Both the position numbers and the translations under genes were made by a program. Positions 1-64,000 of a DNA stretch of 64,000 nt are shown here, piece after piece. The notes beneath the pieces are model-generated. The model was not told the DNA's origin, did not search any database, and saw nothing but the letters and a program-made list of their open reading frames with translations. The DNA comes from a candidate division WOR_3 bacterium SM23_42. GTDB lineage: Bacteria; Hydrothermota; Tepidihabitantia; SM23-42. The DNA lies in contig LJUJ01000003.1 of the NCBI GenBank assembly GCA_001303785.1, positions 14,027 through 78,026 of the forward strand. Reading direction: 5' to 3'. Positions within the stretch are counted from its first letter, which is position 1. Each line of letters starts with the position of its first letter.

Positions 1-1
1 C

Positions 2-163
2 TCAGTTGCCGTGGGCGAGGATGCTCAGACAATTGAAGAGGTATTTGAACCCTTCTTGATCATGGAAGGCTTCATAAAACGGACTTCAAGGGGGCGTGAG
101 GCAACCGCGCTTGCATACGAACACTTCAAGATAAAACGCGAACAGGGACCACTATTTAAATAG
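2..163 (+). CDS. ruvB: Holliday junction helicase RuvB, C-terminal fragment (5-prime end lies outside the window)
   Basis: Frame 2 translates to [44 protein letters not shown]...; this matches the conserved RuvB C-terminal winged-helix region (GED..TIEEV.EP.LI..G...RT.RGR..T..AY.H). Stop TAG at 161-163. Confidence 0.7.
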
Positions 164-412
164 AAGGATACTCTAAGGCAAGTCGAGGAGCAGTACTCCA
201 ATGTAGTTCTCGACTTGGCTCGAACCAGAACAAGCGTACACGTAGAGCGAATCCGCCTCAGGCGGATGAGTCGAAAAGTTAGGTGGTTTAATAAGAATAT
301 CGTATTGGCTACTCGTAAATGGAAATCATAGGTCGAATCCTGCATTAACCAGCGATTCACGAAATACGGCTCCGTTTCAATATTCAAATAATCGGTTTCG
401 TTCTTTTCATGC

Positions 413-440
413 TTGACTTCTCCAGGCCACCGATTATAAT
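413..440 (+). promoter_or_regulatory. Sigma70-type promoter (TTGACT-N16-TATAAT) ending 5 nt before the ATG at 446; predicts a leaderless transcript
   Basis: TTGACT at 413-418 and TATAAT at 435-440 with a 16-nt spacer. No room for a Shine-Dalgarno before the ATG at 446. Confidence 0.4.
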
Positions 441-445
441 CAAAC

Positions 446-1324
446 ATGACTAAGAAAACGGCATTTGTGGCACTCGTACTCATACTAGTCACTCTAGTCA
501 CTAATGCGGCTTGGGCAAATCACACCCGGATGGCTACATTGATGACCGGAGATTATCTTGACGATATCATATACACTGACTTATATCCGCAGCGCCTAAT
601 TGATTATCCGAGTTACCTATACGTAGACATAAGAAGTGGACCAGAAGATTACGGCATTGTCATTGTACCGCACAAGAAGTACGGTGCCTTTGCGTGTTGG
701 CAAAATCCAGTTACTGATCGCGGATTCAACATAGGTTACGCACTGAACGTTGCTAAAATCGATTTCGGTGTATCGTTCTCGCCGGTGAAAGACAACATCA
801 GATTCGGTATCGGCGCTGGCCGCACCTTCTTTGCCCAACGCGTCGATCTTTCCTTTCTCACCTTTGACGGTCTGGATGAAGCCTGGCATATGTTCGTGGC
901 CCGCTATGCAAGACGGTTAGGAGATTTCAACGTCGTCCCAAAATATGCACTCAATTATTCAAAGGAACCGTTCGAAGCAAGCCGCCATCAACTTGGCGTG
1001 ATGGTGCAGCGGATGATACTCAACGAAGGCTTTGTGTATTTCACTGCCGAGTATGATTTCCGGCGAGGGAACCGAGAGTATGATCGGACTCACCTATACG
1101 CCGGTGTGGAGATGAGACTCAGTCGATATTTTGTACTACGTTGTGCAGCAGCCGAGCATTTTGAGGATGGCTTTGAAAACCCTACGTGGAATCTTGAACC
1201 TGGATTCGGAGTGCAGATACGTGATTTTCAAATAGATTTTCATATAAATAAAGACCGACTGTTTGACAAGGATATAACCTTTATCGAATCTTTCGGCTTA
1301 GACTTTAATTTCGGGAGATTCTAA
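446..1324 (+). CDS. Hypothetical outer-membrane beta-barrel protein
   Basis: N-terminal signal peptide (MTKKTAFVALVLILVTLVTNAAWA). Alternating amphipathic stretches. C-terminal ...FNFGRF ending in Phe, typical of OMP barrels. Confidence 0.55.
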   Translation: MTKKTAFVALVLILVTLVTNAAWANHTRMATLMTGDYLDDIIYTDLYPQRLIDYPSYLYVDIRSGPEDYGIVIVPHKKYGAFACWQNPVTDRGFNIGYALNVAKIDFGVSFSPVKDNIRFGIGAGRTFFAQRVDLSFLTFDGLDEAWHMFVARYARRLGDFNVVPKYALNYSKEPFEASRHQLGVMVQRMILNEGFVYFTAEYDFRRGNREYDRTHLYAGVEMRLSRYFVLRCAAAEHFEDGFENPTWNLEPGFGVQIRDFQIDFHINKDRLFDKDITFIESFGLDFNFGRF

Positions 1325-1397
1325 CAACTCGTTTGAAGGTTGGGGTTGGGAAGCTGGATTCGAGCATCCCAACCTCAACCAAACATCCATTGGTGAA

Positions 1398-1470
1398 GGG
1401 GGTGTAGCTCAGGTGGGAGAGCAGTGCGTTTGCAACGCACAGGCCAGCGGTTCGAGTCCGCTCACCTCCA
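1398..1470 (+). tRNA. tRNA-Ala (anticodon TGC)
   Basis: GGGGGTGTAGCTCAGGTGGGAGAGC...TTTGCAA...GGTTCGAGTCCGCTCACCTCCA forms a 7-bp acceptor stem with the G3:U70 wobble diagnostic of tRNA-Ala. Anticodon loop is TTTGCAA, there is a T-loop GTTCGAGTC and a discriminator A. CCA is not encoded. Confidence 0.9.
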
Positions 1471-1648
1471 CTCCCCTAAAACGGGGCAAATCCGAAATCC
1501 CAATTTCGAAATCTTAAACAATACCGAAATTCAAATTTCCACAATACAAAACACGTAAGGTCTAAGTGTGACGTAGTCTACAAGGGGTTCATTCACTCAG
1601 TAATATAGGATCATACACAACAGACGGTTGCGGCTTACGCAACACCGC

Positions 1649-2521
1649 CTATGCTTTTTTAAGTACCCGCAGAAAATTTCCACTGAAGATCTTTTCTATT
1701 TCTGAATGCTTATAGCCTTTCTTCAGTAGTTGTTTTTCCAGGTTTGCTAATCCTCTTGGATTTGCAATCACTGGATCGGTGATGCCATCGAAATCACTGC
1801 CAATAGCAGCACATTCGACACCAAACTTGTCACAGAGATAATCGATATGGTCAACAACGCCGTATCCACCCAAGTGATGCCTTGAGAAATTTACCCCAAC
1901 AACACCACCGTGTTCATGAATCGCCTCGATCGCCCGGTCGTCAATATTACGCAAAAAAGTTGGATTCAACGTTCTGACACATGAATGTGATGCAATGATC
2001 ATTTGTTCACATAAATCACAAACATCGAGCACCGCACGTGTTGAGGCATGTGACATATCCAAAATTACGTCAAAGTTATTCAACTTCTTTATATAGGTCT
2101 TACCCAACTTCGTTAGACCTTTTTTATCAACATCCAGGGCCGAGTGTGCAAGTCGGTTGGAGTTATTCCAGGTCAGAGTGAAAACCCGTACACCCAAACC
2201 ATAAAGCGCCTCTACCTGCGCGAATACTCTATCAAAGATATGACCACCCTCGACGCCTAATATGATATTCACCTTATCACTCTTCACTGTGCGGTAACGG
2301 CTGGCGATTTGCAGATGTCTCTCTTTCTCAACATGTCTGATTGTCGTGGCAAGCATCTTGACCACGTCGACAAAAGGATATTTTACCTGGGGGTAAACAA
2401 AGTGGGCAAAAATTGCTCCCAGATAATTCTGCTGATACAATTTTGAAGGTATAATATGATCGAATTTCTGCTTTACGATATTGTGAGGTGTATCACAATG
2501 CAGGTCAAAAACACCAATCAT
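1649..2521 (-). CDS. Membrane dipeptidase (peptidase family M19, renal dipeptidase-like)
   Basis: N-terminal DLHCDTP motif and overall length/pattern (HxD...E...H...H...D) typical of M19 dipeptidases. Confidence 0.8.
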   Translation of the reverse strand: MIGVFDLHCDTPHNIVKQKFDHIIPSKLYQQNYLGAIFAHFVYPQVKYPFVDVVKMLATTIRHVEKERHLQIASRYRTVKSDKVNIILGVEGGHIFDRVFAQVEALYGLGVRVFTLTWNNSNRLAHSALDVDKKGLTKLGKTYIKKLNNFDVILDMSHASTRAVLDVCDLCEQMIIASHSCVRTLNPTFLRNIDDRAIEAIHEHGGVVGVNFSRHHLGGYGVVDHIDYLCDKFGVECAAIGSDFDGITDPVIANPRGLANLEKQLLKKGYKHSEIEKIFSGNFLRVLKKA

Positions 2522-2790
2522 ATCTGGCTCACATTACCTATCATCCTTCATAACCCCTCGTACCTAATGTATCATTACGCCAATTGCCGTAGTGGCGTAA
2601 TGTCATTTCTTTAATTATCAACCTATTGAGGAGTTAGCAGACTATTATGTTGTACAGTATGATTACTATGATAAGCATTACGATGACACCGGGGCCCACA
2701 TATCTAAAAGGTTTTGGATATTTTTTTCTTGGAATAAGACGTCCTTCCTTATGGTCATATTTTCGCTTCTTGAGGTCTATCTCCATTATC

Positions 2791-4164
2791 TTACGCCTCC
2801 TTTTCCAAGAATGCCTTCAACTCCTTCATTATCTCCTCCTGTATTTTTTCAATCTTCTTACCTGAACAAGCGAAGTTGTTAATCATCAACGAAAAACAGT
2901 AATCCGTATCATGTAGCCTTAAATACCCCGACAGACAGGATACGGCGTCTAGGGTTCCTGTCTTAGCCCGCATAAATCCGTCGAGGCCAATGAATCTATT
3001 GTCCAGCGTACCTTCACCAGGACTTGGCAGCAATTTGTAGAAATCGTCGAATAGCTCGGCATGATACATATAGCGTAAAACAAGCATCATATTGTATGGT
3101 GAAATCAAGTTATGCCGAGATAACCCCGAACCATCGTACAGCACAACTTGACTCGTATCTACACCACAACGCTGCAGTAATTCTTTCATAAGCGACACAC
3201 CGGCTCGGAAACTACCGTCTTTCAGAAAATACGCACCCATCATTTTAAGCAACGCTTCAGCATATAGATTGACACTCTCGGTGTTCAATTCTCGGATTAT
3301 TTCATACAGCGGGACTGACATGACCGAATCTACTATATTGTATGTCGAATCGATTGTGTAAGCATTGAGACTTCCGTTTCTGACGCATTTTCCACTAATC
3401 CTGATATCGGATTCACTCAACCTTTCCTTTAGATATTGGCCAAAAAACAGCGTAGGGTCCCTGACGGCCACTTCGATGTTCCGTGTGCGTCCGAAACCAA
3501 TACCACCATCAACATATATAATATTTTCCTCGGGCCTCCGGTAAATAATTATGCTATCATCGCCTGATTTAGTGATCATATTGTTGACCAATCTGACATA
3601 TTCTGTAGCCGGTTCGATGTTCACCTTTGCACGCATACCCAACCTCGTCGCCTCGATCCGCACATTTACTACGTTTCGGTTTACCGAAAGGGCCGATATC
3701 TCGGCTGCGTAGCGTGCATCCAAATAGTGCCAAGCCCAACCGATAGGCAATCTTTCGTCGGTAAAATAGTTGTCAACCAATACAATGTCACCCTCGATGC
3801 TGGCAATGTTAGTGCTCTTGATAGTCGAAACAAACTGTTCTAAGTCTTCCAAGCTGAAACTCGGATCACCACCGCCAACGACAACGACGTCACCATGCAG
3901 TTTGTTACCACGGATACCACCGGCTACGGCAAGACGCGTCTTAAAACGAAAATCCGAGGTGAGAAAGGTCAGCGCAGCCGCACTAGTGATTATCTTCATG
4001 TTTGACGCCGGTACTAGGTTCTTATGGTAATTTCGGGCGTAGACGACGCTATCCTTATCCAGATTCAGTACGATCATACCAACATGGGCATGTTCCAGGT
4101 CAGGATTATGCAGGACGCTGTCGATCGACAATGACAAAAAAAGCAGTAGTATCATACTAGCCAT
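2791..4164 (-). CDS. dacB: D-alanyl-D-alanine carboxypeptidase/endopeptidase (PBP4 family, peptidase S13)
   Basis: Signal peptide. SNMKIITSAAAL active-site region (SxxK), later SGxxS / KTG-like motifs. About 460 aa, typical for PBP4. Confidence 0.8.
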   Translation of the reverse strand: MASMILLLFLSLSIDSVLHNPDLEHAHVGMIVLNLDKDSVVYARNYHKNLVPASNMKIITSAAALTFLTSDFRFKTRLAVAGGIRGNKLHGDVVVVGGGDPSFSLEDLEQFVSTIKSTNIASIEGDIVLVDNYFTDERLPIGWAWHYLDARYAAEISALSVNRNVVNVRIEATRLGMRAKVNIEPATEYVRLVNNMITKSGDDSIIIYRRPEENIIYVDGGIGFGRTRNIEVAVRDPTLFFGQYLKERLSESDIRISGKCVRNGSLNAYTIDSTYNIVDSVMSVPLYEIIRELNTESVNLYAEALLKMMGAYFLKDGSFRAGVSLMKELLQRCGVDTSQVVLYDGSGLSRHNLISPYNMMLVLRYMYHAELFDDFYKLLPSPGEGTLDNRFIGLDGFMRAKTGTLDAVSCLSGYLRLHDTDYCFSLMINNFACSGKKIEKIQEEIMKELKAFLEKEA

Positions 4165-4199
4165 CCACCAGTAAAATCGACACTATGACACCCTTGATT

Positions 4200-4757
4200 C
4201 TATTTTCTGTTTCTTTTAATCTTTCTTGCTGTAGTCTTCTTGTTTTCGGTTGCCGCCGCAGTGAAAAACCCGTCCTGTTCGCCCTTGCAAGAACAACGTC
4301 TTGTATTCAGATCGATTCCGCAGACCGGACACAGTCCCGGACAATCGTCCCTACACAAGGGAGTTATTGGCAGTGAAAATACAATTGCCTCCCGGATGCC
4401 TATGCTCAAATCTATTTGCGGTCCGTGATAAAATACTTTATCGGCCTCGTGTGGTGTTAGCTCAACGTTTTCAACACACAAGTACGGGTCTTCACCCTCG
4501 ACATAATTGAGATGCAGATTCGAATTACATGTGCGGGTAAACTTACCAAGGCAACGCATGCAGGTAAATTCAGCGCTATAGGATACCACAAAATCGGCTC
4601 CGATACCGAGGGAAGACCTGTTCAGACTGACTTCCGCATCAATCTTCTTAAAGTCAATTGAACTCTTCTTGTCTAAGTTGAGTTCCGTGGCGTTTAGTCC
4701 ACGAAATTCGTATTCGCTCTGTCTATCCAAATCCCTTACTTGGATCAGAAATTTCAA
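4200..4757 (-). CDS. yceD: YceD/DUF177 family protein
   Basis: About 185 aa acidic protein with C-terminal paired CxxC motifs (CRDDCPGLCPVCG...RCSC), characteristic of DUF177. Confidence 0.7.
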   Translation of the reverse strand: MKFLIQVRDLDRQSEYEFRGLNATELNLDKKSSIDFKKIDAEVSLNRSSLGIGADFVVSYSAEFTCMRCLGKFTRTCNSNLHLNYVEGEDPYLCVENVELTPHEADKVFYHGPQIDLSIGIREAIVFSLPITPLCRDDCPGLCPVCGIDLNTRRCSCKGEQDGFFTAAATENKKTTARKIKRNRK

Positions 4758-4762
4758 TTTTT

Positions 4763-6007
4763 TTATGTCTTCAACTCCTTCTTACGCGCCGCTGGAAACA
4801 GTATGTTATTCAGTATAAGACGGTAACCGGGTGAATTCCTATGCAGGCTAAGATCAGTTGGGGAGTCGCCTACGAAGTGCTGATAATCTTCTGGGTCATG
4901 ACCAGCAAGATATGTGAATGTTCCTTTTCCGTATTCACCGTGAAGGTATTTCACTTCTTCGGTACCGACCACCTCTCCCAGGACAAGCGTCGCAACCTTC
5001 ATGGTGTTTCTTCTAAACCCCGAACATTGTCCCAAGAATTCTTTGACCAACGATGTGTGGTTCTGGACTAGCATACAGGGAACCGGGTCGAACTTAGCAG
5101 AAAAATCAAATAATGAGATGTAAGTATTGGGACCCCTCCTGCTTGCTTCCTGCGTAACATCAATTGTCGAATGTTCATATACAAGTGGGTCGAGCACGAC
5201 ACGGAAATTATCAAAAGCCAGACACTCAGCAAAATTCAAGTTGCTGTTAGCATTGCGGTCAAAGGGGTCGCCATCAAATATATTATGACAAATATCTGTT
5301 TCCTGTGCGGCCAGAGCAATCTCGTATGTATCGCAAGCCGAACACATGGAAAAAACAAAACCACCCTGTGCGATGTATTTCTTTATTGCCAATGCTACTG
5401 CGAGTTTCATTTGGGATACTTTTGCGAAACCGAGGCGTGCTGCCATTTCCTCGTTCATGCGTACCTCAGCCTGATACCATTCTGTTTGGTGTTGTCTTGC
5501 GTAAAACTTGCCATATTGGCCGGTGAAGTCCTCGTGGTGAAGATGTAACCAGTCGTACTTTTCGAGCACCCCTTTGAGAACATCATCATCCCACACCTGA
5601 TCATAAGGTATATCAGCATATTCGAGGGCCAGCGTAACCGCATCATCCCACGGTTCAAAATTATCAGGTATGTAGACTGCAATTTCTGGCGCCTTCTCCA
5701 GGAGTACGGTCTCCATATTGTTTTCTTCGATCGTCTGATAGATCCGTAAAACATCAGATGCCGGCACAACCTCCCAACGCACACCGTTCACAGCACACTC
5801 CGTTTCAGTCTCCCGATTACGTTCCAATAGAAATGAGCCGCCTCTGAAGTTCAGCAACCACTCAACGTCAACTCCGTTCTTTATAACCCGGTAGGCAACT
5901 CCGTAGGCCCGTAAATGGTCCGGTTGCGACAAATCCATGGGAATCAACAATTTATCAGCAAAAAGCGGCACCATTACAATGAGCACGGCAAGAAATCTCA
6001 CAGACAA
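4763..6007 (-). CDS. Hypothetical secreted protein (weak resemblance to class-I glutamine amidotransferase/ThuA-like folds)
   Basis: Signal peptide MSVRFLAVLIVMVPLFA. No confident family assignment by eye. A GGFVFSMCSAC segment could be a nucleophile elbow. Confidence 0.4.
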   Translation of the reverse strand: MSVRFLAVLIVMVPLFADKLLIPMDLSQPDHLRAYGVAYRVIKNGVDVEWLLNFRGGSFLLERNRETETECAVNGVRWEVVPASDVLRIYQTIEENNMETVLLEKAPEIAVYIPDNFEPWDDAVTLALEYADIPYDQVWDDDVLKGVLEKYDWLHLHHEDFTGQYGKFYARQHQTEWYQAEVRMNEEMAARLGFAKVSQMKLAVALAIKKYIAQGGFVFSMCSACDTYEIALAAQETDICHNIFDGDPFDRNANSNLNFAECLAFDNFRVVLDPLVYEHSTIDVTQEASRRGPNTYISLFDFSAKFDPVPCMLVQNHTSLVKEFLGQCSGFRRNTMKVATLVLGEVVGTEEVKYLHGEYGKGTFTYLAGHDPEDYQHFVGDSPTDLSLHRNSPGYRLILNNILFPAARKKELKT

Positions 6008-6011
6008 AAAT

Positions 6012-6476
6012 CTACTCCTCGTTTTTCTTCACGATGTCCATAACATCCACAGGATCTTTAGCATTCCTCAGCAGTTCCCGCACCGCGTGCTTGCGTAGAA
6101 ACCTTGATAATTTTGCTAATGCCATTATGTACTCCGATTTCTTGCCCTCGGGAGAAGCAATGAGGAAGATTATATGAGAAGGCTTGCCATCTATCGAAGA
6201 AAAATCAATGCCTTTTGGAGATCGTGCAAAGGCCAAGATTAGATCCTCAACAGCGTTTGTACGAGCATGAGGTATTGCAATGCCGTCTCCTATCCCAGTC
6301 GACTCGAGATTTTCTCGCTTTGCCAAAGCCTTCACAAATTCCTCACCGTTGCTAACCAATTTGTTCCTAACCATATGGTCAACCAATTCGTTTATAGCGG
6401 CGATTTTATCTTTCGCCTTTATCTCCATTATTATTGCCTCTGGCCTAAGGTACTCAGAGATTTTTAGTTGCATCAA
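6012..6476 (-). CDS. ptsN: PTS EIIA-type-2 nitrogen regulatory protein (EIIA-Ntr)
   Basis: About 154 aa. The motif GIGDGIAIPHAR holds the phosphorylatable His region of PTS EIIA fructose/Ntr-type proteins. Confidence 0.8.
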   Translation of the reverse strand: MMQLKISEYLRPEAIIMEIKAKDKIAAINELVDHMVRNKLVSNGEEFVKALAKRENLESTGIGDGIAIPHARTNAVEDLILAFARSPKGIDFSSIDGKPSHIIFLIASPEGKKSEYIMALAKLSRFLRKHAVRELLRNAKDPVDVMDIVKKNEE

Positions 6477-6542
6477 ACCTCCTCTGGATCATCGTTACAG
6501 ACTTACATAATGCATGAATGGTAAGGTAAATGACCATCATGC

Positions 6543-6938
6543 TTATAAACCGATCACCGGTACTGAGCACGACACAAAAATTCTTTTCGAGCCTTCTTTC
6601 TTCTTTATCAATAGTACGTCGATCTCGTATGCATCAACATAGTGCTTGGTCATTTGCAACAGATTTCCCTGCTCGAGGTGTAACGAAGTCCAAACACCGT
6701 TCTCAACCGCCTCATCCTCTATTAGATATAATAGCTTCCACCCGTCCTCTTCAGTTTTTTTATGAAGCACTTTTACTTTCTGATGAGTGAGACTCGCCAG
6801 CCGCGAAATTCGATCGGGTTCAATAACGAATAACACAAACAACCTACTGCCTGAATTCTTACAAAACTGCACGGCGACTGATAGAATTGACTGGTCAGCA
6901 TCTTCAGTCAGTACTAACAACGACCTCGTAAAATTCAT
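6543..6938 (-). CDS. Hypothetical protein, possibly universal-stress-protein-like (adenine nucleotide alpha-hydrolase fold)
   Basis: About 131 aa; pattern LLVLTEDADQS...LFVLFVIE...DVLLIKKK resembles short UspA-like proteins. Weak. Confidence 0.3.
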   Translation of the reverse strand: MNFTRSLLVLTEDADQSILSVAVQFCKNSGSRLFVLFVIEPDRISRLASLTHQKVKVLHKKTEEDGWKLLYLIEDEAVENGVWTSLHLEQGNLLQMTKHYVDAYEIDVLLIKKKEGSKRIFVSCSVPVIGL

Positions 6939-6944
6939 CTGCGG

Positions 6945-8306
6945 CTATAAGATATACCGCGAAACATCCACGTTACTTACAATATCGGCTAACTTGCCCT
7001 CAACGTAATCACGTGTGATTTTCATTCCTTTTGCCATATTCGGAGCGTTGAAGAGTAGTTCTTCGAGAAGCTTAGTCATAATTGTGTGAAGACGTCGGGC
7101 GCCTATGTTTTCGGTTGTTTCATTAACTTTGGCGGCGATTTGTGCAATAGCTTCAATCGCGTCCTCAGAAAATTCCAATACCACACCATCACTCGCCAAT
7201 AGCGCAACATACTGCTTAATCAACGAATTTTCCGGTTCCACCAATATGCGTCTGAAATCCTCTTCTGACAAAGCCGAGAGCTCAACCCGGATCGGAAATC
7301 TGCCTTGCAACTCCGGAATCAAATCCGATGGCTTCTTGTTATGAAACGCACCCGCTGCAATAAAGAGTATATGGTTGGTCTTGATCATCCCGTATTTTGT
7401 CATAACGTTTGAACCTTCAACGATTGGCAACAAATCACGCTGTACACCTTCTCGTGATACATCGGGTCCACTCGTTGCACCACCACCGGCGATCTTATCG
7501 ATTTCGTCAACGAAGATAATTCCTGAATTCTCGGTACGCGCCCGAGCCTCGTTGATCACCTCGTCCATATCGATCAATTTCTCTGCTTCCTCATTTTGTA
7601 GGTATTTAATCGCTTCTTTTACGGGCATCTTTCTCTTCTTCTTTCGCCGCGGCATCTTACTCCCGAAAGCCTCCTCGAGTGCAACACTCAGATCCTCCAT
7701 ACCGCTCTGGCTGAAAATCTCAATAAATGGTGCAGTCCCATGTCGTGACACCTCCAGTTCCACGATACGCTCATCGAGCTTGCCCTCGTGAAGAAGCGCC
7801 CGCATCTTCTCCCTTGTTTCCCGTCCTACCTCGCTCGTATCGACTGAAACCTTGTCTTTATCGACTCTTGCCGGCGCTGGTAGGAGAATATCGAGAATCC
7901 GTTCCTCAGCATACCGTGCGGCTTTTTCCTGTACCAAGTTTGTCTTCTCCTGACGCACTATGTTCACAGATATCTCAACAAGATCCCTGGCCATTGATTC
8001 AACGTCACGACCCACATACCCCACCTCAGTAAAACGCGAAGCCTCCACCTTCATGAAGGGCGCACGAGCCAAGCCTGCCAATCTGCGGGCGATTTCAGTC
8101 TTGCCAACACCAGTCGGCCCAATGAGAATAATGTTATTCGGATAAATCTCTTCCCGTATTTTGCCTTCCACCCGCTGCCTGCGCCAACGATTTCTCAGGG
8201 CGATTGCGACTGCTTTTTTTGCTTCGGATTGACCTATAATGTATCTATCGAGTCGGGCAACTATTTCTTCGGGAGTCGGAAAGGCATCCAATCCTACTGC
8301 TTTCAT
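6945..8306 (-). CDS. hslU: ATP-dependent protease ATPase subunit HslU
   Basis: N-terminus [33 protein letters not shown]...[18 protein letters not shown] is near-identical to canonical HslU. About 450 aa. Confidence 0.95.
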
Positions 8307-8331
8307 CCAGCCTTTTCCTCCATCAGGAAGT

Positions 8332-8359
8332 ATTATACAAAATTAGACAAATCTGTCAA
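8332..8359 (-). promoter_or_regulatory. Sigma70-type promoter for hslU (TTGACA-N16-TATAAT on minus strand), followed by a GGAGG RBS
   Basis: Minus-strand reading ...TTGACAgatttgtctaattttgTATAATacttcctgatGGAGGaaaaggctggATG. Confidence 0.45.
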
Positions 8360-8393
8360 GATATCGGCAAATAATCATCAAATAGGGCCGTTG

Positions 8394-8421
8394 TTGACAA
8401 ATGCATAGATTTACGTAGAAT
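8394..8421 (+). promoter_or_regulatory. Sigma70-type promoter (TTGACA-N16-TAGAAT) ending 6 nt before the GTG start of the amylase gene
   Basis: TTGACA at 8394-8399 and TAGAAT at 8416-8421; the CDS starts with GTG at 8428. Confidence 0.3.
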
Positions 8422-8427
8422 TTTGTT

Positions 8428-10113
8428 GTGAAGGGGTTACCGCAAATACTTTTCTTGTCGCTGCTGCTGCTACAGATGGTTAGCGCCATAAACCAGGATA
8501 GCGTTTTTCATAATCCCGAAGACATCCTCTACGTTAATCCTCAAGCCGGTGAAATTCGATTGAAAGCACCGAGGAATAGCCTAAGCCAGGTTTTACTTAT
8601 CGTCGCGTCGCGACGTATTGAGATGCATATCGGTTATCACGATCAAAACTTCGATTATTACATAAGCAACTTAAACGCTTTCGACACGACCCTATCATAC
8701 AGCTTTCTCATAAGAGACGGGTCAGATTCCCTGCTGCTGCCCGTAGAAGGCAGCTTCCGACCTACAGTACCTTTACTCCAAATACCCGCCTGGTCTGCCG
8801 GGATGACGTACTACTTGATAAATACGGATGGTTTTTACAATGGAAATATGTCAAATGACCCGGCAGGCAAAAACGAATGGGGCGAATCGCCTAAGAATTG
8901 GCTGCCCTATGGCGGAGACCTACTGGGCATTTTTAGTAAGATCGATTATTTCCGGTCACTGGATCCCGACATAATCATGCTTGCGCCAATATTCACATCA
9001 ACCTCAAACCATAAATTGAACCCTAAGGATTATGCTACTATTGACCGCGCCTACGGTGATACGCTTGATTTGAAAAGGCTCATCCAAGCAATCCATGGTA
9101 TAGGCAAGAAGATCGTTTTGAGCGTTGTCATTACACACACCGGTGATGACTTTCCGGCATTCGTGGATATCGCCACAAACGCGCGTTCTTCAAAATATCT
9201 TGACTGGTATCGAGTTGAGTCGATGCCAACCGATTCTGCTGGTTTCAAATACGAGTCTTGGCGCGAAGACTCACGTTTTCCACTGCTCAACTTGAGAAAC
9301 CCACGACTTCAAAACTACCTAATCGGTTTCATCGACTACTGGACGCATTTTGGCTTCGATGGTTTGTACATAGGCGAGCATGAAGAAATCGACGCTGGTT
9401 TCATGAAGACACTATATGCTCAGATGAAATCAAAGTATCCTGATCTACTTCTCATCAGCAGTGATTGCCGGCATTCGGAGACCCACGGTCTTGACGGCTG
9501 TTTTAGACAAAGATTCACCCAAATCATGATCGATTATTTTGTCAACAACACAATTACCACTGTGCAGTTCGACAGCACCATCCAAACCATGCTTTTCTTC
9601 AATCCACCCCAAACAAATTGTGCAAATATTATTGGCCTGTATGATTACACAAAACGTGTCGGCACCATCGCCAATCCCGATGTGCTTGAACTCATGTATG
9701 CGTTCATTTTCACTTTCTGCGGTTCGCCGATAGTCTTATACGGTGATGAAATCGGCATGACAGATTGTTCGACCCTCAACTGGGGAACCTTTAACTGGAA
9801 TGCACAGCAGCAAGACCAAAAGCTTCTGAGTACAATCCGAAGACTGATAAGAATCCGTAAGGAGAATGACGAAATCAGGGGCAGATATTTCTACACACTT
9901 TATGTAGATGATGTCAAGAAGGTCTATGCATACGATCGAGGAGGATTTATCGTGATCATGAATTGCGGGCCCACCCAATCATTCGTTGAGTTACCCGCTT
10001 GGGATGGTAAGTACATTGAGTTGATGAGTGGTGTGCGATACACCGCCTCTTCACAAAAGCTGAAGATTTCGATAGATCCAGTATCCTTTCGTATTCTAAA
10101 GCGTGAGATTTAA
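8428..10113 (+). CDS. Secreted glycoside hydrolase family 13 (alpha-amylase family) protein
   Basis: Signal peptide. GH13 conserved regions (DxVxNH-like ...VITHTGDD; [13 protein letters not shown] catalytic Asp/Glu region; FxxNHD-like). About 560 aa. Confidence 0.75.
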
Positions 10114-12103
10114 ACTCCACACAAACTTCACCCCAAAGGGGGATCAACCTCAGGCGATCGACAACCTGGTCGCCGGTATCACGGGCGGCAATAAATTTCA
10201 AACATTATTGGGTGTCACCGGTTCCGGCAAGACATTCACCATTGCGAATGTGATCGAGCAAGTCCAAATGCCAACACTCATAATATCTCACAACAAGACA
10301 CTGGCCGCACAGCTGTACGGGGAATTCAAATCCTTCTTCGCGGAAAACGCCGTTGAGTATTTCATATCCTACTACGACTATTATCAGCCTGAGGCATATG
10401 TTCCGGCGAGCGATTTATATATTGAAAAGGATGCATCAATTAACGAAGAGATCGAGCGCCTGCGACTGCGTGCGTCATCTGCACTACTCACCAGACATGA
10501 CGTCATAATTGTAGCATCGGTATCCTGTATCTATAATATCGGCTCGCCCGATGAAGTGAAGGAACTCGTTGTCTTGTTGGAAAAGGGAAAAGAAAAGGGA
10601 CGTGATACAATACTCGATTCGCTCGTGTCGATACAGTATCAAAGAAACGATATTGATTTTACGCGCGGCACATTTCGTGTACGGGGTGACACTATTGATA
10701 TACATCCGGCGGATGAGCAATATGGTTTAAGAGTTGAGATGTTTGATGACCGCGTCGAGCGCATACAGATATTCGACCCGGTTTCTGGGCATGTGAATAA
10801 AGAACTAGACAATATTGTAATTTTCCCAGCCAAACACTTCATTACTACTAGACCCAGAATAGAAGAAGCCATAATAAATATCGAGAAAGAACTCAAAATC
10901 AGAACCGATGCACTAAAGAGTCAGAATAAATTGCTGGAGGCCCAGCGTTTACTGCAAAGGACGAAGTTCGACATCGAAATGTTATTAGAACTGGGCTATT
11001 GCCCGGGTATCGAGAATTATTCTATGCATCTCTCGGGACGGCAACCTGGAGAAAGACCATTCTGTCTCATTGACTATTTCCCAAAAGAATTTTTGCTCAT
11101 CGTTGACGAGTCACACGTGACCATACCGCAAATCAACGGCATGTATGAAGGCGATCACTCGCGTAAGGTGACATTGGTAGAGCACGGGTTCAGACTGCCT
11201 TCTGCATTGGAAAATAGGCCACTGAAATTCATGGAATTCGAGTCCTTGATCAATCAGGCAATCTGTATCTCGGCAACGCCGGCAGACTGGGAAATTGCGA
11301 AATCAAAGCACCGTATTGTGGAACAGATCGTGCGGCCCACTGGTATAGTTGACCCCAAGGTCACTATTAAACCTGCCAAAAACCAAGTCGATGATTTGAT
11401 TGATGAAATACAGAAAAGGGTAGCCGACCAGGAAAGAGTACTGGTCACCACTCTCACCAAGAGAATGGCTGAAGACCTCACCGAGTACCTACATGAAATA
11501 GGCATCAGAGTGAGGTATATGCACTCAGAAATCGACGCAATACAACGGGTGGAGATCCTACGCGGGCTCAGACTCGGTGAATTTGATGTATTAGTTGGAA
11601 TCAATCTACTGCGCGAAGGTTTGGATCTGCCCGAGGTCGCTCTCGTCGCCATTCTCGACGCAGACCGTGAAGGATTTCTGCGCAGCGAGCGTTCACTCAT
11701 ACAGACATCAGGCCGCGCTGCACGGAACGTACGGAGCGAGGTAATAATGTATGCGGACGAGATGACGGATTCGATGCTTAACGCCATCACGGAGATGGAA
11801 CGGCGCAGGAACAAACAAATCAAGTATAACCAAGAGCATAATATTACCCCGAAGAGCATAATCAAGAGTCAAGATGAAATAATGAAAGCAACGTCGGTGG
11901 CGGACCGTATTTCACGGGAAAAACGTAAAGAAGAAGTAAGCGTGGAAGAGATCGCCAGGCTGCACAAGGAAATGGCTGAGGCGGTTTCGCTTCTTGAATT
12001 CGAGCAGGCAGCTGAAATACGGGATAAGATAAAAGCAATAAAACGGAAATTGTTAATGAATGAGGGGAGGAAACATAAAAACGGAGTATCAAAAAAAAGA
12101 TAA
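10103..12103 (+). CDS. uvrB: Excinuclease ABC subunit B (UvrB)
   Basis: F.P.GDQPQAI..L at the N-terminus, Walker A GVTGSGKT, and a C-terminal UvrB/UvrC interaction coiled-coil ([12 protein letters not shown]). GTG start at 10103 overlaps the amylase stop. Confidence 0.95.
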
Positions 12104-12956
12104 ACAGACCAGAAAGTTTCTGAAGATCGTGAAGGCGGCCTTAAAAGAAGACATCGGCCGTGGTGACATTACAACGGAGGCTGTTGTTTCGAAAGAAGAC
12201 AGAGCGCTAGGCGTGATATTCGCTAAGGAAGAGGGCGTGTTGTGTGGCGTTGACATCGCACAAATGGTGTTCGAGCAGCTCGATGATACTGTCGATTTTC
12301 AGAAACAACTCGACGATGGCAGTGCACTTTCCCCTGGGGTAACAATCGCCATTATCATCGGTAAGGCCTCGACCTGTCTCAAAGGCGAGAGAACCGCCCT
12401 CAATTTTCTGCAGCATCTGAGTGGAATCGCAACACTTACCAGGCAATTTACCGAAGGCGCAAAAGGAAGCATAAAGTTCTTAGATACCAGAAAAACTATA
12501 CCCGGGCTAAGAATCATGGAGAAATATGCGGTACGTGTCGGCGGTGGCTTCAACCATCGTTTCGGGCTTTACGATATGGTCATGATCAAGGACAATCACA
12601 TTCAGATCGCCGGCAGCATAACCGAAGCCGTGAACAGAGTGCGAAAGAGCAGACCAAAGGCATTCATTGAAGTTGAAGTAAAAACGCACGAAGAACTGAG
12701 GGAAGCCATCGCGCTGAAGATCAACCGGGTTATGCTCGACAACATGACACGGAATCAGATAATTCAAGCAGTCGATCAGACACGAACCACTGAGGATAGT
12801 ATCGAGATCGAAATAAGTGGTAGTATCAAGCTTGATAACATCGAACAATACGTCGACTGTGGAGCCGACTTCGTTTCCATCGGGGCACTCACCCACTCGG
12901 CAAAGGCTTTGGACATTGCCCTAAAGATGAAACTATTGGCTCCTAAGAGCACTTGA
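12060..12956 (+). CDS. nadC: Nicotinate-nucleotide pyrophosphorylase [carboxylating] (quinolinate phosphoribosyltransferase)
   Basis: [16 protein letters not shown]-terminal motif and overall NadC pattern. The true start may be the GTG near 12127 rather than the ATG at 12060, which overlaps uvrB. Confidence 0.85.
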
Positions 12957-14227
12957 ACAGCGACCCCCAGGTTTTTCTACACTCTTTAGTCGATTACGAA
13001 AAGACTAATGGCTATGACTATGATCTTGATGCTTACAAGTGTTTTCTCGAAAATCTCAACGCACCCCACAAGAAACTAACCAATGTAATATTAATTGGCG
13101 GCACTAAAGGCAAAGGATCGACTGCCGCGATAATAAATGCCTGTCTTATTAGTGCCGGCTATAAGGTTGGGCTATATACATCCCCGCATCTGAAAACATT
13201 GCACGAAAGAATAAAAGTTAACGATAAAGAAATCACGAACCGCGAACTAAATGTCTATATTGGTATGATAAAACCTTTGATTGAATCAGGAAAAGGTGCG
13301 CACAGTTTCTTTGAAGCTCTTACCACAATCGCCCTCATGCATTTTCTTCGTACACAGACTGATTTTGCCATCTTAGAGGTCGGCCTGGGTGGCCGACTCG
13401 ACGCCACCAACGCTGCAAATCCACTAATGTCGGTCATAACAAGAATCGGTTATGACCACACCAATCTGCTGGGTACACGGTTGTCACAAATCGCCCGCGA
13501 AAAGGCCGGCATCATCCGAAAGGACGGCAGACTAATCACCATACATCAACGGCCGGCGGTCGAGAAGACTATCAGAGCAATCGTAAGAAAAAAAGGAAGC
13601 AGCATCATCTATGCTGATGACCAACATGACCTCGACGTGGTGAATCAATCTCTGATTGGCAGCAGTTTAATCGTCGCCGGCACGATAGGAGAATTCGAAA
13701 CGTTCTTACCCCTGGCCGGAGCGCATCAAATCGAGAACCTCATGCTGGTTCTGGCTGCATTGAGTGAATTGCGAAAGCTGAACTTTGCTCTCCGGAATCA
13801 TCAGATAGCAGAGGGTATTAAGAAAACCAAACTCCACGGAAGATTCGAGGTCGTTTCAGAAGATCCACTCGTTATTTTTGATTGTGCACACAATGAAGAT
13901 TCATTTCAAGCCCTGGAGAAAAATTTAGATGCCTTTGAAATTAAGGATTTCTCCCTAATATTTGGCACTAACCACGATAAAGACATAGGATACTGTCTCA
14001 AACACATATTCCCAAGAGCACGGCACGTGTTCCTGGTCCGGGCTGATAATCCGAGAGCGCTACATCCTCATGAATTATTTGGGCAAGCGCGGAAATATCA
14101 GAAGAACGTTTCGACAAATAATTCAGTAGTAGATGCAATCAGGATAGCCACAAAGAATGTCAACGGGGAACAGGCGGTAATCATCACAGGTTCTTTTTAT
14201 CTCTGGCAAGATGAATGGCAGGTGTGA
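12953..14227 (+). CDS. folC: Bifunctional folylpolyglutamate synthase/dihydrofolate synthase (Mur ligase family)
   Basis: Mur-ligase P-loop IGGTKGKGST, about 424 aa, overall FolC pattern. Start overlaps the nadC stop (ATGA). Confidence 0.8.
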   Translation: MNSDPQVFLHSLVDYEKTNGYDYDLDAYKCFLENLNAPHKKLTNVILIGGTKGKGSTAAIINACLISAGYKVGLYTSPHLKTLHERIKVNDKEITNRELNVYIGMIKPLIESGKGAHSFFEALTTIALMHFLRTQTDFAILEVGLGGRLDATNAANPLMSVITRIGYDHTNLLGTRLSQIAREKAGIIRKDGRLITIHQRPAVEKTIRAIVRKKGSSIIYADDQHDLDVVNQSLIGSSLIVAGTIGEFETFLPLAGAHQIENLMLVLAALSELRKLNFALRNHQIAEGIKKTKLHGRFEVVSEDPLVIFDCAHNEDSFQALEKNLDAFEIKDFSLIFGTNHDKDIGYCLKHIFPRARHVFLVRADNPRALHPHELFGQARKYQKNVSTNNSVVDAIRIATKNVNGEQAVIITGSFYLWQDEWQV

Positions 14228-14247
14228 TATCTACGATTATTTTGTAG

Positions 14248-14538
14248 TTACTGCAAATCTTTTTTTATCTTTTCATATTCTTGCTTTGTGATTTCCCCTT
14301 TGGCATAGCGCTTTTTCAGAATATCGAGCGCAGTCTCTTCGCCGCCGTGCTTCATCAATTTATCTCCACGCAAGACAAAGTATATTATAATACCAATCAG
14401 CACTAGGAATATCAGCCACATAAAAGCACCTCCATAGCCCCAAAACCCGTGTCCCCAATCCATCATGTGCCATCCTCTCGGATAATAACAAGAGGATAAA
14501 GTCAGAGTCAACAACAGGAGTAGTGTAAAAAATCTCAT
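14248..14538 (-). CDS. SHOCT-domain membrane protein
   Basis: TM segments followed by a C-terminal ILKKRYAKGEITKQEYEKIKKDL (SHOCT short C-terminal domain). Confidence 0.6.
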   Translation of the reverse strand: MRFFTLLLLLTLTLSSCYYPRGWHMMDWGHGFWGYGGAFMWLIFLVLIGIIIYFVLRGDKLMKHGGEETALDILKKRYAKGEITKQEYEKIKKDLQ

Positions 14539-14548
14539 AATACCCTCC

Positions 14549-14932
14549 TCAAATATTATCGAAAGTCCTCTTCAACTTTGCCTCAACCTCACTTGCCAAA
14601 CCCTCCAATGCCTCATTCTCCACCGATGACATTGCTGCCGTGGGTTTCATGATCCCAACCCACACCTTGTTGTTCTTTTCATAGACAATGACATTACAGG
14701 GTAGCAAAAGTCCAATATTCCATTCAGTAGAAATCGCTTTATGCGCCAGCTTAGGATTGCAGGCTCCGAGAATCATGTATTTGGGAAAATCTATGTCCAG
14801 TTTTTCCTTGAATTTGGCTTGGGCATCGATTGTCGTCAGTATTTTGAATCCCTCTTTCTGAAGTTCCTGTTCCACCTTTTGCATTGCTTCATCGAATAGC
14901 AAATCGGTTTCCTTGACAAAACCATAATTCAC
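14549..14932 (-). CDS. DUF302 domain protein
   Basis: About 127 aa; pattern ...FKILTTIDAQAKFKEKLDIDFPKYMILGACNP... is typical of DUF302. It commonly sits in metal-resistance loci. Confidence 0.65.
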   Translation of the reverse strand: MNYGFVKETDLLFDEAMQKVEQELQKEGFKILTTIDAQAKFKEKLDIDFPKYMILGACNPKLAHKAISTEWNIGLLLPCNVIVYEKNNKVWVGIMKPTAAMSSVENEALEGLASEVEAKLKRTFDNI

Positions 14933-15034
14933 GATTACCTCCTAGACAATTATAAGACATGGAACTTGTATGTCAATAATCCGGTGCATTAAATCATGCG
15001 CAGCCAGTTGTCCTTACTTTACTGCGTGTTATTG

Positions 15035-18000
15035 CTATTTTGGCACCTGTTTTTCTTTAATCCATGAATAAAATAATGGAACGAGTATGAGATTGGCAAG
15101 GGTTGCGCTTATGAGACCGCCGATTACGGGTGATGCCATAGGCTTGATCACCTCAGAACCTGCCGAGGTGAAGAACATGATCGGCGTGAGTGCGAGTACT
15201 GTGGTGAGCACCGTCATCATTATCGGTCTGACTCGCAGCAATCCGCCGCGCGCGACCATTTCCCGCACTTCGCCAACATCTTTGGGTTTCTTTTCTTTGA
15301 AAATGCTCCTGAAGACAGATATCAGAACAACCGCGTTGTCCGTGGCAACACCAAATAATGCGATGAAGCCAACCCACACCGCAGTCGAAAATTTAAACCC
15401 CAGCAAATACAACGGAATGATCCCGCCAACCATCGAAAAAGGTAATCCCAATGCAATGATGAGGACCGATGGTATATCCCTAAAAGCAAAATATAGCAGG
15501 AGCAGTATCACGGCCAGGCAAATCGGTAATACAACTGCCAATCTACTTCTTGCCTCGACTTCGGATTCAAACTGGCCACTCCATGTTATGTAGTATCCCG
15601 GCGGTATCTGCAACTCGCCCAATGTGATTCTTTCATCTACTACTATCTGTGCTATTCGCACGAAATCAACTAAACCCATAACTTCCTGATTCACATTTAT
15701 GAAAACCCTGAAATAAGGCATCGTGTTTTCAGATTGAATCATTGCCGGGCCGAGCGTCTTGTTAAACCGTACGAGAAGACTCAACGGAACTTGCCCACCA
15801 TCCGGGGTCGGAATGAAAAGACGACCTAAGGCCTCTGGGCTATCCCGAAAATCCCGCATATAGCGTACACGTACTGGATAGCGTTCCCTACCTTCGACTG
15901 TCTGGGTAATGTTCATGCCACCAATGGCCATAGAGATAATATCCTGCACCGTGCCTAGATGAAGGCCGTGGCGCGCAATCTGATTGCGGTCGATCTCTAT
16001 CTCGAAATACGGACGGCTTCCAATACGCTCTGCGTATACGCTTGATACACCTTTCAATTGTACAACAATCTCCTCGAGTCCAGTTGCTATGCGCTCTATT
16101 TGTTTCGGGTCGGGTCCAAACACCTTTATTCCGACCGGGGTCTGAATCCCAGTGGCGAGCATGTCGATTCGATTACGAATCGGTTGCGTCATGATCGGGC
16201 TGACACCCGGGATCTTCGTCTTTTCCTGTATCTGGTTGATCAGCTTGTCTCGTGTCATTCCTCTACGCCACTGATTCTTCGGTTTCAGATGAATGATAGT
16301 CTCAATCATGGTTACCGGTGCAGGGTCAGTAGATGTTTCTGCACGGCCGAGCTTTCCGACCACCCACTCGACTTCATCAGGGAACTCGTTCTTGATGATA
16401 CGGTCCTGTTTCTGCATGATATCCATGACCTGGGAAAGCGAAGCACCTGGTAGCAATACCGGCATGAAAAGCAAGTCGCCTTCATTCAAGGGTGGCATGA
16501 ACTCCTGTTTGACAAAAAAAGATGTACTCAGTCCTGCAGCCAAAAACGCAATAAAGACGATAACAACAATACGTTTGTGGTTCAGTGACCATCTTATGAC
16601 CGGATAATAGGTCTTTCTCAAGAATCTCGAGACAATATTCTCGTCGGGCAGGCGCAAGCGGCCTCGAATCAGATAGTAAGCAAGGGTCGGTAACAGGCAA
16701 ACGGCTATGAGCGCCGCACCGACCATAGCAAAGGTCTTCGTGTATGCTAGTGGTCTGAACAATCGACCTGCCTGGCCAGTCAATACAAAAACTGGAACAA
16801 ATCCGATTATTGTCGTCAGAAGCGCAAAGAATACGGGACGGCCAACCTGTTTTGCACCATCAATACAAATCTCCAAGCGTGCACTTGTAGAGAGATTCCC
16901 ACGCTGCTGATTTTCAGCAATCTTGCGATATATATTCTCAACCAGCACCGACCCTGCATCGACCATCACGCCGATTGCTATCGCAATCCCACCCAAAGAC
17001 ATTATATTGGCATCGATACCAAAAACTCGCATTAAGATAAACGATATTAAGACTCCAATCGGCAACACAATCGAAATGATCATACCACCGAAGAAGTGTA
17101 ATAGAAAAATGATGATAACGAAAATTGTAATCAGAATTTCCTGGGTCAATGCATCTCTCAGGGTATTTACGGCGCGGTTAATCAAATCGGTGCGATCATA
17201 AAAAGACACAATCCTCACGCCGGAGGGCAAGCCAACCGCCAATTCCTCAATCTTCTCCTTCACCCCCTGGATCACCCTCAATGGATTCTCACCATGGCGC
17301 ATGACCACCACAGCACCAGTCACTTCGGTGCCTGCCTTGTCTAATGCGCCCCGCCTAAAATCAGGGCCGACGGTGACGCTACCGATATCGCTTATATAAA
17401 CGGGTACACCGTCCTGCGCAGCAACAACGATATTCTCAATGTCTTCAATTTTTTTTATGAATCCCACGCCTCGAATGATGAATTCAATGCTTCCCTCTTC
17501 GAAAGTCTTTGCTCCAACGTCGATATTGGATCTTTTGACCGCGCTCAGCACGTCGGTTACCTTGACACCATAATGTACCATCCTATAGGGGTCGATATCT
17601 ATCTGATACTGCTTTACATAACCACCAACTGATGCGACTTCTGAAACACCAATCACCGCATTGAGCTGGTAGCGCACATACCAGTCTTGAATACTACGTA
17701 ACTGGCCCAAATCATAAGTTGAAGGTATTAGCTCATTACCGTCAGTAGGACAGCTACCCGGTTCTGGATATGACTGCTGTGGGTGGTTCTGGCAGAAGAA
17801 GCCGTTTTCCACAGTATACCAGAATATTTGACCTACCGCGGTAACATCAGGGCCAAGCGTGACTTGAGCATCGGACGGCAAATCACTGGTAGCAAAATTC
17901 AATCTCTCAAGCACCCTGGTTCTTGCCCAATAGTAATCAACGCCTTCCTTGAATATGAGGTTTACCAGACCAAAACCGAAAGCCGAAGTTGATCGTATGG

Positions 18001-18313
18001 TCTGTATGCCTGGCGTGCCCATCAGTTTAGTGGTCAAGGGGTAGAGAATCTGGTCCTCGATATCTTTGGGACTGCGCCCGGGCCAATCTGCATAAACGAT
18101 GACCTGTAGATCACCGATGTCTGGGATGGCATCAATTGGAGTATTGCGTACTGCGAAGATACCCAACATGATCACCAGAACAGCCCCGGTGATAACCAGG
18201 AACCTGTTTCTCAAACAGATTTCAATAACTTTTTCGATCATCCGTTTCTCAGTATTAACGCCGATGGCCAACCGGCGCCGCTTCTTTTTCCTGGACGCCC
18301 AGAGCACCACCAT
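15035..18313 (-). CDS. cusA: Heavy-metal efflux RND permease, CusA/CzcA family
   Basis: About 1090 aa with 12-TM RND architecture. CusA-like motifs and a conserved methionine-rich periplasmic cleft region. Confidence 0.95.
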   Translation of the reverse strand: MVVLWASRKKKRRRLAIGVNTEKRMIEKVIEICLRNRFLVITGAVLVIMLGIFAVRNTPIDAIPDIGDLQVIVYADWPGRSPKDIEDQILYPLTTKLMGTPGIQTIRSTSAFGFGLVNLIFKEGVDYYWARTRVLERLNFATSDLPSDAQVTLGPDVTAVGQIFWYTVENGFFCQNHPQQSYPEPGSCPTDGNELIPSTYDLGQLRSIQDWYVRYQLNAVIGVSEVASVGGYVKQYQIDIDPYRMVHYGVKVTDVLSAVKRSNIDVGAKTFEEGSIEFIIRGVGFIKKIEDIENIVVAAQDGVPVYISDIGSVTVGPDFRRGALDKAGTEVTGAVVVMRHGENPLRVIQGVKEKIEELAVGLPSGVRIVSFYDRTDLINRAVNTLRDALTQEILITIFVIIIFLLHFFGGMIISIVLPIGVLISFILMRVFGIDANIMSLGGIAIAIGVMVDAGSVLVENIYRKIAENQQRGNLSTSARLEICIDGAKQVGRPVFFALLTTIIGFVPVFVLTGQAGRLFRPLAYTKTFAMVGAALIAVCLLPTLAYYLIRGRLRLPDENIVSRFLRKTYYPVIRWSLNHKRIVVIVFIAFLAAGLSTSFFVKQEFMPPLNEGDLLFMPVLLPGASLSQVMDIMQKQDRIIKNEFPDEVEWVVGKLGRAETSTDPAPVTMIETIIHLKPKNQWRRGMTRDKLINQIQEKTKIPGVSPIMTQPIRNRIDMLATGIQTPVGIKVFGPDPKQIERIATGLEEIVVQLKGVSSVYAERIGSRPYFEIEIDRNQIARHGLHLGTVQDIISMAIGGMNITQTVEGRERYPVRVRYMRDFRDSPEALGRLFIPTPDGGQVPLSLLVRFNKTLGPAMIQSENTMPYFRVFINVNQEVMGLVDFVRIAQIVVDERITLGELQIPPGYYITWSGQFESEVEARSRLAVVLPICLAVILLLLYFAFRDIPSVLIIALGLPFSMVGGIIPLYLLGFKFSTAVWVGFIALFGVATDNAVVLISVFRSIFKEKKPKDVGEVREMVARGGLLRVRPIMMTVLTTVLALTPIMFFTSAGSEVIKPMASPVIGGLISATLANLILVPLFYSWIKEKQVPK

Positions 18314-19580
18314 AACCTATTGCGGCCACTCCGGCCAAATTACTCTCGGAATCAATTAAGAAGTTCCCATTAATCACCACCATCTCATTTTCGAACAACC
18401 CCTCCAGCACTGGGTAGTAACGGGTGCCGGTCTCATCTCCGTGCGCATAGCCCTCAGGTCCCAGCTTTACTACACGCGGCTGAAACTTATCATCACCAAT
18501 AGCCACCCAGACAATCTGTCGATTTCCCATATCGAGCACCGCATCTTTGGGAATCGTAATAACCATACTCGTGCCCGTTATACTGCGCACTTCATAAGGT
18601 GCTATTATCTTGGCTTCGATGAACATTCCTGGTTTCAATTTTGGTTCCATATTATTCAACCGTATCCGCGCCTTGACCGACCGTGTCTGCGAATCAAGAA
18701 TCGGACTAATAGATACAACCCTGCCTTTAAAGTTCTCACCCGGATACGCACTCGATGTTGCGATAACGTCCTGACCCCTATTGACCCAGCCCATGTCTGG
18801 TTCATAGATGTCGGCATAGATCCAGTTCCGTCCTTCAGGCATTATCAGTGATCTCTCAGGCTTCCTTGTTTGCCTCAAATGCCTTACTTCCGCGGCATCC
18901 ATTCCCAGCAGCCTTAGTTTGTATTCCGAACGTTGAATAAGCTGGGTAGCCCGCTCCTGTGCTGTCAGGCCATCACCATCAATCATATCGCTCATCTGAA
19001 GCGCATTGACGTATTCCTCCTGCGCCGTCACCAGTTCAGGATCATAGGCCACTGTTCCCACTGCCATTATTTCTTTATGCACGTGACGCCTCGTGGCGGG
19101 CACCGTTTCGATACCCGCGAGCTCTATATCCTGTGCGCTGAGGTGCAGTGCGTTTTCTGATTCACTTCCCTCATAAACTGGGATTAAAGACATACCACAA
19201 ATGGGGCAATTACCCTCTTCATCCGACTTCACTTCCGGGTGCATCGAACATGTCCAGTATTGTATCTCAGAATCTTTGCCGGTTTCGTTCTCCATCGACT
19301 GCTCTTTTTGCTGCATCAGCATGATATATTTTTCCGGATCTTTCATGAACTCAGTATCGCAACCCGGACAGCACATGTAATACTCTTGACCCTTATATCG
19401 AACAACAGGAGTGGATTCGTGAATAGTAAACTCATCACCGGTCACTGGACAAATCGCTTCGGAACCGATCAGTTCCTGATCTAGCTGAACTTTTGCCGCC
19501 TTTTCTCCACAAGAGAATACTACTAGCGAAGTCAACAATAAGAAAAAGACGACGATTGATATTCTAATGTCTGCAGACAT
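18255..19580 (-). CDS. cusB: RND efflux periplasmic adaptor (CusB/CzcB family) with N-terminal heavy-metal-binding domains
   Basis: N-terminal YHS/TRASH-like CPVTGDEF...YYMCCPGCD and a WTCSMHPEV...CPICGM metal-binding module, followed by membrane-fusion-protein beta-barrel/lipoyl regions. Confidence 0.85.
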   Translation of the reverse strand: MSADIRISIVVFFLLLTSLVVFSCGEKAAKVQLDQELIGSEAICPVTGDEFTIHESTPVVRYKGQEYYMCCPGCDTEFMKDPEKYIMLMQQKEQSMENETGKDSEIQYWTCSMHPEVKSDEEGNCPICGMSLIPVYEGSESENALHLSAQDIELAGIETVPATRRHVHKEIMAVGTVAYDPELVTAQEEYVNALQMSDMIDGDGLTAQERATQLIQRSEYKLRLLGMDAAEVRHLRQTRKPERSLIMPEGRNWIYADIYEPDMGWVNRGQDVIATSSAYPGENFKGRVVSISPILDSQTRSVKARIRLNNMEPKLKPGMFIEAKIIAPYEVRSITGTSMVITIPKDAVLDMGNRQIVWVAIGDDKFQPRVVKLGPEGYAHGDETGTRYYPVLEGLFENEMVVINGNFLIDSESNLAGVAAIGYGGALGVQEKEAAPVGHRR

Positions 19581-19589
19581 AATACCTCC

Positions 19590-20801
19590 TTATTTCTGAT
19601 TATCAAAGCCGACAGCTTCCTCTAGGTCGGCTACGGCCATGAATAGGTCTACTCGCGCCTGTTCGTATTCGAACTCGGTCTGGACTAACAATTTCTCACT
19701 CTCGAGTAGGCTTTGAAATTCTATCTTGTTCACCTCATATGAAGCAAGCGCGGACTTCACTCCGGCCTCGGCTTGCGGCAAGATTGAATTTTTGTACAAC
19801 TCCACTACATGCTGAAACTTTTCGACTCGCGTCTTCGCATCCTTTACTGCCAGCAGAAGATTATTTGCCATCGCCTGATAATTAGCAGATGCTTTCAGTA
19901 ATTTAGCCTCGGCTTCCCTGACAAACTCACGCTGTTTTGCCCAAAACCAGATAGGGAGGGTAATGCCGATCATATACTTGTTGCTGTACGCATCATTGTC
20001 CATTTTTTCCAGTGTATATCTGAACGCAAAATCTGGCAGGTATGTCTGGCGGGCCATCGACAACACGACCTCTGCTTTCCTACGCTGTAATTCATAAACC
20101 TTTAACAATGGCTGGTTTTCCTGAGCCAGCGCATACAACGTGGCTAATCCTAAGCTATCGGTAGTTGTCTCGAGCCGGAGAGGTCTGCCCACTTTCACTT
20201 CAAGATCACGGTTGAGCAAGACGTTGACTTTAGCTTCAGTTATATTCAAGTCATCTCGTAATACTACCAGTCGATTTTCAGACCGGGCCAGTTCCACCTG
20301 TGCTCTGAGCACCTCGGCCTGAGAAGCCTCACCAATTGAGTATTTATATACTGTGATGCTGTGTATCTGCTTGAGAAAAACAATTGATTTTTCTAGCGCG
20401 GCGATGTTTCTAGAAAGCAAGAATAGTTCTGCATAGGCTTTTTTCACATCCCTTATGATCTGTTGGATCCTGCTCACGTACAAATTACGATATTGATTGG
20501 TCTCGTTGCGGGCGACATGAGATAGGCTGGCGATTTTTGAGGGAAACGGTACCGGCAAGGTCAAGCTGTACATTCTCTTACTCTCACTGAACTCCGCAGC
20601 AATAGTGGGATCAGCCAAATGTCGAGCCCACGATGTGGTCGCACGGATAGCTTCATAATCGGCCTTGATCGCCTGCAATTCTGGATTGTTCGCCTTTGCC
20701 TCTTCAATCAACTCATCAAGGCGTAGCTCCTGGTCAGCATCTGCACGGCTCCAAACAGGCAAAGAAAAGAATAACAAAAACGCTAACAATAATCGCTTCA
20801 T
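19590..20801 (-). CDS. cusC: Outer membrane efflux protein (TolC/CusC family)
   Basis: Signal peptide; two-repeat coiled-coil/beta-barrel TolC-like organisation; about 400 aa; immediately upstream of cusBA. Confidence 0.85.
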   Translation of the reverse strand: MKRLLLAFLLFFSLPVWSRADADQELRLDELIEEAKANNPELQAIKADYEAIRATTSWARHLADPTIAAEFSESKRMYSLTLPVPFPSKIASLSHVARNETNQYRNLYVSRIQQIIRDVKKAYAELFLLSRNIAALEKSIVFLKQIHSITVYKYSIGEASQAEVLRAQVELARSENRLVVLRDDLNITEAKVNVLLNRDLEVKVGRPLRLETTTDSLGLATLYALAQENQPLLKVYELQRRKAEVVLSMARQTYLPDFAFRYTLEKMDNDAYSNKYMIGITLPIWFWAKQREFVREAEAKLLKASANYQAMANNLLLAVKDAKTRVEKFQHVVELYKNSILPQAEAGVKSALASYEVNKIEFQSLLESEKLLVQTEFEYEQARVDLFMAVADLEEAVGFDNQK

Positions 20802-21111
20802 TTTATGAATAGACGGATTACATAACGGTAAGTTACGTAATGACCGGATCAGTAGCGTTATATGAAGAAAACCGGCGACTGCCTACAGTGCAGATTAAGT
20901 TTCTCTGCTCACGGCAGACGCCGGTTGGGAGGAACCAATAAAGCATCTCCTATGCTTTGATGTCCCTTTTGGTTCTCAAATCTATTGACGGTTCATCGTT
21001 AAAAAAGTTACGACACCGAATCGTCCGCGCGCTCGGAATCAACTTTCTTAACCTGACTGACGGATCGTGTGTAAAAGTTTTGCGGTATATCTTCTCTTGA
21101 GTTAATTCGTA

Positions 21112-21903
21112 CTAAGGACAGTGCCTATTTGAGGCATCAGGGTTCTTGATACATTCGATACACTTGTGCTGATTTAAACAATCTTGTATCGCCTCTTCAA
21201 TAACTGCCGTGTCACCATCGCAGGCACAATGTCTTGCTTCCTGCAGCACCTTCATCTGCTGCTTACTGCATTCATAGATTTGATCGATGATCTCCAATGC
21301 GCTATTTTCATCCAGAAGTTCAGCACAATTAATCGCTAGTCCTGTCTCGTGCAGCATCTTCGCCAACAAGTCTTCATTAATTTTCACCCCCGGTGTGAGC
21401 AAAGACATAAATTCATCAGTTCGCTTACCTGCATAAACTACATGCAGTCTTGCCTTGCCTTTAGTATCAGTGGTTAGCAAAAGCTGGACGCGCTCAGTGG
21501 CAATCTTGATTGGGTATAGCATATGACCGGGCAGGCTGTTGGCGCTCAACGAGACTGTGGTCAAACCGACCACAAAAACTAGCAAGGTAATTGCAGCAAC
21601 TCGAACCATGACTGGCCTCAGAGCGAATATTTCTCGCAATGAGAATCCTTTCGGCGCCTTCTGTTCGCTCAAAAGCACGCGTGCTTGGTTGATTACGGTT
21701 TCAATCACCTCTGCACTGGGTTCAGGCTTGGGCAACTCGGCTATGCTGTTCACCAAGTGTAATAACGGTCTCAGTTCGTCCGCATATTCAGGATATTCAC
21801 GCAGACAATCATCAACGGATCTGCCCCTTTTGACTTCAGCTATTAGTTCATCTAATATTTCTTCAATTTTTGTCTTCATAACCTTGTCTCGAAAAATAGT
21901 CAC
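21112..21903 (-). CDS. Putative transmembrane anti-sigma factor with Cys/His-rich periplasmic C-terminus
   Basis: Overlaps the 3-prime end of the ECF sigma gene. One TM segment (VMVRVAAITLLVFVVGLTTVSLSA). The C-terminal tail HCACDGD...CLNQHKCIECIKNPDASNRHCP has 7 Cys and 3 His. Confidence 0.5.
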   Translation of the reverse strand: MTIFRDKVMKTKIEEILDELIAEVKRGRSVDDCLREYPEYADELRPLLHLVNSIAELPKPEPSAEVIETVINQARVLLSEQKAPKGFSLREIFALRPVMVRVAAITLLVFVVGLTTVSLSANSLPGHMLYPIKIATERVQLLLTTDTKGKARLHVVYAGKRTDEFMSLLTPGVKINEDLLAKMLHETGLAINCAELLDENSALEIIDQIYECSKQQMKVLQEARHCACDGDTAVIEEAIQDCLNQHKCIECIKNPDASNRHCP

Positions 21904-22444
21904 GCAAAGCCCTCAACGCCCTGAATTGAAGTACCTTTATCGCGCCAACAGATTTGCCCATGAATTCAGCCGCTTCGCTATTACTGAATCCTTCGATGAA
22001 TCTGAGAATTATCACCTGCCGCTGTTCCTCGGTTAATCTTTGCATACCTTTTCTTAATCGTTCCCTGGTCAAGGTTTGCCGGGAAAAGTCGGCCGATTTG
22101 TCTGCGATGTCATGCGACAGATCGGAAAGTGATAGTTCGCGACGTACCGCCTTTTTTCGATAGAAATCTATCAGTGCGTGCTTGGCTATTTTGTACATCC
22201 AGGCATGAAAATTGCCCCGCTGATTTTTCAACGCCTTTATCACCTTCAAAACAACCTCACTTGTTAAATCTTCAGCGTCTTCAGGCTGATTTACTCGGTA
22301 GAAAACATAGCTGTAAATCCTTGAATACACATAGACACACAACTGTGATAAGGCATCTTCATCACCTTTCTTTGCACCATCGACAAACCTCCTAAGCTCG
22401 TATTTTTCTAGATCTTTTCTCAAATGTAAAGACGGATAGTCTTT
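21863..22444 (-). CDS. ECF-family RNA polymerase sigma factor
   Basis: Sigma-70 region 2 (YVYSRIYSYVFYRV...PEDAEDLTSEV) and region 4 (LTEEQRQVIILRFIEGFSNSEAAEFMGKSVGAIKVLQFRALRAL). Start placed at the internal ATG (MKDYPSLH); the longer ORF to 22585 is probably an over-extension. Confidence 0.85.
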   Translation of the reverse strand, partial: KDYPSLHLRKDLEKYELRRFVDGAKKGDEDALSQLCVYVYSRIYSYVFYRVNQPEDAEDLTSEVVLKVIKALKNQRGNFHAWMYKIAKHALIDFYRKKAVRRELSLSDLSHDIADKSADFSRQTLTRERLRKGMQRLTEEQRQVIILRFIEGFSNSEAAEFMGKSVGAIKVLQFRALRALRDYFSRQGYEDKN

Positions 22445-22516
22445 CATAAAGTTACAGCAGATTATAGACACCCTAAACCAAAAGTCAATTTTCGCGAACC
22501 ACCGCCGAAATTGACC

Positions 22517-22544
22517 TTGACATATCCTACTTTTTTGGTAGAAT
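22517..22544 (+). promoter_or_regulatory. Sigma70-type promoter (TTGACA-N16-TAGAAT) for the iscR operon
   Basis: TTGACA at 22517-22522 and TAGAAT at 22539-22544, about 20 nt upstream of the ATG at 22565. Confidence 0.4.
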
Positions 22545-22564
22545 ATATTGTGAGATTGACAACC

Positions 22565-22969
22565 ATGGCAACATACGCGGTGCAAGCTATGCTCGATCTA
22601 GCAAGCCAACCTGAGGGTCAAGTGGTAGCACTGAGAAAGATCGCGGACCGCCAGGGAATAAAGGCAAAGTACCTGGAACGAATCTTCTTGAAGCTTCACC
22701 GTGCCGGGATAATCGCGAGCAAAAAAGGCCCAGGGGGTGGTTATTACATAGACCGGCCTATCAAATCAATCAAAATAGGTGATATAATGGACGCTGTGGG
22801 CGAATTCCGAGGATTGGTAAGATGCCAAATCGCAGATTCTGAAAACTGCTGTTCGCGTGCCGACGACTGTTCGATTCGACCGTACTGGAAGAGGATGAAA
22901 GACACGATTGACGAATTTCTCAATTCTTCCACGCTTTATGACATCATACACCAGAAAAGGAAACCGTAA
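22565..22969 (+). CDS. iscR: Rrf2-family transcriptional regulator (IscR-like)
   Basis: MATYAVQAMLDLA...LRKIADRQGIKAKYLERIFLKLHRAGIIASKKGPGGGYYI is the canonical Rrf2 winged helix. Three Cys in the C-terminal half (CCSRADDC) could ligate an Fe-S cluster. The upstream part of the listed ORF overlaps the promoter, so the start is placed at 22565. Confidence 0.85.
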   Translation: MATYAVQAMLDLASQPEGQVVALRKIADRQGIKAKYLERIFLKLHRAGIIASKKGPGGGYYIDRPIKSIKIGDIMDAVGEFRGLVRCQIADSENCCSRADDCSIRPYWKRMKDTIDEFLNSSTLYDIIHQKRKP

Positions 22970-23004
22970 TGACAATCAGTAGATCTGTAGCATAGGAACG
23001 CTGA

Positions 23005-24072
23005 ATGCAGAAATTTCCTGAAATAGGTAAAATATCGCCAGAGGTTTTCAATCGATTGATCTACCCTCATCTGGGGGCGAAACGCCCTGAAATCCTTGTT
23101 GGACCGCAACACGGAGTCGATGTGGGAATCGTCGAGATCGGCAACAGAGCAGTAGCCATGACTAGCGATCCAGTTTTCATAGTACCTGAATATGGTTTCG
23201 AAAGGGCTGCCTGGTTTGCTACGCATATTCTGGCGTCGGATGTCGTGACCTCAGGTCTGCCGCCTACTTATCTCGCCATTGACTTGAATCTACCAGTATC
23301 TATGACCGAAGCAGAACTAACAACGGTCTGGAATACTATTGACGAAGAAAGTAAGAAAATGGGTATGGCGATTGTGTGTGGGCATACAGCAAGGTACGAG
23401 AATTGTCACTATCCCATGGTAGGTGGTGCCACAGTACTAGCCATCGGTGATACTGACATGTATGTCACCCCGAAGTTTGCGCGAAAGGGTGACAAGATTG
23501 TTATCACGAAGGGTCCGGCGATTGAAGCATCCGGTATCTTCGCTACTATGTTCCCGAAATACATCGCCCGTAAATACGGAGATGAGTTCGCCCGGAAATC
23601 ACAGCGGTTATTCTACATGATGTCAGTTGTGAAGGATGCGATGACTGCAGTAACGGTTGGCGTGCGTGATGATGGAATTTCTGCAATGCACGATGCAACC
23701 GAGTGCGGCATCTGGGGTGGTTTGTGTGAAATCGCTCAGGCAGCCGGTCTGGGCGCACGCATCGTAAAATCACAGATTGTCATCGAAGACGGTGTGCAGC
23801 AAATCTGTGATCTGTTTGCGATAGACCCCTACAGATCAATCAGTGAGGGAACGCTGATCATAACCTGCCGTGAACAAAAGACCGACGAATTAGTTGAAAC
23901 CCTAATTCAAAATGATATAAAAGCCTCGGTTGTGGGTGAATTAATCGAACCCAAGTACGGCATACTATTACTCGAGGATAATAAGGAAGTAAACCTAGAA
24001 CACCCAAATGTTGACCCATTCTGGAAAGCATTCTACATGGCTTTGCAGAAATATGAACATTTGGAAACATAG
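23005..24072 (+). CDS. PurM-superfamily (AIR synthase-related) ATP-binding protein of unknown specificity
   Basis: N-domain HGVDVGIVEIGNRAVAMTSDPVF (cf. GEDAAV...VVTTD of PurM/ThiL/HypE/SelD) and a C-domain. Lacks the SelD GxGC(U)K motif and the HypE C-terminal Cys. Confidence 0.65.
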   Translation: MQKFPEIGKISPEVFNRLIYPHLGAKRPEILVGPQHGVDVGIVEIGNRAVAMTSDPVFIVPEYGFERAAWFATHILASDVVTSGLPPTYLAIDLNLPVSMTEAELTTVWNTIDEESKKMGMAIVCGHTARYENCHYPMVGGATVLAIGDTDMYVTPKFARKGDKIVITKGPAIEASGIFATMFPKYIARKYGDEFARKSQRLFYMMSVVKDAMTAVTVGVRDDGISAMHDATECGIWGGLCEIAQAAGLGARIVKSQIVIEDGVQQICDLFAIDPYRSISEGTLIITCREQKTDELVETLIQNDIKASVVGELIEPKYGILLLEDNKEVNLEHPNVDPFWKAFYMALQKYEHLET

Positions 24073-24083
24073 CAGGGTAAATC

Positions 24084-25235
24084 ATGATCTACCTCGACTA
24101 TAATGCAACCACTCCAACCGACTCACGGGTAGTTGAAGCAATGCTTCCGTATTTTCATGATATATCAGCTAACCCTTCTTCGATTCATACCGCAGGTCAT
24201 AAGGCCCGAGAAGCCCTGGAAGGTAGCCGCACCGCGCTGGCGGAATTATTGAAATCCCGAAATGATGAAATATATTTTACTTCCGGTGGAACCGAGGCTG
24301 ATAATACTGCCATCAAGGGAACGTCCTTTGCCCAAGATAAACGAAAGAAAATCATCACGTCGGCGATAGAACACCACGCTGTGCTCACAACCTGCGAGTA
24401 CATGAAGAAATTCGGATTTCGGGTCGTAAAGGTACCGGTTGACCATTATGGTGTTGTCGACCTAGATTTCCTCGAGCAAGAGGTTGATGACAACACGCTC
24501 ATTGTATCAATAATGCACGCCAACAACGAAGTAGGCACGATCGAACCGCTTGAAAAAATCGGCGAGATTGTGCATCGCCACGGTGTGATCTTTCATACTG
24601 ACGCCGTGCAAACGGTCGGAAAGATACCGATTGATGTCAGGACATCGGGAATCGACATGCTTTCTCTGTCCGCTCACAAGTTCTGTGGACCAAAAGGGAT
24701 CGGCGCGCTTTATGTCAGGAAGGGTGTGCGCTTCGATCCTCTGAGCCATGGTGGCCACCACGAGGGCGGCAAGCGCGCCGGCACCGAAAACGTCCCGGGT
24801 ATTGTTGGCCTAGGTAAGGCATGCGAAATCGCCCTAGATGAAATGAGCGCGGAAGAAAAGCGTATCAGAAAACTAAGAGATAGACTATGGCAGGGTATAA
24901 GTGAGCGGATTCCGGAGTTAAAACTGAATGGCCATCCTGAAAAGAGGCTGGCAAACACCCTCAATGTCAGTGTCAAATACGTCGAAGGCGAATCAATGCT
25001 ATTGCAGCTCGATGCGAGAGGAATATTTGCTTCGAGCGGCTCAGCCTGTACCTCAGGTAGTCTCGAAGCCTCCCACGTACTCCTCGCGATGGGTTTGCCT
25101 CACGATATGGCACACGGTTCCTTACGTTTCTCATGCGGAAGATATAATACCGAGCGAGACATTGACAAGGTGATAGAAGTATTTCCCGGTATCGTTGAGA
25201 AGCTTAGGGTAATGTCTCCCCTGTACAGACCCTGA
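24084..25235 (+). CDS. nifS: Cysteine desulfurase (NifS/IscS, class V aminotransferase)
   Basis: MIYLDYNATTP start; PLP-lysine region SAHKFCGPKGIGALYV; active-site Cys loop SSGSACTSG. Confidence 0.95.
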   Translation: MIYLDYNATTPTDSRVVEAMLPYFHDISANPSSIHTAGHKAREALEGSRTALAELLKSRNDEIYFTSGGTEADNTAIKGTSFAQDKRKKIITSAIEHHAVLTTCEYMKKFGFRVVKVPVDHYGVVDLDFLEQEVDDNTLIVSIMHANNEVGTIEPLEKIGEIVHRHGVIFHTDAVQTVGKIPIDVRTSGIDMLSLSAHKFCGPKGIGALYVRKGVRFDPLSHGGHHEGGKRAGTENVPGIVGLGKACEIALDEMSAEEKRIRKLRDRLWQGISERIPELKLNGHPEKRLANTLNVSVKYVEGESMLLQLDARGIFASSGSACTSGSLEASHVLLAMGLPHDMAHGSLRFSCGRYNTERDIDKVIEVFPGIVEKLRVMSPLYRP

Positions 25236-25262
25236 TGCCGCTAACATAAACAAGGAGTCAGC

Positions 25263-25703
25263 ATGCAATACTCGCAGAAAGTCATGGACCACTTCATGAA
25301 CCCACGTAACGTGGGCGAGATCCAAAACGCGGATGGCGTCGGTACTTGTGGTAATCCGGTATGCGGTGACCTAATGACCTTTTACGTGAAGATAGAACCA
25401 CGAACCGACAATCTTGATATGGCACGTATCACCGAGATACGCTTCAAAACTTTTGGATGCGGTGCGGCGATCGCAGTCGCATCAATGGCCAGCGAAATGG
25501 CGAAAGGCAAGACATTATCTGAGGTTGTAGATCTTTCGCGTGACGACGTTGCGGATAATCTTGACGGCCTCCCCCCTGTCAAGATGCACTGCTCAAATCT
25601 TGGTGTGCAAGCAATACAGGAAGCACTAAAAGACTACTTGACGAAAATGGGTCGGCGAGACCTTGCCAGCAAGATAAAAGGGTGTTCAAAGGAAGAACAT
25701 TAG
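25263..25703 (+). CDS. nifU: Fe-S cluster assembly scaffold protein (NifU/IscU-type)
   Basis: HF.NPRN.G......G..G.P.CGD and ...FKTFGCGAAIAVASM... with the three conserved cluster-ligating Cys. Confidence 0.9.
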   Translation: MQYSQKVMDHFMNPRNVGEIQNADGVGTCGNPVCGDLMTFYVKIEPRTDNLDMARITEIRFKTFGCGAAIAVASMASEMAKGKTLSEVVDLSRDDVADNLDGLPPVKMHCSNLGVQAIQEALKDYLTKMGRRDLASKIKGCSKEEH

Positions 25704-25849
25704 TCTGCACGCCATCCGCACCCACTGCAAAAACCCATACAAAACGCATTACAGCATACTATTGCATTTGATTACCCTCTATATATAATAATAACTAAAC
25801 AATAGTCATCGATATAAACTATTACCATACTTGGTCACATTTATACTGA

Positions 25850-26395
25850 ATGAAAGATACTAGACAAATAACACAACTTATCCAAAGGGTATTGAGCAAC
25901 GATGAAAGCGCTTGCCAGAAGATACTAAATTTATACAAGGGAAGAATCTTCAGCTATGTGTATCGCATGGTGAAAAACTATCACGACGCCGAAGACATTA
26001 CCTTCGACACTTTCATCAAGTGTTTTAATAGTTTGGCGACTTTCGACACGTCCAGACCTTTTGCCACCTGGTTGTTCACAATTGCTCACAATGCCACCAT
26101 GGATTTTTTCAGAAAGAACAAGCAGGAATATGAATACCTTGATGACCGTCAAGCGGTCGGTGATGATTTTGTTCAAGAATATGAAAAGAAGAAGAAAATG
26201 GAGAGAATCGAAAGGGCCTTGGCAGAACTCCCCCCTATGGACCGTGAAATCGTGGTTCTTTTCCACAAGGAGGAACATTCTTACCAAGAAATTAGCACAA
26301 TTACGAACCTTCCAGTGACGACTATAAAAACCCGGCTTCACCGTGCACGAAAAAAGCTGCATATGCTGGTCCGCGAAAAGTCCGAGAAAAGATGA
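25850..26395 (+). CDS. ECF-family RNA polymerase sigma factor
   Basis: Region 2 (IFSYVYRMVKNYHDAEDITFDTFIK...FATWLFTIAHNATMDFFRK) and region 4 (LPPMDREIVVLFHKEEHSYQEISTITNLPVTTIKTRLHRARKKL). Confidence 0.85.
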   Translation: MKDTRQITQLIQRVLSNDESACQKILNLYKGRIFSYVYRMVKNYHDAEDITFDTFIKCFNSLATFDTSRPFATWLFTIAHNATMDFFRKNKQEYEYLDDRQAVGDDFVQEYEKKKKMERIERALAELPPMDREIVVLFHKEEHSYQEISTITNLPVTTIKTRLHRARKKLHMLVREKSEKR

Positions 26396-26425
26396 AACTT
26401 CCCGCCCATTCTTGCGTATTACCTA

Positions 26426-26950
26426 GTGATGAAGCATAAAGAGATAGAAAGACTAATCCAGAAGAAGCTAGACCGCGAAATCGGCCTCGACGAGAAACGC
26501 AAGCTAGATAAGCATCTGGCTCAATGTCCTGAGTGTGTACTGTACTACCAGGAAATGATGCAGGCAAGCAAATCACTGAGAGAACTCACCGAGTTTTATC
26601 CACAAACCGACTTCAATGCTCGCGTACTTGCCAAATTGGGTTTGCGAAGGAGATTCGCCTGGACAAAAGCCGCATATGTCTTTGCCGGCAGTTGGCTCGC
26701 GGCAATTCTCTTCTTTGTCTACTCACCTTTGCCGGCGCAGTTCCTTAGCCGCGTTGCAACATCGGTCCCAGCGCTCATGAGATTGTATGACAAAGTTGAG
26801 TTGGTAATTGCCTCGTTAACTCAAGTGCTGTCCCCGGTAATCAAAAGCTCCTTCAGTACCTTGAATCCGTTCATTGGATTAGCCTTCAGTATTATGTTCG
26901 TTTATTTCCTAGGTAAAGCCTTACAAAAGGAGGTAAAATGCAAGGCCTAA
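26426..26950 (+). CDS. Anti-sigma factor with zf-HC2 zinc finger, membrane-anchored
   Basis: HLAQCPECVLYYQEMMQ (H-x3-C-x2-C, the ZAS-type motif) immediately downstream of the ECF sigma gene. A TM segment (AAYVFAGSWLAAILFFVY) and a second C-terminal hydrophobic region. Confidence 0.65.
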   Translation: MMKHKEIERLIQKKLDREIGLDEKRKLDKHLAQCPECVLYYQEMMQASKSLRELTEFYPQTDFNARVLAKLGLRRRFAWTKAAYVFAGSWLAAILFFVYSPLPAQFLSRVATSVPALMRLYDKVELVIASLTQVLSPVIKSSFSTLNPFIGLAFSIMFVYFLGKALQKEVKCKA

Positions 26951-28275
26951 CAATATTGCTCATACTTACAACATTATCCAGTCCACTGGCTGCAGATAGT
27001 CATGCTTACGTCGGCTCACTGCCCGCGGTTGAAGTAATCGCAACCAGATGCGCAGACGAAGACGTAGCTTGGAGTGGATTGATGCCCGCGGTTGAAGTAA
27101 CTGCACCGCGTTACGAGAATGAAGACATTGCCTGGTGCGGTATGCTTCCAGCAATGGACGTTACCGCCAACCGGCAGGCGCATAATCGTACGAAAAACAC
27201 CGAGCCTACCCACGCACAAGCAATCCTTGTCAGTCATGTCACCGAACCCGACGTTGAACTTGACCTGTCCATTGCCGACCTGAAGATATTTGGTGCAATA
27301 CCCGCTGCGGTAACATTTAGTGGTGACTACAGTCTGGCCGAAAACGATACAATTTACGAAGACGTGACGGTGACCGGCGGTAATGCCAAGATAGACGGAG
27401 TGATCAGTGGTGATCTAGCGGTAATGGGCGGCAGAGTAGATATCAACGGAATGGTCGACGGCGACGTCGCGGTCTTCGGCGGCAATCTTGATCTAATGGG
27501 TATTATTGATGGTGATGCAGCAGTATTAGGTGGCAATATTAGGAATCGTGGCGCCATTGAGGGAGACCTACACGTAGTTGGCGGGACGGTTTATCTTGAC
27601 TCCGCATCAGTAGTTGAGGGAAATATCAGCATGGTCGGCGGCACTGTTGATCGTGACACCAACGCCGTGGTCCTGGGCACAATAGAATCGATTGAAATCA
27701 AGGCATTAGAAAAGGTATTGCCACGCATAAGCAAGGCGTTCAGGTTTCCCCGGATGCTACCCAGTGCGGCATTTCCCAGAGCAGTCTTCATCGGCATGCT
27801 TGTTGTCCTCTACTTATTCAATGTCCTTGTGTTGCTTATATTCCCAAATGCCGTGGAAAGAGTGAAGGAAAAAATCAAACAAAGCATATGGGCATCCGTC
27901 GGCTTGGGTATTGTGATGGAACTTCTTTTCGTACCTCTGATAGTGTTACTTGCCGTTTCAATAATCGGAATACCGCTCATCATACTACTGCCATTGGCTG
28001 TGTTTGTGGCCATACTATTCGGAGTCTCTGCTCTATCCCTCACCACTGGTGACCGCGTGTGCAAAGGATTCAACTGGAAGGTCGAGAGTCAACTAGGTAG
28101 GTTCAGTCTCGGTTGGCTCGCGCTCATGCTCATTCCGATTGTGCTCATTCTAATCGGACCACCTGTCTTTATCCTTGGCTTTGTCATCATCTATGTGGTG
28201 ATGACAATCGGCTTGGGTGGTATAATATACACGCTAATAAAAAGGAAAACAGTCGAAGTTAAAATAAAGAAATAA
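26938..28275 (+). CDS. Secreted/membrane beta-helical repeat protein (DUF4097/bactofilin-like repeats) with C-terminal polytopic membrane domain
   Basis: Signal peptide. Three tandem ~21-aa repeats (LPAVEVIATRCADEDVAWSG...). About 8 short G-D-x-x-V-x-G-G repeats (GDLAVMGGRVDINGMVDGDVAVFGGNLDLMGIIDGDAAVLGG...), as seen in DUF4097/LiaG-like and bactofilin beta-helices. Then about 5 hydrophobic TM helices. Start overlaps the anti-sigma stop. Confidence 0.5.
   Translation: MQGLTILLILTTLSSPLAADSHAYVGSLPAVEVIATRCADEDVAWSGLMPAVEVTAPRYENEDIAWCGMLPAMDVTANRQAHNRTKNTEPTHAQAILVSHVTEPDVELDLSIADLKIFGAIPAAVTFSGDYSLAENDTIYEDVTVTGGNAKIDGVISGDLAVMGGRVDINGMVDGDVAVFGGNLDLMGIIDGDAAVLGGNIRNRGAIEGDLHVVGGTVYLDSASVVEGNISMVGGTVDRDTNAVVLGTIESIEIKALEKVLPRISKAFRFPRMLPSAAFPRAVFIGMLVVLYLFNVLVLLIFPNAVERVKEKIKQSIWASVGLGIVMELLFVPLIVLLAVSIIGIPLIILLPLAVFVAILFGVSALSLTTGDRVCKGFNWKVESQLGRFSLGWLALMLIPIVLILIGPPVFILGFVIIYVVMTIGLGGIIYTLIKRKTVEVKIKK
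27019..27204. repeat. Intragenic tandem repeat, about 63 bp x 3 (third copy diverged)
   Basis: ctgcccgcggttgaagtaatcgcaacc... recurs as atgcccgcggttgaagtaactgcaccg... about 63 bp downstream, then a degenerate third unit. Encodes the LPAVEV... peptide repeats. Confidence 0.6.
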
Positions 28276-28292
28276 GCAATAGTCATCTTAAA

Positions 28293-28326
28293 GGGCCAGA
28301 CGCTCCAGAAAGTCTGGCCCTTTTTT
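28293..28326 (+). terminator. Rho-independent terminator
   Basis: GGGCCAGAC (28293-28301), a 10-nt loop, then GTCTGGCCC (28312-28320), followed by TTTTTT (28321-28326). Lies immediately after the stop of the 26938..28275 gene. Confidence 0.65.
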
Positions 28327-28381
28327 GTTATTCTAATTTGAGTATATGTTGAATTTCTTCGCTATCCGGCTATAATAGAAC

Positions 28382-30445
28382 GTGATAAGTGTCGACCATT
28401 TGAAAGAATTGATCGCCAGTGGGGACTTTGATAAGGTAGAAAACCTCTGGACAGATTTGATTACGGAGAGGAATATCGGTCTGGCCGAATACTTTGAGAT
28501 AAGCGATGCCCTTAAGCAAGTTGGTGAGCTCAAACGAGCATGCTTGCTGCTGGAACTGCTCGGCGACCACTACGAGACGCAACGAAATTACAGCGCTGCG
28601 ATCGAAGTGCAAAAACACATGCTACGCTATCGCCAGGAAGATCTCTCAATACGTAAGAGACTAATCGAGCTGTATCGCAAGCAACACCCTAATTCACAAC
28701 ATCTCGAAGAATACTTGGAGCTTTCAGGTTTGAGCAAATCTGACCCCATCATGAAGGCGATGCAGCGATTCGAAGAATTCCTTAAATACGACGTGGGCAA
28801 TTACTTTTACTTTGAGCGCTATGGCATGGGTAAAATCGTTGAAGTAATACCCCAAAAACGGGAAATCGTGGTCGATTTCGAAAAGAAGAATCGCCATTTT
28901 CTCGATATCGACGTTGCCCGGGGACTACTGTCACCGGTTAATGCCGAGCACTTCCTCTACAAGAAAAACAAGGAACTTGATGACTTGAAATCACTGGCAT
29001 CCTCACAACCGGTGCAACTTGTGGTAATGATCCTCCAGAGCTTCCGCGAACCACTCTCCGCGCCAAGAATTAAAGGTTATCTTGAGGGTATAATTGATAC
29101 AACCGAATTGAATTACTTCTGGGGAAAAATCAGGAAAGACCTCGAAAAAAATGATAACGTTAGGGTCGCTGGTAGGACAAATAAGACCTACACATACGTT
29201 GGTTCAGCAGCGGCTAAGCAAGATCACGCGATAAAAGCCTTCAATGAGGCAAATATTCGAGAGAAGTATCTATTGGCTGAAGAATATTTAAAGAAAATGC
29301 CTGAAGTTTTCAACATTCTGACACCAAGACTGAGACAATTAGGTCCCCAGGTTCGAAAAGAACATCCCGGGATTGCCCTCGACATACTTATGCTGTTTCA
29401 TGACATCGGGGAACTCAGCGAGATTGATCATTCAACAAAGGAACTGCTGAACGTGAGTAAGCCTGAAGACATACTCAACGACATGGCAAGCCACGAGCAT
29501 CAAGCCAGGCTACTACTCTATCTAAAGGAAAAATATCCTGACGAATGGCTGCAAACTGCCAAGAAAATATTGCTCAACAGCGAAGATTTCAAATTACTCG
29601 ATTCCGTGGCAGATAACTTGAAAAGCACGCCGCACACACTTGAGGATATTAACCACAAGATATTTGCCATGCCAAAACAATATACTAAACAGTATCTCTG
29701 GATGCTAAAAAGAATCGAAGCAGGTGCTCTCGCCGAATATTTGAAACCCACGCACATTCCCAGATTGATCGACACCCTTGAATACATAAGCGGCATCAAG
29801 GCAATCGTGAAGAAAATATTGTCTCTCGAAGCTTTCGATACTATGATCGCAAACGCCACGGAGAATGAAGCTTCAAGAATACGAAAATCCCTCAATAGAA
29901 GTGCTGCACTGAATGATTACGAAAAAAAAGGTCTCTTAAGGATTATCGAGCATCACTTCCCGGATTTGTTCGAAAAAAAATACGATATAATATACACAAC
30001 TGCAGCTGCGCTAAAAAGAAAAAAAGAAGAACTCAACCATATCCTCAGCGTCGACATACCTGCAAATAAAAAGGAAATTGGCCGGGCGCGTGAGTTCGGT
30101 GATTTGAGTGAAAACTTTGAATATAAGGCGGCCAAAGAAAAACAGGATCAGCTCTACGAGAAAGTGAAAACCATTGAGTCTGAATTGCAGAAGATACAAC
30201 TCATTGAGTCCTTAGAGATAAGGACAGACCGTGTTGAGATTGGAACCGCAATTACGTTAAGAAGCTCCAGGGACAATTCATTCGTCGTGTACAGAATACT
30301 TGGCCGGTGGGATACCGACCTGGCACACAAAACCATTTCTAACGAGGCGCCACTTGCCCGAGCGATGCTGGGTAAAAAACGTGGTGATTCAATTGAAATC
30401 GAGGGCATCGAATACGAAATCGCCGAAATCGGCAAGGCTTTCTGA
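28382..30445 (+). CDS. GreA/GreB-family transcription elongation factor with a ~500-aa N-terminal extension
   Basis: C-terminal ~160 aa matches GreA: EFGDLSENFEYKAAKEKQDQLYEKVKTIESEL...ISNEAPLARAMLGKKRGDSIEIEG. Starts with GTG. Confidence 0.75.
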   Translation: MISVDHLKELIASGDFDKVENLWTDLITERNIGLAEYFEISDALKQVGELKRACLLLELLGDHYETQRNYSAAIEVQKHMLRYRQEDLSIRKRLIELYRKQHPNSQHLEEYLELSGLSKSDPIMKAMQRFEEFLKYDVGNYFYFERYGMGKIVEVIPQKREIVVDFEKKNRHFLDIDVARGLLSPVNAEHFLYKKNKELDDLKSLASSQPVQLVVMILQSFREPLSAPRIKGYLEGIIDTTELNYFWGKIRKDLEKNDNVRVAGRTNKTYTYVGSAAAKQDHAIKAFNEANIREKYLLAEEYLKKMPEVFNILTPRLRQLGPQVRKEHPGIALDILMLFHDIGELSEIDHSTKELLNVSKPEDILNDMASHEHQARLLLYLKEKYPDEWLQTAKKILLNSEDFKLLDSVADNLKSTPHTLEDINHKIFAMPKQYTKQYLWMLKRIEAGALAEYLKPTHIPRLIDTLEYISGIKAIVKKILSLEAFDTMIANATENEASRIRKSLNRSAALNDYEKKGLLRIIEHHFPDLFEKKYDIIYTTAAALKRKKEELNHILSVDIPANKKEIGRAREFGDLSENFEYKAAKEKQDQLYEKVKTIESELQKIQLIESLEIRTDRVEIGTAITLRSSRDNSFVVYRILGRWDTDLAHKTISNEAPLARAMLGKKRGDSIEIEGIEYEIAEIGKAF

Positions 30446-30520
30446 ACCTGTAAGACTGTCGACAGATCGTTTTAAACCAATGTTACATATCGCACGTCAA
30501 AACTACTGAGGAGGTATATT

Positions 30521-31021
30521 ATGAGAGCAATTACCGCCGTCACTGTGCTAGCCTTTCCTCTTCTACTACTCGGAGGTCAAGAGGCGGTCGGCTATCTCGG
30601 GGTCTCAACCCACGGTTTGAGCGAAGCGATGAGAATCGCGCTCGACATCGACCATGGCGTAATAGTGGAAAGGGTTCACGAAGATTCCCCTGCAGAAAAA
30701 GCTGGCGTCGAAGTAGGGGACATCATCACAAAAATCGATGATGACCTAGTAAATGATTACAAGGCATTGAAGAGGGCTGTAGCGGCAAGGCCTAACGAAC
30801 GCGTATCGATGACCATATATCGCCGGGGCAAAAAATTGTCAAAAGCCGTCACCCTTAGTGAGCGAGAACCATCAAAACTAAAACTGGAAATGGATATTCC
30901 CGATATTCCCGATTTCAAGATCACCGTGAACGCTGAAGAAATCAAGCAGGCTATCGAAGAAATCAAAGCAGAGCTCGAAAAGGTCAAAGAAGAGCTAAAG
31001 CAACTCAAGAAACAGTACTAA
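30521..31021 (+). CDS. Periplasmic PDZ-domain protein with C-terminal coiled-coil
   Basis: Signal peptide; PDZ pattern GYLGVS...HGVIVERVHEDSPAEKAGVEVGDIITKIDD...V; C-terminal EEIKQAIEEIKAELEKVKEELKQLKKQ. GGAGG RBS 7 nt upstream. Confidence 0.7.
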   Translation: MRAITAVTVLAFPLLLLGGQEAVGYLGVSTHGLSEAMRIALDIDHGVIVERVHEDSPAEKAGVEVGDIITKIDDDLVNDYKALKRAVAARPNERVSMTIYRRGKKLSKAVTLSEREPSKLKLEMDIPDIPDFKITVNAEEIKQAIEEIKAELEKVKEELKQLKKQY

Positions 31022-31148
31022 TAGGCATCTCTGACGCCGTATCCATTCCACGCCTCACAGATACCTAGAAAACTGAGAACGACCAGCGCGCAGGCGCTAC
31101 CATGGTCGTAGCGGTTGACATAAAAAACAAGCCGCGTATACTCTTGTC

Positions 31149-32114
31149 ATGGAATTCAGATTATCCAGACTCGACAAGGGCGCAACAATAACAACTATAC
31201 TAGTCACGGCATTGCTCGTTGCGTTATCTGTATTTTTCATTATCAAGGTACCCTATGGCTGGGTCGTCGCGATTCTCATGATGTCAATCATCGTGTTTTC
31301 TTACCTGCTCAGCCCTGCCAAATATCAATTCGACGGCTCGAGATTCGTCATCCAGAAGGTAATCGGCAAAAGGATCATCATAGCTCTGGAAGATATTGAG
31401 GGTTATGCGATAGTCCCGGATTTTTCCAAACTCCGTGTCGCCCGCACTTTTGGGAACGGTGGTCTGTTTGGCTACTACGGAACATTTTCTACTATCGAAT
31501 ATGGCACACTGAGCTGCCAGCTGACAAACTTGAAACAGGTACTCATCATGAAAACCAACCGCGGCACATTCGCAATATCGCCTGCCGACATCGCAAGATT
31601 TGAAGAACATTTGGTTAATTCTGTTAGGGGATTAACCGGGGAAATCAAACCGCTGATTCCAACAGAACCCGAGGCAGTCAAATACGCAAATCCGCTCATA
31701 CTAATATTACCGCTGGCGCTATTTACCCTGACCGCAATAATGGTGTTAGCTCTGTATCAACAACTTCCCGAGCGCATCGCCGTCCATTTCGACTTGCATG
31801 GAAATCCCGATGGGTGGTCGTCAAGGACATCATTCATCATATCGGGCTTTATTCCCGCAACTGTGCTCTGTGCGATCGGCATTGTGTCTTTTTTTGTTAC
31901 CCGCAGGGCGACCACCAAAGCGACCCTGCCATACATGCTGGTCGCGCTCTTCGCGCTTTTTCAGCTCTTCGTTGCCTACACCGCGCTTGACACTTTTTGG
32001 ATCAACAAATATGATACACACCCGATAGCATTTCCCTATAACATTGTTGGCTATCTGGTAATTATTGTAATATTGCTTGTCGTGTACTATCGAAAAACGA
32101 AGACTGCGGTTTGA
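31149..32114 (+). CDS. Membrane protein (N-terminal bacterial PH-like/DUF304 region plus DUF1648/SdpI-like C-terminal region)
   Basis: Two N-terminal TM helices, a soluble region, then HFDLHGNPDGWSSRTSF (DUF1648 signature) and further TM helices. Confidence 0.45.
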   Translation: MEFRLSRLDKGATITTILVTALLVALSVFFIIKVPYGWVVAILMMSIIVFSYLLSPAKYQFDGSRFVIQKVIGKRIIIALEDIEGYAIVPDFSKLRVARTFGNGGLFGYYGTFSTIEYGTLSCQLTNLKQVLIMKTNRGTFAISPADIARFEEHLVNSVRGLTGEIKPLIPTEPEAVKYANPLILILPLALFTLTAIMVLALYQQLPERIAVHFDLHGNPDGWSSRTSFIISGFIPATVLCAIGIVSFFVTRRATTKATLPYMLVALFALFQLFVAYTALDTFWINKYDTHPIAFPYNIVGYLVIIVILLVVYYRKTKTAV

Positions 32115-32143
32115 CCTGGGCTCGAGACAATAATCTCAAGCCA

Positions 32144-32704
32144 TTATTTGAATAGCTTCTTACCTTTACCCACGATTTTGTTAAGCTGATCCTTGAAATA
32201 GTCCGTACTTTCAACAATATGTTTAGGAATCTGCTGGCAATAATACTCCCAGGACCGTCGAATCTCGGGGCCCAATAGTTGGGCAATCGTGCCATCACGA
32301 AGGCCTTGTTCAACGCGTGCCTTATTGTACAAAACCAGGTCTGAAGCGAGTGCTTTGGCAAGACGACGTGCTCTTGCATGCCATTTCTTATCTTCTTCGC
32401 TCATCTCTTCTTCAGAAAGATGTATTTTTCTCTCAACAGATTCTTCAACTGCCTTGCGCTCGGCCTCGGCTTTCTTCGGTAGTTCCAATGACGGCGGTTT
32501 TTCCACAGCCGGTGGCGGTGGAGCGACTCCTTTGGCTTCGGGCCCGGTCGTTGTGGCTCTTGCCTCATCGGTTGGCGGGACGGCTGCCTTCTTAATATAG
32601 ATCACATTGCTGCACTTCCTGCACCGCACCTTTACGCCCGCCGCCGGGATTTTTTTCTCGTCGATATTGTAAGTCGTATGGCAGTAATTACATTCGACAA
32701 TCAT
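32144..32704 (-). CDS. Zinc-ribbon (MJ0042-type) domain protein with Pro-rich linker
   Basis: N-terminus IVECNYCHTTYNIDEKKIPAAGVKVRCRKCSNVIYI (C-x2-C...C-x2-C zinc ribbon), then PPPPAVEKPP, then a conserved-looking ~100-aa C-terminal domain of unknown function. Confidence 0.5.
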   Translation of the reverse strand: MIVECNYCHTTYNIDEKKIPAAGVKVRCRKCSNVIYIKKAAVPPTDEARATTTGPEAKGVAPPPPAVEKPPSLELPKKAEAERKAVEESVERKIHLSEEEMSEEDKKWHARARRLAKALASDLVLYNKARVEQGLRDGTIAQLLGPEIRRSWEYYCQQIPKHIVESTDYFKDQLNKIVGKGKKLFK

Positions 32705-33287
32705 CTTCTATCCGCCGATATATTTCCTGACATTTTTTCCGTAATTCATCTATCGTTCCGTCATTCCTAATAACATGAGTTGCCTGCGCCGTCATTTCCT
32801 TCTCAGATTTTTGTCTTGATACGATTTTCTCAAAAAGCCGTTCGGAAATACCCTTCCGTTTAGCACGGGCAAGCATTCTATCACGAAGCGCAGTGACCAA
32901 AATAGTATAATCGACTAGTTTGCGCACATCGGGCCAGTCAAAGAGCAGAGCCGCGTCAACAACGATCATCCCGGATTTGATGCCCCTCATTCTTTCGATT
33001 ATTTTCTTTGTCAAAATTGGATGGGAGACCCGATTAAGGAATTCCAGATTCTCCATATCTGAAAAGACCATCTCACGAAGCTTTTCTTTGTTAATATCAT
33101 GGTTCTGCATTATTTCTTCACCAAATCTCTTTTGCAACACATCGGCTATTTTCGGCAATACCGCCCAGCCGATTTCATCCGCGGAAATGTACTGCGCTCC
33201 GAGTTCCTCAAATATCTTCGAAACAGTTGTTTTCCCTGCACCAATATTTCCCGCTACACCTATTACCACCTTAGAACCGTAACACAT
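32688..33287 (-). CDS. coaE: Dephospho-CoA kinase
   Basis: VIGVAGNIGAGKTTVS P-loop near the N-terminus; about 199 aa; overall CoaE pattern. Confidence 0.9.
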   Translation of the reverse strand: MCYGSKVVIGVAGNIGAGKTTVSKIFEELGAQYISADEIGWAVLPKIADVLQKRFGEEIMQNHDINKEKLREMVFSDMENLEFLNRVSHPILTKKIIERMRGIKSGMIVVDAALLFDWPDVRKLVDYTILVTALRDRMLARAKRKGISERLFEKIVSRQKSEKEMTAQATHVIRNDGTIDELRKKCQEIYRRIEDDCRM

Positions 33288-33299
33288 ATGCCCATAGTC

Positions 33300-34535
33300 T
33301 CAAAAGCGTTTCAAGCAAATCGTCACATTATGACCACCAAAACCAAGCGAATTTGACAGCGCATGTCCGATCTTTAACTGCCTTGGCTGTCCTCTTGCGA
33401 TATCCAGTCCTTCACACTCTGGGTCGGGTTCCTCAAGGTTAATAGTCGGGTGTACTACACCATCTCTTATCGAAAGAATCGTAGCCACCGCCTCTATTGC
33501 CCCTGCTGCGCCGAGGCTGTGACCGATCATCGATTTCGTTGCATTCATTACTATCTTTTTTGCATGCGCGCCGAAAAGGTCCTTAATCGCTCTAGCCTCA
33601 AACTTGTCGTTCAACTCAGTTGAAGTACCGTGCGTATTAATGTAGTCAATATCCTCATTACTACACCCTGATTCTCGAATCGATCTCGCCATGGATCTAC
33701 GGGCACCCTCGCCTTCTGGAGCCGGTGCCGTGATGTGAAACCCGTCACCCGTGGCACCGAATCCCAGTATCTCGCCATAAATGGTGGCATCTCTCTGGTT
33801 AGCAAATTCGAGTTCCTCGAGTATGATCGTCGCAGCTCCCTCGGCCATAACAAACCCATCGCGCTTCTTGTCAAAAGGCCTCGATGCCTTCTGTGGTTCA
33901 TCATTACGACGCGATAGAGCACGCATATTACTGAAACCGGCCAGAGAAAATGGAGTCACCGACGCCTCTGAGCCGCCGGTAACAACAACATCGGCATCCC
34001 CATATTTTATGACACGAAATGCGTTGCCAATCGCATGAGCACCCGAGGCGCATGCTGATACCGTAGTGTAGTTAGGTCCTTTCAGACCCCAGTGAATAGA
34101 CACATATCCGGATGTCATGTCGCTAATCATCATCGGGATCAGAAAAGGTGATACGCGCGCCGGGCCCTGATTCAAGAACTTGGTATGCTCTGCCTCCCAA
34201 GTCGATAAACCACCGATACCCGATCCGATTATCACACCAATTCGGTCGGCATCATATTTGCTGAAATCGATTTTTGCATCCTCAACCGCCTCGATTGCCG
34301 ACCAGAGGGCAAACTGCACACATCGATCAAGCCTCCTAACCAACTTCGGATTGATTCTTTCTTCTGGATTGAAACCCTTGACCTCACCGGCGATCTTGAC
34401 GGTATGATCAGAAGTGTCGAAGGCTTTTATCCTATCGATCCCGCTTTCGCCCTTGAGCAGTCTGTCCCAAGTGGTCTTGACATTGTTACCGAGCGGTGTT
34501 ATCGCACCAAGCCCGGTGATTACAACCCTTCTCAT
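33300..34535 (-). CDS. fabF: 3-oxoacyl-[acyl-carrier-protein] synthase II
   Basis: [17 protein letters not shown] start, active-site Cys region [11 protein letters not shown], His/His motifs and the C-terminal GFGGHN pattern. Confidence 0.95.
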
Positions 34536-34771
34536 TTTTGTTTAAGGTGCTCCTCGAGATAGGCTACTGCCTTGCCAACATTATCCAGTTTCTGAGCTTC
34601 TTCTTCTGATATCTGCAAACCGAATTTCTCCTCTAAAGCCATTATCAGCTCGACTGTATCCAACGAATCTGCACCAAGATCTTCGATGAACTTGGCATCG
34701 ATCGTTACTTTTTCCGGCGGAACATGAAGCTGCTCGACAATTATGTTTCTCACATCATCAAAAAGAGCCAT
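34532..34771 (-). CDS. acpP: Acyl carrier protein
   Basis: [20 protein letters not shown] with the phosphopantetheine-attachment Ser. Start placed at the internal ATG (MALFDDV...); the longer ORF to 34807 is probably an over-extension. Confidence 0.9.
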
Positions 34772-34831
34772 ACTGATCCTCCTTTCATGTTTCTGTGCTG
34801 AAGACACGATTCGGTCGGCGCACGTGTCTTC

Positions 34832-35566
34832 TCACTGCATAACCATACCTCCATCCACACAAATTGTCTGACCGGTTAGATATGAAGCACCGTCTGAGGA
34901 TAGAAACATAACAAGATCTGCAACATCTTCGGGCTCCCCAAATCTACCCAAGGGTATGAGTTTGAGATAATTCTCCTTTATCTCCTCGGGTATGACCTCG
35001 GTCATCCTCGTTTTAATGAAACCCGGTGCGATAGCATTGACCATTATGTTGCGGCGGGCGAGCTCCTTGGCACACGATTTTGTGAACGCGATTATACCGG
35101 CCTTACTCGCTGCATAGTTTGCCTGTCCAAAGTTCCCGATTATTCCAATCACCGACGCTATGTTGACGATTCTACCGTGACGTTGCTTGATCATGTGCTT
35201 GGCCACGGCTTTTGTCATCGAGAACGTTCCCGTGAGATTAACCTGGAGAACACGTTCCCAGTCTTCCTTCGTCATACGTATCAGTAATGTATCTTTAGTA
35301 ACGCCTGCGTTATTCACAAGAATGTCGATTCGTCCAAATTCCTTGAAGATATTATCTACTACTGCATTGACCTCAGTTTCAGCCGTGATATCAAGCTTGT
35401 AAAATCGGGCCGCCGCACCTATTTCGGCGACCAGCTTCTGGCCGTTTTCGGAGTCAATATCACAGATTGCTACCTGTACACCTTGTTGCACGAACCTTCT
35501 GGCAATTGCGGCTCCAATACCTGTGGCACCTCCTGTTATTAACGCCAATCTGCCCTGTGTAGCCAT
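34832..35566 (-). CDS. fabG: 3-oxoacyl-[acyl-carrier-protein] reductase
   Basis: SDR Rossmann motif TGGATGIGAAIA, catalytic YAASKAG; 244 aa. Confidence 0.9.
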   Translation of the reverse strand: MATQGRLALITGGATGIGAAIARRFVQQGVQVAICDIDSENGQKLVAEIGAAARFYKLDITAETEVNAVVDNIFKEFGRIDILVNNAGVTKDTLLIRMTKEDWERVLQVNLTGTFSMTKAVAKHMIKQRHGRIVNIASVIGIIGNFGQANYAASKAGIIAFTKSCAKELARRNIMVNAIAPGFIKTRMTEVIPEEIKENYLKLIPLGRFGEPEDVADLVMFLSSDGASYLTGQTICVDGGMVMQ

Positions 35567-35683
35567 TTGAAAATTCTATTCAATTTTACTTTGATGTCAA
35601 GTGTATGGGCAAATTCACACCCTGGAGTGTGTTATCCAAAAAAATGCCCCGCCTTGAGGCGGGGCATTTATGATGTTATCGAA

Positions 35684-37000
35684 CTAAACTTGTTGATATT
35701 GCTGCCAGCGTCTTTCCAAGTTTGAATCGGACATCGTCGTCATTATGTAATCGCAGAACTCATTACCGGTTGCGCCCGTCGAACGTCCGGTCATCACCAG
35801 CTTCTTTTCATACTGACCGCATATATCAAGGGCCATTTCCAGCTTCTTTGCCAACGCCACATAACCGATATGATTGAGAAGCATGGACCCGGCTCTGATA
35901 ACACTACTAGGGTCTGCATACTGGGCGCGTCCTTCCTTCACCATGCGCGGGGCACTACCGTGAATAGCTTCAAACATGGCATAGCGCTTGCCGATATTCG
36001 CGCTGCCAGCCGTGCCTACACCACCCTGAAATTCCGCGGCTTCATCAGTGAGAATATCACCATAGAGATTGGGCAACACCATCACCTTGAACTGTCGACG
36101 CCGCTTTTCATCAACCAGTTTTGCGGTCATGATGTCAATGAACCAATCGTCGGCGTTGATCTTCGGATATTCTTTCGCGATCTGATAGAAAGTCTTTAAG
36201 AAAAGGCCATCCGTGGTTTTCACAACATTCGCTTTGGTTACTGCGGTCACACGATCGATATTGTTCTTCTTGGCGTGTTCGAAGGCCAATCTGATTATGC
36301 GATCGCTGCCCGGTTTGGTGATGAGTCTGAAGTCGATAGCCACATCCGGTGTTACCTCGACGCCAAATGGTCCAAGCGCATAAACATCTTCGGTGTTTTC
36401 CCGAAAGAACATCCAATCGATGCCAAGAGCAGGAACACGTACGGGCCGTACATTGGCAAACAGATCCAGCTCCTTACGCATCGCCACATTCGCACTTTCA
36501 ATATTCGGCCAGGGATCGCCCTTTTTTGGCGTTGTCGTTGGTCCTTTCAGGGTCACGTGGCATTTCTTAATCTCCGTCAGGACATCATCAGGAATCGGTT
36601 TCATGACTTTCGATCTCTTTTCGATCGTCAACCCTTCAATCACGCGAAACTCAATCTTGCCTTTCGCAACCTCACCTTTTAACATATGCTCTAGAACCCG
36701 CTGTGCCTCATTCGTAATATAAGGTCCGATTCCATCACCGCCAATCGTGCCAATAATCACCGGCCTGAGGACCGCATAGTCGATCCAGTTTTGCGCCTTC
36801 TTCAAGCGTCTGACTCTTGCGAGCTGGGTCTCGAGAATTCCTTGAAAGTGATGCTGAGCTTTGATAATGGAAACAGGTACCTTAGCTTTCGGGACGGCCT
36901 TTTTCTTAGTGACTTTCTTGGTCTTTTTGGCTTTTGGCGATCTTCTCATCTTCTTAGCTCTCCGCACCTTTTTCGATGTCCTTCTTTTGGTCTTTTTCAT
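35684..37000 (-). CDS. icd: Isocitrate dehydrogenase (Icd-type beta-decarboxylating dehydrogenase) with ~45-aa lysine-rich N-terminal extension
   Basis: GGDGIGPYITNEA, SANVAMRKELDLFANVRPV and NLYGDILTD...GSANIG match Icd. Preceded in-frame by MKKTKRRTSKKVRRAKKMRRSPKAKKTKKVTKKKAVPKAKVPV. An AAGGAG RBS sits 8-9 nt upstream of the ATG at 37000. Confidence 0.85.
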   Translation of the reverse strand: MKKTKRRTSKKVRRAKKMRRSPKAKKTKKVTKKKAVPKAKVPVSIIKAQHHFQGILETQLARVRRLKKAQNWIDYAVLRPVIIGTIGGDGIGPYITNEAQRVLEHMLKGEVAKGKIEFRVIEGLTIEKRSKVMKPIPDDVLTEIKKCHVTLKGPTTTPKKGDPWPNIESANVAMRKELDLFANVRPVRVPALGIDWMFFRENTEDVYALGPFGVEVTPDVAIDFRLITKPGSDRIIRLAFEHAKKNNIDRVTAVTKANVVKTTDGLFLKTFYQIAKEYPKINADDWFIDIMTAKLVDEKRRRQFKVMVLPNLYGDILTDEAAEFQGGVGTAGSANIGKRYAMFEAIHGSAPRMVKEGRAQYADPSSVIRAGSMLLNHIGYVALAKKLEMALDICGQYEKKLVMTGRSTGATGNEFCDYIMTTMSDSNLERRWQQYQQV

Positions 37001-37018
37001 CTTGTCTTCTCCTTTTAA

Positions 37019-37522
37019 CTAGTCTAATCTAAAATCACCATGCTTCTCAATATGGGCCAGAAGTCCGCCATCATTCAAGATATTCAACATCGCCTTGGGC
37101 AATGGGTGGGCTTTAAGTTCGATACCTTTTGTCCTATTATGGATAGTACCGGTCGCAAGGTCGATCGCTATTTCGTCATCCTGCTCGATTTTATCGGTAT
37201 CACATTCGAGAAGCGGGAGACCCACGTTTATTGCATTACGATAGAAGATACGCGCAAACGACTTAGCCAGTACAGCCGAGACTCCAGCAAGTTTTATAAT
37301 CGTAGGAGCGTGCTCCCGAGAACTTCCCAATCCAAAATTATTACCCGCTACTACAAAATCCCCTTCAGCCATCTTTGATGCGAAGTCCTGATCGGCGTCT
37401 TCGAGAACATGCTTGGCAAGCTCTGGCAAATTCGAACGCAGGTGGAAGTATCGACCTGGGCATATTAGATCAGTCGAGATGCTGTCGCCAAACTTCCAAG
37501 CCTTTCCTTTTAGAATCATCAC
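37019..37522 (-). CDS. LeuD-type small subunit of a 3-isopropylmalate dehydratase/homoaconitase-family hydro-lyase (type 2, ~165 aa)
   Basis: [22 protein letters not shown]... matches the short (archaeal-type) LeuD/HACN small-subunit family. Confidence 0.85.
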
Positions 37523-37547
37523 AAACCTCCTGGCTCTACTGGTTTCT

Positions 37548-38828
37548 CTAACCCTTTGCCACTGCCTGCTTTACCCATTCAGTGGTTACCGACTTTGGTC
37601 TTTCTATCGCCTCACCCAACGCACGACTCACAATGAGTTGCGCGCACATACCCATTGCTCGCGATACTCCAAATAGAACTGTGTAATACTCAAACTCAGT
37701 TAAACCAAAGTGGTATAGTAAGCAACCCGAGGCCGCGTCCACATTTGGCCAGGGATCTTTCGCCTTGCCATGTTCTTTCAGCACTCCAGGTATAACCTTA
37801 AACACCTTGTCAACGATCTGGAAGTAAGGATCCTCGGCACAAGCACGGGTGCCGAATTCATGGAAGGCAGCATAACGGGGATCGGTCACGCGAAGCACGG
37901 CATGACCGTAACCGGGAATAACCTGACCAGAATTCAAAGTATCCCATGCAAATTGCTTCAGTTGCTCGTCGGTCGGCACACCACCGAACTTCTCCTTAAC
38001 CATCATTACCCAACGTAGACACTCCTGGTTCGCCAAACCATGTAACGGCCCGGCCAAGCCATTCAGTCCGGCCGACACAGCATAATAGGCATCAGAAAGC
38101 GCCGACCCGACACAATGACAGGTATGGGCACTGACGTTTCCGCCCTCATGGTCAGAGTGCAGAACCATATATAACCGCATGAGATTCTTGAATTCACCGC
38201 TCGGGTCTGAAATACCCAGCATGTGTGCAAAGTTGGCTGCCCAATCTAGATTCGAGTCAGACTCAATCCTTGGGCCTTTGTCAAACCTCATACGATAAAT
38301 ACCTGCTGCAAGGTTAGGCAGCTTGCCAATAAGATTCATGCAATCTTCCAGTGTATACCGCCAGTATTCTTCTTTCTTGATTCCCTCGGTGTATTTCTTT
38401 CTGAATACCGACTCCTTCTCCATCGCCAGAATACCGAGGCTGAACATCACCATGGGATGCGAATCCTTAGGCATCGCTTCCAACGTCTTCCATACATAGT
38501 CGGGAACCTGCGCACGGCCTGCTAAATCTTTCTTCATCGACTCCAATGCCTCATCGTCGGGCATCTCGCCGGTTATCAGCAAATAGAAAACAGCCTCGGG
38601 TAGTTTGTCTTTCAATTCTCCGATCGGGCGACCACGAATGATGAGTCCCTGGTCAGGCGGCACCACGGAAGTGTCGCAGACGAGCGCTTTCACTCCCCTC
38701 ATGCCTCCATATGCTTGCCTGACCTTGACTTCAGATATGGTCACCTCGGCATTCTTTTTCACAAAAGCTTTAATTTCATCCCGGAGTGCCGGGACTTTCT
38801 GATTCATTACATCCATGATCTTAGCCAT
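37548..38828 (-). CDS. gltA: Citrate synthase (GMRG-containing type)
   Basis: VRQAYGGMRGVKALVCDTSVVPPDQGLIIRGRPI and the catalytic regions HSDHEGGNVSAHT and ...VIPGYGHAVLRVTDPR... Confidence 0.9.
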   Translation of the reverse strand: MAKIMDVMNQKVPALRDEIKAFVKKNAEVTISEVKVRQAYGGMRGVKALVCDTSVVPPDQGLIIRGRPIGELKDKLPEAVFYLLITGEMPDDEALESMKKDLAGRAQVPDYVWKTLEAMPKDSHPMVMFSLGILAMEKESVFRKKYTEGIKKEEYWRYTLEDCMNLIGKLPNLAAGIYRMRFDKGPRIESDSNLDWAANFAHMLGISDPSGEFKNLMRLYMVLHSDHEGGNVSAHTCHCVGSALSDAYYAVSAGLNGLAGPLHGLANQECLRWVMMVKEKFGGVPTDEQLKQFAWDTLNSGQVIPGYGHAVLRVTDPRYAAFHEFGTRACAEDPYFQIVDKVFKVIPGVLKEHGKAKDPWPNVDAASGCLLYHFGLTEFEYYTVLFGVSRAMGMCAQLIVSRALGEAIERPKSVTTEWVKQAVAKG

Positions 38829-38867
38829 AGTATATCCTCCTTACTTTTCATAAAAATCATTGAAACA

Positions 38868-40172
38868 TCATCTCTTTTTTCCTTTTTTAACAGTCTTCCT
38901 TATCGTCTTACGTTTTCCCTTGGAAAAAAATTCTCTCGGATCACTAATCTCCCCGTTGATCGCTGAATAGGCAGCGGTGGCAGGCGAGGCTAGGTACACA
39001 AATCCTTCAGGATTACCCATACGACCACGAAAATTGCGGTTAGCGGTCGAGAGACAAACCTCACCATCACCGAGGACACCTTGATGCACGCCAACACACG
39101 GACCACATCCCGGACCCATGACAATACCACCAGCGCGCACAAAGACCTCCAATAAACCCGACTTCATGGCTGAGAGATAAACCTCACGGGAAGCGGGGAC
39201 CACCACCAGCCTCGTATCGGGTGCTCGCTGCCTGCCCCTGAGTATTCTTGCCGCGATCTTCAAATCCTCTATACGCCCGTTGGTGCACGTCCCAAGGAAT
39301 ACCTGGTTCACCTTAACACCCTTTGCTTCCGTTACACTCCTTGTATTATCCACGGTGTGCGGAAAGGCAATTTGAGGCACTAGTTTGCTTGCATCTATTT
39401 CGATTACGCGTTCGTACTTCGCGTCCTTGTCTGGTCTTAGTAGTCGCCAATCTCTGATGCGGCCACGAAGTCTCAGGTATTCTTTCGTCTTCCTGTCGGA
39501 CGCAATCAGTCCAGTTTTGGCACCTGCTTCGACTGCCATGTTGGATAAAACAAAACGTGCCTCCATAGACATCTTCTCGATTGCCCGACCGCCGAATTCC
39601 AACGCCTTATAAGTTGCACCATCGGCTCCTAGCATACCGATGAGATAGAGTACCAAGTCTTTTGAATATACCCCGGGTGGAAAATCGCCTTTGACCTCAA
39701 CCCGGAAAGTCTCCGGAACCTTTAGCCACGTCTTACCCATCGCCATCCCAATTGCAACATCTGTCGAACCCATGCCTGTGGCAAAGGCGCCCAATGCACC
39801 TGAAGTGCAGGTATGTGAATCGGCACCGATCACGACATCTCCTGGCTTGGCATGAGATTCAACCAGCCGCTGATGAATGACACCGTCACCAACTTCCGAA
39901 AGTAAAGCACCTGTTTTCTTACTGAACGCACGCAGCAGCATATGGTCATTGGATAATTCTTTGCGGGGCGATGGTGCCGCGTGGTCGATGAAGAGAATCG
40001 ATTTCGGAGCCCGAACCTTTTCAAGATGCATTTTCTGAAGCTGACGCACGCCGAGTGGACCAGTCCCGTCCTGGAAAGCAGCAACATCAACGCTAGCGAT
40101 CACTATGTCACCAGCATGTGCATCCTGACCGCTTTTCTCGGATAGAATCTTTTCCGCTAAGGTCTTACCCAT
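38868..40172 (-). CDS. LeuC-type large subunit of a 3-isopropylmalate dehydratase/homoaconitase-family hydro-lyase (aconitase superfamily)
   Basis: MGKTLAEKIL...GDIVIASVD...FQDGTGP N-terminus, Fe-S ligand regions (ADSHTCTSGALGAFA; GTCTNGRIED; GPGCGPCVG); about 434 aa, the short archaeal-type LeuC/HACN. Confidence 0.9.
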   Translation of the reverse strand: MGKTLAEKILSEKSGQDAHAGDIVIASVDVAAFQDGTGPLGVRQLQKMHLEKVRAPKSILFIDHAAPSPRKELSNDHMLLRAFSKKTGALLSEVGDGVIHQRLVESHAKPGDVVIGADSHTCTSGALGAFATGMGSTDVAIGMAMGKTWLKVPETFRVEVKGDFPPGVYSKDLVLYLIGMLGADGATYKALEFGGRAIEKMSMEARFVLSNMAVEAGAKTGLIASDRKTKEYLRLRGRIRDWRLLRPDKDAKYERVIEIDASKLVPQIAFPHTVDNTRSVTEAKGVKVNQVFLGTCTNGRIEDLKIAARILRGRQRAPDTRLVVVPASREVYLSAMKSGLLEVFVRAGGIVMGPGCGPCVGVHQGVLGDGEVCLSTANRNFRGRMGNPEGFVYLASPATAAYSAINGEISDPREFFSKGKRKTIRKTVKKGKKR

Positions 40173-40316
40173 CTTGCCTCCATTCTATGATTAAACGTGG
40201 GATATTTATTTAATATTAACAGATATCCGATACAACAAGGCGCATTATTATAACGAAATATGTGATGAAGTCAAGATTTCTGAGCTACATAATTGAGGAC
40301 TACGTTGCTCTCCAAA

Positions 40317-40616
40317 TCAGTGCAGGTACTGTATTCCGAAATCCTTGAACTCACCGGTTGCCTCTTCCCAATAGATTTCTACGTTAGCGACCGACGCCAT
40401 AGCCGGACCCTTATGACACCAGCGAATGAACTCCGCTATCCTGTCACGCCCTCCTTCGGCAATGACCTCAACACGACCATCAGGCAGATTCCTCACCCAA
40501 CCGGTCAGGTCGGATGCTTGTGCTACATTTCTCGTATGAGCTCGGAAGAAAACACCCTGCACAGTACCCGCTATGAACAAATGTATGCGGAACTTTTCTT
40601 TCATGACATCATACAC
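40317..40616 (-). CDS. acyP: Acylphosphatase
   Basis: ...AGTVQGVFFRAHTRNVAQASDLTGWVRNLPDGRVEV... is the canonical acylphosphatase signature. The true start is probably the internal MKEKFRIH near 40601. Confidence 0.85.
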   Translation of the reverse strand: MYDVMKEKFRIHLFIAGTVQGVFFRAHTRNVAQASDLTGWVRNLPDGRVEVIAEGGRDRIAEFIRWCHKGPAMASVANVEIYWEEATGEFKDFGIQYLH

Positions 40617-40681
40617 TCTGTTGACATCTCATCGAACATCCACATCAAAACAGAGGCAGCAATTGTTCGTCACCCCTTAAC

Positions 40682-41698
40682 TCACACCGCGCCCGAGAGC
40701 TGACCACAGCCGGCAAGAATTTTCTGGCCGCGCGATTTCCTGATGACCACCGTATGATGTGAGTCCAAGAGGAATTCGTAGAAACTTTCGATATTTTTGT
40801 CAGCAGCGCGTTGGTATGGCAGCCGCGGGTGCTCATTATAGGGAATCAGATTAATCTTGGACGGTATTCCCTTGAGCAGCCGAACGAGGTTCTTCGCATC
40901 CTTGATACGATCATTGATGTTTTTGATCATGACGTATTCGAAAGTCACCATCTCCTTATCCATCGAATAGATCCTGGCGATTCTTAAGACTTCAGCAAGT
41001 GGATTGCTGCTGGCGATCGGCATAAATTCTCTCCTCATATCCTCATCAGCAAAATTCAGTGAAATCGCAAGCTTAACCCTGAGCGCTGATCTCAAGAGCA
41101 TACCCATTCCTTCGAGCAGACCGACCGTGGAAACTGTAGTATGCCGCCAGCTCACACTGAGACCCAAGGGTGAGGACATGGTCCCGAGGGCATCGATGAC
41201 TTCTTGAAGATTGGCCAACGGCTCACCCATTCCCATGAATACGACATTGGTGCATTTCTCACCAATGTCTTCCTGAATCAGTCGTACTTGATCCGCGATT
41301 TCGTACGCCAACAGGTTGCGCTTGAACCCCAGCAATGCAGTGGCACAGAACTTGCAACCAAATGGACAACCCACTTGGCACGAGACACAAATAGTCCTTC
41401 GTTGGCCCTCTCGAATGAACACTGATTCGACACATTGACCGTCTTGTAATCGCAGCAAGTATTTCTTCACACCCCCCGCTTCCTGCCTCACGTTGGCAAT
41501 TTCCAAACCAGCAATCAAGAATCTACAATCCAAACTAAGCCGCAATTCTTTGGAGAGATCAGTCATCCCCGAGAAATCTCGGGCATTCTTCTGCCAAATC
41601 CACTTGAAGACCTGTTCGCCTCGGTAACGCTCAAGACCGAGTCCAGCCATTGTGTCTTTGGCCTGCAACAACGACTTCTGCTTGAAGTTTTCCTTCAC
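40682..41698 (-). CDS. rlmN: 23S rRNA (adenine2503-C2)/tRNA methyltransferase RlmN (radical SAM)
   Basis: RGEQVFKWIW N-terminal RlmN motif, radical-SAM CxxxCxxC (GCPFGCKFC), C-terminal ...GCGQL. Confidence 0.9.
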   Translation of the reverse strand: MKENFKQKSLLQAKDTMAGLGLERYRGEQVFKWIWQKNARDFSGMTDLSKELRLSLDCRFLIAGLEIANVRQEAGGVKKYLLRLQDGQCVESVFIREGQRRTICVSCQVGCPFGCKFCATALLGFKRNLLAYEIADQVRLIQEDIGEKCTNVVFMGMGEPLANLQEVIDALGTMSSPLGLSVSWRHTTVSTVGLLEGMGMLLRSALRVKLAISLNFADEDMRREFMPIASSNPLAEVLRIARIYSMDKEMVTFEYVMIKNINDRIKDAKNLVRLLKGIPSKINLIPYNEHPRLPYQRAADKNIESFYEFLLDSHHTVVIRKSRGQKILAGCGQLSGAV

Positions 41699-41752
41699 AC
41701 AGGATTATAGTCAACCAGCCACATCAATCAACTCTCATGATGTCACAAAATC

Positions 41753-41780
41753 TTGACGTAATATGATATTTGTTTATAAT
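41753..41780 (+). promoter_or_regulatory. Sigma70-type promoter (TTGACG-N16-TATAAT), ~55-nt leader to the 41840 ATG
   Basis: TTGACG at 41753-41758 and TATAAT at 41775-41780. Confidence 0.35.
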
Positions 41781-41839
41781 ATTTTAATAGGCTTAAGCCC
41801 TGAAATGAGAGGCAGGGAAAGAAAGACTGAAATATAACT

Positions 41840-44800
41840 ATGAAAACTTGTCCAGTCTGCAATAATCAGAGCGTCCCCGGCTACGCAAATCATTGTCCGA
41901 ATTGCGGCGTAACACTCACGGCATACAAGAAGCAAACCGTAGAGGCCGAGCGCCTCCGGCTGTTGGGTGGTGAACTCAGACTGCTAACAGTATTCTTCGT
42001 GCAATTGATAGGCATCGAAAAGTTGATAAAAAGGGACACCGATGAAACGATAGAAAAACACATCCAGGATTTTCTGACCAACATCGAGAAGATCATTCAA
42101 GACTATGACGGAACGTCAAATCGTATCATTCCTGACTTCCGCATCCTGGGTATCTTTGGCGCCCCACATGCACACTATGACGACCCCTTGAGGGCAATAC
42201 GTTGTGCAAGCAATATCCAAGACTGGTGGCTAAAAAGCAAAAAGGAATCTAAGTTCCTCAGGAACGTCGATACGAGAATCGGAGTTAACACCGGCCGGGC
42301 ATTTTTCGGTTTCGTGCTTAAGGAATCACCATTCTTGACTGTCATTGGAGACACCATCAACACCGCGGCGCGCCTCACCGAAATAAGCCAGCAAAATGAG
42401 ATACTAATGACCAAGACCACGTACAACGCGGTGCTACGATATGCAGACGTCACACATATTGGCGAACAGGCGGTTAAAGGTAAAAAAACCAAAGTCGATA
42501 TCTACCGGCTCAGCAAAATCAGAACCACACCAAGAGTAACTGAGCCGCAGAGAATGCCGCTCTACGGCCGTGAGGCCGAATTGAAAAAATTGATTGCCCT
42601 TGCCGATAGGTTAGCCGACCATCGTGCAGTCTATTGCGCTATCAACGGGCAAATGGGCAGTGGGAAGAGCAGGCTTAAGGAGGAATTTGCATTTCATTTA
42701 AGCAGGAATGAAGCAATCAATCATTTTGAAACGAACTGCTCGGTCGATGTGCAATCACCATACTATCCTTTCAGGTCCTTACTCAGACGTTTTTTAGACC
42801 TGCACGAGTTCGACAGCCAGGATACCATGACCAAACGGATTCACGATGTGGTTGGTCAGAGAGAGCTTAGTCCACCCATCGCCAAGGGTATTAAGCACTT
42901 GCTCTTAACCGATATCGGCCGGTTGCGCAGCGAAGACATACGCGCGGTCAACGATGAAATCTACGCCTCGGTGCGCAATTTCATAAGGAGTGAATGTCGG
43001 CAAAAAGCTCTGGTACTGATCTTCGAGAATTTTGGCCAAGCCGATGTGATGTCCAAGGAGTTAATCACATATCTGATCTCCGAACTCGAAGACGAACCAA
43101 TAATGTTTCTGCTGATAAATGCGCCCGACAAGTTTCTCCAAACGGCCTCAATTCCCGTCGATAGAATTGACCTGAAACCTTTATCAAAGAAAGACATCTA
43201 TGCGCTGATTCGACATATGCTCACCAATGTTGATAAACATCTAGCCGACTTCATATATCGTGAAGCAGGCGGTAGTCCACTCTTCACAATCGAAGCCATC
43301 CGCAACACACGGCGCAATAAAATTATAAAAAAGGTCTCGGGAACGTGGTGTTTGGAAAAAGAACAGGTACTGGTTTTTCTCGATGACCTTTACGGATTAG
43401 TCATGTCGACGATCGATTCCCTTGCCTCTAACGCGCGTCTTATTATTGATTATGCCTCGGTCATCGGCTACCGTTTCAGCTTCCGCATATTGAAAGAGCT
43501 CCTTGCTTGGCCTGATTTGAAAGCACAGCTGGACTACCTGATTGCTGAGGGATATGTCGTACTGTCGTCAGACGGCGAAGATCCAGTATACATTTTCCGT
43601 CACAATCTACTCAAAGACGCCGCCTATCAAGTGCTCCCGGTTAGAAAACGAAAAGAAATACATCAAAAAGTGGCGTCTCTTTTCGAACAGGTATACCGCG
43701 ACACTTTGTCCACGTTTTACGAAGACGTCGCAAGGCATTATCAGGCCTCCGACCGACATGCGCGTGCTGCCGAGTATTTTAAGCTGGCCGGCGATAAGGC
43801 AAAGAACCTCTACGCGATTGATCAGGCATTGTCTTTTTATGAACAAGTTCTGAATACGAAGAACGAAATCGGGGATGAACTACCAAAAACCCTATACCAG
43901 GACGTCATGCTGAACTTGGTAGACATCTATGAAATCAAGGGTGACATCAAGAAGATGGAAAGAACGGCGCGGGAACGACTTGCTGATGCACGTCAGGACA
44001 AGGACCTAAAAAATGAGGTATTGTTTGCGGAACGTGACGCATATGCGCTCATACTACTTAACAAAACAGAAGAAGCGGAGCAACTATTAATATCCAGCAT
44101 AGACAGATGCGACGAGCAAATGGTAAGCATCCTAGCCATCTTGTATTCGGATTTAGGCATGCTCTATGCAAACAAATATGAATACGATAAGTGTCTCATA
44201 AACTACAATCTGAGTTGGAGAACGGCACACGCTAACAACATACGAGAAGCTGAGATAGTGTGCCTGTTCAATCTATCGAATCTGCACAAGAGCCTGGGCA
44301 ACTATGAACAGGCATTGGACTATCTGCAACATGGTTTGGAGATCCTTATCGATGCCGAGGATATCAGAAGGAACATCGAACTGCAATATCTGATTGCGAA
44401 CATCGACTATGAAATATGGAATATTGAAAAAGCCAAGGGACTGCTAGCAGAGTGCTTCATGACCGCGGATTCTATTGGCAGTTTTGACGCATACATAAAG
44501 TCCGCGTTGGATCTTGCTTTCATCCATTCACTCAACGGCGATGTACGGCAGGTAGAAAAATACCTGCAATCTGTCGATAAGAAGATATCATTCCTCATTC
44601 GTGAGAGCCTGCTTGCCGAAATCGACCTAAAAAAGGCACTGGTCTATTTCAACAATCAGGAATACAAGAAGGCACGTGATTACGTAGTGAACAGCATGAG
44701 AATTGCCGAAAAGTCATACCGCGCAGAGATCGTGTTCCAATGTCAAAGGTTATTGTCCCTGATCGACAAACAACATGACCTAGAACATGCCAAAAAGGCA

Positions 44801-45016
44801 CTCGAGCTAGCAGAACTAATGAAACTACCACCTTTGATCGCCGCCGCTCTGTATAGGGTCACCGAAATCTTTTCAGAGAAGGGTGATATTGAACGGGCAC
44901 GCTACTACGGAAGAAAAGCCTTGCTAGTCTATGATGACATAAAATCGCGACTCAATGATAAGAACCAGCAACATTATGTGAATCGACCTGAATATACGAG
45001 GCTGCTGGAGATTTAG
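41840..45016 (+). CDS. Multidomain signalling protein: N-terminal zinc ribbon + class-III nucleotide-cyclase homology domain (metal-binding Asp residues substituted) + STAND/AAA NTPase + TPR repeats
   Basis: CPVCNNQSVPGYANHCPNCG. Cyclase homology domain (CHD): TVFFVQLIGIE has Gln where the first metal Asp is expected, RILGIFGA has Ile where the second is expected, but RIGVNTGRAFFG and IGDTINTAARLTE retain the transition-state Asn/Arg. Walker A GQMGSGKSRL; long TPR-like C-terminal half. Confidence 0.8.
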   Translation: MKTCPVCNNQSVPGYANHCPNCGVTLTAYKKQTVEAERLRLLGGELRLLTVFFVQLIGIEKLIKRDTDETIEKHIQDFLTNIEKIIQDYDGTSNRIIPDFRILGIFGAPHAHYDDPLRAIRCASNIQDWWLKSKKESKFLRNVDTRIGVNTGRAFFGFVLKESPFLTVIGDTINTAARLTEISQQNEILMTKTTYNAVLRYADVTHIGEQAVKGKKTKVDIYRLSKIRTTPRVTEPQRMPLYGREAELKKLIALADRLADHRAVYCAINGQMGSGKSRLKEEFAFHLSRNEAINHFETNCSVDVQSPYYPFRSLLRRFLDLHEFDSQDTMTKRIHDVVGQRELSPPIAKGIKHLLLTDIGRLRSEDIRAVNDEIYASVRNFIRSECRQKALVLIFENFGQADVMSKELITYLISELEDEPIMFLLINAPDKFLQTASIPVDRIDLKPLSKKDIYALIRHMLTNVDKHLADFIYREAGGSPLFTIEAIRNTRRNKIIKKVSGTWCLEKEQVLVFLDDLYGLVMSTIDSLASNARLIIDYASVIGYRFSFRILKELLAWPDLKAQLDYLIAEGYVVLSSDGEDPVYIFRHNLLKDAAYQVLPVRKRKEIHQKVASLFEQVYRDTLSTFYEDVARHYQASDRHARAAEYFKLAGDKAKNLYAIDQALSFYEQVLNTKNEIGDELPKTLYQDVMLNLVDIYEIKGDIKKMERTARERLADARQDKDLKNEVLFAERDAYALILLNKTEEAEQLLISSIDRCDEQMVSILAILYSDLGMLYANKYEYDKCLINYNLSWRTAHANNIREAEIVCLFNLSNLHKSLGNYEQALDYLQHGLEILIDAEDIRRNIELQYLIANIDYEIWNIEKAKGLLAECFMTADSIGSFDAYIKSALDLAFIHSLNGDVRQVEKYLQSVDKKISFLIRESLLAEIDLKKALVYFNNQEYKKARDYVVNSMRIAEKSYRAEIVFQCQRLLSLIDKQHDLEHAKKALELAELMKLPPLIAAALYRVTEIFSEKGDIERARYYGRKALLVYDDIKSRLNDKNQQHYVNRPEYTRLLEI

Positions 45017-45017
45017 G

Positions 45018-45665
45018 ATGCTCTGCATGACCTGCAAGAAAGAAGTAAACCAACCGCTCAACTTCTGCCCATGGTGCGGCACCACGCTACGTGCCGAGAC
45101 TCCGTCACGTTTTGAGAACGTAAAGCTGACATTCCTGCGCGTCGATCTGTCCGGGTTCACTAAGATGAGTGAAGCCATGATCGCTGAAGATGTCATGGCA
45201 GTCCTGAACGAAATCTTTGGGGTCTTCGCAAAAATCGTAGAGTCTAACAAAGGAATAGTATATCAGCTTATCGGAGATGAGATAGTCAGTATTTTCGGAC
45301 TCAACATAGAATCGGGTTTTGCACCCCATATGGCGATTCTGACCGCGGATGAGATGTTCAGCAAGTTGCTCGATTTCAATAAGAAGGGAGGTTTCAAAAG
45401 CCCAATAGGACTCAAGGTTGGTGCCGAGATCGAATCAGCCTCGATATTCGATCTGCACTATGACCTAAAGAGTGCACTAATTCTAACCAAGGGCTTTAGG
45501 AAAAGCCAGATACTACAGAAAAACGCGGCCACTAATACGATCTTAGTTGGTGAAAATCTTCATAAAGTAACCAAAGGCTTCTTCGACTACCGCGAGGTCG
45601 GCGAATTCGTTGAGGAATCATTTGCAGTAAAAGCATATGAGTACAAACTAAAGTTGAAAGGCTAA
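45018..45665 (+). CDS. Small zinc-ribbon + nucleotide-cyclase homology domain protein (retains both metal-binding Asp, lacks transition-state Asn/Arg)
   Basis: CMTCKKEVNQPLNFCPWCG. FLRVDLSGFTKMSE has the canonical F.D..GFT with Asp; VYQLIGDEIVSIFG has the canonical IGD...FG with Asp. IGLKVGAEIES matches the IGIHTG-like region. Leu/Phe replace the Asn/Arg in the region aligned to GDTVNxAxR. Start overlaps the upstream stop by 1 nt. Confidence 0.6.
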   Translation: MLCMTCKKEVNQPLNFCPWCGTTLRAETPSRFENVKLTFLRVDLSGFTKMSEAMIAEDVMAVLNEIFGVFAKIVESNKGIVYQLIGDEIVSIFGLNIESGFAPHMAILTADEMFSKLLDFNKKGGFKSPIGLKVGAEIESASIFDLHYDLKSALILTKGFRKSQILQKNAATNTILVGENLHKVTKGFFDYREVGEFVEESFAVKAYEYKLKLKG

Positions 45666-47857
45666 TGGAAGAACATATATTAGACCTATACAATGATTTA
45701 CTTAAACTTCTAAGGATGGGTGTATACCTAGCAAGAACCTATCCTGACGGTCATCCTTCGCAGATGCGCACGGTGCAGCGGTTGCACAAGCTATTCAACG
45801 AACTCCGAATCGAAAAACGCGTTGTATCGATCGTCGTCATCGAGAATGTCTTAACGATTGAGAACGAGAGATTCGATTCACAGAAAATAAGCATCGTGAA
45901 ATATCTCGTGGATAGGTTTCATCAAATTGGCGTCAACAGTATCACCTTCAATACCGAAGTCTCGGAAAGCGACCTCAATGAATTCTTCTCTGTGATGTCG
46001 ATGCAACCCTCAGACATCGAAGACTTTGGCGATGTCGTTGCCGTGATGCGAATGCGGGACATTACCGGCGTAAAAGTTAATATCTACCGTGTAGGTGTTG
46101 TCTCCTCAGACGAGGACATGAGGGAATTGGATTGGGAGAACTTCCTCGAATCACTTATAACTGCGGAAACACCCAAGACAGAAGAAGAACGACTCAAGGA
46201 ATTAGGCAATTTCCTCGGCGTGCTTGGTGTTGACGGCAGCGACAGTACTGAAATTCAATCTAACAAAATAGTTGGCGGCCTCGAAAAACTCGCCCTCATG
46301 GTCGTGGACCGGTACGGCGAAGAACGATGGAATGAATACTCGTTAGTTTTTTCGAGAATCCTTGCCGTGCTATCACCCTCGGTCAAGAAGAATATCGTCC
46401 GGTACCGCACCGAGAATAAGAAACTTGCCGACCTATTCCGCAAGTTGGTGCCGACCATGGACGACGAGGACATCGTCGACATCGTCGTGACCATCGCCAA
46501 GAAGAAATCGCCCAGATCCGAAGATGACGTAGTGGACATCCTATCAAACGTCTCGAGCGTCAAGTTGCCAGATATCCTGACTACCTTAAGACAACGCGCT
46601 CCTGAATTCTACACACACAAGTTCGTGGACCGATTAATGGGTCAGGTGAAATCTAGGAAAGGTCCGGAAGCCGCGACCAAATTCGTGATTAGGAATCTTG
46701 AACTGGAGATGAAGAGCCAATTCCCCAAGCTGCGCAGCGCAAAAGCCGAGGAGCGAATAAAAGCAATCGAGGCTCTCATCAAATTCGCGGGTAAATTATT
46801 CGAGTCCAAGAATTACGACTTGGTTCGCCTCATGGCAAACCGACTGGATACAATGGCCGAGGCAGAATCTGACCTCAATGCCTTTGCCAAAGCCATCGAC
46901 GCCATGAAGATTCTCTACATCAAGGCACACGAAGATGAGGCCAGTGAGGTAATGGATTTCATTGCCAAGAAGTATGCAAAGTATTTGATGCGTAAAGACT
47001 CGATATTCCTCGAACGTAAGCGGTTCGTGATCAAGGCAATCGGTGAAACGAAGGATCCCACTTACATCCCTGAACTGATATCCTCACTGTGGGCAGCCGG
47101 CACTTACGCAGAAGCACGGGAAGCGTTGATTGCGCTTGCCGACCATTCCGCTCCCCTGTTGATTCAAACCCTCCGGGAGACCGAAGACTATTCGGTCAGA
47201 ATGAAAATCCTTGATATCTTGAAGAGGATGACGGATAGAGTTATACCCGAGGTAATCGGCTTGCTTAAGGCTGAAGAATGGTATGCGCGGCGTAATGGTG
47301 TGTTCATATTAGGCGAATTAAAGGCCGAATCGACGGTTGACGACATCGGGGCATTATTAAATGAAGATATCGAGCAGATACAGCTTGAGGTAGTGACGAG
47401 TTTAGGTAAAATCGGTGGTACCAGGTGTAAAGAATATATTCAGAAAGCACTCGGCAGCAAATACACCGACGTTACACTCGAGGCCATGAAGAACTTGGAC
47501 CCAGAAGATTTCAAAGAAAAAATCCCCGACGTCCTAGAATGGTTGAAGAGACAAAAGAGATTTCCGGATGAAGCAGAAGAACAGTTTAGATCCCGGGTCA
47601 TCGATGTTTTGGCCAAATGCAAATACGAATCGGTGATCAATGCACTTACTGCAGTGATCAAAGAACGCGCCTGGTTCAAGGGGAACTTACTTCAAGCGAC
47701 CAAGACGGCCGCCCTCAACGCACTTGCGCAAATCGGCACTCCAAAAGCAATGCAAGTCCTACAAAAAGCCGCCAACAACCGAAACCAGTTCATAGCCCTA
47801 ACCGCACAGGATGTGCTCCAGCGGGTTACAACCATACCTGAGGAAACCACGAGATAG
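45665..47857 (+). CDS. HEAT-repeat (PBS-lyase-like) protein with unrecognised N-terminal domain
   Basis: The C-terminal half holds multiple ~30-aa repeats of the form ...ARRNGVFILGELKAESTVDDIGALLNEDIEQIQLEVVTSLGKIGG..., typical of HEAT_2/PBS-lyase repeats. Start codon overlaps the previous stop (ATGG/TAATGG). Confidence 0.55.
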   Translation: MEEHILDLYNDLLKLLRMGVYLARTYPDGHPSQMRTVQRLHKLFNELRIEKRVVSIVVIENVLTIENERFDSQKISIVKYLVDRFHQIGVNSITFNTEVSESDLNEFFSVMSMQPSDIEDFGDVVAVMRMRDITGVKVNIYRVGVVSSDEDMRELDWENFLESLITAETPKTEEERLKELGNFLGVLGVDGSDSTEIQSNKIVGGLEKLALMVVDRYGEERWNEYSLVFSRILAVLSPSVKKNIVRYRTENKKLADLFRKLVPTMDDEDIVDIVVTIAKKKSPRSEDDVVDILSNVSSVKLPDILTTLRQRAPEFYTHKFVDRLMGQVKSRKGPEAATKFVIRNLELEMKSQFPKLRSAKAEERIKAIEALIKFAGKLFESKNYDLVRLMANRLDTMAEAESDLNAFAKAIDAMKILYIKAHEDEASEVMDFIAKKYAKYLMRKDSIFLERKRFVIKAIGETKDPTYIPELISSLWAAGTYAEAREALIALADHSAPLLIQTLRETEDYSVRMKILDILKRMTDRVIPEVIGLLKAEEWYARRNGVFILGELKAESTVDDIGALLNEDIEQIQLEVVTSLGKIGGTRCKEYIQKALGSKYTDVTLEAMKNLDPEDFKEKIPDVLEWLKRQKRFPDEAEEQFRSRVIDVLAKCKYESVINALTAVIKERAWFKGNLLQATKTAALNALAQIGTPKAMQVLQKAANNRNQFIALTAQDVLQRVTTIPEETTR

Positions 47858-47923
47858 AGATATACCCAAAACTGCACCGCCCGAGGGTTTACGAAAAGCA
47901 TACTAATCTGAACCGGTGTGAAC

Positions 47924-47951
47924 TTGACACCTAGGTAATTTCCGTTATAAT
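47924..47951 (+). promoter_or_regulatory. Sigma70-type promoter (TTGACA-N16-TATAAT) ending 5 nt before the hsp20 ATG; predicts a leaderless transcript
   Basis: TTGACA at 47924-47929 and TATAAT at 47946-47951; ATG at 47957. Confidence 0.45.
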
Positions 47952-47956
47952 CAACT

Positions 47957-48385
47957 ATGAAACGCCCAGTCTCAGAAAAAGATCTAGAAACGCACATTGA
48001 ATTCATCATCGACGACAACATTGATTACGATGACAGTAACGTCTTCCCAGAATTCGCTAACTGGCAACCACTGTATAATCTATACACTACACCTGAAGGT
48101 ATAATGATTCACCTTGAACTAGCAGGAGTAGATACACGCGACATAGTTATCTATTTGCGCACCAGACATATGATTATCATGGGCAACCGCACAACACCCC
48201 CCGGATTGACCGGGGATTGCTGTGTTTTTCACAATCTAGAAATTCCATATGGCCGCTTCATCCGTCGAATCGACTTTCCAATCCCAATCGAGACACGACA
48301 ACATCAACACGAAATGCGCGACGGGCTTCTAACCATACATTTAAAGACATTAGAGGAAAAAATCATCCCCATCGAAGGTGAGTAG
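47957..48385 (+). CDS. Hsp20/alpha-crystallin family small heat-shock protein
   Basis: IHLELAGVDTRDIVIYLRTRHMIIMGNR...YGRFIRRIDFP...DGLLTIHLK matches the alpha-crystallin domain beta-strand pattern. Confidence 0.7.
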   Translation: MKRPVSEKDLETHIEFIIDDNIDYDDSNVFPEFANWQPLYNLYTTPEGIMIHLELAGVDTRDIVIYLRTRHMIIMGNRTTPPGLTGDCCVFHNLEIPYGRFIRRIDFPIPIETRQHQHEMRDGLLTIHLKTLEEKIIPIEGE

Positions 48386-48441
48386 TGAAGGGATTTACAA
48401 GAACGATAAACATTAGTTGTCCTATTTTGTCAAAACAGTGA

Positions 48442-50787
48442 ATGGTTGATACGCTAATCAAAATCCCTGAAGAGCTTGGCATCATTCCTATCAAAGGTGG
48501 TGTCATATTCCCGGACCAGGTGGTGCCACTCATAATTCACACACAGAAGCTGGCAAAACTCATCGATGAAATCCTGACCACTAATAAGCTAGCCGGCGCC
48601 CTAACCCAAAGAAATCCAGACATTGAAGAACCGAAGCCTCATGAGGTATTCGACATCGGTTGTGTCATTCAGATCACAAAAATGCTCCGCTTCCCCGATG
48701 GCACCATCAGATTACTCATTAAGGGCCTTAAGCGCTTCCGGGTCACGGAATTCACTCAAGATCAACCGTATCTAAAGGCGAAAATAAATATTGTAACAAC
48801 GAAATATAAGAAAACCGTTGCGCTCGAAGCCATGATGCGCAACGTCGTGACCATGTTTCAACATCTCGTATCGCTCGCCCCTTATTTACCTGACGAGTAC
48901 GCTGCTGTGATCCTAAACATGGAATCTGCGGATAACCTCATCGACTTTGTGACCAGCACGATTAACTTCGACTACCACGAGAAGCAAGCTCTCCTTGAAA
49001 CGACAGAACCAAAAGAGCGCTTTGCAAAACTCATTCCCATGCTACAAAAGGAAATCAGCATACTCGAACTCGGTGCCAAGATTCGCTCCGACGTGAAGAG
49101 CGAGTTGGATAAAGGTCAGCGTGAATTCTATCTGCGCGAACAACTGAAGGCAATTCAAAAGGAGTTGGGCGAGACCGACGAACACGCGCGCGAGATCGAT
49201 GAATTGAGAAAGAAAATCTTGGAAGCAAGAATGCCCAAGGAGACCAATAAGGTAGCCCTGAAAGAACTCGACCGTCTGGCCAAGATGCCCCCCCACGCCG
49301 CCGAATATACGGTATCGAGAACCTATATTGATTGGCTAATTTCTTTACCCTGGTCGCTTTCTACACAGGACAACATGAACATCAAGCGGGCCCAGAAGAT
49401 ACTTGATGAGGATCACTACGATCTGGAAAAAGTCAAGGAACGAATACTCGAATACCTCGCGGTGAAAAAATTGAAACCGGACTCGAAGGGGACAATACTC
49501 TGCTTCATCGGACCGCCCGGTGTGGGCAAGACATCGCTCGGCAAATCCATTGCCCGCGCCCTGGGACGTAAGTTTATCAGAATCTCTTTGGGCGGAATCA
49601 GAGATGAAGCGGAGATCAGAGGGCATCGCAGAACTTATGTGGGCGCCTTGCCCGGAAGAATTATCCAGTCGGTCAAAAATTGCGGTACAAATAATCCTGT
49701 ATTCATGCTTGACGAAATTGACAAAGTAGGCACCGACTTCCGCGGGGATCCCTCTTCGGCTCTTTTGGAAGTACTCGACCCCGAACAGAATAATGCCTTT
49801 TCCGACCACTATCTAGAAGTACCTTTTGACCTCTCACGTGTCATGTTTATCGCAACTGGGAATATTATTGACCCCATTATCCCAGCACTTAAAGATCGCA
49901 TGGAGATGATTGAACTACCTGGTTATATACTAGAAGAAAAACTTGAAATTGCGAAGAAATATTTGATTCCGCGCCAGATACAAGAAAATGGCCTTAAGTC
50001 CAAGAACATATTGTTCGATGATGCAGCTGTCAAGCGCATTATCAGTGCCTACACAAAAGAAGCAGGGGTACGGAATCTCGAACGTCTTATTGGCTCCATC
50101 TGCCGCAAGGTAGCAAAGCGAATCGCCGAAGGCAAGCGGGGTAAGGTTAAGTTAAGTGCGAAAAAACTAACTCAATTCCTTGGACCTCAGAAAATTGTGC
50201 CTGAGGTTGCGGCCCGTGATGGTCAAATCGGTGTCGCAACCGGGCTCGCCTGGACTCCCTACGGTGGTGAAATTTTGTTCATCGAAACGCTTAAAACGAG
50301 AGGCAAGAAGGGTTTGATTCTAACCGGCCTTTTAGGCGACGTCATGAAGGAATCGTGCCAGGCGGCGCTTTCGTACTTAAAGACAAGAATGCGTGGTTGG
50401 GGAATTGCCTTGAGCGATCTCGAAAATCAAGAATTGCACATTCATATTCCTTCCGGGGCTATCCCTAAAGATGGCCCCTCTGCGGGACTCGCCGTCGTCA
50501 TGTCACTGGCCTCGCTTATTCGGAACAAATCAATTGATTCCAAGATCGCCTTTTCGGGTGAAATCACTCTTGCCGGCCGGGTTCTTCCAGTCGGAGGCAT
50601 CAAGGAAAAGGTAATTGCCGCAAAAAGGGCAGGTATCGAGAAGATTATGTTGCCCAAGGAGAACGAAAAAGATTTGCAGGAAATTCCCAAGCACGTGCGT
50701 GCCGGCCTGTCGTTCATCTTCGCGTCGAGAATCGATCAAGCGTTGAATAATATCTTTCACAACAAAAAACATAAGGTCAAGAAATGA
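48442..50787 (+). CDS. lon: ATP-dependent Lon protease (LonA)
   Basis: Lon N-domain, Walker A GPPGVGKTS, sensor/arginine finger regions, and a C-terminal protease domain with PKDGPSAG (catalytic Ser) and a Lys dyad. Confidence 0.95.
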   Translation: MVDTLIKIPEELGIIPIKGGVIFPDQVVPLIIHTQKLAKLIDEILTTNKLAGALTQRNPDIEEPKPHEVFDIGCVIQITKMLRFPDGTIRLLIKGLKRFRVTEFTQDQPYLKAKINIVTTKYKKTVALEAMMRNVVTMFQHLVSLAPYLPDEYAAVILNMESADNLIDFVTSTINFDYHEKQALLETTEPKERFAKLIPMLQKEISILELGAKIRSDVKSELDKGQREFYLREQLKAIQKELGETDEHAREIDELRKKILEARMPKETNKVALKELDRLAKMPPHAAEYTVSRTYIDWLISLPWSLSTQDNMNIKRAQKILDEDHYDLEKVKERILEYLAVKKLKPDSKGTILCFIGPPGVGKTSLGKSIARALGRKFIRISLGGIRDEAEIRGHRRTYVGALPGRIIQSVKNCGTNNPVFMLDEIDKVGTDFRGDPSSALLEVLDPEQNNAFSDHYLEVPFDLSRVMFIATGNIIDPIIPALKDRMEMIELPGYILEEKLEIAKKYLIPRQIQENGLKSKNILFDDAAVKRIISAYTKEAGVRNLERLIGSICRKVAKRIAEGKRGKVKLSAKKLTQFLGPQKIVPEVAARDGQIGVATGLAWTPYGGEILFIETLKTRGKKGLILTGLLGDVMKESCQAALSYLKTRMRGWGIALSDLENQELHIHIPSGAIPKDGPSAGLAVVMSLASLIRNKSIDSKIAFSGEITLAGRVLPVGGIKEKVIAAKRAGIEKIMLPKENEKDLQEIPKHVRAGLSFIFASRIDQALNNIFHNKKHKVKK

Positions 50788-51827
50788 TATTGCTTCTTTT
50801 TTTTCAGATAGAGTACCAGGTCATTAATAGAATACACGGCGATTCAGCACAAGAATTGGCGCTATACTACAAAATGCCTTCAAGAAGTCTTCAGTATTAT
50901 GCAAAAGACACATCTTTTCAGGGTGAATACGAGATCCAGGTAATAATATTCGACAAACACGATAACCAATTAACCGGAGATTACTGGCGCAAAACCGCAA
51001 CTGAGGATACCGTTGACATACAAGATTCGATCAAACTCTACATACCAAGCAACAGCGACTACTATGCTTTCAAAATCATCGATTTGCATGCTGGCGTAAT
51101 ATTTACAGCCACAGAGAAACTCATACAGGCAAGAAATTTGGGGAACGTATTCTGGGCGATTTCAAACGACAGGCTCAAATTATCATTTACGATCCTCAAT
51201 CGGCAAGGCGTTATAGACAGTACCGTTGCAACAATCGGTAATCTGAAACAAGCAAAAGCGGTAAGAAAAGGTTCGTATAATGACTCCATAATTTTTGACG
51301 TCGCCGGCTTATCCATCGATGAGCATCAGTTAAAACTCGAGTTGTACTCGGAGCAGGGCAAAATCGATGAATTAGTCATTCCAATCAAGGTTTCACGTCC
51401 GTTCTACCTAGACGAAGAAATGTGGTCCTTGAGGGTCGATCAGCTGCAGTATATAGCGACCCCACGGGAGATGGATAGGCTGAATAAGACCCTTGAACCG
51501 GAAAGGGATTCATTGTGGCGCGAATTCTGGAGTAAATTCGATCCGACACCAAACACCAGGTACAACGAAAGAGAAGCCGAGTATTTTGAACGCATAGCTT
51601 ATGCGGAAAAAAACTTCTCAAATGGAGATCTGGGCTGGCGCAGTGACCGAGCGAGAATCTTTGTGAAGAATGGACCTCCTGATGAGATTCAGCGTTATCC
51701 GTACGAAATAGATTCTTACCCTTACGTGATCTGGTATTACTATCAAAACAATCTGCGCTTCTTGTTTGTGGACCGTTATGGCTTCGGTCAGTACATACTC
51801 GCGAGTCCGGATGTTTTAGGCTTATGA
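50784..51827 (+). CDS. GWxTD-domain protein
   Basis: C-terminal ...SLWREFWSKFDPTPNT...NEREAEYFERIAYAEKNF...GDLGWRSDRARIFVKNGPPDEIQRYPY...YVIWYY...LRFLFVD... fits the GWxTD-domain core. Start ATG overlaps the lon stop (ATGA). The N-terminal ~230 aa is unassigned. Confidence 0.6.
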   Translation: MILLLFFQIEYQVINRIHGDSAQELALYYKMPSRSLQYYAKDTSFQGEYEIQVIIFDKHDNQLTGDYWRKTATEDTVDIQDSIKLYIPSNSDYYAFKIIDLHAGVIFTATEKLIQARNLGNVFWAISNDRLKLSFTILNRQGVIDSTVATIGNLKQAKAVRKGSYNDSIIFDVAGLSIDEHQLKLELYSEQGKIDELVIPIKVSRPFYLDEEMWSLRVDQLQYIATPREMDRLNKTLEPERDSLWREFWSKFDPTPNTRYNEREAEYFERIAYAEKNFSNGDLGWRSDRARIFVKNGPPDEIQRYPYEIDSYPYVIWYYYQNNLRFLFVDRYGFGQYILASPDVLGL

Positions 51828-53107
51828 TCATTTCAATCTGTCTGCTCATCGCCACCAGCGGAATAGAATTTCACACTGACCCTGTCGTGTATAGAACGAC
51901 ACTTGAGATAGAAGACACAATAAGCCATACCATAGAAACTGGAGAAATATTCTATGCCGAGTTCAACTGTGAAATCCCTTACAATGAGTTGGACTACGAA
52001 TCTGCCGAAGACATAATCTTTGCAAATGTAATCATACCATTCAAAATACGCGACCTCACCCGTCCCGATTCACTTATCGATACATTGTATCGCCAATTTA
52101 CACTTCCCTCGTTCTCTTATGCGGCAAAGCAACGCGTGTCGTTCATCGTTCAGTTTGGTACTTATCTGACCGAAGGTAGATTCAATTATTCCATCGAGAT
52201 ACTATCGGGCGACAAAAGAGGAATCAGCGAGGCGGTTCTTGAGATAACCGATGAAGATTATGGCATGAGTGATATACTGCTCTCCAGCGAGATAACTATC
52301 GATACCGCAGGCACCTACTTGAAGAAAGGTAACCTGAGAGTGATACCGCGTCCCTCACATTCATTCGACGAACGATTCGAGAATCTCTGTTTCTACTACG
52401 AATTGTATGACGTAGTTCCAACCTACGATACGGTAACTGCAACGTACCTAATCCTCAGTAGAGAGGGCAAGATAGTCCGGAAAATCTCAAGACCGATAGA
52501 CAAAGTCTTCCCATCACAAGCAGCCAACTGCGGATTCAATGTGCTGGGCCTCGAACCCGGTGAATACGACTTGCTTATTTCAATAGAAGATGATGAATCG
52601 AATGTCATAGTGCAGAAAGAAACTAGATTCAATATTTCCCGGGCTCAACGTAAGGAAGTGAGCTACGAGGGTATGCCCTACTACGATGAAATAGAATATC
52701 TTGTGGGTCCCCATGCTTACGACGAATTCAAACATCTTCCAGAAGAGGGCAAGAAGAGGTTCCTGGATAAATTCTGGCAAAAATATGATTATTATGAAAT
52801 CGCCGAGCGGTTTGAATACGCAGACGAGCATTACCGCTACGGTGGAAAACCAGGTAGCAAGACAGATCGGGGACGTATCTACATTAAGCGTGGCGACCCC
52901 GATGAAATAGATAGACCACAACCCTTGCAATTGCAGGAGAGCAGGCCATATGAACACTGGCAGTACCTTAATGGTGATGATTACATCTTCGTGGACATTG
53001 CCGGCACGAACAACTACGTCCTGGTCTGGACAAATGATCTTGACGAGCAGTCTCAACCTACTCTTTACAAGTATCTGCCACCCGAAAAACTCGACATTGT
53101 CCATTAA
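51824..53107 (+). CDS. GWxTD-domain protein (second, paralogous C-terminal domain)
   Basis: N-terminal signal-like MIISICLLIATSG. C-terminal ...KRFLDKFWQKYDYYE...EHYRYGGKPGSKTDRGRIYIKRGDPDEIDR...YEHWQY...YIFVD. ATGA overlap with the upstream gene. Confidence 0.6.
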   Translation: MIISICLLIATSGIEFHTDPVVYRTTLEIEDTISHTIETGEIFYAEFNCEIPYNELDYESAEDIIFANVIIPFKIRDLTRPDSLIDTLYRQFTLPSFSYAAKQRVSFIVQFGTYLTEGRFNYSIEILSGDKRGISEAVLEITDEDYGMSDILLSSEITIDTAGTYLKKGNLRVIPRPSHSFDERFENLCFYYELYDVVPTYDTVTATYLILSREGKIVRKISRPIDKVFPSQAANCGFNVLGLEPGEYDLLISIEDDESNVIVQKETRFNISRAQRKEVSYEGMPYYDEIEYLVGPHAYDEFKHLPEEGKKRFLDKFWQKYDYYEIAERFEYADEHYRYGGKPGSKTDRGRIYIKRGDPDEIDRPQPLQLQESRPYEHWQYLNGDDYIFVDIAGTNNYVLVWTNDLDEQSQPTLYKYLPPEKLDIVH

Positions 53108-53154
53108 ATCTTGCGCACATGGCCAATCGGTAATAGCCGGGCGGGGAGGATAAA

Positions 53155-53823
53155 ATGGCAACGAAGGATCTGGAAACAAAAATATCCGAAAAAATCCAAA
53201 AAGATATCACAGAAAAAGTAGCACAGCATTTACAGACTTTGAATCAAAATTTGAAATCTTATTTTATCGAGAATAAGGAAATCTGTGGCAAATTATTTGA
53301 AGAAATCAAATCGTTAAGGGAACTATTAGAACATTCGAAGATCGTTAAGAAAGAAACTATTGCAATCTTCGTTGACTCCCAAAACCTTTATTACTCGGCA
53401 CGCATGGGCTATGCCGCCAAGGTCAACTATGAAAAACTACTTCGCCTTGTTACCGGAAAGCGTAATCTCATAAAAGCATATGCCTATATTGTCCAGCCCC
53501 CTGAAGGTGATGTCAAACCGTTCGCCACGAGCCTTGAGCGTATCGGCTATATTGTGAAGACAAAAGATGTCAGGACTCGTGCCAATGGATCAGCCAAGGC
53601 AAACTGGGATATGGGAATCGCACTGGACATTCTCGGCATCATCGACCGAGTCGACACCATCGTCTTAGCCTCAGGCGACGGAGATTTTGTGCCCCTTGTT
53701 GATTTCATAAAGGGCACGGGTAAGCGCGTTGAGATATTCGCCTTTCCCGACAACACGGCGTACGACCTGAAGGAGAAAGCGGACCGTTTTGAACCGTTAG
53801 GAGAAAACGTCATCCTCACGTGA
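53155..53823 (+). CDS. NYN-domain (LabA/DUF88-like, PIN-fold) protein with N-terminal coiled-coil
   Basis: IAIFVDSQNLYY...KAYAY...DMGIALDILGIID.VDTIVLASGDGDFVPLVDFIKGTGKRVEIFAF is the NYN/LabA pattern with conserved acidic residues. GGAGG RBS upstream. Confidence 0.7.
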   Translation: MATKDLETKISEKIQKDITEKVAQHLQTLNQNLKSYFIENKEICGKLFEEIKSLRELLEHSKIVKKETIAIFVDSQNLYYSARMGYAAKVNYEKLLRLVTGKRNLIKAYAYIVQPPEGDVKPFATSLERIGYIVKTKDVRTRANGSAKANWDMGIALDILGIIDRVDTIVLASGDGDFVPLVDFIKGTGKRVEIFAFPDNTAYDLKEKADRFEPLGENVILT

Positions 53824-53886
53824 CGAGCTTCATGTTTCTGGTGCATCAGAACCAACACCGAGGTTTCTGATCGACACCCACGTCTG

Positions 53887-54723
53887 ATGATTGACTATCA
53901 CATTCACACACACCATTCCATAGACGCTGCGGGCACAGTAACCGAATACTGCGATCGTGCCCTTGAAATCGGCCTCAGGGAAATCTGCTTCACAAACCAC
54001 TGCGAGCTGGATCCAAAACGCGACGATTCATTCATCAGTTTTGACGGCGAACGGGAACCCTTCTCGAGAGAAGGTCTCAAGAGATTGCGAAAGGAGATAT
54101 TCGAGGCGCGTGACAAATACAAGAAACAAGGTCTCACCGTTAAATTTGGAATTGAGGTTGGTTATTATGAAGGGATCGAGCTTCGGCTCCAAGATATAAT
54201 CGAGGGAACCGAGCTTGATTTTGTCATCGGCGCGGTCCATTGCCTCGAACATATTTGCATCGACAGCTCTAAGGAGTGCAAGAAATACTTCGATCAATAC
54301 GATGCCCAACAGCTCATGCAAAACTATTTTATGACTGTCGAACACTTGATAGGAAGTAATACGTTCGATTCCCTCGCTCATATAGATGTCTACAAGAAAT
54401 ATGGAAAGGATCACTATGGTAATGTCATCAACAACGTCCCTCGTGATATCATGAACCACATCTTTCGCCTGATTAAAGAGAATCACATCGCCCTAGAAAT
54501 CAATACGGCCGGCATGCGCTTCATGAACGAATTCTATCCGGCACCGAGGTTGATGAAAATGGCACATGAAAAAGGCATCGAGTTAATTACCATCGGCTCA
54601 GATAGTCATCGTCCCGAAGATCTCGGGAAGGATCTAACATTGGCATTCGAATATTTAAGAACCAACGGCTTTAATACCGTTTGCACGTTTGACAAAAGAA
54701 AACCATCCAGACAGAAATTTTGA
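53887..54723 (+). CDS. PHP-family phosphoesterase (histidinol-phosphatase HisJ/HisK-like)
   Basis: MIDYHIHTHHS...ICFTNH...GIEVGY...DFVIGAVH...SLAHIDV...SDSH gives metal-binding His/Asp motifs in PHP order. Confidence 0.7.
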   Translation: MIDYHIHTHHSIDAAGTVTEYCDRALEIGLREICFTNHCELDPKRDDSFISFDGEREPFSREGLKRLRKEIFEARDKYKKQGLTVKFGIEVGYYEGIELRLQDIIEGTELDFVIGAVHCLEHICIDSSKECKKYFDQYDAQQLMQNYFMTVEHLIGSNTFDSLAHIDVYKKYGKDHYGNVINNVPRDIMNHIFRLIKENHIALEINTAGMRFMNEFYPAPRLMKMAHEKGIELITIGSDSHRPEDLGKDLTLAFEYLRTNGFNTVCTFDKRKPSRQKF

Positions 54724-54845
54724 GATTTTTACGAAATTCACCACGTCGACACACAAGTACCGACAATGCGATTTTTCCTTGAAAAATGGGCGTTTTTGGC
54801 AATTCGCCTTATTGACTGAGGCCGATTTTTGGGTATAATTCTGTA

Positions 54846-57266
54846 ATGGACCAAAGAATAACAACCGTCTACATTGAAGATGAAATAAAGTCTTCTTATC
54901 TCGACTACGCGATGAGTGTCATCGTGGGTCGCGCGCTGCCCGACGCACGTGATGGTCTCAAACCCGTGCAGCGCCGCATCCTCTATGCAATGTCCGAAGC
55001 TGGTTTACTGTCGAATCGTCCCTATAAGAAAGCTGCTACGGTGATCGGCGACGTTCTCGGAAAGTATCATCCGCACGGTGACATGGCCATCTACGATGCG
55101 CTTGTCCGCATGGCTCAGGATTTTTCTATGCGTTACGCGCTGGTCGATGGGCAAGGCAACTTCGGGTCTATTGATGGAGATGCACCTGCAGCCTATCGCT
55201 ACACCGAAGCCCGACTCACTTCTTTGGCCGAAGATATCCTTAAGGATCTAGGCAGAGATACTGTTGATTTTGTACCCAATTTTGATGGACGGCTGAAAGA
55301 ACCGGTAGTGCTACCCGCTAATACTCCTAATCTACTCTGCAATGGAGCATCGGGGATCGCGGTCGGCATGGCAACGAATATACCACCCCACAATCTCAGC
55401 GAAGTAACAAACGCACTGATCGCCATTATCAAAAATCCGAAAATCAAGGACGACGCCCTACTACAACTCATTCCTGGCCCAGACTTTCCAACCGGTGCAA
55501 TCATTATCGGACGAGCCGGTATAGATCAAGCATACAGGACTGGTAAGGGAAGAATAATCATCAGAGGCAAGGCGCGCATAGAAGACATGAAGGGCGGCAA
55601 GCAAGCGATCGTCATCACCGAGATTCCGTATCAGGTAAACAAGAGTTCTTTGCTCGAAAAAATCGCAAATCTGGCGCGTCAGAAGAAAGTGGAAGGTATC
55701 TCTGACCTCAGAGATGAATCTGATAAGGATGGCATAAGGATTGTCGTGGAGCTGAGGAGGGATGCGAATCCTCAAATCGTGCTAAACAATCTATATAAAT
55801 ATACGAGTCTGCAGGTGCCGTACGGCATTCAAATCTTAGCCTTGGTGTCGGATACGCCGAAGACCCTATCGCTGCGCGAAGCCTTACAGCAATTCGTCGA
55901 TTTCAGATTCGAAGTCGTGTCTCGAAGGACCAAATTCGAGCTGGCCGAAGCCGAGAAGCGAGCGCATATCCTTGAAGGTTTGAAAATAGCAATTGAAAAT
56001 ATCGACGAGGTAGTCAAAATAATAAAAAAATCGCAGGATACCAAAGTAGCAAAGCAGAGGCTAATGAAGCGTTTCTCCCTTAGTGAGGTACAAGCACAAG
56101 CGATTCTCGATATGCGCCTGGCAAGACTTACTAATCTCGAAAAAGAAAGCCTAGAAAAAGAGTATCTTGGGTTGATCAAAGAAATCGCTCGTTTGAAGTC
56201 AATACTTCGGTCGCCCAAAGGAGTATATCAAGTAATCGAGCAAGAATTGAAAACACAAGAAGAGCGCTATCGGGACCCACGAAGAACGATCATAGTTGAC
56301 GCTGAGCCGGAAGAACTCACGATTGAAGACTTGATTGGCGAAGAGGATATGGTCATCAGCCTAACTCAGCGTGGTTACATAAAGAGACAGCCTATTACTA
56401 CCTACCGGAATCAGACCCGGGGCGGTCATGGCCGGAAGATCCATGAAGTCCGGGGTGAAGATGTAGCATACCAATTACTAATTTCGAAGACGACGGATAC
56501 GTTGCTCTTTTTCTCAGATAAGGGAAAAGTATATGCGTGCAAGGTCTATGAGATACCTGAATCAGGGCCGCTCTCCAAGGGACGCTCGATTGCCAATTTG
56601 GTTCAACTCGCTGCGAATGAACGAGTTACCGCCTGCCTGGCCATCAAGGATTTCTCATCCAAGCACTACATATTCATGGCAACGAAAATGGGGAAAGTAA
56701 AGAAAACCGACCTCGTTGATTACGAAAATACGCGGAAGAAGGGCATTATCGCGATCAATCTTGCCAAAAACGATCGACTCATCGCGGCTCGACTCACCAC
56801 GGGCAAGGATTCTGTGCTCCTCACGACAAAGGATGGATTGAGTCTACGTTTCAGCGAAAAACAGATCAGACCCATGGGAAGAAATGCTGGTGGAGTGAGA
56901 GGCATACGGCTCGCCAAGGGCAACGAAGTCGTCGGCTTCAACGTCGCGCGTGCTGATGAGGACATGCTTGTCGTCGGCGAGCGAGGTAGGGGGAAAAGGG
57001 TCAAGTTCGAGGCGATTGGAGAAAAGGGGCGCGCTGGTAAAGGCATGAAGGCGATGACAATTGATGCCAAGACTGGCAAGATTGCCGGCGTGGCGAGTGT
57101 TAATGATGATGACGACCTCATCGTCATGACTAAAATCGGCAAGGTCATAAGAACACCGGTGAATGAAATCAAGGTTTTGAGCCGTCAGGCCAAAGGAGTC
57201 AAGATAATTGCCCTGGCCAAAGATGACAGCGTCGTCGCGATTGCCCCGGTCAAGGCGCAGGTATGA
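54846..57266 (+). CDS. gyrA: DNA gyrase subunit A
   Basis: [30 protein letters not shown], active-site AAMRYTE-equivalent ([10 protein letters not shown]), a C-terminal beta-pinwheel repeat region and the GyrA box QRRGGRG-like ([10 protein letters not shown]). Confidence 0.95.
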
Positions 57267-57303
57267 GACCGGCATCCACCTATTTCAACGAATAGCTTCT
57301 GGA

Positions 57304-57741
57304 ATGAGAAAACCCTGGGATCAGTACTTCATGTCGATTGCTGAGCTGGTTGCACAGCGGTCTACGTGTCTGAGACGCCAGGTTGGCGCCGTTATCGTCA
57401 AGAACAAACGTATCTTGGCCACCGGCTACAACGGGGCGCCAGGTGGCATTGCCCATTGTGAAGAAGTTGGCTGTGTACGGGGCAAAATGGGGGTTGCCTC
57501 AGGCGAGCGTCATGAACTGTGCCGTGGTGTTCATGCCGAACAAAATGCGCTCATTCAGGCTGCTACCTTTGGCGCCAGCGTGATAGGCGCCACCATCTAC
57601 TCAACGCATCAGCCCTGCTTCATCTGTACGAAAATGTTGATCAACGCCAAGGTCGAAAAAATAATCTATAAAAAAGAATATCCTGATGAACTGGCGATCG
57701 GCATGCTGAACGAAGCAGGAATCGAGTTTCTGAAGCTGTAA
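57304..57741 (+). CDS. comEB: dCMP deaminase (cytidine/deoxycytidylate deaminase family)
   Basis: HAEQNAL...PCFICTKM zinc-binding motifs (H-x-E, PC-x2-C). Start placed at the internal MRKPWDQYF (57304); the longer ORF overlaps gyrA. Confidence 0.8.
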
Positions 57742-57852
57742 GAAAAATCCTCTACAAGATTGTTGGTGATTTCTCCAGTAAATCTATAAGCTAATACCTC
57801 TTGAAATATCACTTCGTGCTTGCACTTACGAACTGCCTTGTAACGCCTGTAA

Positions 57853-60825
57853 CTATCGTGCCACCATCAAGGATTTTGTTTCAATATATTGGCCAGCCAT
57901 AAAACGATAGAAGTACACTCCATTGGCTAGTCTTCTGCCGGCAATATCATCGACATCGATACTTATCCCGTAATAACCATATGACAGATTTTCATCCATC
58001 AACACAGCTATTTCTTGGCCGGTGACATCATAGAGCCTGATTTCTACCCTGCACGGTTCTGGGATTGCGTATTTTATCAACGTTCTACTCGAAGATGGAT
58101 TCGGGCAGTTCTGCTGAATAGAAAAGACGGTCGGCCGACCGGCTGATTGATTCTCTTCTATTGCCAACGGCGGGATTGTGAAGTCTCCGTCACTTTCGTC
58201 ATAATTGGCAGAAAATGCTAGGTAAGTAACCTTCACCCTGCCTTCGGTCGTCGGTGTGTTTGGTACGGACCAGGTATGAATACCGTCGTCCGGGGTATCG
58301 GAATCGATTATCAGCCAGCTCGATCCACCGTTGGTAGAATATTCGACAGCAACGTTGCCGTCGATGCCTGCCGGCGCCCAAGTGATATCGTGACTCTCTC
58401 CGATATGCCAGGTTTCACCACCATTGGGTGCGGTCACGACAATCTGACTGCAGACAGTGAAGTCAGCGTCACTCTGGTCAAAGACCGCAGGATCACTAAT
58501 ACTAGTAATCTTGACCTGATAATCAGTGCCCGGCAGTTGTCCCGCGGGTATGTTCCAACTGTACGACCCACTGTTAGCCGTGCTGCTCACTATCGTGCTG
58601 TTAAAAACGCCGCCCTTGTAGAGTTCGATCTTCACATCGCCACTCACTCCGCTACTCATCCAGGTAATTTCGTAAGAATTTCCGCGTATCCAACCCTCAC
58701 CACCATTCGGCGATGTGACGGTGATGCCGTATTCTGTAATTGCGAAGTCACCATCACTCTCATCATAATTGGCAGCGCAAGTCAAATGAGTTGCCTTGAC
58801 CCTACCTTGAGTTGTCGGTGTAGCGGGTATGGTCCACGGGTAACTACCGTTATCTAATGTGTCCGAGGTCACCGTATTCCAGGTCGACCCAGCATCGGTC
58901 GAGTACTCTATCGAAACGTTGCCGCCGATGCCTGCCGGCGCCCAGGTGATATCATAGGTCTCACCGATATGCCAGGTTTCACCACCATTGGGTGCGGTTA
59001 CGATGATCTGACTACAAATGGTAAAATCTGCGTCACTATGGTCAAAGACTGCAGGATCATTAATACTAATTATTTTAACCTGATAGTCAGTGCCCGGTAG
59101 TTGCCCCGCAGGTATTACCCAATTGTACGACCCACTATTAGCTGTGCTGCTTACTATCGTGCTGTTAAAAACACCACCCTTGTAGAGTTCAATCTTCACG
59201 TCGCCGCTCACCCCGTTACTCGTCCAGGTAATATCGTAGGCATTCCCCCGTATCCAGCATTCACCGCCATTCGGCACGGTCACTATAATATAATCACCGA
59301 TATTGTAAGAAATACTCATTTCATACAGACACGGCAACAAGGCAGGATTAGTATAGATTAGCGATGTCATATACTGAATGTATTGAGAATTCAATGAATC
59401 TGGCACCGGTTCACCGTTACCTAACATGCACCAATCCGACCAGGTCGGGTCATAAGAAGGCGTATTACCAGTTCTAACACAGCACTCAATTGATGCCCCA
59501 GATGGCAGACTATCATCCCACTCAACCGTACCCCAGTCGCTGGTCTGTCCAGCATCGAACACCGAAGAGATATATGGTTCGTTGTAGTTGCGATCATAGA
59601 CATTACCGATCTCACGAAACATGCCGTGATGATCATTGTTCACTGGTAATTCCGTGTAAGTCGTGAATTCACTTCCCCAAAACACATAGCTGTGTGAACC
59701 GGGTGTAATCGCGTTGCTGAAGATATCTAAGTCACCATCATTATCGAAATCAGCGACTAGCCCTCCACTAGCTTCGATTGGAATACCGATATACGATATA
59801 CTAGTATCATGATAACCGGCAGCACTGCCCCAGTATATTTCCTGCTGGTGCTTTCCATACCCTCCACGGTGAAAGACGATATCCAAGTAGCCATCTTTGT
59901 TAATATCCGCTGCAGCACTTCCTCCGTAACAATAACCTGGATTCAGCACCTGCATATTTGAACCGGAGTAGCCAGTTGAATCACCCCAATATATGTGTGC
60001 CGCCGGATCATACCAATAAGTATACACAATATCGAGGAAGGCGTCGCAGTTCAGGTCGGCCACAGTGACACCATGTGAACCCCAAATAGCCGGGAAGGAA
60101 GTGAAGTTCGTCGGTGAAAATCCCGTACTCGCTCCCCAATATATTCGGTAGGTTTCAGTTGGCCACGTTGCGGCCACGAATAGTACGTCGAGCCAATTAT
60201 CCTTGTTGAAATCCGCCACTTCAATGTTATGCTGACCCATTTCCACAGGTAGGTCGATGCGATTGCTGAAGTTGAAACCAGACGCGCTTCCCCAAAAGAC
60301 AGATCCGTATCCCGGCAAGGTTACATCCATGGCGATATCCAGGTAGCCATCCTTATTGAAGTCGGCTACAAAGCAGGCCTCACCTTCTGCCTGTAGAAGC
60401 ATTATATCTGAATAACCATAAGGACCGGGGCCCGTGGGGCTACCCCAGTACACCGTGAGCTTCGGAGTGTACTTATGAGTCACAATGAAATCAGCGTAGC
60501 CATCATTATCGACATCAGCGGCATCGCAATTACCGGAACCACTACTTGGAAATTGGGTCAAGCTGCCAGGTGAATAGCCACTCGCACTGCCCCAGTATAA
60601 TTTTACGTATGGACCATGACGATCCGCGGTAAATAAGTCGATATAACCGTCGTTGTTCAGGTCGAATCTGGGCGCGAATTCTACGGCGCCTCCGTCAAGA
60701 TGTGAGGCGTAGATATTTCTTTCGAAAATACCATCTGCGAAATCTTCTTGAGTGGTCTCGGTCCAAAGGCTTGCGTGGGCCATGCACACAATAAGTATTG
60801 AACACACGAATGGCCTCACAATCAT
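57853..60825 (-). CDS. Large secreted protein: FG-GAP-like repeats + 4 tandem Ig-like (Kre9/KNH-like, PNGGExW) domains + T9SS-type C-terminal sorting domain
   Basis: Signal peptide; about 7 repeats of the D.N.DGY.D. calcium-binding FG-GAP type with YWG motifs. Four domains begin (I/V)TAPNGGE(T/G)W...ITW. The C-terminus LANGVYFYRF...ETKSLMVAR resembles T9SS C-terminal domains. Confidence 0.7.
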   Translation of the reverse strand: MIVRPFVCSILIVCMAHASLWTETTQEDFADGIFERNIYASHLDGGAVEFAPRFDLNNDGYIDLFTADRHGPYVKLYWGSASGYSPGSLTQFPSSGSGNCDAADVDNDGYADFIVTHKYTPKLTVYWGSPTGPGPYGYSDIMLLQAEGEACFVADFNKDGYLDIAMDVTLPGYGSVFWGSASGFNFSNRIDLPVEMGQHNIEVADFNKDNWLDVLFVAATWPTETYRIYWGASTGFSPTNFTSFPAIWGSHGVTVADLNCDAFLDIVYTYWYDPAAHIYWGDSTGYSGSNMQVLNPGYCYGGSAAADINKDGYLDIVFHRGGYGKHQQEIYWGSAAGYHDTSISYIGIPIEASGGLVADFDNDGDLDIFSNAITPGSHSYVFWGSEFTTYTELPVNNDHHGMFREIGNVYDRNYNEPYISSVFDAGQTSDWGTVEWDDSLPSGASIECCVRTGNTPSYDPTWSDWCMLGNGEPVPDSLNSQYIQYMTSLIYTNPALLPCLYEMSISYNIGDYIIVTVPNGGECWIRGNAYDITWTSNGVSGDVKIELYKGGVFNSTIVSSTANSGSYNWVIPAGQLPGTDYQVKIISINDPAVFDHSDADFTICSQIIVTAPNGGETWHIGETYDITWAPAGIGGNVSIEYSTDAGSTWNTVTSDTLDNGSYPWTIPATPTTQGRVKATHLTCAANYDESDGDFAITEYGITVTSPNGGEGWIRGNSYEITWMSSGVSGDVKIELYKGGVFNSTIVSSTANSGSYSWNIPAGQLPGTDYQVKITSISDPAVFDQSDADFTVCSQIVVTAPNGGETWHIGESHDITWAPAGIDGNVAVEYSTNGGSSWLIIDSDTPDDGIHTWSVPNTPTTEGRVKVTYLAFSANYDESDGDFTIPPLAIEENQSAGRPTVFSIQQNCPNPSSSRTLIKYAIPEPCRVEIRLYDVTGQEIAVLMDENLSYGYYGISIDVDDIAGRRLANGVYFYRFMAGQYIETKSLMVAR
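58174..59292. repeat. Intragenic tandem duplication (2 x ~565 bp) encoding two pairs of alternating Ig-like domains
   Basis: Near-identical DNA blocks, e.g. ...gatatgccaggtttcaccaccattgggtgcggt(c/t)acga... at ~58420 and ~58965. Protein residues 512-699 versus 700-884 are >85% identical. Confidence 0.6.
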
Positions 60826-60951
60826 ATACCCTCCTTATACTATGTATTTACCTCAACAGGAAATTACTGCACACGAATTAGCGGAAATTTAGCAATTACC
60901 TAGATCATTTAGATACGTCTACCCCCTTTACCGTGACAGGGCCGATACTCC

Positions 60952-63069
60952 TCAATCGAGTACAACTATTTTCTCAGTCTTGTTTATTCCTTCACCTTCT
61001 ACTTTGTATAGATATACACCTGCTGGTACCTTGCGCCCAGAATTGTCTCTTCCGTTCCAAATTGCCACTGCGTGGGTTTCTGAATATTCAATTTCATCTA
61101 TTGTGCGCACCAACTCTCCTATGATATTATATATCTTCACGGAAATCGCTGCCTCGCTAATTGGCGTAACGGATATGACTGTCCGGGCGCTAAAGGGGTT
61201 TGGACGGCATGTTATGTCTATATAGTAATCGGTGCCGATCACACATACCGTATCATACCCATGGAACGATGTTCCATCATACAGCTGACCCGTCACCTGA
61301 AACTCCACGGCTGACGCGGGCATGACTCCGGATAAATCCTGAACATTGAACTCGGCAATGAAGAATTCAGGCGTCGCGCTACCCAAAACCGCTAGTGCTC
61401 CCTCGCACCCGATAGTTGAAAGGTCAATGTCTTCATGATCATAGCCAGTGGGTAGAGTAATAAGCGCAGTGAATCTACCTTGACTCCCCAGATTGATCGT
61501 CTCCGGCTTAATACTGACGACCGCGTTTATCTGTGCCGCACCGTCATACGTGATGCTCACCTCTTTGAGCGACGGCAGGTAGCATGGATTATCGTAAGTA
61601 AACCCTGCTTTGTATTGCAGATAACGGGCGTTTAAGGCATCGGGGATCGAATCGCCGTTATTGACTGAACACCAATCCGACCATGTCGTGTCAGGAATAG
61701 CCGTGCTTCCACTACGCACCCAAAACAGAACAGCTGAACCGGTTGGAGTATCAGCACACCACTCGATCGTGCCCCAATCAGTACATGCATAAGCATCGAG
61801 TATTGAAGACGCATAGTCTTCGCAGTATGCACGATCGTAGACATTACCGATCTCTCGGAACACACCATGATGGTCTTGGATGGCCGGCAGTACGTTACAA
61901 GTGCTGAATGAAGGACCATAAAAGACGTAACTGTGTGTGGTAGGCGTTCTCGTATTGCAGAAGATATCTAAATGTCCATCGATGTTAAGATCTGCTACGA
62001 GGCCACCTGATGTCTCAAGGGGAATACAGGCGTCAACATAATTGCTGTTCGAGTAACCCGACGCACTTCCCCAGTATATCTTCTGGTATGCAACACCATA
62101 CCCTCCTCTATGGTATATTATGTCCAGATACGAATCTTTATTCATGTCAGCAACTGAACTGCCTCCGTAGCAATATCCCGGATCCAGAATCTGCATATTT
62201 GATGGCGAATAACCCGACTCATCACCCCAGTATATGTAGGATTGTGGATCATACCATCCTGTGCTCACTACATCAAGCCAGCCATCAGCGTCAAGGTCTG
62301 CAATCGAGGTGCCGGTGTTGCCGCCCGGACCCATTATTACGCTCATGTTTGACGGAATAAAACCGTTGCTACTTCCCCAGTATATTCTAATCGGGCTCGA
62401 GTCATAGCCGTAGTACTCTATGAAAAGAATATCGAGCCACGTGTCCTGGTTAAAATCAGCCACCTCAATATTATGGATACCGAAATACACAGGTAAATCA
62501 GTACGGTTGTTTATGTCGTATCCGCTGGCACTTCCCCAGAGAACCGCACCGTTACCCGGAGTGAATTCCTGTGATGTTGCAATATCCAAGTAGCCATCTT
62601 TGTCGAAGTCTGCCACAAACACACCTTGTCGATTGTAAGCAACCATCGGAAAATCAAGAGAGCTCTGCGGGTTAGGCCCGGCTGCGCTACCCGCATAGAT
62701 CGAAACCTTCTCAAAGTAGTGTGCAACCACAAACTCAGGATACCCATCACCATCCAGGTCTGCTGCATCGCAATTCGCTCCACCGCTACTCGGAAACATA
62801 GTCACGTTGCTTGGCGAATAACCGCTTGCATCACCCCAGTAGATCCTCACATATGGACCGTACCGGTCCGCAGTGAACACATCTATATAGCCATCGCCGT
62901 TGAGGTCAAATCTGGGCGCGAATTCTACAGTACCGCTATCAAGATGCGAGGCGTAAATATCCCTTTCGAAAATACCATCTGCGAAATCTTCTTGCGTGGT
63001 CTCGGTCCAGATACTTGCGTAGGCTGTACAGATAATACATACTGCACTTATGAATAACCTTGTGATCAT
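60952..63069 (-). CDS. Paralogous secreted FG-GAP-repeat protein with T9SS-type C-terminal sorting domain
   Basis: The first ~75 aa are nearly identical to the upstream paralog (…WTETTQEDFADGIFER.IYASHLD.G.VEFAPRFDLN.DGYID.FTADR.GPYV). Same FG-GAP/YWG repeats. C-terminus ...VPAGVYLYKVEGEGINKTEKIVVLD. Confidence 0.7.
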   Translation of the reverse strand: MITRLFISAVCIICTAYASIWTETTQEDFADGIFERDIYASHLDSGTVEFAPRFDLNGDGYIDVFTADRYGPYVRIYWGDASGYSPSNVTMFPSSGGANCDAADLDGDGYPEFVVAHYFEKVSIYAGSAAGPNPQSSLDFPMVAYNRQGVFVADFDKDGYLDIATSQEFTPGNGAVLWGSASGYDINNRTDLPVYFGIHNIEVADFNQDTWLDILFIEYYGYDSSPIRIYWGSSNGFIPSNMSVIMGPGGNTGTSIADLDADGWLDVVSTGWYDPQSYIYWGDESGYSPSNMQILDPGYCYGGSSVADMNKDSYLDIIYHRGGYGVAYQKIYWGSASGYSNSNYVDACIPLETSGGLVADLNIDGHLDIFCNTRTPTTHSYVFYGPSFSTCNVLPAIQDHHGVFREIGNVYDRAYCEDYASSILDAYACTDWGTIEWCADTPTGSAVLFWVRSGSTAIPDTTWSDWCSVNNGDSIPDALNARYLQYKAGFTYDNPCYLPSLKEVSITYDGAAQINAVVSIKPETINLGSQGRFTALITLPTGYDHEDIDLSTIGCEGALAVLGSATPEFFIAEFNVQDLSGVMPASAVEFQVTGQLYDGTSFHGYDTVCVIGTDYYIDITCRPNPFSARTVISVTPISEAAISVKIYNIIGELVRTIDEIEYSETHAVAIWNGRDNSGRKVPAGVYLYKVEGEGINKTEKIVVLD

Positions 63070-63195
63070 AAACCCTCCTCTTTTACAGCGTTACTCTTTC
63101 ATGCTTATTTACAACAAAATTCTCTATTTATATTATAATATTCACCCCTGCAAAGTCAAGTGAACATATGTTTACATGGTCGATTAAACCATTGT

Positions 63196-63993
63196 CTATT
63201 TTGCAACAACGGTTAAGTGATGAGCAAAATGTGATAGCGGCGTGCGAACGAGAAACTCGTTCAGAGGCCTCAACATATTATACAAAGGGTTTACGATTTT
63301 ATAAGGATGATTGAACAACATATCCACCCTTTCCGAATAGACACTTCGAAATCCTCCAGCACGCAGCAGTTCTTCGATACCCCTGAGATTCCACAAATAG
63401 GGATGAGCTTCCAAGCCCATGTTCCGCGCCAAGAATTCTGTATACGAATTACGACGCGGCAGTTGAAAAACATAGAACAGTCCACCGGGCCTCAATACCC
63501 TTCTTATTTCGCGCAACACCTGCGGCAGTTCTTCAGGTGGGATGTGTTCGAGTACTGCATAAGCAAAGACAACATCAAAATACCTATCTGGAAATGGCTG
63601 TCTTGCACCATCATAGAACCTGAAATCTACGGAAACCTTAGTTTGAATCACGCTCCAAACACTTTTCATACTTTCATCACGGGTACTGATATGGGACTCA
63701 GCTTTGCCCCGGAAAAAGTTGTTCAAGGACTTATCCTCAACCGTCTCTAAGCCGTAAACCTCATAATTGTGCTTGGCCAAGAGATAAGATTGCAAACCGA
63801 TACCACAACCGAAATCAAGAATTTTCTGTGGTGGTGGTGATAGTCTTTTCAGCAACTCCAAATCATGCAGGACATTGCGCACGTGAGCTTTTGAAGAATA
63901 AGCACGAAAACACTTTCTTAGAAAAGCGAGATCGGTTGAAGAGACCCTTCCTTTCAGTTCATCCCAGATAGGAGCGATTGGATTCGCCATCAC
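63196..63993 (-). CDS. Class I SAM-dependent methyltransferase
   Basis: Motif I ILDFGCGIGLQS, an acidic residue after beta2 (YGLE), and motif post-I/II consistent with a Methyltransf_11/12-like fold. Confidence 0.7.
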   Translation of the reverse strand: MMANPIAPIWDELKGRVSSTDLAFLRKCFRAYSSKAHVRNVLHDLELLKRLSPPPQKILDFGCGIGLQSYLLAKHNYEVYGLETVEDKSLNNFFRGKAESHISTRDESMKSVWSVIQTKVSVDFRFYDGARQPFPDRYFDVVFAYAVLEHIPPEELPQVLREIRRVLRPGGLFYVFQLPRRNSYTEFLARNMGLEAHPYLWNLRGIEELLRAGGFRSVYSERVDMLFNHPYKIVNPLYNMLRPLNEFLVRTPLSHFAHHLTVVAK

Positions 63994-64000
63994 ACGATTA

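Follow-up and report, generated by a model that had tools for sequence, protein, structure and literature searches.

The C1/C2 pseudo-heterodimer of mammalian membrane adenylyl cyclase and the alpha/beta pair of soluble guanylyl cyclase divide their catalytic residues between two cyclase domains (CHDs): one carries the two metal-binding Asp residues and the other the Lys, Asp/Thr, Asn and Arg, giving one active and one degenerate site. Bacterial cyclases of CHD-ATPase(AAA_16/NB-ARC)-TPR/HTH build are represented by Mycobacterium tuberculosis Rv0386, Rv1358 and Rv2488c, in which a STAND-type P-loop NTPase and helical repeats come after a class III cyclase; as far as is known these have a complete catalytic set, are homodimers and end in a LuxR-type HTH, and neither a small CHD subunit of their own nor a HEAT partner is known for them. 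STAND ATPases of the MalT type combine a P-loop NTPase with conserved Walker motifs, a helical arm and a TPR sensor, and their expected logic is a ligand-gated, nucleotide-dependent oligomerisation.

The window analyzed here, a stretch of 64,000 nucleotides from candidate division WOR-3 bacterium SM23_42, holds a cassette of three genes that encode a zinc-ribbon–CHD–STAND–TPR protein (1058 aa), a zinc-ribbon–CHD protein (215 aa) and an N-domain–HEAT protein (730 aa) (Table 1). The residues of its two CHDs are divided as in the mammalian and soluble cyclases; however, each half comes from a bacterial gene of its own and begins with a zinc ribbon, the C2-like one continues into a STAND NTPase and TPR array, and the specificity pair is Lys/Arg-Thr rather than Lys-Asp. 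The large subunit shares the domain order of the mycobacterial proteins and the whole NTPase-arm-TPR layout of MalT, but unlike MalT its output would be a cyclase half-site instead of a DNA-binding domain, and there is an extra HEAT partner encoded in trans. Its best NCBIfam match, over the CHD-NTPase region (residues 66-672), is the TOMM kinase/cyclase fusion protein TIGR03903; membership of that family was rejected, the score of 147 bits falling short of the 706 required, with no kinase domain in the protein and no TOMM genes nearby. With moderate confidence we explain positions 41840-47857 as a three-gene signalling operon, vertically inherited across the WOR-3 lineage, that would specify a split heterodimeric cyclase under STAND/TPR control together with a HEAT partner.

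Table 1. Features of the cassette and its downstream border (positions in the window)
Feature	Position	Strand	Basis and remarks
Promoter-like site TTGACG-16-TATAAT (putative function)	41753-41780	+	11/12 sigma-70 matches; 59 nt upstream of cassette
Large subunit: zinc ribbon, C2-like cyclase, STAND NTPase, helical arm, TPR array	41840-45016	+	Pfam (Guanylate_cyc 50.9 bits, AAA_16 67.2 bits, TPR_12 43.5 bits), NCBIfam; orthologs in all loci
CxxC...CxxC N-terminal zinc ribbon, residues 4-23	41849-41908	+	Four Cys at least 90% conserved in 33 orthologs
Class III cyclase domain, C2-like, residues 45-225	41972-42514	+	Alignment to CyaB 3r5g
STAND P-loop NTPase (AAA_16), residues 240-425	42557-43114	+	AAA_16 match
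Helical/winged-helix arm of STAND module, residues 426-640	43115-43759	+	Aligns to same region of GGDEF-STAND protein P0242
TPR array, residues 641-1058	43760-45013	+	TPR_12 and TPR_MalT matches
Small subunit (215 aa): zinc ribbon (residues 3-21), C1-like cyclase domain (30-205)	45018-45665	+	Pfam (Guanylate_cyc 28.6 bits, cut-off 21.9); alignments to CyaC 1wc0 and VC1 1cjk
HEAT protein, 730 aa	45665-47857	+	Pfam (HEAT_2 74 bits, HEAT_PBS 49 bits)
N-subdomain, undescribed alpha/beta, about residues 1-145/150	45665-46099	+	Confidently modelled domain
Helical middle region, ARM-like, residues 155-345	46127-46699	+	AF2 model
HEAT-repeat solenoid, residues 350-730	46712-47854	+	HEAT_2 and HEAT_PBS matches
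Perfect sigma-70 consensus TTGACA-16-TATAAT	47924-47951	+	12/12; 5 nt before hsp20 ATG; cassette boundary
hsp20, neighbour outside conserved cassette	47957-48385	+	HSP20 26.7 bits; close-clade loci only
lon, neighbour outside conserved cassette	48442-50787	+	TIGR00763 934 bits; close-clade loci only

Composition and inheritance of the cassette

The open reading frames and domains that an earlier note on this DNA had given for the cassette, hsp20 and lon agree with the exact coordinates and with Pfam. Its 1-nt and 4-nt overlaps within the cassette do not: the large and small cyclase genes are separated by a 1-nt spacer (TAG-g-ATG) and the small cyclase and HEAT genes overlap by 1 nt (TAATG), and the 4-nt overlaps in this stretch belong to lon/GWxTD (50784-50787) and GWxTD/GWxTD (51824-51827). 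The label "mini-CHD" for the small gene also has to be dropped, its product having a full-length cyclase domain of which residues 34-204 align to CyaB 3r5g.

Large cyclase, small cyclase and HEAT genes follow one another on one strand in all 38 species-level genome loci, and at each of 40 metagenome loci picked out by the small cyclase alone both partner genes are present. The HEAT gene, whose absence from most orthologous cassettes was to have counted against the reading given in the note, is thus never missing, and the unit stands as proposed. Intergenic gaps in the cassette are always −4 to +5 nt, and since the same genes recur in the same order with such junctions in every related genome examined, the triad is more than a chance association. 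Gene order is kept in the distant cassettes L042/L088 and L044; a Hydrothermales locus (L046) has the three families permuted to small cyclase, HEAT, large cyclase. Clustering of the flanking ORFs of the 38 loci finds the three cassette families alone to be near-universal (36-37 of 38 each); the next commonest family is RlmN, with a divergently transcribed rlmN-like gene upstream of the cassette in 16 loci spanning both clades and an identity range similar to that of the cassette proteins. The promoter-like site ahead of the cassette is the second-best sigma-70 match within 41-51.5 kb.

Complementary residues of the two cyclase domains

The large subunit's cyclase domain carries Q55 at the position of the first metal Asp, and retains D99, R95, T167, N174, R178 and K213. 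Across 33 orthologs the first Asp is gone from 30, the residues at its position being N (19), S (7), Q (2), G (1) and, where it is kept, D (3), and T167, N174 and R178 are retained in all; D99 is invariant in core WOR-3, and Arg replaces the base-contacting Lys in 17 of the 33, with variation otherwise. The small subunit, among whose structure-database matches is mammalian VC1 (chains 1cjk and 1azs), keeps D43, GFT46-48 and D87, and the C-terminal half of its cyclase domain has lost the catalytic residues: all 39 orthologs have D43 and D87, 38 of them have Q at the Lys position, and L, R/K/A and I stand at the Thr, Asn and Arg positions. In the distant cassettes K, T, N and R are present in the large subunit and both Asp residues are missing from it; C3, C6, C17, C20, D43 and D87 of the small subunit are invariant there as well.

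The residues of the two domains are therefore complementary, a C1/C2-type division of labour from which an obligate heterodimer is predicted, with one active site composed from both chains; i.e. the cassette probably encodes a two-subunit enzyme that makes a cyclic nucleotide. The 215-aa subunit would contribute the metal-binding D43 and D87, the C1 role of mammalian adenylyl cyclase, and the 1058-aa subunit would contribute R/K95, T167, N174, R178 and K213 for binding the base and transition state, the C2 role. A Lys(Arg)/Thr pair is of the class IIIb adenylyl-cyclase type, and for this reason cAMP would be the likeliest product; the Arg substitution and variability at the base-contacting Lys make another product possible. 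Because D99 is invariant in core WOR-3 and three orthologs keep the first Asp, some large subunits might also form weakly active homodimers.

Control of this cyclase may lie with the STAND NTPase and TPR array of the large subunit, through nucleotide-dependent switching or oligomerisation as in MalT-type proteins. The orthologs conserve both Walker A (GxxGxGKS) and Glu396 of Walker B, so that the switch looks functional, and the helical arm is the best-conserved stretch of the large subunit.

The HEAT protein and its relatives

In Pfam, NCBIfam and solved structures the first 300 residues of the HEAT protein indeed have no match. Its N-subdomain, with the sequence YPxGHP (YPxxHP motif) at residues 26-31, is an undescribed domain. 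The middle region is all-helical in the AF2 model (pLDDT 60-78), and the one structural resemblance hinted at is to the FliG MC domain; the relative P0128 has Pfam matches to MgtE_N and FliG_C.

The N-domain also stands at the N-terminus of histidine kinases, an HD-GYP protein and MshEN proteins, and is paired with HEAT repeats in 48 of 69 diverse representatives. About ten 50%-identity clusters consist of uncharacterised proteins of 1320-1440 aa (P0176, P0187, P0211, P0218, P0242 and others) in which GGDEF, AAA_16, N-domain and HEAT follow in that order, i.e. the STAND and N-domain/helical/HEAT modules of the cassette in operon order. P0242 is colinear with residues 243-646 of the large subunit (E 6e-15) and then matches residues 11-276 (E 1e-10) and 507-589 of the HEAT protein. 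Unlike the cassette these are single polypeptides with no TPR array, and the analogy is indirect because their cyclase is GGDEF and not CHD and the His of the YPxxHP motif is replaced. By this analogy the 730-aa protein, built of YPxxHP domain, ARM-like helical region and HEAT solenoid, may bind the STAND module as a stoichiometric partner and serve as an extra sensor or adaptor arm. The suggestion of a sensor or adaptor feeding a cyclic-nucleotide output fits an N-domain that heads signalling proteins and follows GGDEF-STAND; the signal sensed is something we only infer. Within 8 kb on either side of one distant N-domain–HEAT protein (P0144, locus L045) there is no cyclase gene.

Heat-shock neighbours and other explanations

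The position of the cassette ahead of hsp20 and lon had suggested a single system, with a cyclic nucleotide that would report on proteotoxic stress or control it. The two genes do come next after the cassette in each of the 8 species genomes of the close clade and at 3 metagenome loci; they follow it at no other locus examined, and the HEAT proteins of these loci are at least 70% identical to that of the window. No terminator-like site was found between the HEAT and hsp20 genes of the window. The HEAT stop codon lies in a 4-nt overlap with hsp20 in locus L009, and only 7 nt separate the two genes in L010, so that co-expression local to the clade is possible. However, hsp20 and lon are absent downstream (2.7-10 kb available) in 21 divergent genome loci and L003, in the distant cassettes L042, L044 and L046, and in about 17 divergent metagenome loci (hand count); the downstream neighbours in divergent loci include IMPDH, NAD synthase, H+-PPase, RadC, PolX, GAF-GGDEF and DAP epimerase. 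Cassettes in such settings, away from chaperone and protease genes, are what the note itself had named as evidence against its reading. The separate promoter that had been proposed for hsp20 is borne out by the perfect consensus before its start codon, the best sigma-70 match within 41-51.5 kb, which 7 of 9 genomes of the clade preserve within an otherwise unconserved spacer. In the close clade a lon–GWxTD–NYN–PHP–gyrA block moves together, as in ordinary synteny, and hslU, correctly reported to be in the window (6945-8306), is on the minus strand 35 kb away. The cassette thus has no conserved link to hsp20 and lon; these are a separate transcription unit that adjoins the operon in one clade only, and the heat-shock genes stand beside the cassette through a local chance of gene order. 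A common proteotoxic-stress system is accordingly very unlikely.

Less improbable, though still unlikely, is a pseudo-enzyme scaffold in which neither CHD is catalytic and both serve as dimerisation or nucleotide-binding modules of a STAND/HEAT assembly with a non-cyclase output. Each CHD taken alone does lack canonical residues, the Lys position varies in the large subunit, and no cyclic-nucleotide receptor was identified among the cassette genes; but the surviving residues are the exact complementary set for one active site and are invariant in 33-39 species and in cassettes at only 22-27% identity, and neutral decay would not keep D and D on one chain and T, N and R on the other. The split cyclase is also to be preferred over an anti-phage role, scarcely credible to us, in which a Pycsar-like cyclase would be joined by an Avs-like STAND sensor and the HEAT protein would sense or act as effector. 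Defence systems often include STAND NTPases with repeat arrays, and both CHDs give weak PADLOC matches to PycC (best E 1.6e-12 and 7.9e-8), but such matches reflect general CHD homology, and whereas Pycsar pairs PycC with an effector, none adjoins the cassette, and Pfam finds no effector domain within it (transmembrane, nuclease, TIR or cNMP-binding). Every relative sampled has the cassette, with rlmN upstream of it in both clades, and the divergence of the cassette tracks that of its housekeeping neighbours, the vertical inheritance of an operon and the opposite of patchy, island-borne defence systems.

Gene order and conservation of the cyclase-HEAT cassette

ORF delimitation together with Pfam and NCBIfam searches bore out, with small corrections of detail, the genes and domains that an earlier note had placed in this part of the window, namely a cassette of a large cyclase, a small cyclase and a HEAT-repeat protein followed by hsp20 and lon. 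The HEAT protein is identical (100%) to AMJ83_02860 of the SM23_42 genome. The large and small cyclase genes are joined by TAG-g-ATG, a 1-nt spacer, and the small cyclase and HEAT genes by TAATG, a 1-nt overlap, rather than by the 1-nt and 4-nt overlaps formerly ascribed to the cassette; the 4-nt overlaps are those between lon and the first of two GWxTD-domain genes and between the two GWxTD genes. The lon-GWxTD-GWxTD block is retained in the close clade, i.e. the loci in which the HEAT protein shares 70% or more identity with that of the window, and Lon, translationally coupled to the two GWxTD proteins, may form a unit of its own. The hslU gene does lie in the window, as had been pointed out, but 35 kb from the cassette and on the opposite strand. 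No RNA family was found in the 41-51 kb interval (Rfam, E up to 1), and no riboswitch or RNA thermometer was detectable there. Elsewhere in the window a 687-residue protein has as its sole Pfam matches, within residues 537-683, the N- and C-terminal domains of GreA/GreB; its residues 1-536 have no Pfam match.

Features of the window (coordinates count along the window)
Feature	Position	Strand	Product, domains or remark
hslU	6945-8306	-	35 kb from the cassette
GreA/GreB-domain protein	28382-30445		687 aa
Large cyclase	41840-45016	+	1058 aa; Guanylate_cyc, AAA_16, TPR (Pfam, NCBIfam)
Small cyclase	45018-45665	+	215 aa; zinc ribbon, Guanylate_cyc (Pfam, NCBIfam)
HEAT protein	45665-47857	+	730 aa; HEAT_2, HEAT_PBS (Pfam, NCBIfam)
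TATAAT to ATG of hsp20	47946-47959		promoter and start codon
hsp20	47957-48385	+	142 aa; HSP20
lon	48442-50787	+	781 aa; Lon, TIGR00763 934 bits
lon/first GWxTD overlap	50784-50787		4 nt
GWxTD/GWxTD overlap	51824-51827		4 nt
Two GWxTD-domain genes, NYN, PHP, gyrA		+	downstream of lon

A search with the HEAT protein yielded 111 relatives of 46-100% identity, nearly all full-length, and all those bearing an organism-level name belong to WOR-3. Scanning one genome per species gave 38 loci from WOR-3, Stahlbacteria and 'TA06', which were analysed by tblastn with the proteins of the window and subsequent ORF delimitation. The order large cyclase, small cyclase, HEAT was seen in every one of these loci, and both junctions always measure -4 to +5 nt. 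Incomplete triads are usually cut by a contig end, and a partial large-cyclase match in one locus (L011) is without such an explanation. This match, at ~6176-7384 in the complete genome CP070802, begins only at query residue 395, for which a frameshift, sequence masking or truncation of the gene could account. A metagenome scan was seeded with the small cyclase alone in order to avoid the bias of HEAT seeding, and a large cyclase upstream and a HEAT gene downstream accompany the small cyclase in 40/40 orthologous metagenome loci (L049-L088).

Distant cassettes obtained with a profile of the HEAT protein N-terminal domain keep the triad in unchanged order (L042/L088 and L044) or, in a Candidatus Hydrothermales genome (L046), in the permuted order small cyclase, HEAT, large cyclase. 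The flanking ORFs were all clustered; no conserved fourth gene emerged, and no families but the three of the cassette occur in nearly all loci. The next commonest neighbour is an rlmN-like gene located upstream and divergently transcribed in 16 loci; its presence in both clades suggests that the cassette was inherited vertically at a chromosomal site of long standing. Further cyclase-STAND-TPR paralogs are found less than 10 kb from the cassette in WOR-3 genomes (L002/L014 19489-22196 and L003 1-926), one a GGDEF-AAA_16-TPR protein and one a 1282-aa CHD-AAA_16-TPR protein (CHD, cyclase homology domain).

Division of catalytic residues between the two cyclases

Both subunits are class III nucleotidyl cyclase homologues as judged by the Pfam CHD model PF00211 (50.9 bits for the large and 28.6 bits for the small subunit, cut-off 21.9), and both carry a conserved N-terminal CxxC...CxxC zinc ribbon. 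The CHDs were aligned to the solved class III cyclases CyaB 3r5g, 2w01 and CyaC 1wc0, and the catalytic positions were tabulated in 33 large-subunit and 39 small-subunit orthologs.

Residues at the catalytic positions of the two cyclase homology domains
Position	Small subunit (n = 39)	Large subunit (n = 33)
First metal Asp	D43, 39/39	Q55 in window; N 19, S 7, Q 2, G 1, D 3
GFT motif	kept	mostly lost; Gly 21/33, Phe 7, Thr 0
Second metal Asp	D87, 39/39	D99, 33/33
Base-contacting Lys	Q 38/39	R 17, K 9
Thr	L instead	T167, 33/33
Asn	R/K/A instead	N174, 33/33
Arg	I instead	R178, 33/33

The complete catalytic set (two Asp, Lys, Asp/Thr, Asn and Arg) in one chain is the pattern of homodimeric bacterial class III cyclases; neither subunit of the cassette carries it. 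The large subunit is without the first Asp in 30/33 orthologs, and no small-subunit ortholog has the Lys, Thr, Asn or Arg. The two CHDs hold complementary residues, D43/D87 on the small and T167/N174/R178 on the large subunit, a complementarity that is invariant and extends to the distant cassettes. Indeed the split is cleaner in the latter (L042/L088, L044, L046) than in the core loci: their large subunit is without both Asp and retains K, T, N and R, and their small subunit has both Asp. The C1 and C2 domains of mammalian adenylyl cyclases share out the catalytic residues between them, and the division is the same as that between the small and large subunits here. The C1/C2-like split predicts an obligate heterodimer with one catalytic and one degenerate site, and together with the tight coupling of the genes (-4 to +5 nt) it leads us to infer a physical heterodimer with cyclase activity. 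The Lys/Arg-Thr pair is of the class IIIb adenylyl cyclase type, by which the most likely product is predicted to be cAMP.

The remainder of the large subunit has the build of a STAND NTPase, in which a helical arm and a repeat sensor come after a P-loop NTPase with Walker A and B motifs (AAA_16 67.2 bits versus a cut-off of 32.6; TPR_12 43.5 bits; Pfam). The Walker A sequence GxxGxGKS and an invariant Walker B residue, Glu396, are conserved in 33 orthologs, and since both are kept the predicted switch looks functional. Assignment to the TOMM kinase/cyclase fusions (TIGR03903) was rejected; the match scores 146.9 bits versus 705.75 and covers model positions 309-919 only, short of the full-length match with a kinase that this family calls for.

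The HEAT protein and its YPxxHP domain

The N-terminal 345 residues of the HEAT protein are better conserved than its HEAT repeats, and an AF2 model of residues 1-350 shows a confident alpha/beta subdomain (1-140) and a less confident helical region. With 65 diverse sequences as input, modelling of residues 1-150 gave pLDDT 93.9 and pTM 0.87. This N-domain, of ~150 residues, is covered by no Pfam or NCBIfam model, and Foldseek comparison of the N-terminal models with solved structures gave no match below E 0.1, the sole hint being FliG-MC for the helical part. The earlier remark that this part of the protein resembles nothing recognised thus holds for Pfam, NCBIfam and solved structures, and to judge from these libraries the domain is new. 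Identification of the protein as a phycobilin lyase or NblB was rejected (NblB 32 bits versus 300 and CpcE 18.7 versus 330, NCBIfam equivalog cut-offs); only the generic HEAT_PBS repeat is common to it and CpcE/F and NblB.

A profile search of 1.84 billion representatives recovered the N-domain in 417 clusters at 50% identity. Its signature is YPxxHP; all 65 sequences of one alignment (A5) have H30, and in another (A4) its conservation is 90% or more. The domain is N-terminal in 122/149 representatives and 48 of the 69 scanned combine it with HEAT repeats; other partners are PAS-HisKA-HATPase, HD-GYP and MshEN, the MshEN fusion in 2/69 representatives. Relatives combining it with HEAT repeats are not always beside cyclases, one of them (P0144, L045) having none within 8 kb on either side. 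With its confident model and repeated joining to cyclic-nucleotide and c-di-GMP machinery, the domain is a lead in its own right.

In ten clusters the N-domain lies inside proteins of 1320-1440 residues in the order GGDEF, AAA_16, N-domain, HEAT. One of these, P0242, aligns colinearly over residues 243-646 of the large subunit, its STAND part (E 6e-15), after which come stretches matching residues 11-276 (E 1e-10) and 507-589 of the HEAT protein. Such a Rosetta-stone fusion speaks for the HEAT protein docking on the cyclase-STAND protein or serving as its sensor arm. The His of YPxxHP is replaced in the fusion clusters, which makes the analogy with the cassette HEAT protein imperfect.

The hsp20-lon neighbourhood and the nature of the system

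A promoter-consensus scan of 10.5 kb gave as its two best sites a 12-of-12 sigma-70 match in the 99-nt gap between the HEAT gene and hsp20 and an 11-of-12 match before the cassette. The former (CTTGACA-N16-17-TATAAT) is kept in 7/9 close-clade genomes, unlike the remaining spacer sequence, and supports the claim that hsp20 is separately promoted. The distance from TATAAT to the start codon is exactly 5 nt in the window and in six relatives (L004-L008, L011); transcription would then begin on that codon or immediately beside it, a sign that the hsp20 mRNA may be leaderless. The promoter spacer is gone in two genomes: in L009 hsp20, with a TTG start, overlaps the HEAT stop codon by 4 nt (12190-12193), and in L010 it follows that codon after 7 nt (12196-12204). 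Local co-expression is possible in these two genomes given this abutment. No terminator was detected between the HEAT gene and hsp20.

That the cassette forms a proteostasis system with hsp20 and lon, as the earlier note had speculated, is the less likely reading since the linkage is not conserved beyond the close clade, and this reading fails the conservation test proposed in that note. The two genes adjoin the cassette only in 8 genome and 3 metagenome loci, all of that clade, and relaxing the search to E up to 1e-3 without a coverage filter gave the same distribution. Neither was found in the 2.7-10 kb of downstream sequence of 21 divergent genome loci, in L003 (a WOR-3 locus) or in any distant cassette; the downstream neighbours in divergent and distant loci include IMPDH, NAD synthase, H+-PPase, RadC, convergent PolX, GAF-GGDEF and DAP epimerase. 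Closeness to hsp20 and lon is therefore no ground for annotating the cassette as a stress system.

A pure pseudo-enzyme scaffold with non-catalytic cyclase domains is likewise less likely, being hard to reconcile with the invariant complementary residues. Anti-phage defence, also less likely, has in its favour PycC matches in PADLOC, which are weak and stem from generic CHD homology; against it, the cassette is present in every relative sampled with a syntenic distribution and contains by Pfam no effector or cNMP-binding domain. Pycsar systems place a cyclase beside an effector with a cyclic-nucleotide-binding domain and are patchily distributed, and this assignment was rejected because no such effector is adjacent and the distribution is not patchy.

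The best-supported interpretation is that the cassette is a conserved three-protein signalling module, consisting of a split class III cyclase, a STAND/TPR switch and a partner protein. The C1/C2-like small and large cyclase domains would together form the cyclase, the STAND/TPR switch would gate it, and the partner would join an input domain of undescribed type to an ARM-like region and the HEAT solenoid. The sensor-adaptor-cyclase idea advanced previously fits this module and the heat-shock link does not. The cassette belongs among the cyclase-STAND signalling proteins, a known kind; full-text literature searches turned up no account of it, nor of bacterial cyclases with a C1/C2 split and a STAND module. 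If the module works as proposed, it would provide a clear prokaryotic two-gene counterpart of the asymmetric C1/C2 design, otherwise known from animal adenylyl and guanylyl cyclases, and a tractable system in which to study the gating of a cyclase half-site by a STAND switch. A wider reading, offered tentatively and doubtful as a whole, is that WOR-3 bacteria possess an obligately heterodimeric class III cyclase of a C1-like small and a C2-like STAND-TPR subunit whose switch is governed by a dedicated YPxxHP-domain partner, and that the YPxxHP domain, its fold without counterpart among solved structures, serves widely, though hitherto unnoticed, as an input or docking module in cyclic-nucleotide signalling, present on GGDEF-STAND, HD-GYP, MshEN and histidine kinase proteins.

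A gene for a triple-GAF-GGDEF diguanylate cyclase lies 190-600 nt behind the HEAT gene, on the same strand, in one WOR-3 subclade (L023 12359-14365, also L024, L029, L031, L034 and L041), and a distant gene combining the N-domain with HEAT repeats, P0143, also has a GAF-GGDEF gene after it (L047 9294-11291). GAF domains can bind cyclic nucleotides, and the GAF-GGDEF protein is thus a candidate receptor, possibly relaying to c-di-GMP. In L094 (6627-7301) a gene for a protein with an MshEN domain, a c-di-GMP receptor type, lies downstream of a fused GGDEF-STAND-N-domain-HEAT gene at a distance of 1.7 kb.

Follow-up and report, generated by a model that had tools for sequence, protein, structure and literature searches.

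A stop/start-overlapping pair of GWxTD-domain paralogues downstream of lon in a candidate division WOR-3 bacterium, a putative envelope module

Adaptors and modulators of the Lon protease include SmiA of Bacillus subtilis, HspQ of enterobacteria, LarA of Caulobacter and PinA of phage T4, all of which are small, cytoplasmic proteins not known to have a signal peptide or a GWxTD or beta-sandwich domain. Lon itself, as work on its degrons has established, recognises exposed hydrophobic and aromatic stretches. The GWxTD family is large, comprising 6,687 representative clusters at 50% identity (E <= 1e-3); no publication on it was found in the literature we searched, and no solved structure of the domain or of a relative was found. 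Other systems relevant to the family are BlaR1, whose sensor domain is extracellular and follows the last membrane helix, and the MacB-family transporters with their partners, as in FtsEX-EnvC, LolCDE-LolA and MacAB-TolC. In this study, we analysed two GWxTD genes, A and B, that follow lon in a candidate division WOR-3 bacterium and that a first-pass annotation had suggested might encode adaptors, regulators or envelope-associated partners of Lon. Proximity to lon proved to be their only likeness to the known Lon adaptors, whereas GWxTD proteins are extracytoplasmic elsewhere and are linked to lon in a single clade only. Both proteins carry the C-terminal domain as is usual in the family, but B is divergent, their signal-like N-termini are unusually short, and the position behind lon is specific to that one WOR-3 clade.

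The window, by which we mean the whole stretch of 64,000 nucleotides that was analysed, contains the following genes and signals around the pair.

47924..47951, + strand: consensus sigma-70-type promoter, TTGACA-N16-TATAAT (12/12 match)
47957..48385, + strand: hsp20, small heat-shock protein, opening the conserved block (Pfam HSP20, 26.7 bits against a cut-off of 20.8)
48442..50787, + strand: lon (LonA, ATP-dependent protease La), 781 aa, its stop codon overlapping the start of gene A
50784..50787, + strand: ATGA stop/start overlap of lon and A, read from the sequence
50784..51827, + strand: GWxTD-A, 347 aa, the canonical member of the pair (GWRSD, DPTPNTxYNE)
51824..51827, + strand: ATGA stop/start overlap of A and B, read from the sequence
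51824..53107, + strand: GWxTD-B, 427 aa, the divergent paralogue (GSKTD)
53155..53823, + strand: NYN-domain protein (Pfam NYN, 119.7 bits), 47 nt 3' of B
53887..54723, + strand: PHP-domain protein of the histidinol-phosphatase family (Pfam PHP, 83.3 bits; TIGR01856, 148.9 bits)

The protease encoded here is a canonical LonA that scores 934.5 bits against the equivalog model TIGR00763 (cut-off 608), has the Pfam domains LON_substr_bdg (149.6 bits), AAA (89.6 bits), Lon_lid (80.5 bits) and Lon_C (260 bits), and lacks both a membrane segment and a signal peptide. That lon, A and B are chained by ATGA overlaps, as first annotated, was exact in every coordinate. The start of A cannot lie further upstream, as its frame has a stop codon three codons 5' of the ATG. 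Both overlaps exceed chance since the same junctions recur across Lon-linked species: a -4 overlap joins lon and A in 27 of the 37 species-level genomes with lon directly upstream, and one joins A and B in 32 of the 34 Lon-linked genomes that have B on the contig. The A/B -4 overlap is also present in seven Lon-less loci of other phyla.

Transcription of the unit probably starts at the promoter at 47924..47951, whose -10 hexamer ends only 5 nt before the hsp20 ATG, so that the hsp20 mRNA is probably leaderless. Of 33 Lon-linked loci, 27 have the 12/12 promoter with identical spacing to the start codon. Between lon and B we found neither a terminator nor a promoter that was convincing; the next strong promoter on the + strand (11/12) is at 54812-54839, and the PHP gene is the last one ahead of the gyrA promoter. 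A and B thus probably share the lon transcript, and the co-expression with lon that had been proposed is likely in view of the conserved overlaps, the uninterrupted interval and the conserved promoter before hsp20.

Membership of the named GWxTD family was assessed with TIGR04514 (curated cut-off 28 bits) and Pfam PF20094 (gathering cut-off 26.9 bits). The TIGRFAM model matched both proteins (A, 99.4 bits; B, 62.4 bits), whereas PF20094 was passed by A (44.2 bits) but not by B, which fell just below the cut-off both as a whole protein (22.0 bits) and as a C-terminal fragment (25.0 bits). A and B are therefore further members of an already named family, as had been supposed from their motifs. 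The domains of the two proteins are arranged as follows.

50811..51392, + strand: gene A, two predicted beta-sandwich (Ig/FnIII-like) domains, residues 10-112 and 119-203
51438..51743, + strand: gene A, GWxTD domain core, residues 219-320 (TIGR04514 match)
51872..52636, + strand: gene B, two predicted beta-sandwich domains, residues 17-141 and 152-271
52682..52966, + strand: gene B, GWxTD domain core, residues 287-381 (TIGR04514 match)

The domain is present in both proteins, but the single motif originally quoted for them turned out to be a composite of the two. A reads GWRSDRARIFVKNGPPDEI and contains the name-giving element as GWRSDRA, with S replacing T, together with FWSKFDPTPNTRYNE. B reads GSKTDRGRIYIKRGDPDEI, has lost the W (GSKTDRG), has a 10-residue deletion that removes DPxPxTxxNE (DPTPNTxYNE in A), and has about 20 additional C-terminal residues. 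WOR-3 B-types in general lack the deleted element, but it is retained in those of other phyla. We collected 144 homologues of A (347-361 aa, labelled WOR-3 by their sources) and 144 of B (411-431 aa). Invariant residues of the GWxTD domain of A include W245, W249, D253, N261, E262, R270, G284, D288 and R289.

The N-terminal parts of A and B, described at first as unrecognisable and as differing from each other, have no Pfam match and only 17% raw identity, but neither description holds entirely. AlphaFold2 predicts two beta-sandwich domains ahead of the C-terminal GWxTD domain in each protein (with low confidence at residues 277-297 of A, and with helices at 296-356 and strands at 376-403 of B), and hhalign reveals colinear, distant homology both for the N-terminal parts alone (probability 93.9, E = 1.6e-7) and at full length (probability 99.9, E = 2.7e-34). 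A and B are full-length paralogues with a shared three-part architecture. A-type and B-type proteins form separate orthogroups across phyla, the cross-phyla alignment reveals a common N-terminal motif (ExxYxIPxxxLxF) and colinearity, and the size and architecture of A and B match the bulk of the family (about 350-460 aa). The top matches for the beta-sandwiches of A were FnIII and GH2 Ig-like domains, which are generic similarities of a very common fold. The same applies to the glycan-binding beta-sandwich modules, including Wzt_C, to which A and B have only a common-fold likeness; neither protein matched Wzt_C itself (PF14524, cut-off 30.4 bits).

Linkage of lon to GWxTD genes is not unique to this genome. 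Besides further metagenome contigs, 37 species-level genomes carry the block hsp20-lon-A-B-NYN-PHP, with hsp20 directly 5' of lon in nearly all Lon-linked loci and NYN after B. All 37 genomes belong to one WOR-3/Stahlbacteria clade, however, and the linkage recurs across genomes only in that restricted sense. Lon identity among these relatives is 65-88% (mostly 72-88%), although the block reaches a branch in which A is just 35% identical. The remaining 43 of the 80 species genomes examined have no adjoining lon: 31 of them have the A-B tandem, with junctions of -4, -11 or 0 nt, and span seven or more phylum-level groups (among them other WOR-3, Zixibacteria, Gemmatimonadota, Cloacimonadota, TA06, Ignavibacteria and Acidobacteriota), and 12 have a single GWxTD gene. 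Similarly, lon was absent from 79 of 80 metagenome loci, the exception (L153) being the same contig as one of the genome loci (L041). The conserved unit is consequently the A-B pair and not lon-A-B. A Lon adaptor might be expected to be linked to lon wherever it is present, and on this point an adaptor role is not supported, as lon adjoins in only 37 of 80 species genomes.

The neighbourhoods of GWxTD genes in other lineages are rich in envelope genes, although they represent paralogous subfamilies and may not be transferable to this pair. In 18 loci (six named genomes from Zixibacteria, TA06, Krumholzibacteriia, Ignavibacteria and Acidobacteriota, and 12 metagenome loci), genes for a TolC-like OEP protein, an HlyD adaptor, a MacB-type ABC ATPase and two MacB permeases immediately precede A-B, in the same orientation and separated by short gaps. 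The periplasmic partners EnvC and LolA of other MacB-family systems have no sequence or fold relation to A and B, no such transporter adjoins the pair in WOR-3, and the analogy with them is a functional speculation. The gene order in a Bacteroidota locus is a PorV/PorQ-family protein, GWxTD, lipid A lauroyl acyltransferase (after GWxTD in four loci) and GT9 heptosyltransferase, and in Ignavibacteria it is CdsA, RimO, GWxTD, hexose kinase and a BamA-like Omp85 protein (21-29 loci). Several contexts are mixed housekeeping clusters, also with RimO, RNase HII, ThiC and PSP1. No proteolysis gene was linked to GWxTD genes in the neighbourhoods of other lineages that we examined. Among the top 150 family representatives, four BlaR1 Peptidase_M56 proteins have two GWxTD domains after the last membrane helix; the tandem thus occupies the extracellular sensor position, and two domains occur together, as in A plus B. 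One of these proteins is preceded, with a 4-nt overlap, by a gene for a BlaI-type repressor. No natural A-B fusion was found among the same 150 representatives. A and B themselves have beta-sandwiches in place of an M56 protease and membrane helices, lack a BlaI gene in their vicinity and are not BlaR1-type signal transducers.

The N-termini bear on where A and B are located in this organism. A begins with a hydrophobic stub, MILLLFF (residues 1-7), and its run of seven hydrophobic residues equals the median of 7 across 48 family members. The run is so short, and so devoid of a c-region and of small residues at -1/-3, that Sec export of A is doubtful in the Lon-linked clade. The matching segment in WOR-3 relatives that lack the lon linkage is 14-17 residues long and ends in VxG followed by D. 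The N-terminus of B (MIISICLLIATSG) is short and signal-peptide-like, with 13 uncharged residues. It has the same length as in Lon-less WOR-3 and as in the PBP4-type D-Ala-D-Ala carboxypeptidase encoded in the window, which it resembles (MASMILLLFLSLS; Pfam match from residue 12); enzymes of this family are periplasmic in the bacteria in which they have been characterised. An outer membrane is present in the organism, as indicated by its genes for OEP, HlyD and AcrB proteins and by an encoded T9SS C-terminal sorting domain, and homologues in other phyla have classical signal peptides, such as MKTKITFYVLAICILFLLNKNINAQ. From these sequence features we infer that A and B would both be exported. 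The part of the first-pass proposal that saw the proteins as envelope-associated fits the signal peptides, the BlaR1-type fusions and the envelope neighbours, whereas the part that made them partners of Lon is not supported, in view of the 31 genomes that keep the pair without lon together with that same evidence.

The short stub of A is the main caveat to the envelope explanation and one reason to consider a role with Lon in the cytoplasm, in which A, and perhaps B, would be an adaptor, regulator, inhibitor or dedicated substrate. MILLLFF would then have ceased to be a signal peptide and be a Lon-binding or degron-like tag, in keeping with the preference of Lon for such stretches, and the overlap would provide roughly one A per Lon. 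It is precisely in the clade where the start of A overlaps the lon stop codon that the hydrophobic N-terminus of A is cut to about seven residues, yet it remains strictly hydrophobic there, and the block extends to the branch in which A is only 35% identical. Retention of this overlap in 27 of 37 species could reflect selection beyond shared transcription. However, the order of NYN, PHP and gyrA is conserved just as well and the relatives are fairly close, which points to general synteny and not to a specific lon link. The pair does without lon in many phyla, GWxTD domains are extracytoplasmic in the BlaR1-type fusions and in signal-peptide-bearing relatives, B retains its signal-like N-terminus, and proteolysis genes are not GWxTD neighbours elsewhere; we consequently regard a cytoplasmic role with Lon as improbable. 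An anti-phage defence or other mobile module, combining a Lon-like protease, an NYN nuclease and others, can be effectively dismissed. Its traces are weak domain-level PADLOC matches of Lon to BrxL (48 bits) and of the NYN protein to a LabA-like NYN model (54.7 bits), whereas A and B had no PADLOC match, lon scores as a complete LonA equivalog, synteny of the block with gyrA and further housekeeping genes extends over 37 species, and no composition anomaly was noted (GC of 42.9% in A, 44.7% in B and 47.5% in lon).

Two further explanations concern what the proteins would do once exported. The pair may serve a MacB-type ABC/HlyD/TolC machine, or the machinery of outer-membrane or LPS assembly, as a periplasmic accessory or as cargo, its genes having merely been relocated in WOR-3. 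The transporter arrays immediately 5' of A-B and the lipid A acyltransferase, heptosyltransferase, PorV/PorQ-family, CdsA and Omp85 genes near other GWxTD genes are in its favour, but the association is by adjacency only, partly within mixed housekeeping clusters; no such transporter adjoins the pair in any WOR-3 locus examined, and the sole efflux system in the window, of the CusCBA-like RND type, lies 30 kb away. We view this proposal, which is a narrower version of the envelope-module explanation, as rather unlikely. Enzymatic activity, such as that of a hydrolase or transferase on an envelope polymer, with A active and B a degenerate, non-catalytic partner, seems quite improbable. A-type domains do have many polar residues that are invariant across phyla (D, N, E, R, S/T, D and R in FWxxxDPTPxTxxNE...R...GWRSDRG), and the loss of DPxPxTxxNE and of the W of GW from the WOR-3 B-type is typical of active/inactive paralogue pairs. 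The B-types of other phyla keep the motif, however, no similarity of the GWxTD domain to any enzyme family was found by sequence, profile or fold, and by analogy its use in BlaR1-type sensors would suit binding better than catalysis.

The explanation we favour, with modest confidence, is that A and B make up a ligand-binding module of the envelope that is exported, probably heterodimeric and merely co-expressed with Hsp20 and Lon. They would be an ancient duplicate pair of envelope proteins, each with a short signal-like N-terminus, two beta-sandwiches and a C-terminal GWxTD domain, and translational coupling would keep them in fixed proportion. As their gene order suggests, they would most likely act jointly, forming a heterodimer that resides in the periplasm or at the outer membrane. 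An envelope component would be bound there by the paired GWxTD domains, possibly aided by the beta-sandwiches, and for this component we infer a glycolipid or glycan, with LPS as the leading candidate. In one WOR-3 clade the pair would have moved behind hsp20-lon and thereby come to share the conserved leaderless promoter, with A translated through re-initiation at the lon stop codon. The relationship to Lon would thus be one of co-expression, and not a physical or functional partnership.

Our analysis therefore reveals no new Lon partner and carries a warning for annotation, in that a stop/start overlap with a famous gene is a poor guide to function when the linkage is confined to a single clade. 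Speculatively, A/B pairs could be a widespread, unrecognised two-subunit periplasmic module of FCB-related phyla and Acidobacteriota that binds or monitors an LPS-like glycolipid, whose paired domains also serve as the sensor of BlaR1-type transducers, and that in one WOR-3 clade has been wired into the leaderless hsp20-lon operon; in its most extreme form, A, its signal peptide trimmed to the seven-residue stub, would have become a cytoplasmic, Lon-bound factor. We think this reading unlikely, but if true, the wiring into a heat-shock operon would link the upkeep of the envelope with the quality control of proteins in the cytoplasm. The GWxTD family is large, and in many little-studied phyla it has conserved gene positions beside outer-membrane, LPS and efflux genes. 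It now gains a first coherent description, comprising a three-part architecture, an ancient coupled A/B pairing, an extracytoplasmic, sensor-like use in BlaR1-type proteins and envelope neighbourhoods, which offers experimental starting points in tractable Bacteroidota or Ignavibacteria.

The ORF listing and the raw sequence place two GWxTD-domain genes, here termed A and B, directly 3' of lon:

48442-50787, + strand: lon, 781 aa
50784-51827, + strand: gene A, 347 aa
51824-53107, + strand: gene B, 427 aa
50784-50787 and 51824-51827, + strand: ATGA stop/start overlaps of lon/A and A/B, respectively, read from the raw sequence

These overlaps confirm the chaining of the three genes described in the first-pass annotation, and since the frame of A has a stop codon three codons 5' of its ATG, the overlapping ATG is the sole possible start. 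The lon product is a canonical LonA, scoring 934.5 bits with TIGR00763 (cut-off 608) and having all four Pfam domains. Assignment of A and B to the GWxTD family was borne out by NCBIfam TIGR04514 (99.4 and 62.4 bits, respectively, both above the cut-off of 28); for Pfam PF20094 (cut-off 26.9), A lies above (44.2 bits) and B slightly below (22.0). The core motif string proposed earlier mixes residues from both proteins, and neither has it whole: A contains FWSKFDP, NEREAEYFERIAYA and GWRSDRARIFVKNGPPDEI, and B contains GSKTDRGRIYIKRGDPDEI and is missing the DPTPNTxYNE stretch. WOR-3 B-types have lost DPxPxTxxNE, through a deletion of 10 residues, as well as the tryptophan of GWxTD (window 52790-52830, B residues about 318-335); B-types of other phyla (loci L060-L074) retain both. 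At E <= 1e-3, A and B each have 144 database relatives, the closest being of equal length and labelled by their sources as GWxTD domain-containing proteins of candidate division WOR-3, a phylum whose current NCBI name is Caldifarciminota.

A and B are paralogous and share a single architecture. When their orthologue alignments were compared as profiles, they matched over nearly their full length (probability 99.9, E = 2.7e-34), and their N-terminal parts alone, with the C-terminal domains cut off, still gave a colinear match (probability 93.9, E = 1.6e-7); the first N-terminal domain pairs with the first and the second with the second, the cross pairs being unmatched. AlphaFold2 models (pLDDT 74.9 for A and 82.7 for B) place two predicted beta-sandwich domains ahead of a helical bundle, which together with a small sheet bears the GWxTD motifs. 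A cross-phylum alignment revealed that the similarity extends beyond the C-terminal domain, an N-terminal ExxYxIPxxxLxF motif and the entire layout being common to the family, in which A-types and B-types (the latter with a C-terminal extension of ~20 residues) form separate orthogroups across phyla. Searches of the PDB, with single sequences and with profiles, found no significant match to a solved structure. A likeness to BamE/SmpA, suspected from the G-x-PD...W-Y...F-F-D part of the GWxTD domain, was dropped, as GWxTD_dom was the sole hit when C-terminal fragments were scanned with Pfam (E <= 10), and the BamE topology is absent from the models.

The linkage to lon extends well beyond this genome. 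In a scan of one genome per species, which yielded 80 loci annotated by tblastn with the window proteins, lon was directly 5' of A in 37 species, all labelled WOR-3, Stahlbacteria, TA06-DG_78 or close relatives. Nearly all of these have the full hsp20-lon-A-B-NYN-PHP block, usually with gyrA next. At the lon/A junction, 27 of the 37 have the 4-nt overlap (-1 to +17 nt in the others), and at the A/B junction 32 of the 34 having B show one of this length. Two loci are irregular: one gene A has no canonical start codon around its expected N-terminus (L041 7956-9011), and another is N-terminally truncated, with lon and NYN missing (L011 8001-8936); either misassembly or a local breakdown of the gene order may account for them. 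The A-B tandem was also found without a nearby lon in 31 more genomes, from other WOR-3 lineages, Zixibacteria, Gemmatimonadota, Cloacimonadota, TA06, Ignavibacteria and Acidobacteriota, with A/B junctions of -4, -11 or 0 nt. What is ancient and conserved is therefore the A-B pair with its translational coupling, which became attached to lon later, in one clade. Lon (65-88% identity) and GyrA (75-93%) are far better conserved in this clade than A (35-67%) and B (32-69%). Because the order of the unrelated NYN, PHP and gyrA genes is as conserved there as that of A and B, conserved order is weak evidence for a specific functional tie.

Two promoters bear on how these genes may be transcribed:

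47924-47951, + strand: TTGACA-N16-TATAAT promoter, a perfect consensus (12/12), ending 5 nt before the hsp20 ATG
54812-54839, + strand: promoter (11/12) before gyrA, the next strong one on this strand

Comparison of the Lon-linked loci (L002, L005-L007, L012-L043) identified the 12/12 hsp20 promoter in 27 of the 33 with the region available, with an identical T-run in the spacer and an identical distance to the start codon, the flanks being unconserved. An alignment of 29 promoter regions conserved only the promoter, the T-run and the start codon, with no sign of a conserved operator. The position of the start codon, which begins 6 nt after the -10 hexamer, implies a leaderless hsp20 mRNA. The gyrA ATG likewise follows its -10 hexamer by 6 nt (window 54812-54846), and leaderless transcripts may be common in the organism. 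The hsp20-lon gap is 6-160 nt, and from lon to the end of B there is no credible terminator and no strong promoter; with the conserved promoter, this supports the co-expression with lon that the first-pass annotation had proposed. On this sequence evidence, the simplest reading is that hsp20, lon, A and B, perhaps with NYN and PHP, would be co-transcribed, with A and B translated by coupling. An Rfam scan of the window for regulatory RNAs returned one tRNA only. Just 5' of hsp20, three genes are chained with near-zero gaps, an order kept in the closest relatives (L001, L005-L010):

41840-47857, + strand: adenylate/guanylate cyclase-AAA_16-TPR protein (1058 aa), zinc-ribbon/cyclase-domain protein (215 aa) and HEAT-repeat protein (730 aa)

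The last was considered as kin of the small HEAT protein preceding A in Lon-less WOR-3, but tblastn detected no similarity.

Several observations point to a site of action outside the cytoplasm. The organism has an outer membrane, as the window codes for a TolC-like OEP, an HlyD-type adaptor and an AcrB-type pump, together with a protein bearing a type IX secretion C-terminal domain. Two side features may be recorded here, a CusCBA-like RND efflux system whose membrane-fusion protein has HMBD and YHS metal-binding domains (15035-20801, - strand) and two adjacent paralogous FG-GAP repeat proteins with nearly identical N-termini (57853-60825 and 60952-63069, both - strand), the second of which alone has the type IX domain. 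Family relatives in other phyla have textbook N-terminal signal peptides. An exhaustive HMMER search with the C-terminal domain of A gave 6,687 representative clusters, mostly of 350-460 aa with the domain C-terminal. Four of the best 150 representatives (P0370, P0445, P0474, P0491) are BlaR1-type Peptidase_M56 membrane proteins in which two tandem GWxTD domains fill the region past the last hydrophobic helix, and one such gene is preceded by a BlaI/Penicillinase_R repressor gene with a 4-nt overlap (L165 3621-6346). In the established BlaR1 topology this region is the extracellular sensor, which indicates that the GWxTD domain works outside the cytoplasm, again as a pair. We know of no description of a BlaR1-type sensor class with tandem GWxTD domains, and none appeared among the papers searched. 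Natural A-B fusions were also sought as evidence of a heterodimer; the long two-GWxTD proteins are these M56 fusions instead.

The N-terminus of B, MIISICLLIATSG↓IEF, is short and uncharged, has the design of B in Lon-less WOR-3, and resembles that of the organism's PBP4-type D-Ala-D-Ala carboxypeptidase, MASMILLLFLSLS, a member of a family that is periplasmic in characterised bacteria:

2791-4164, - strand: PBP4-type D-Ala-D-Ala carboxypeptidase (Peptidase_S13, 324 bits; Pfam match from residue 12)

Ahead of its catalytic domain, this enzyme has no more than about 12 hydrophobic residues, all uncharged, and very short signal peptides appear to be in use in this organism. The case for export is weakest for A, a putative exported protein whose hydrophobic run is MILLLFF only (median of 7 residues in the clade), with no cleavage region; A proteins of Lon-less WOR-3 have 14-17 residues, ending VxG↓D.

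The recurring theme of GWxTD neighbourhoods elsewhere is the outer membrane and LPS, as determined by de novo clustering of neighbours at 80 genome and 80 metagenome loci and annotation of cluster representatives. At 18 loci, from Zixibacteria, TA06, Krumholzibacteriia, Ignavibacteria, Acidobacteriota and related metagenome contigs, the A-B pair lies directly 3' of genes for a TolC-like OEP, an HlyD adaptor, an ABC ATPase and two MacB-type permeases. A single-copy gene in Ignavibacteria lies in the order Rce1-like, zinc-ribbon, CdsA, RimO, GWxTD, hexose kinase, BamA-like Omp85, UbiA and RNase HII (RimO upstream in 29 loci, Omp85 downstream in 23), recalling the cdsA...bamA...rnhB envelope cluster of proteobacteria; L126 4519-13552 and about 29 similar metagenome loci show the single GWxTD gene within CdsA-RimO...Omp85-UbiA-RNase HII. 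A lipid A lauroyl acyltransferase gene follows GWxTD in four Bacteroidota/Ignavibacteria-type loci. In the Bacteroidota locus L084, a single B-like gene is flanked by those for an outer-membrane protein of the PorV/PorQ family and for this acyltransferase:

3-10598 of L084: TonB-dependent-receptor-like barrel, 1182-aa protein with no family match, PorV/PorQ-family protein (168 bits), GWxTD, acyltransferase, GT9 heptosyltransferase

In Lon-less WOR-3, PSP1, ThiC and an aminotransferase lie 3' of the pair.

The best-supported model, which we judge somewhat likelier to be right than wrong, takes A and B to be exported paralogues that would act together, probably as a heterodimer via their GWxTD domains, binding an envelope component; in the Lon-linked clade they would simply ride on the hsp20-lon transcript. 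The earlier suggestion that they are adaptors or regulators of Lon found no support and seems improbable: among the 80 genome and 80 metagenome loci a GWxTD-protease linkage occurs in the Lon-linked clade only, the pair being independent of lon in 31 genomes and the domain extracytoplasmic in the BlaR1-type proteins. The small probability left to it stems mainly from the signal sequence of A, which is shortened in the very clade in which the start of A overlaps the lon stop codon and nevertheless stays strictly hydrophobic. A more specific variant of the exported-pair model, in which A and B are accessories of MacB-type exporters or of LPS/outer-membrane assembly, is rather unlikely as it stands, and we consider it very improbable that GWxTD is an enzyme with B as its degenerate partner. 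A defence role for the block is excluded, because neither A nor B has a PADLOC match and the block lies in housekeeping synteny.

A and B are thus new members of a known family. Their placement 3' of lon represents an operon layout specific to one clade rather than a system of a new kind. A literature search for GWxTD/PF20094/TIGR04514 or the WOR-3 Lon protease found no paper. For this large and conserved family, which has no solved structure, the A/B pairing, three-part architecture, BlaR1-type sensor use and envelope contexts provide testable hypotheses.
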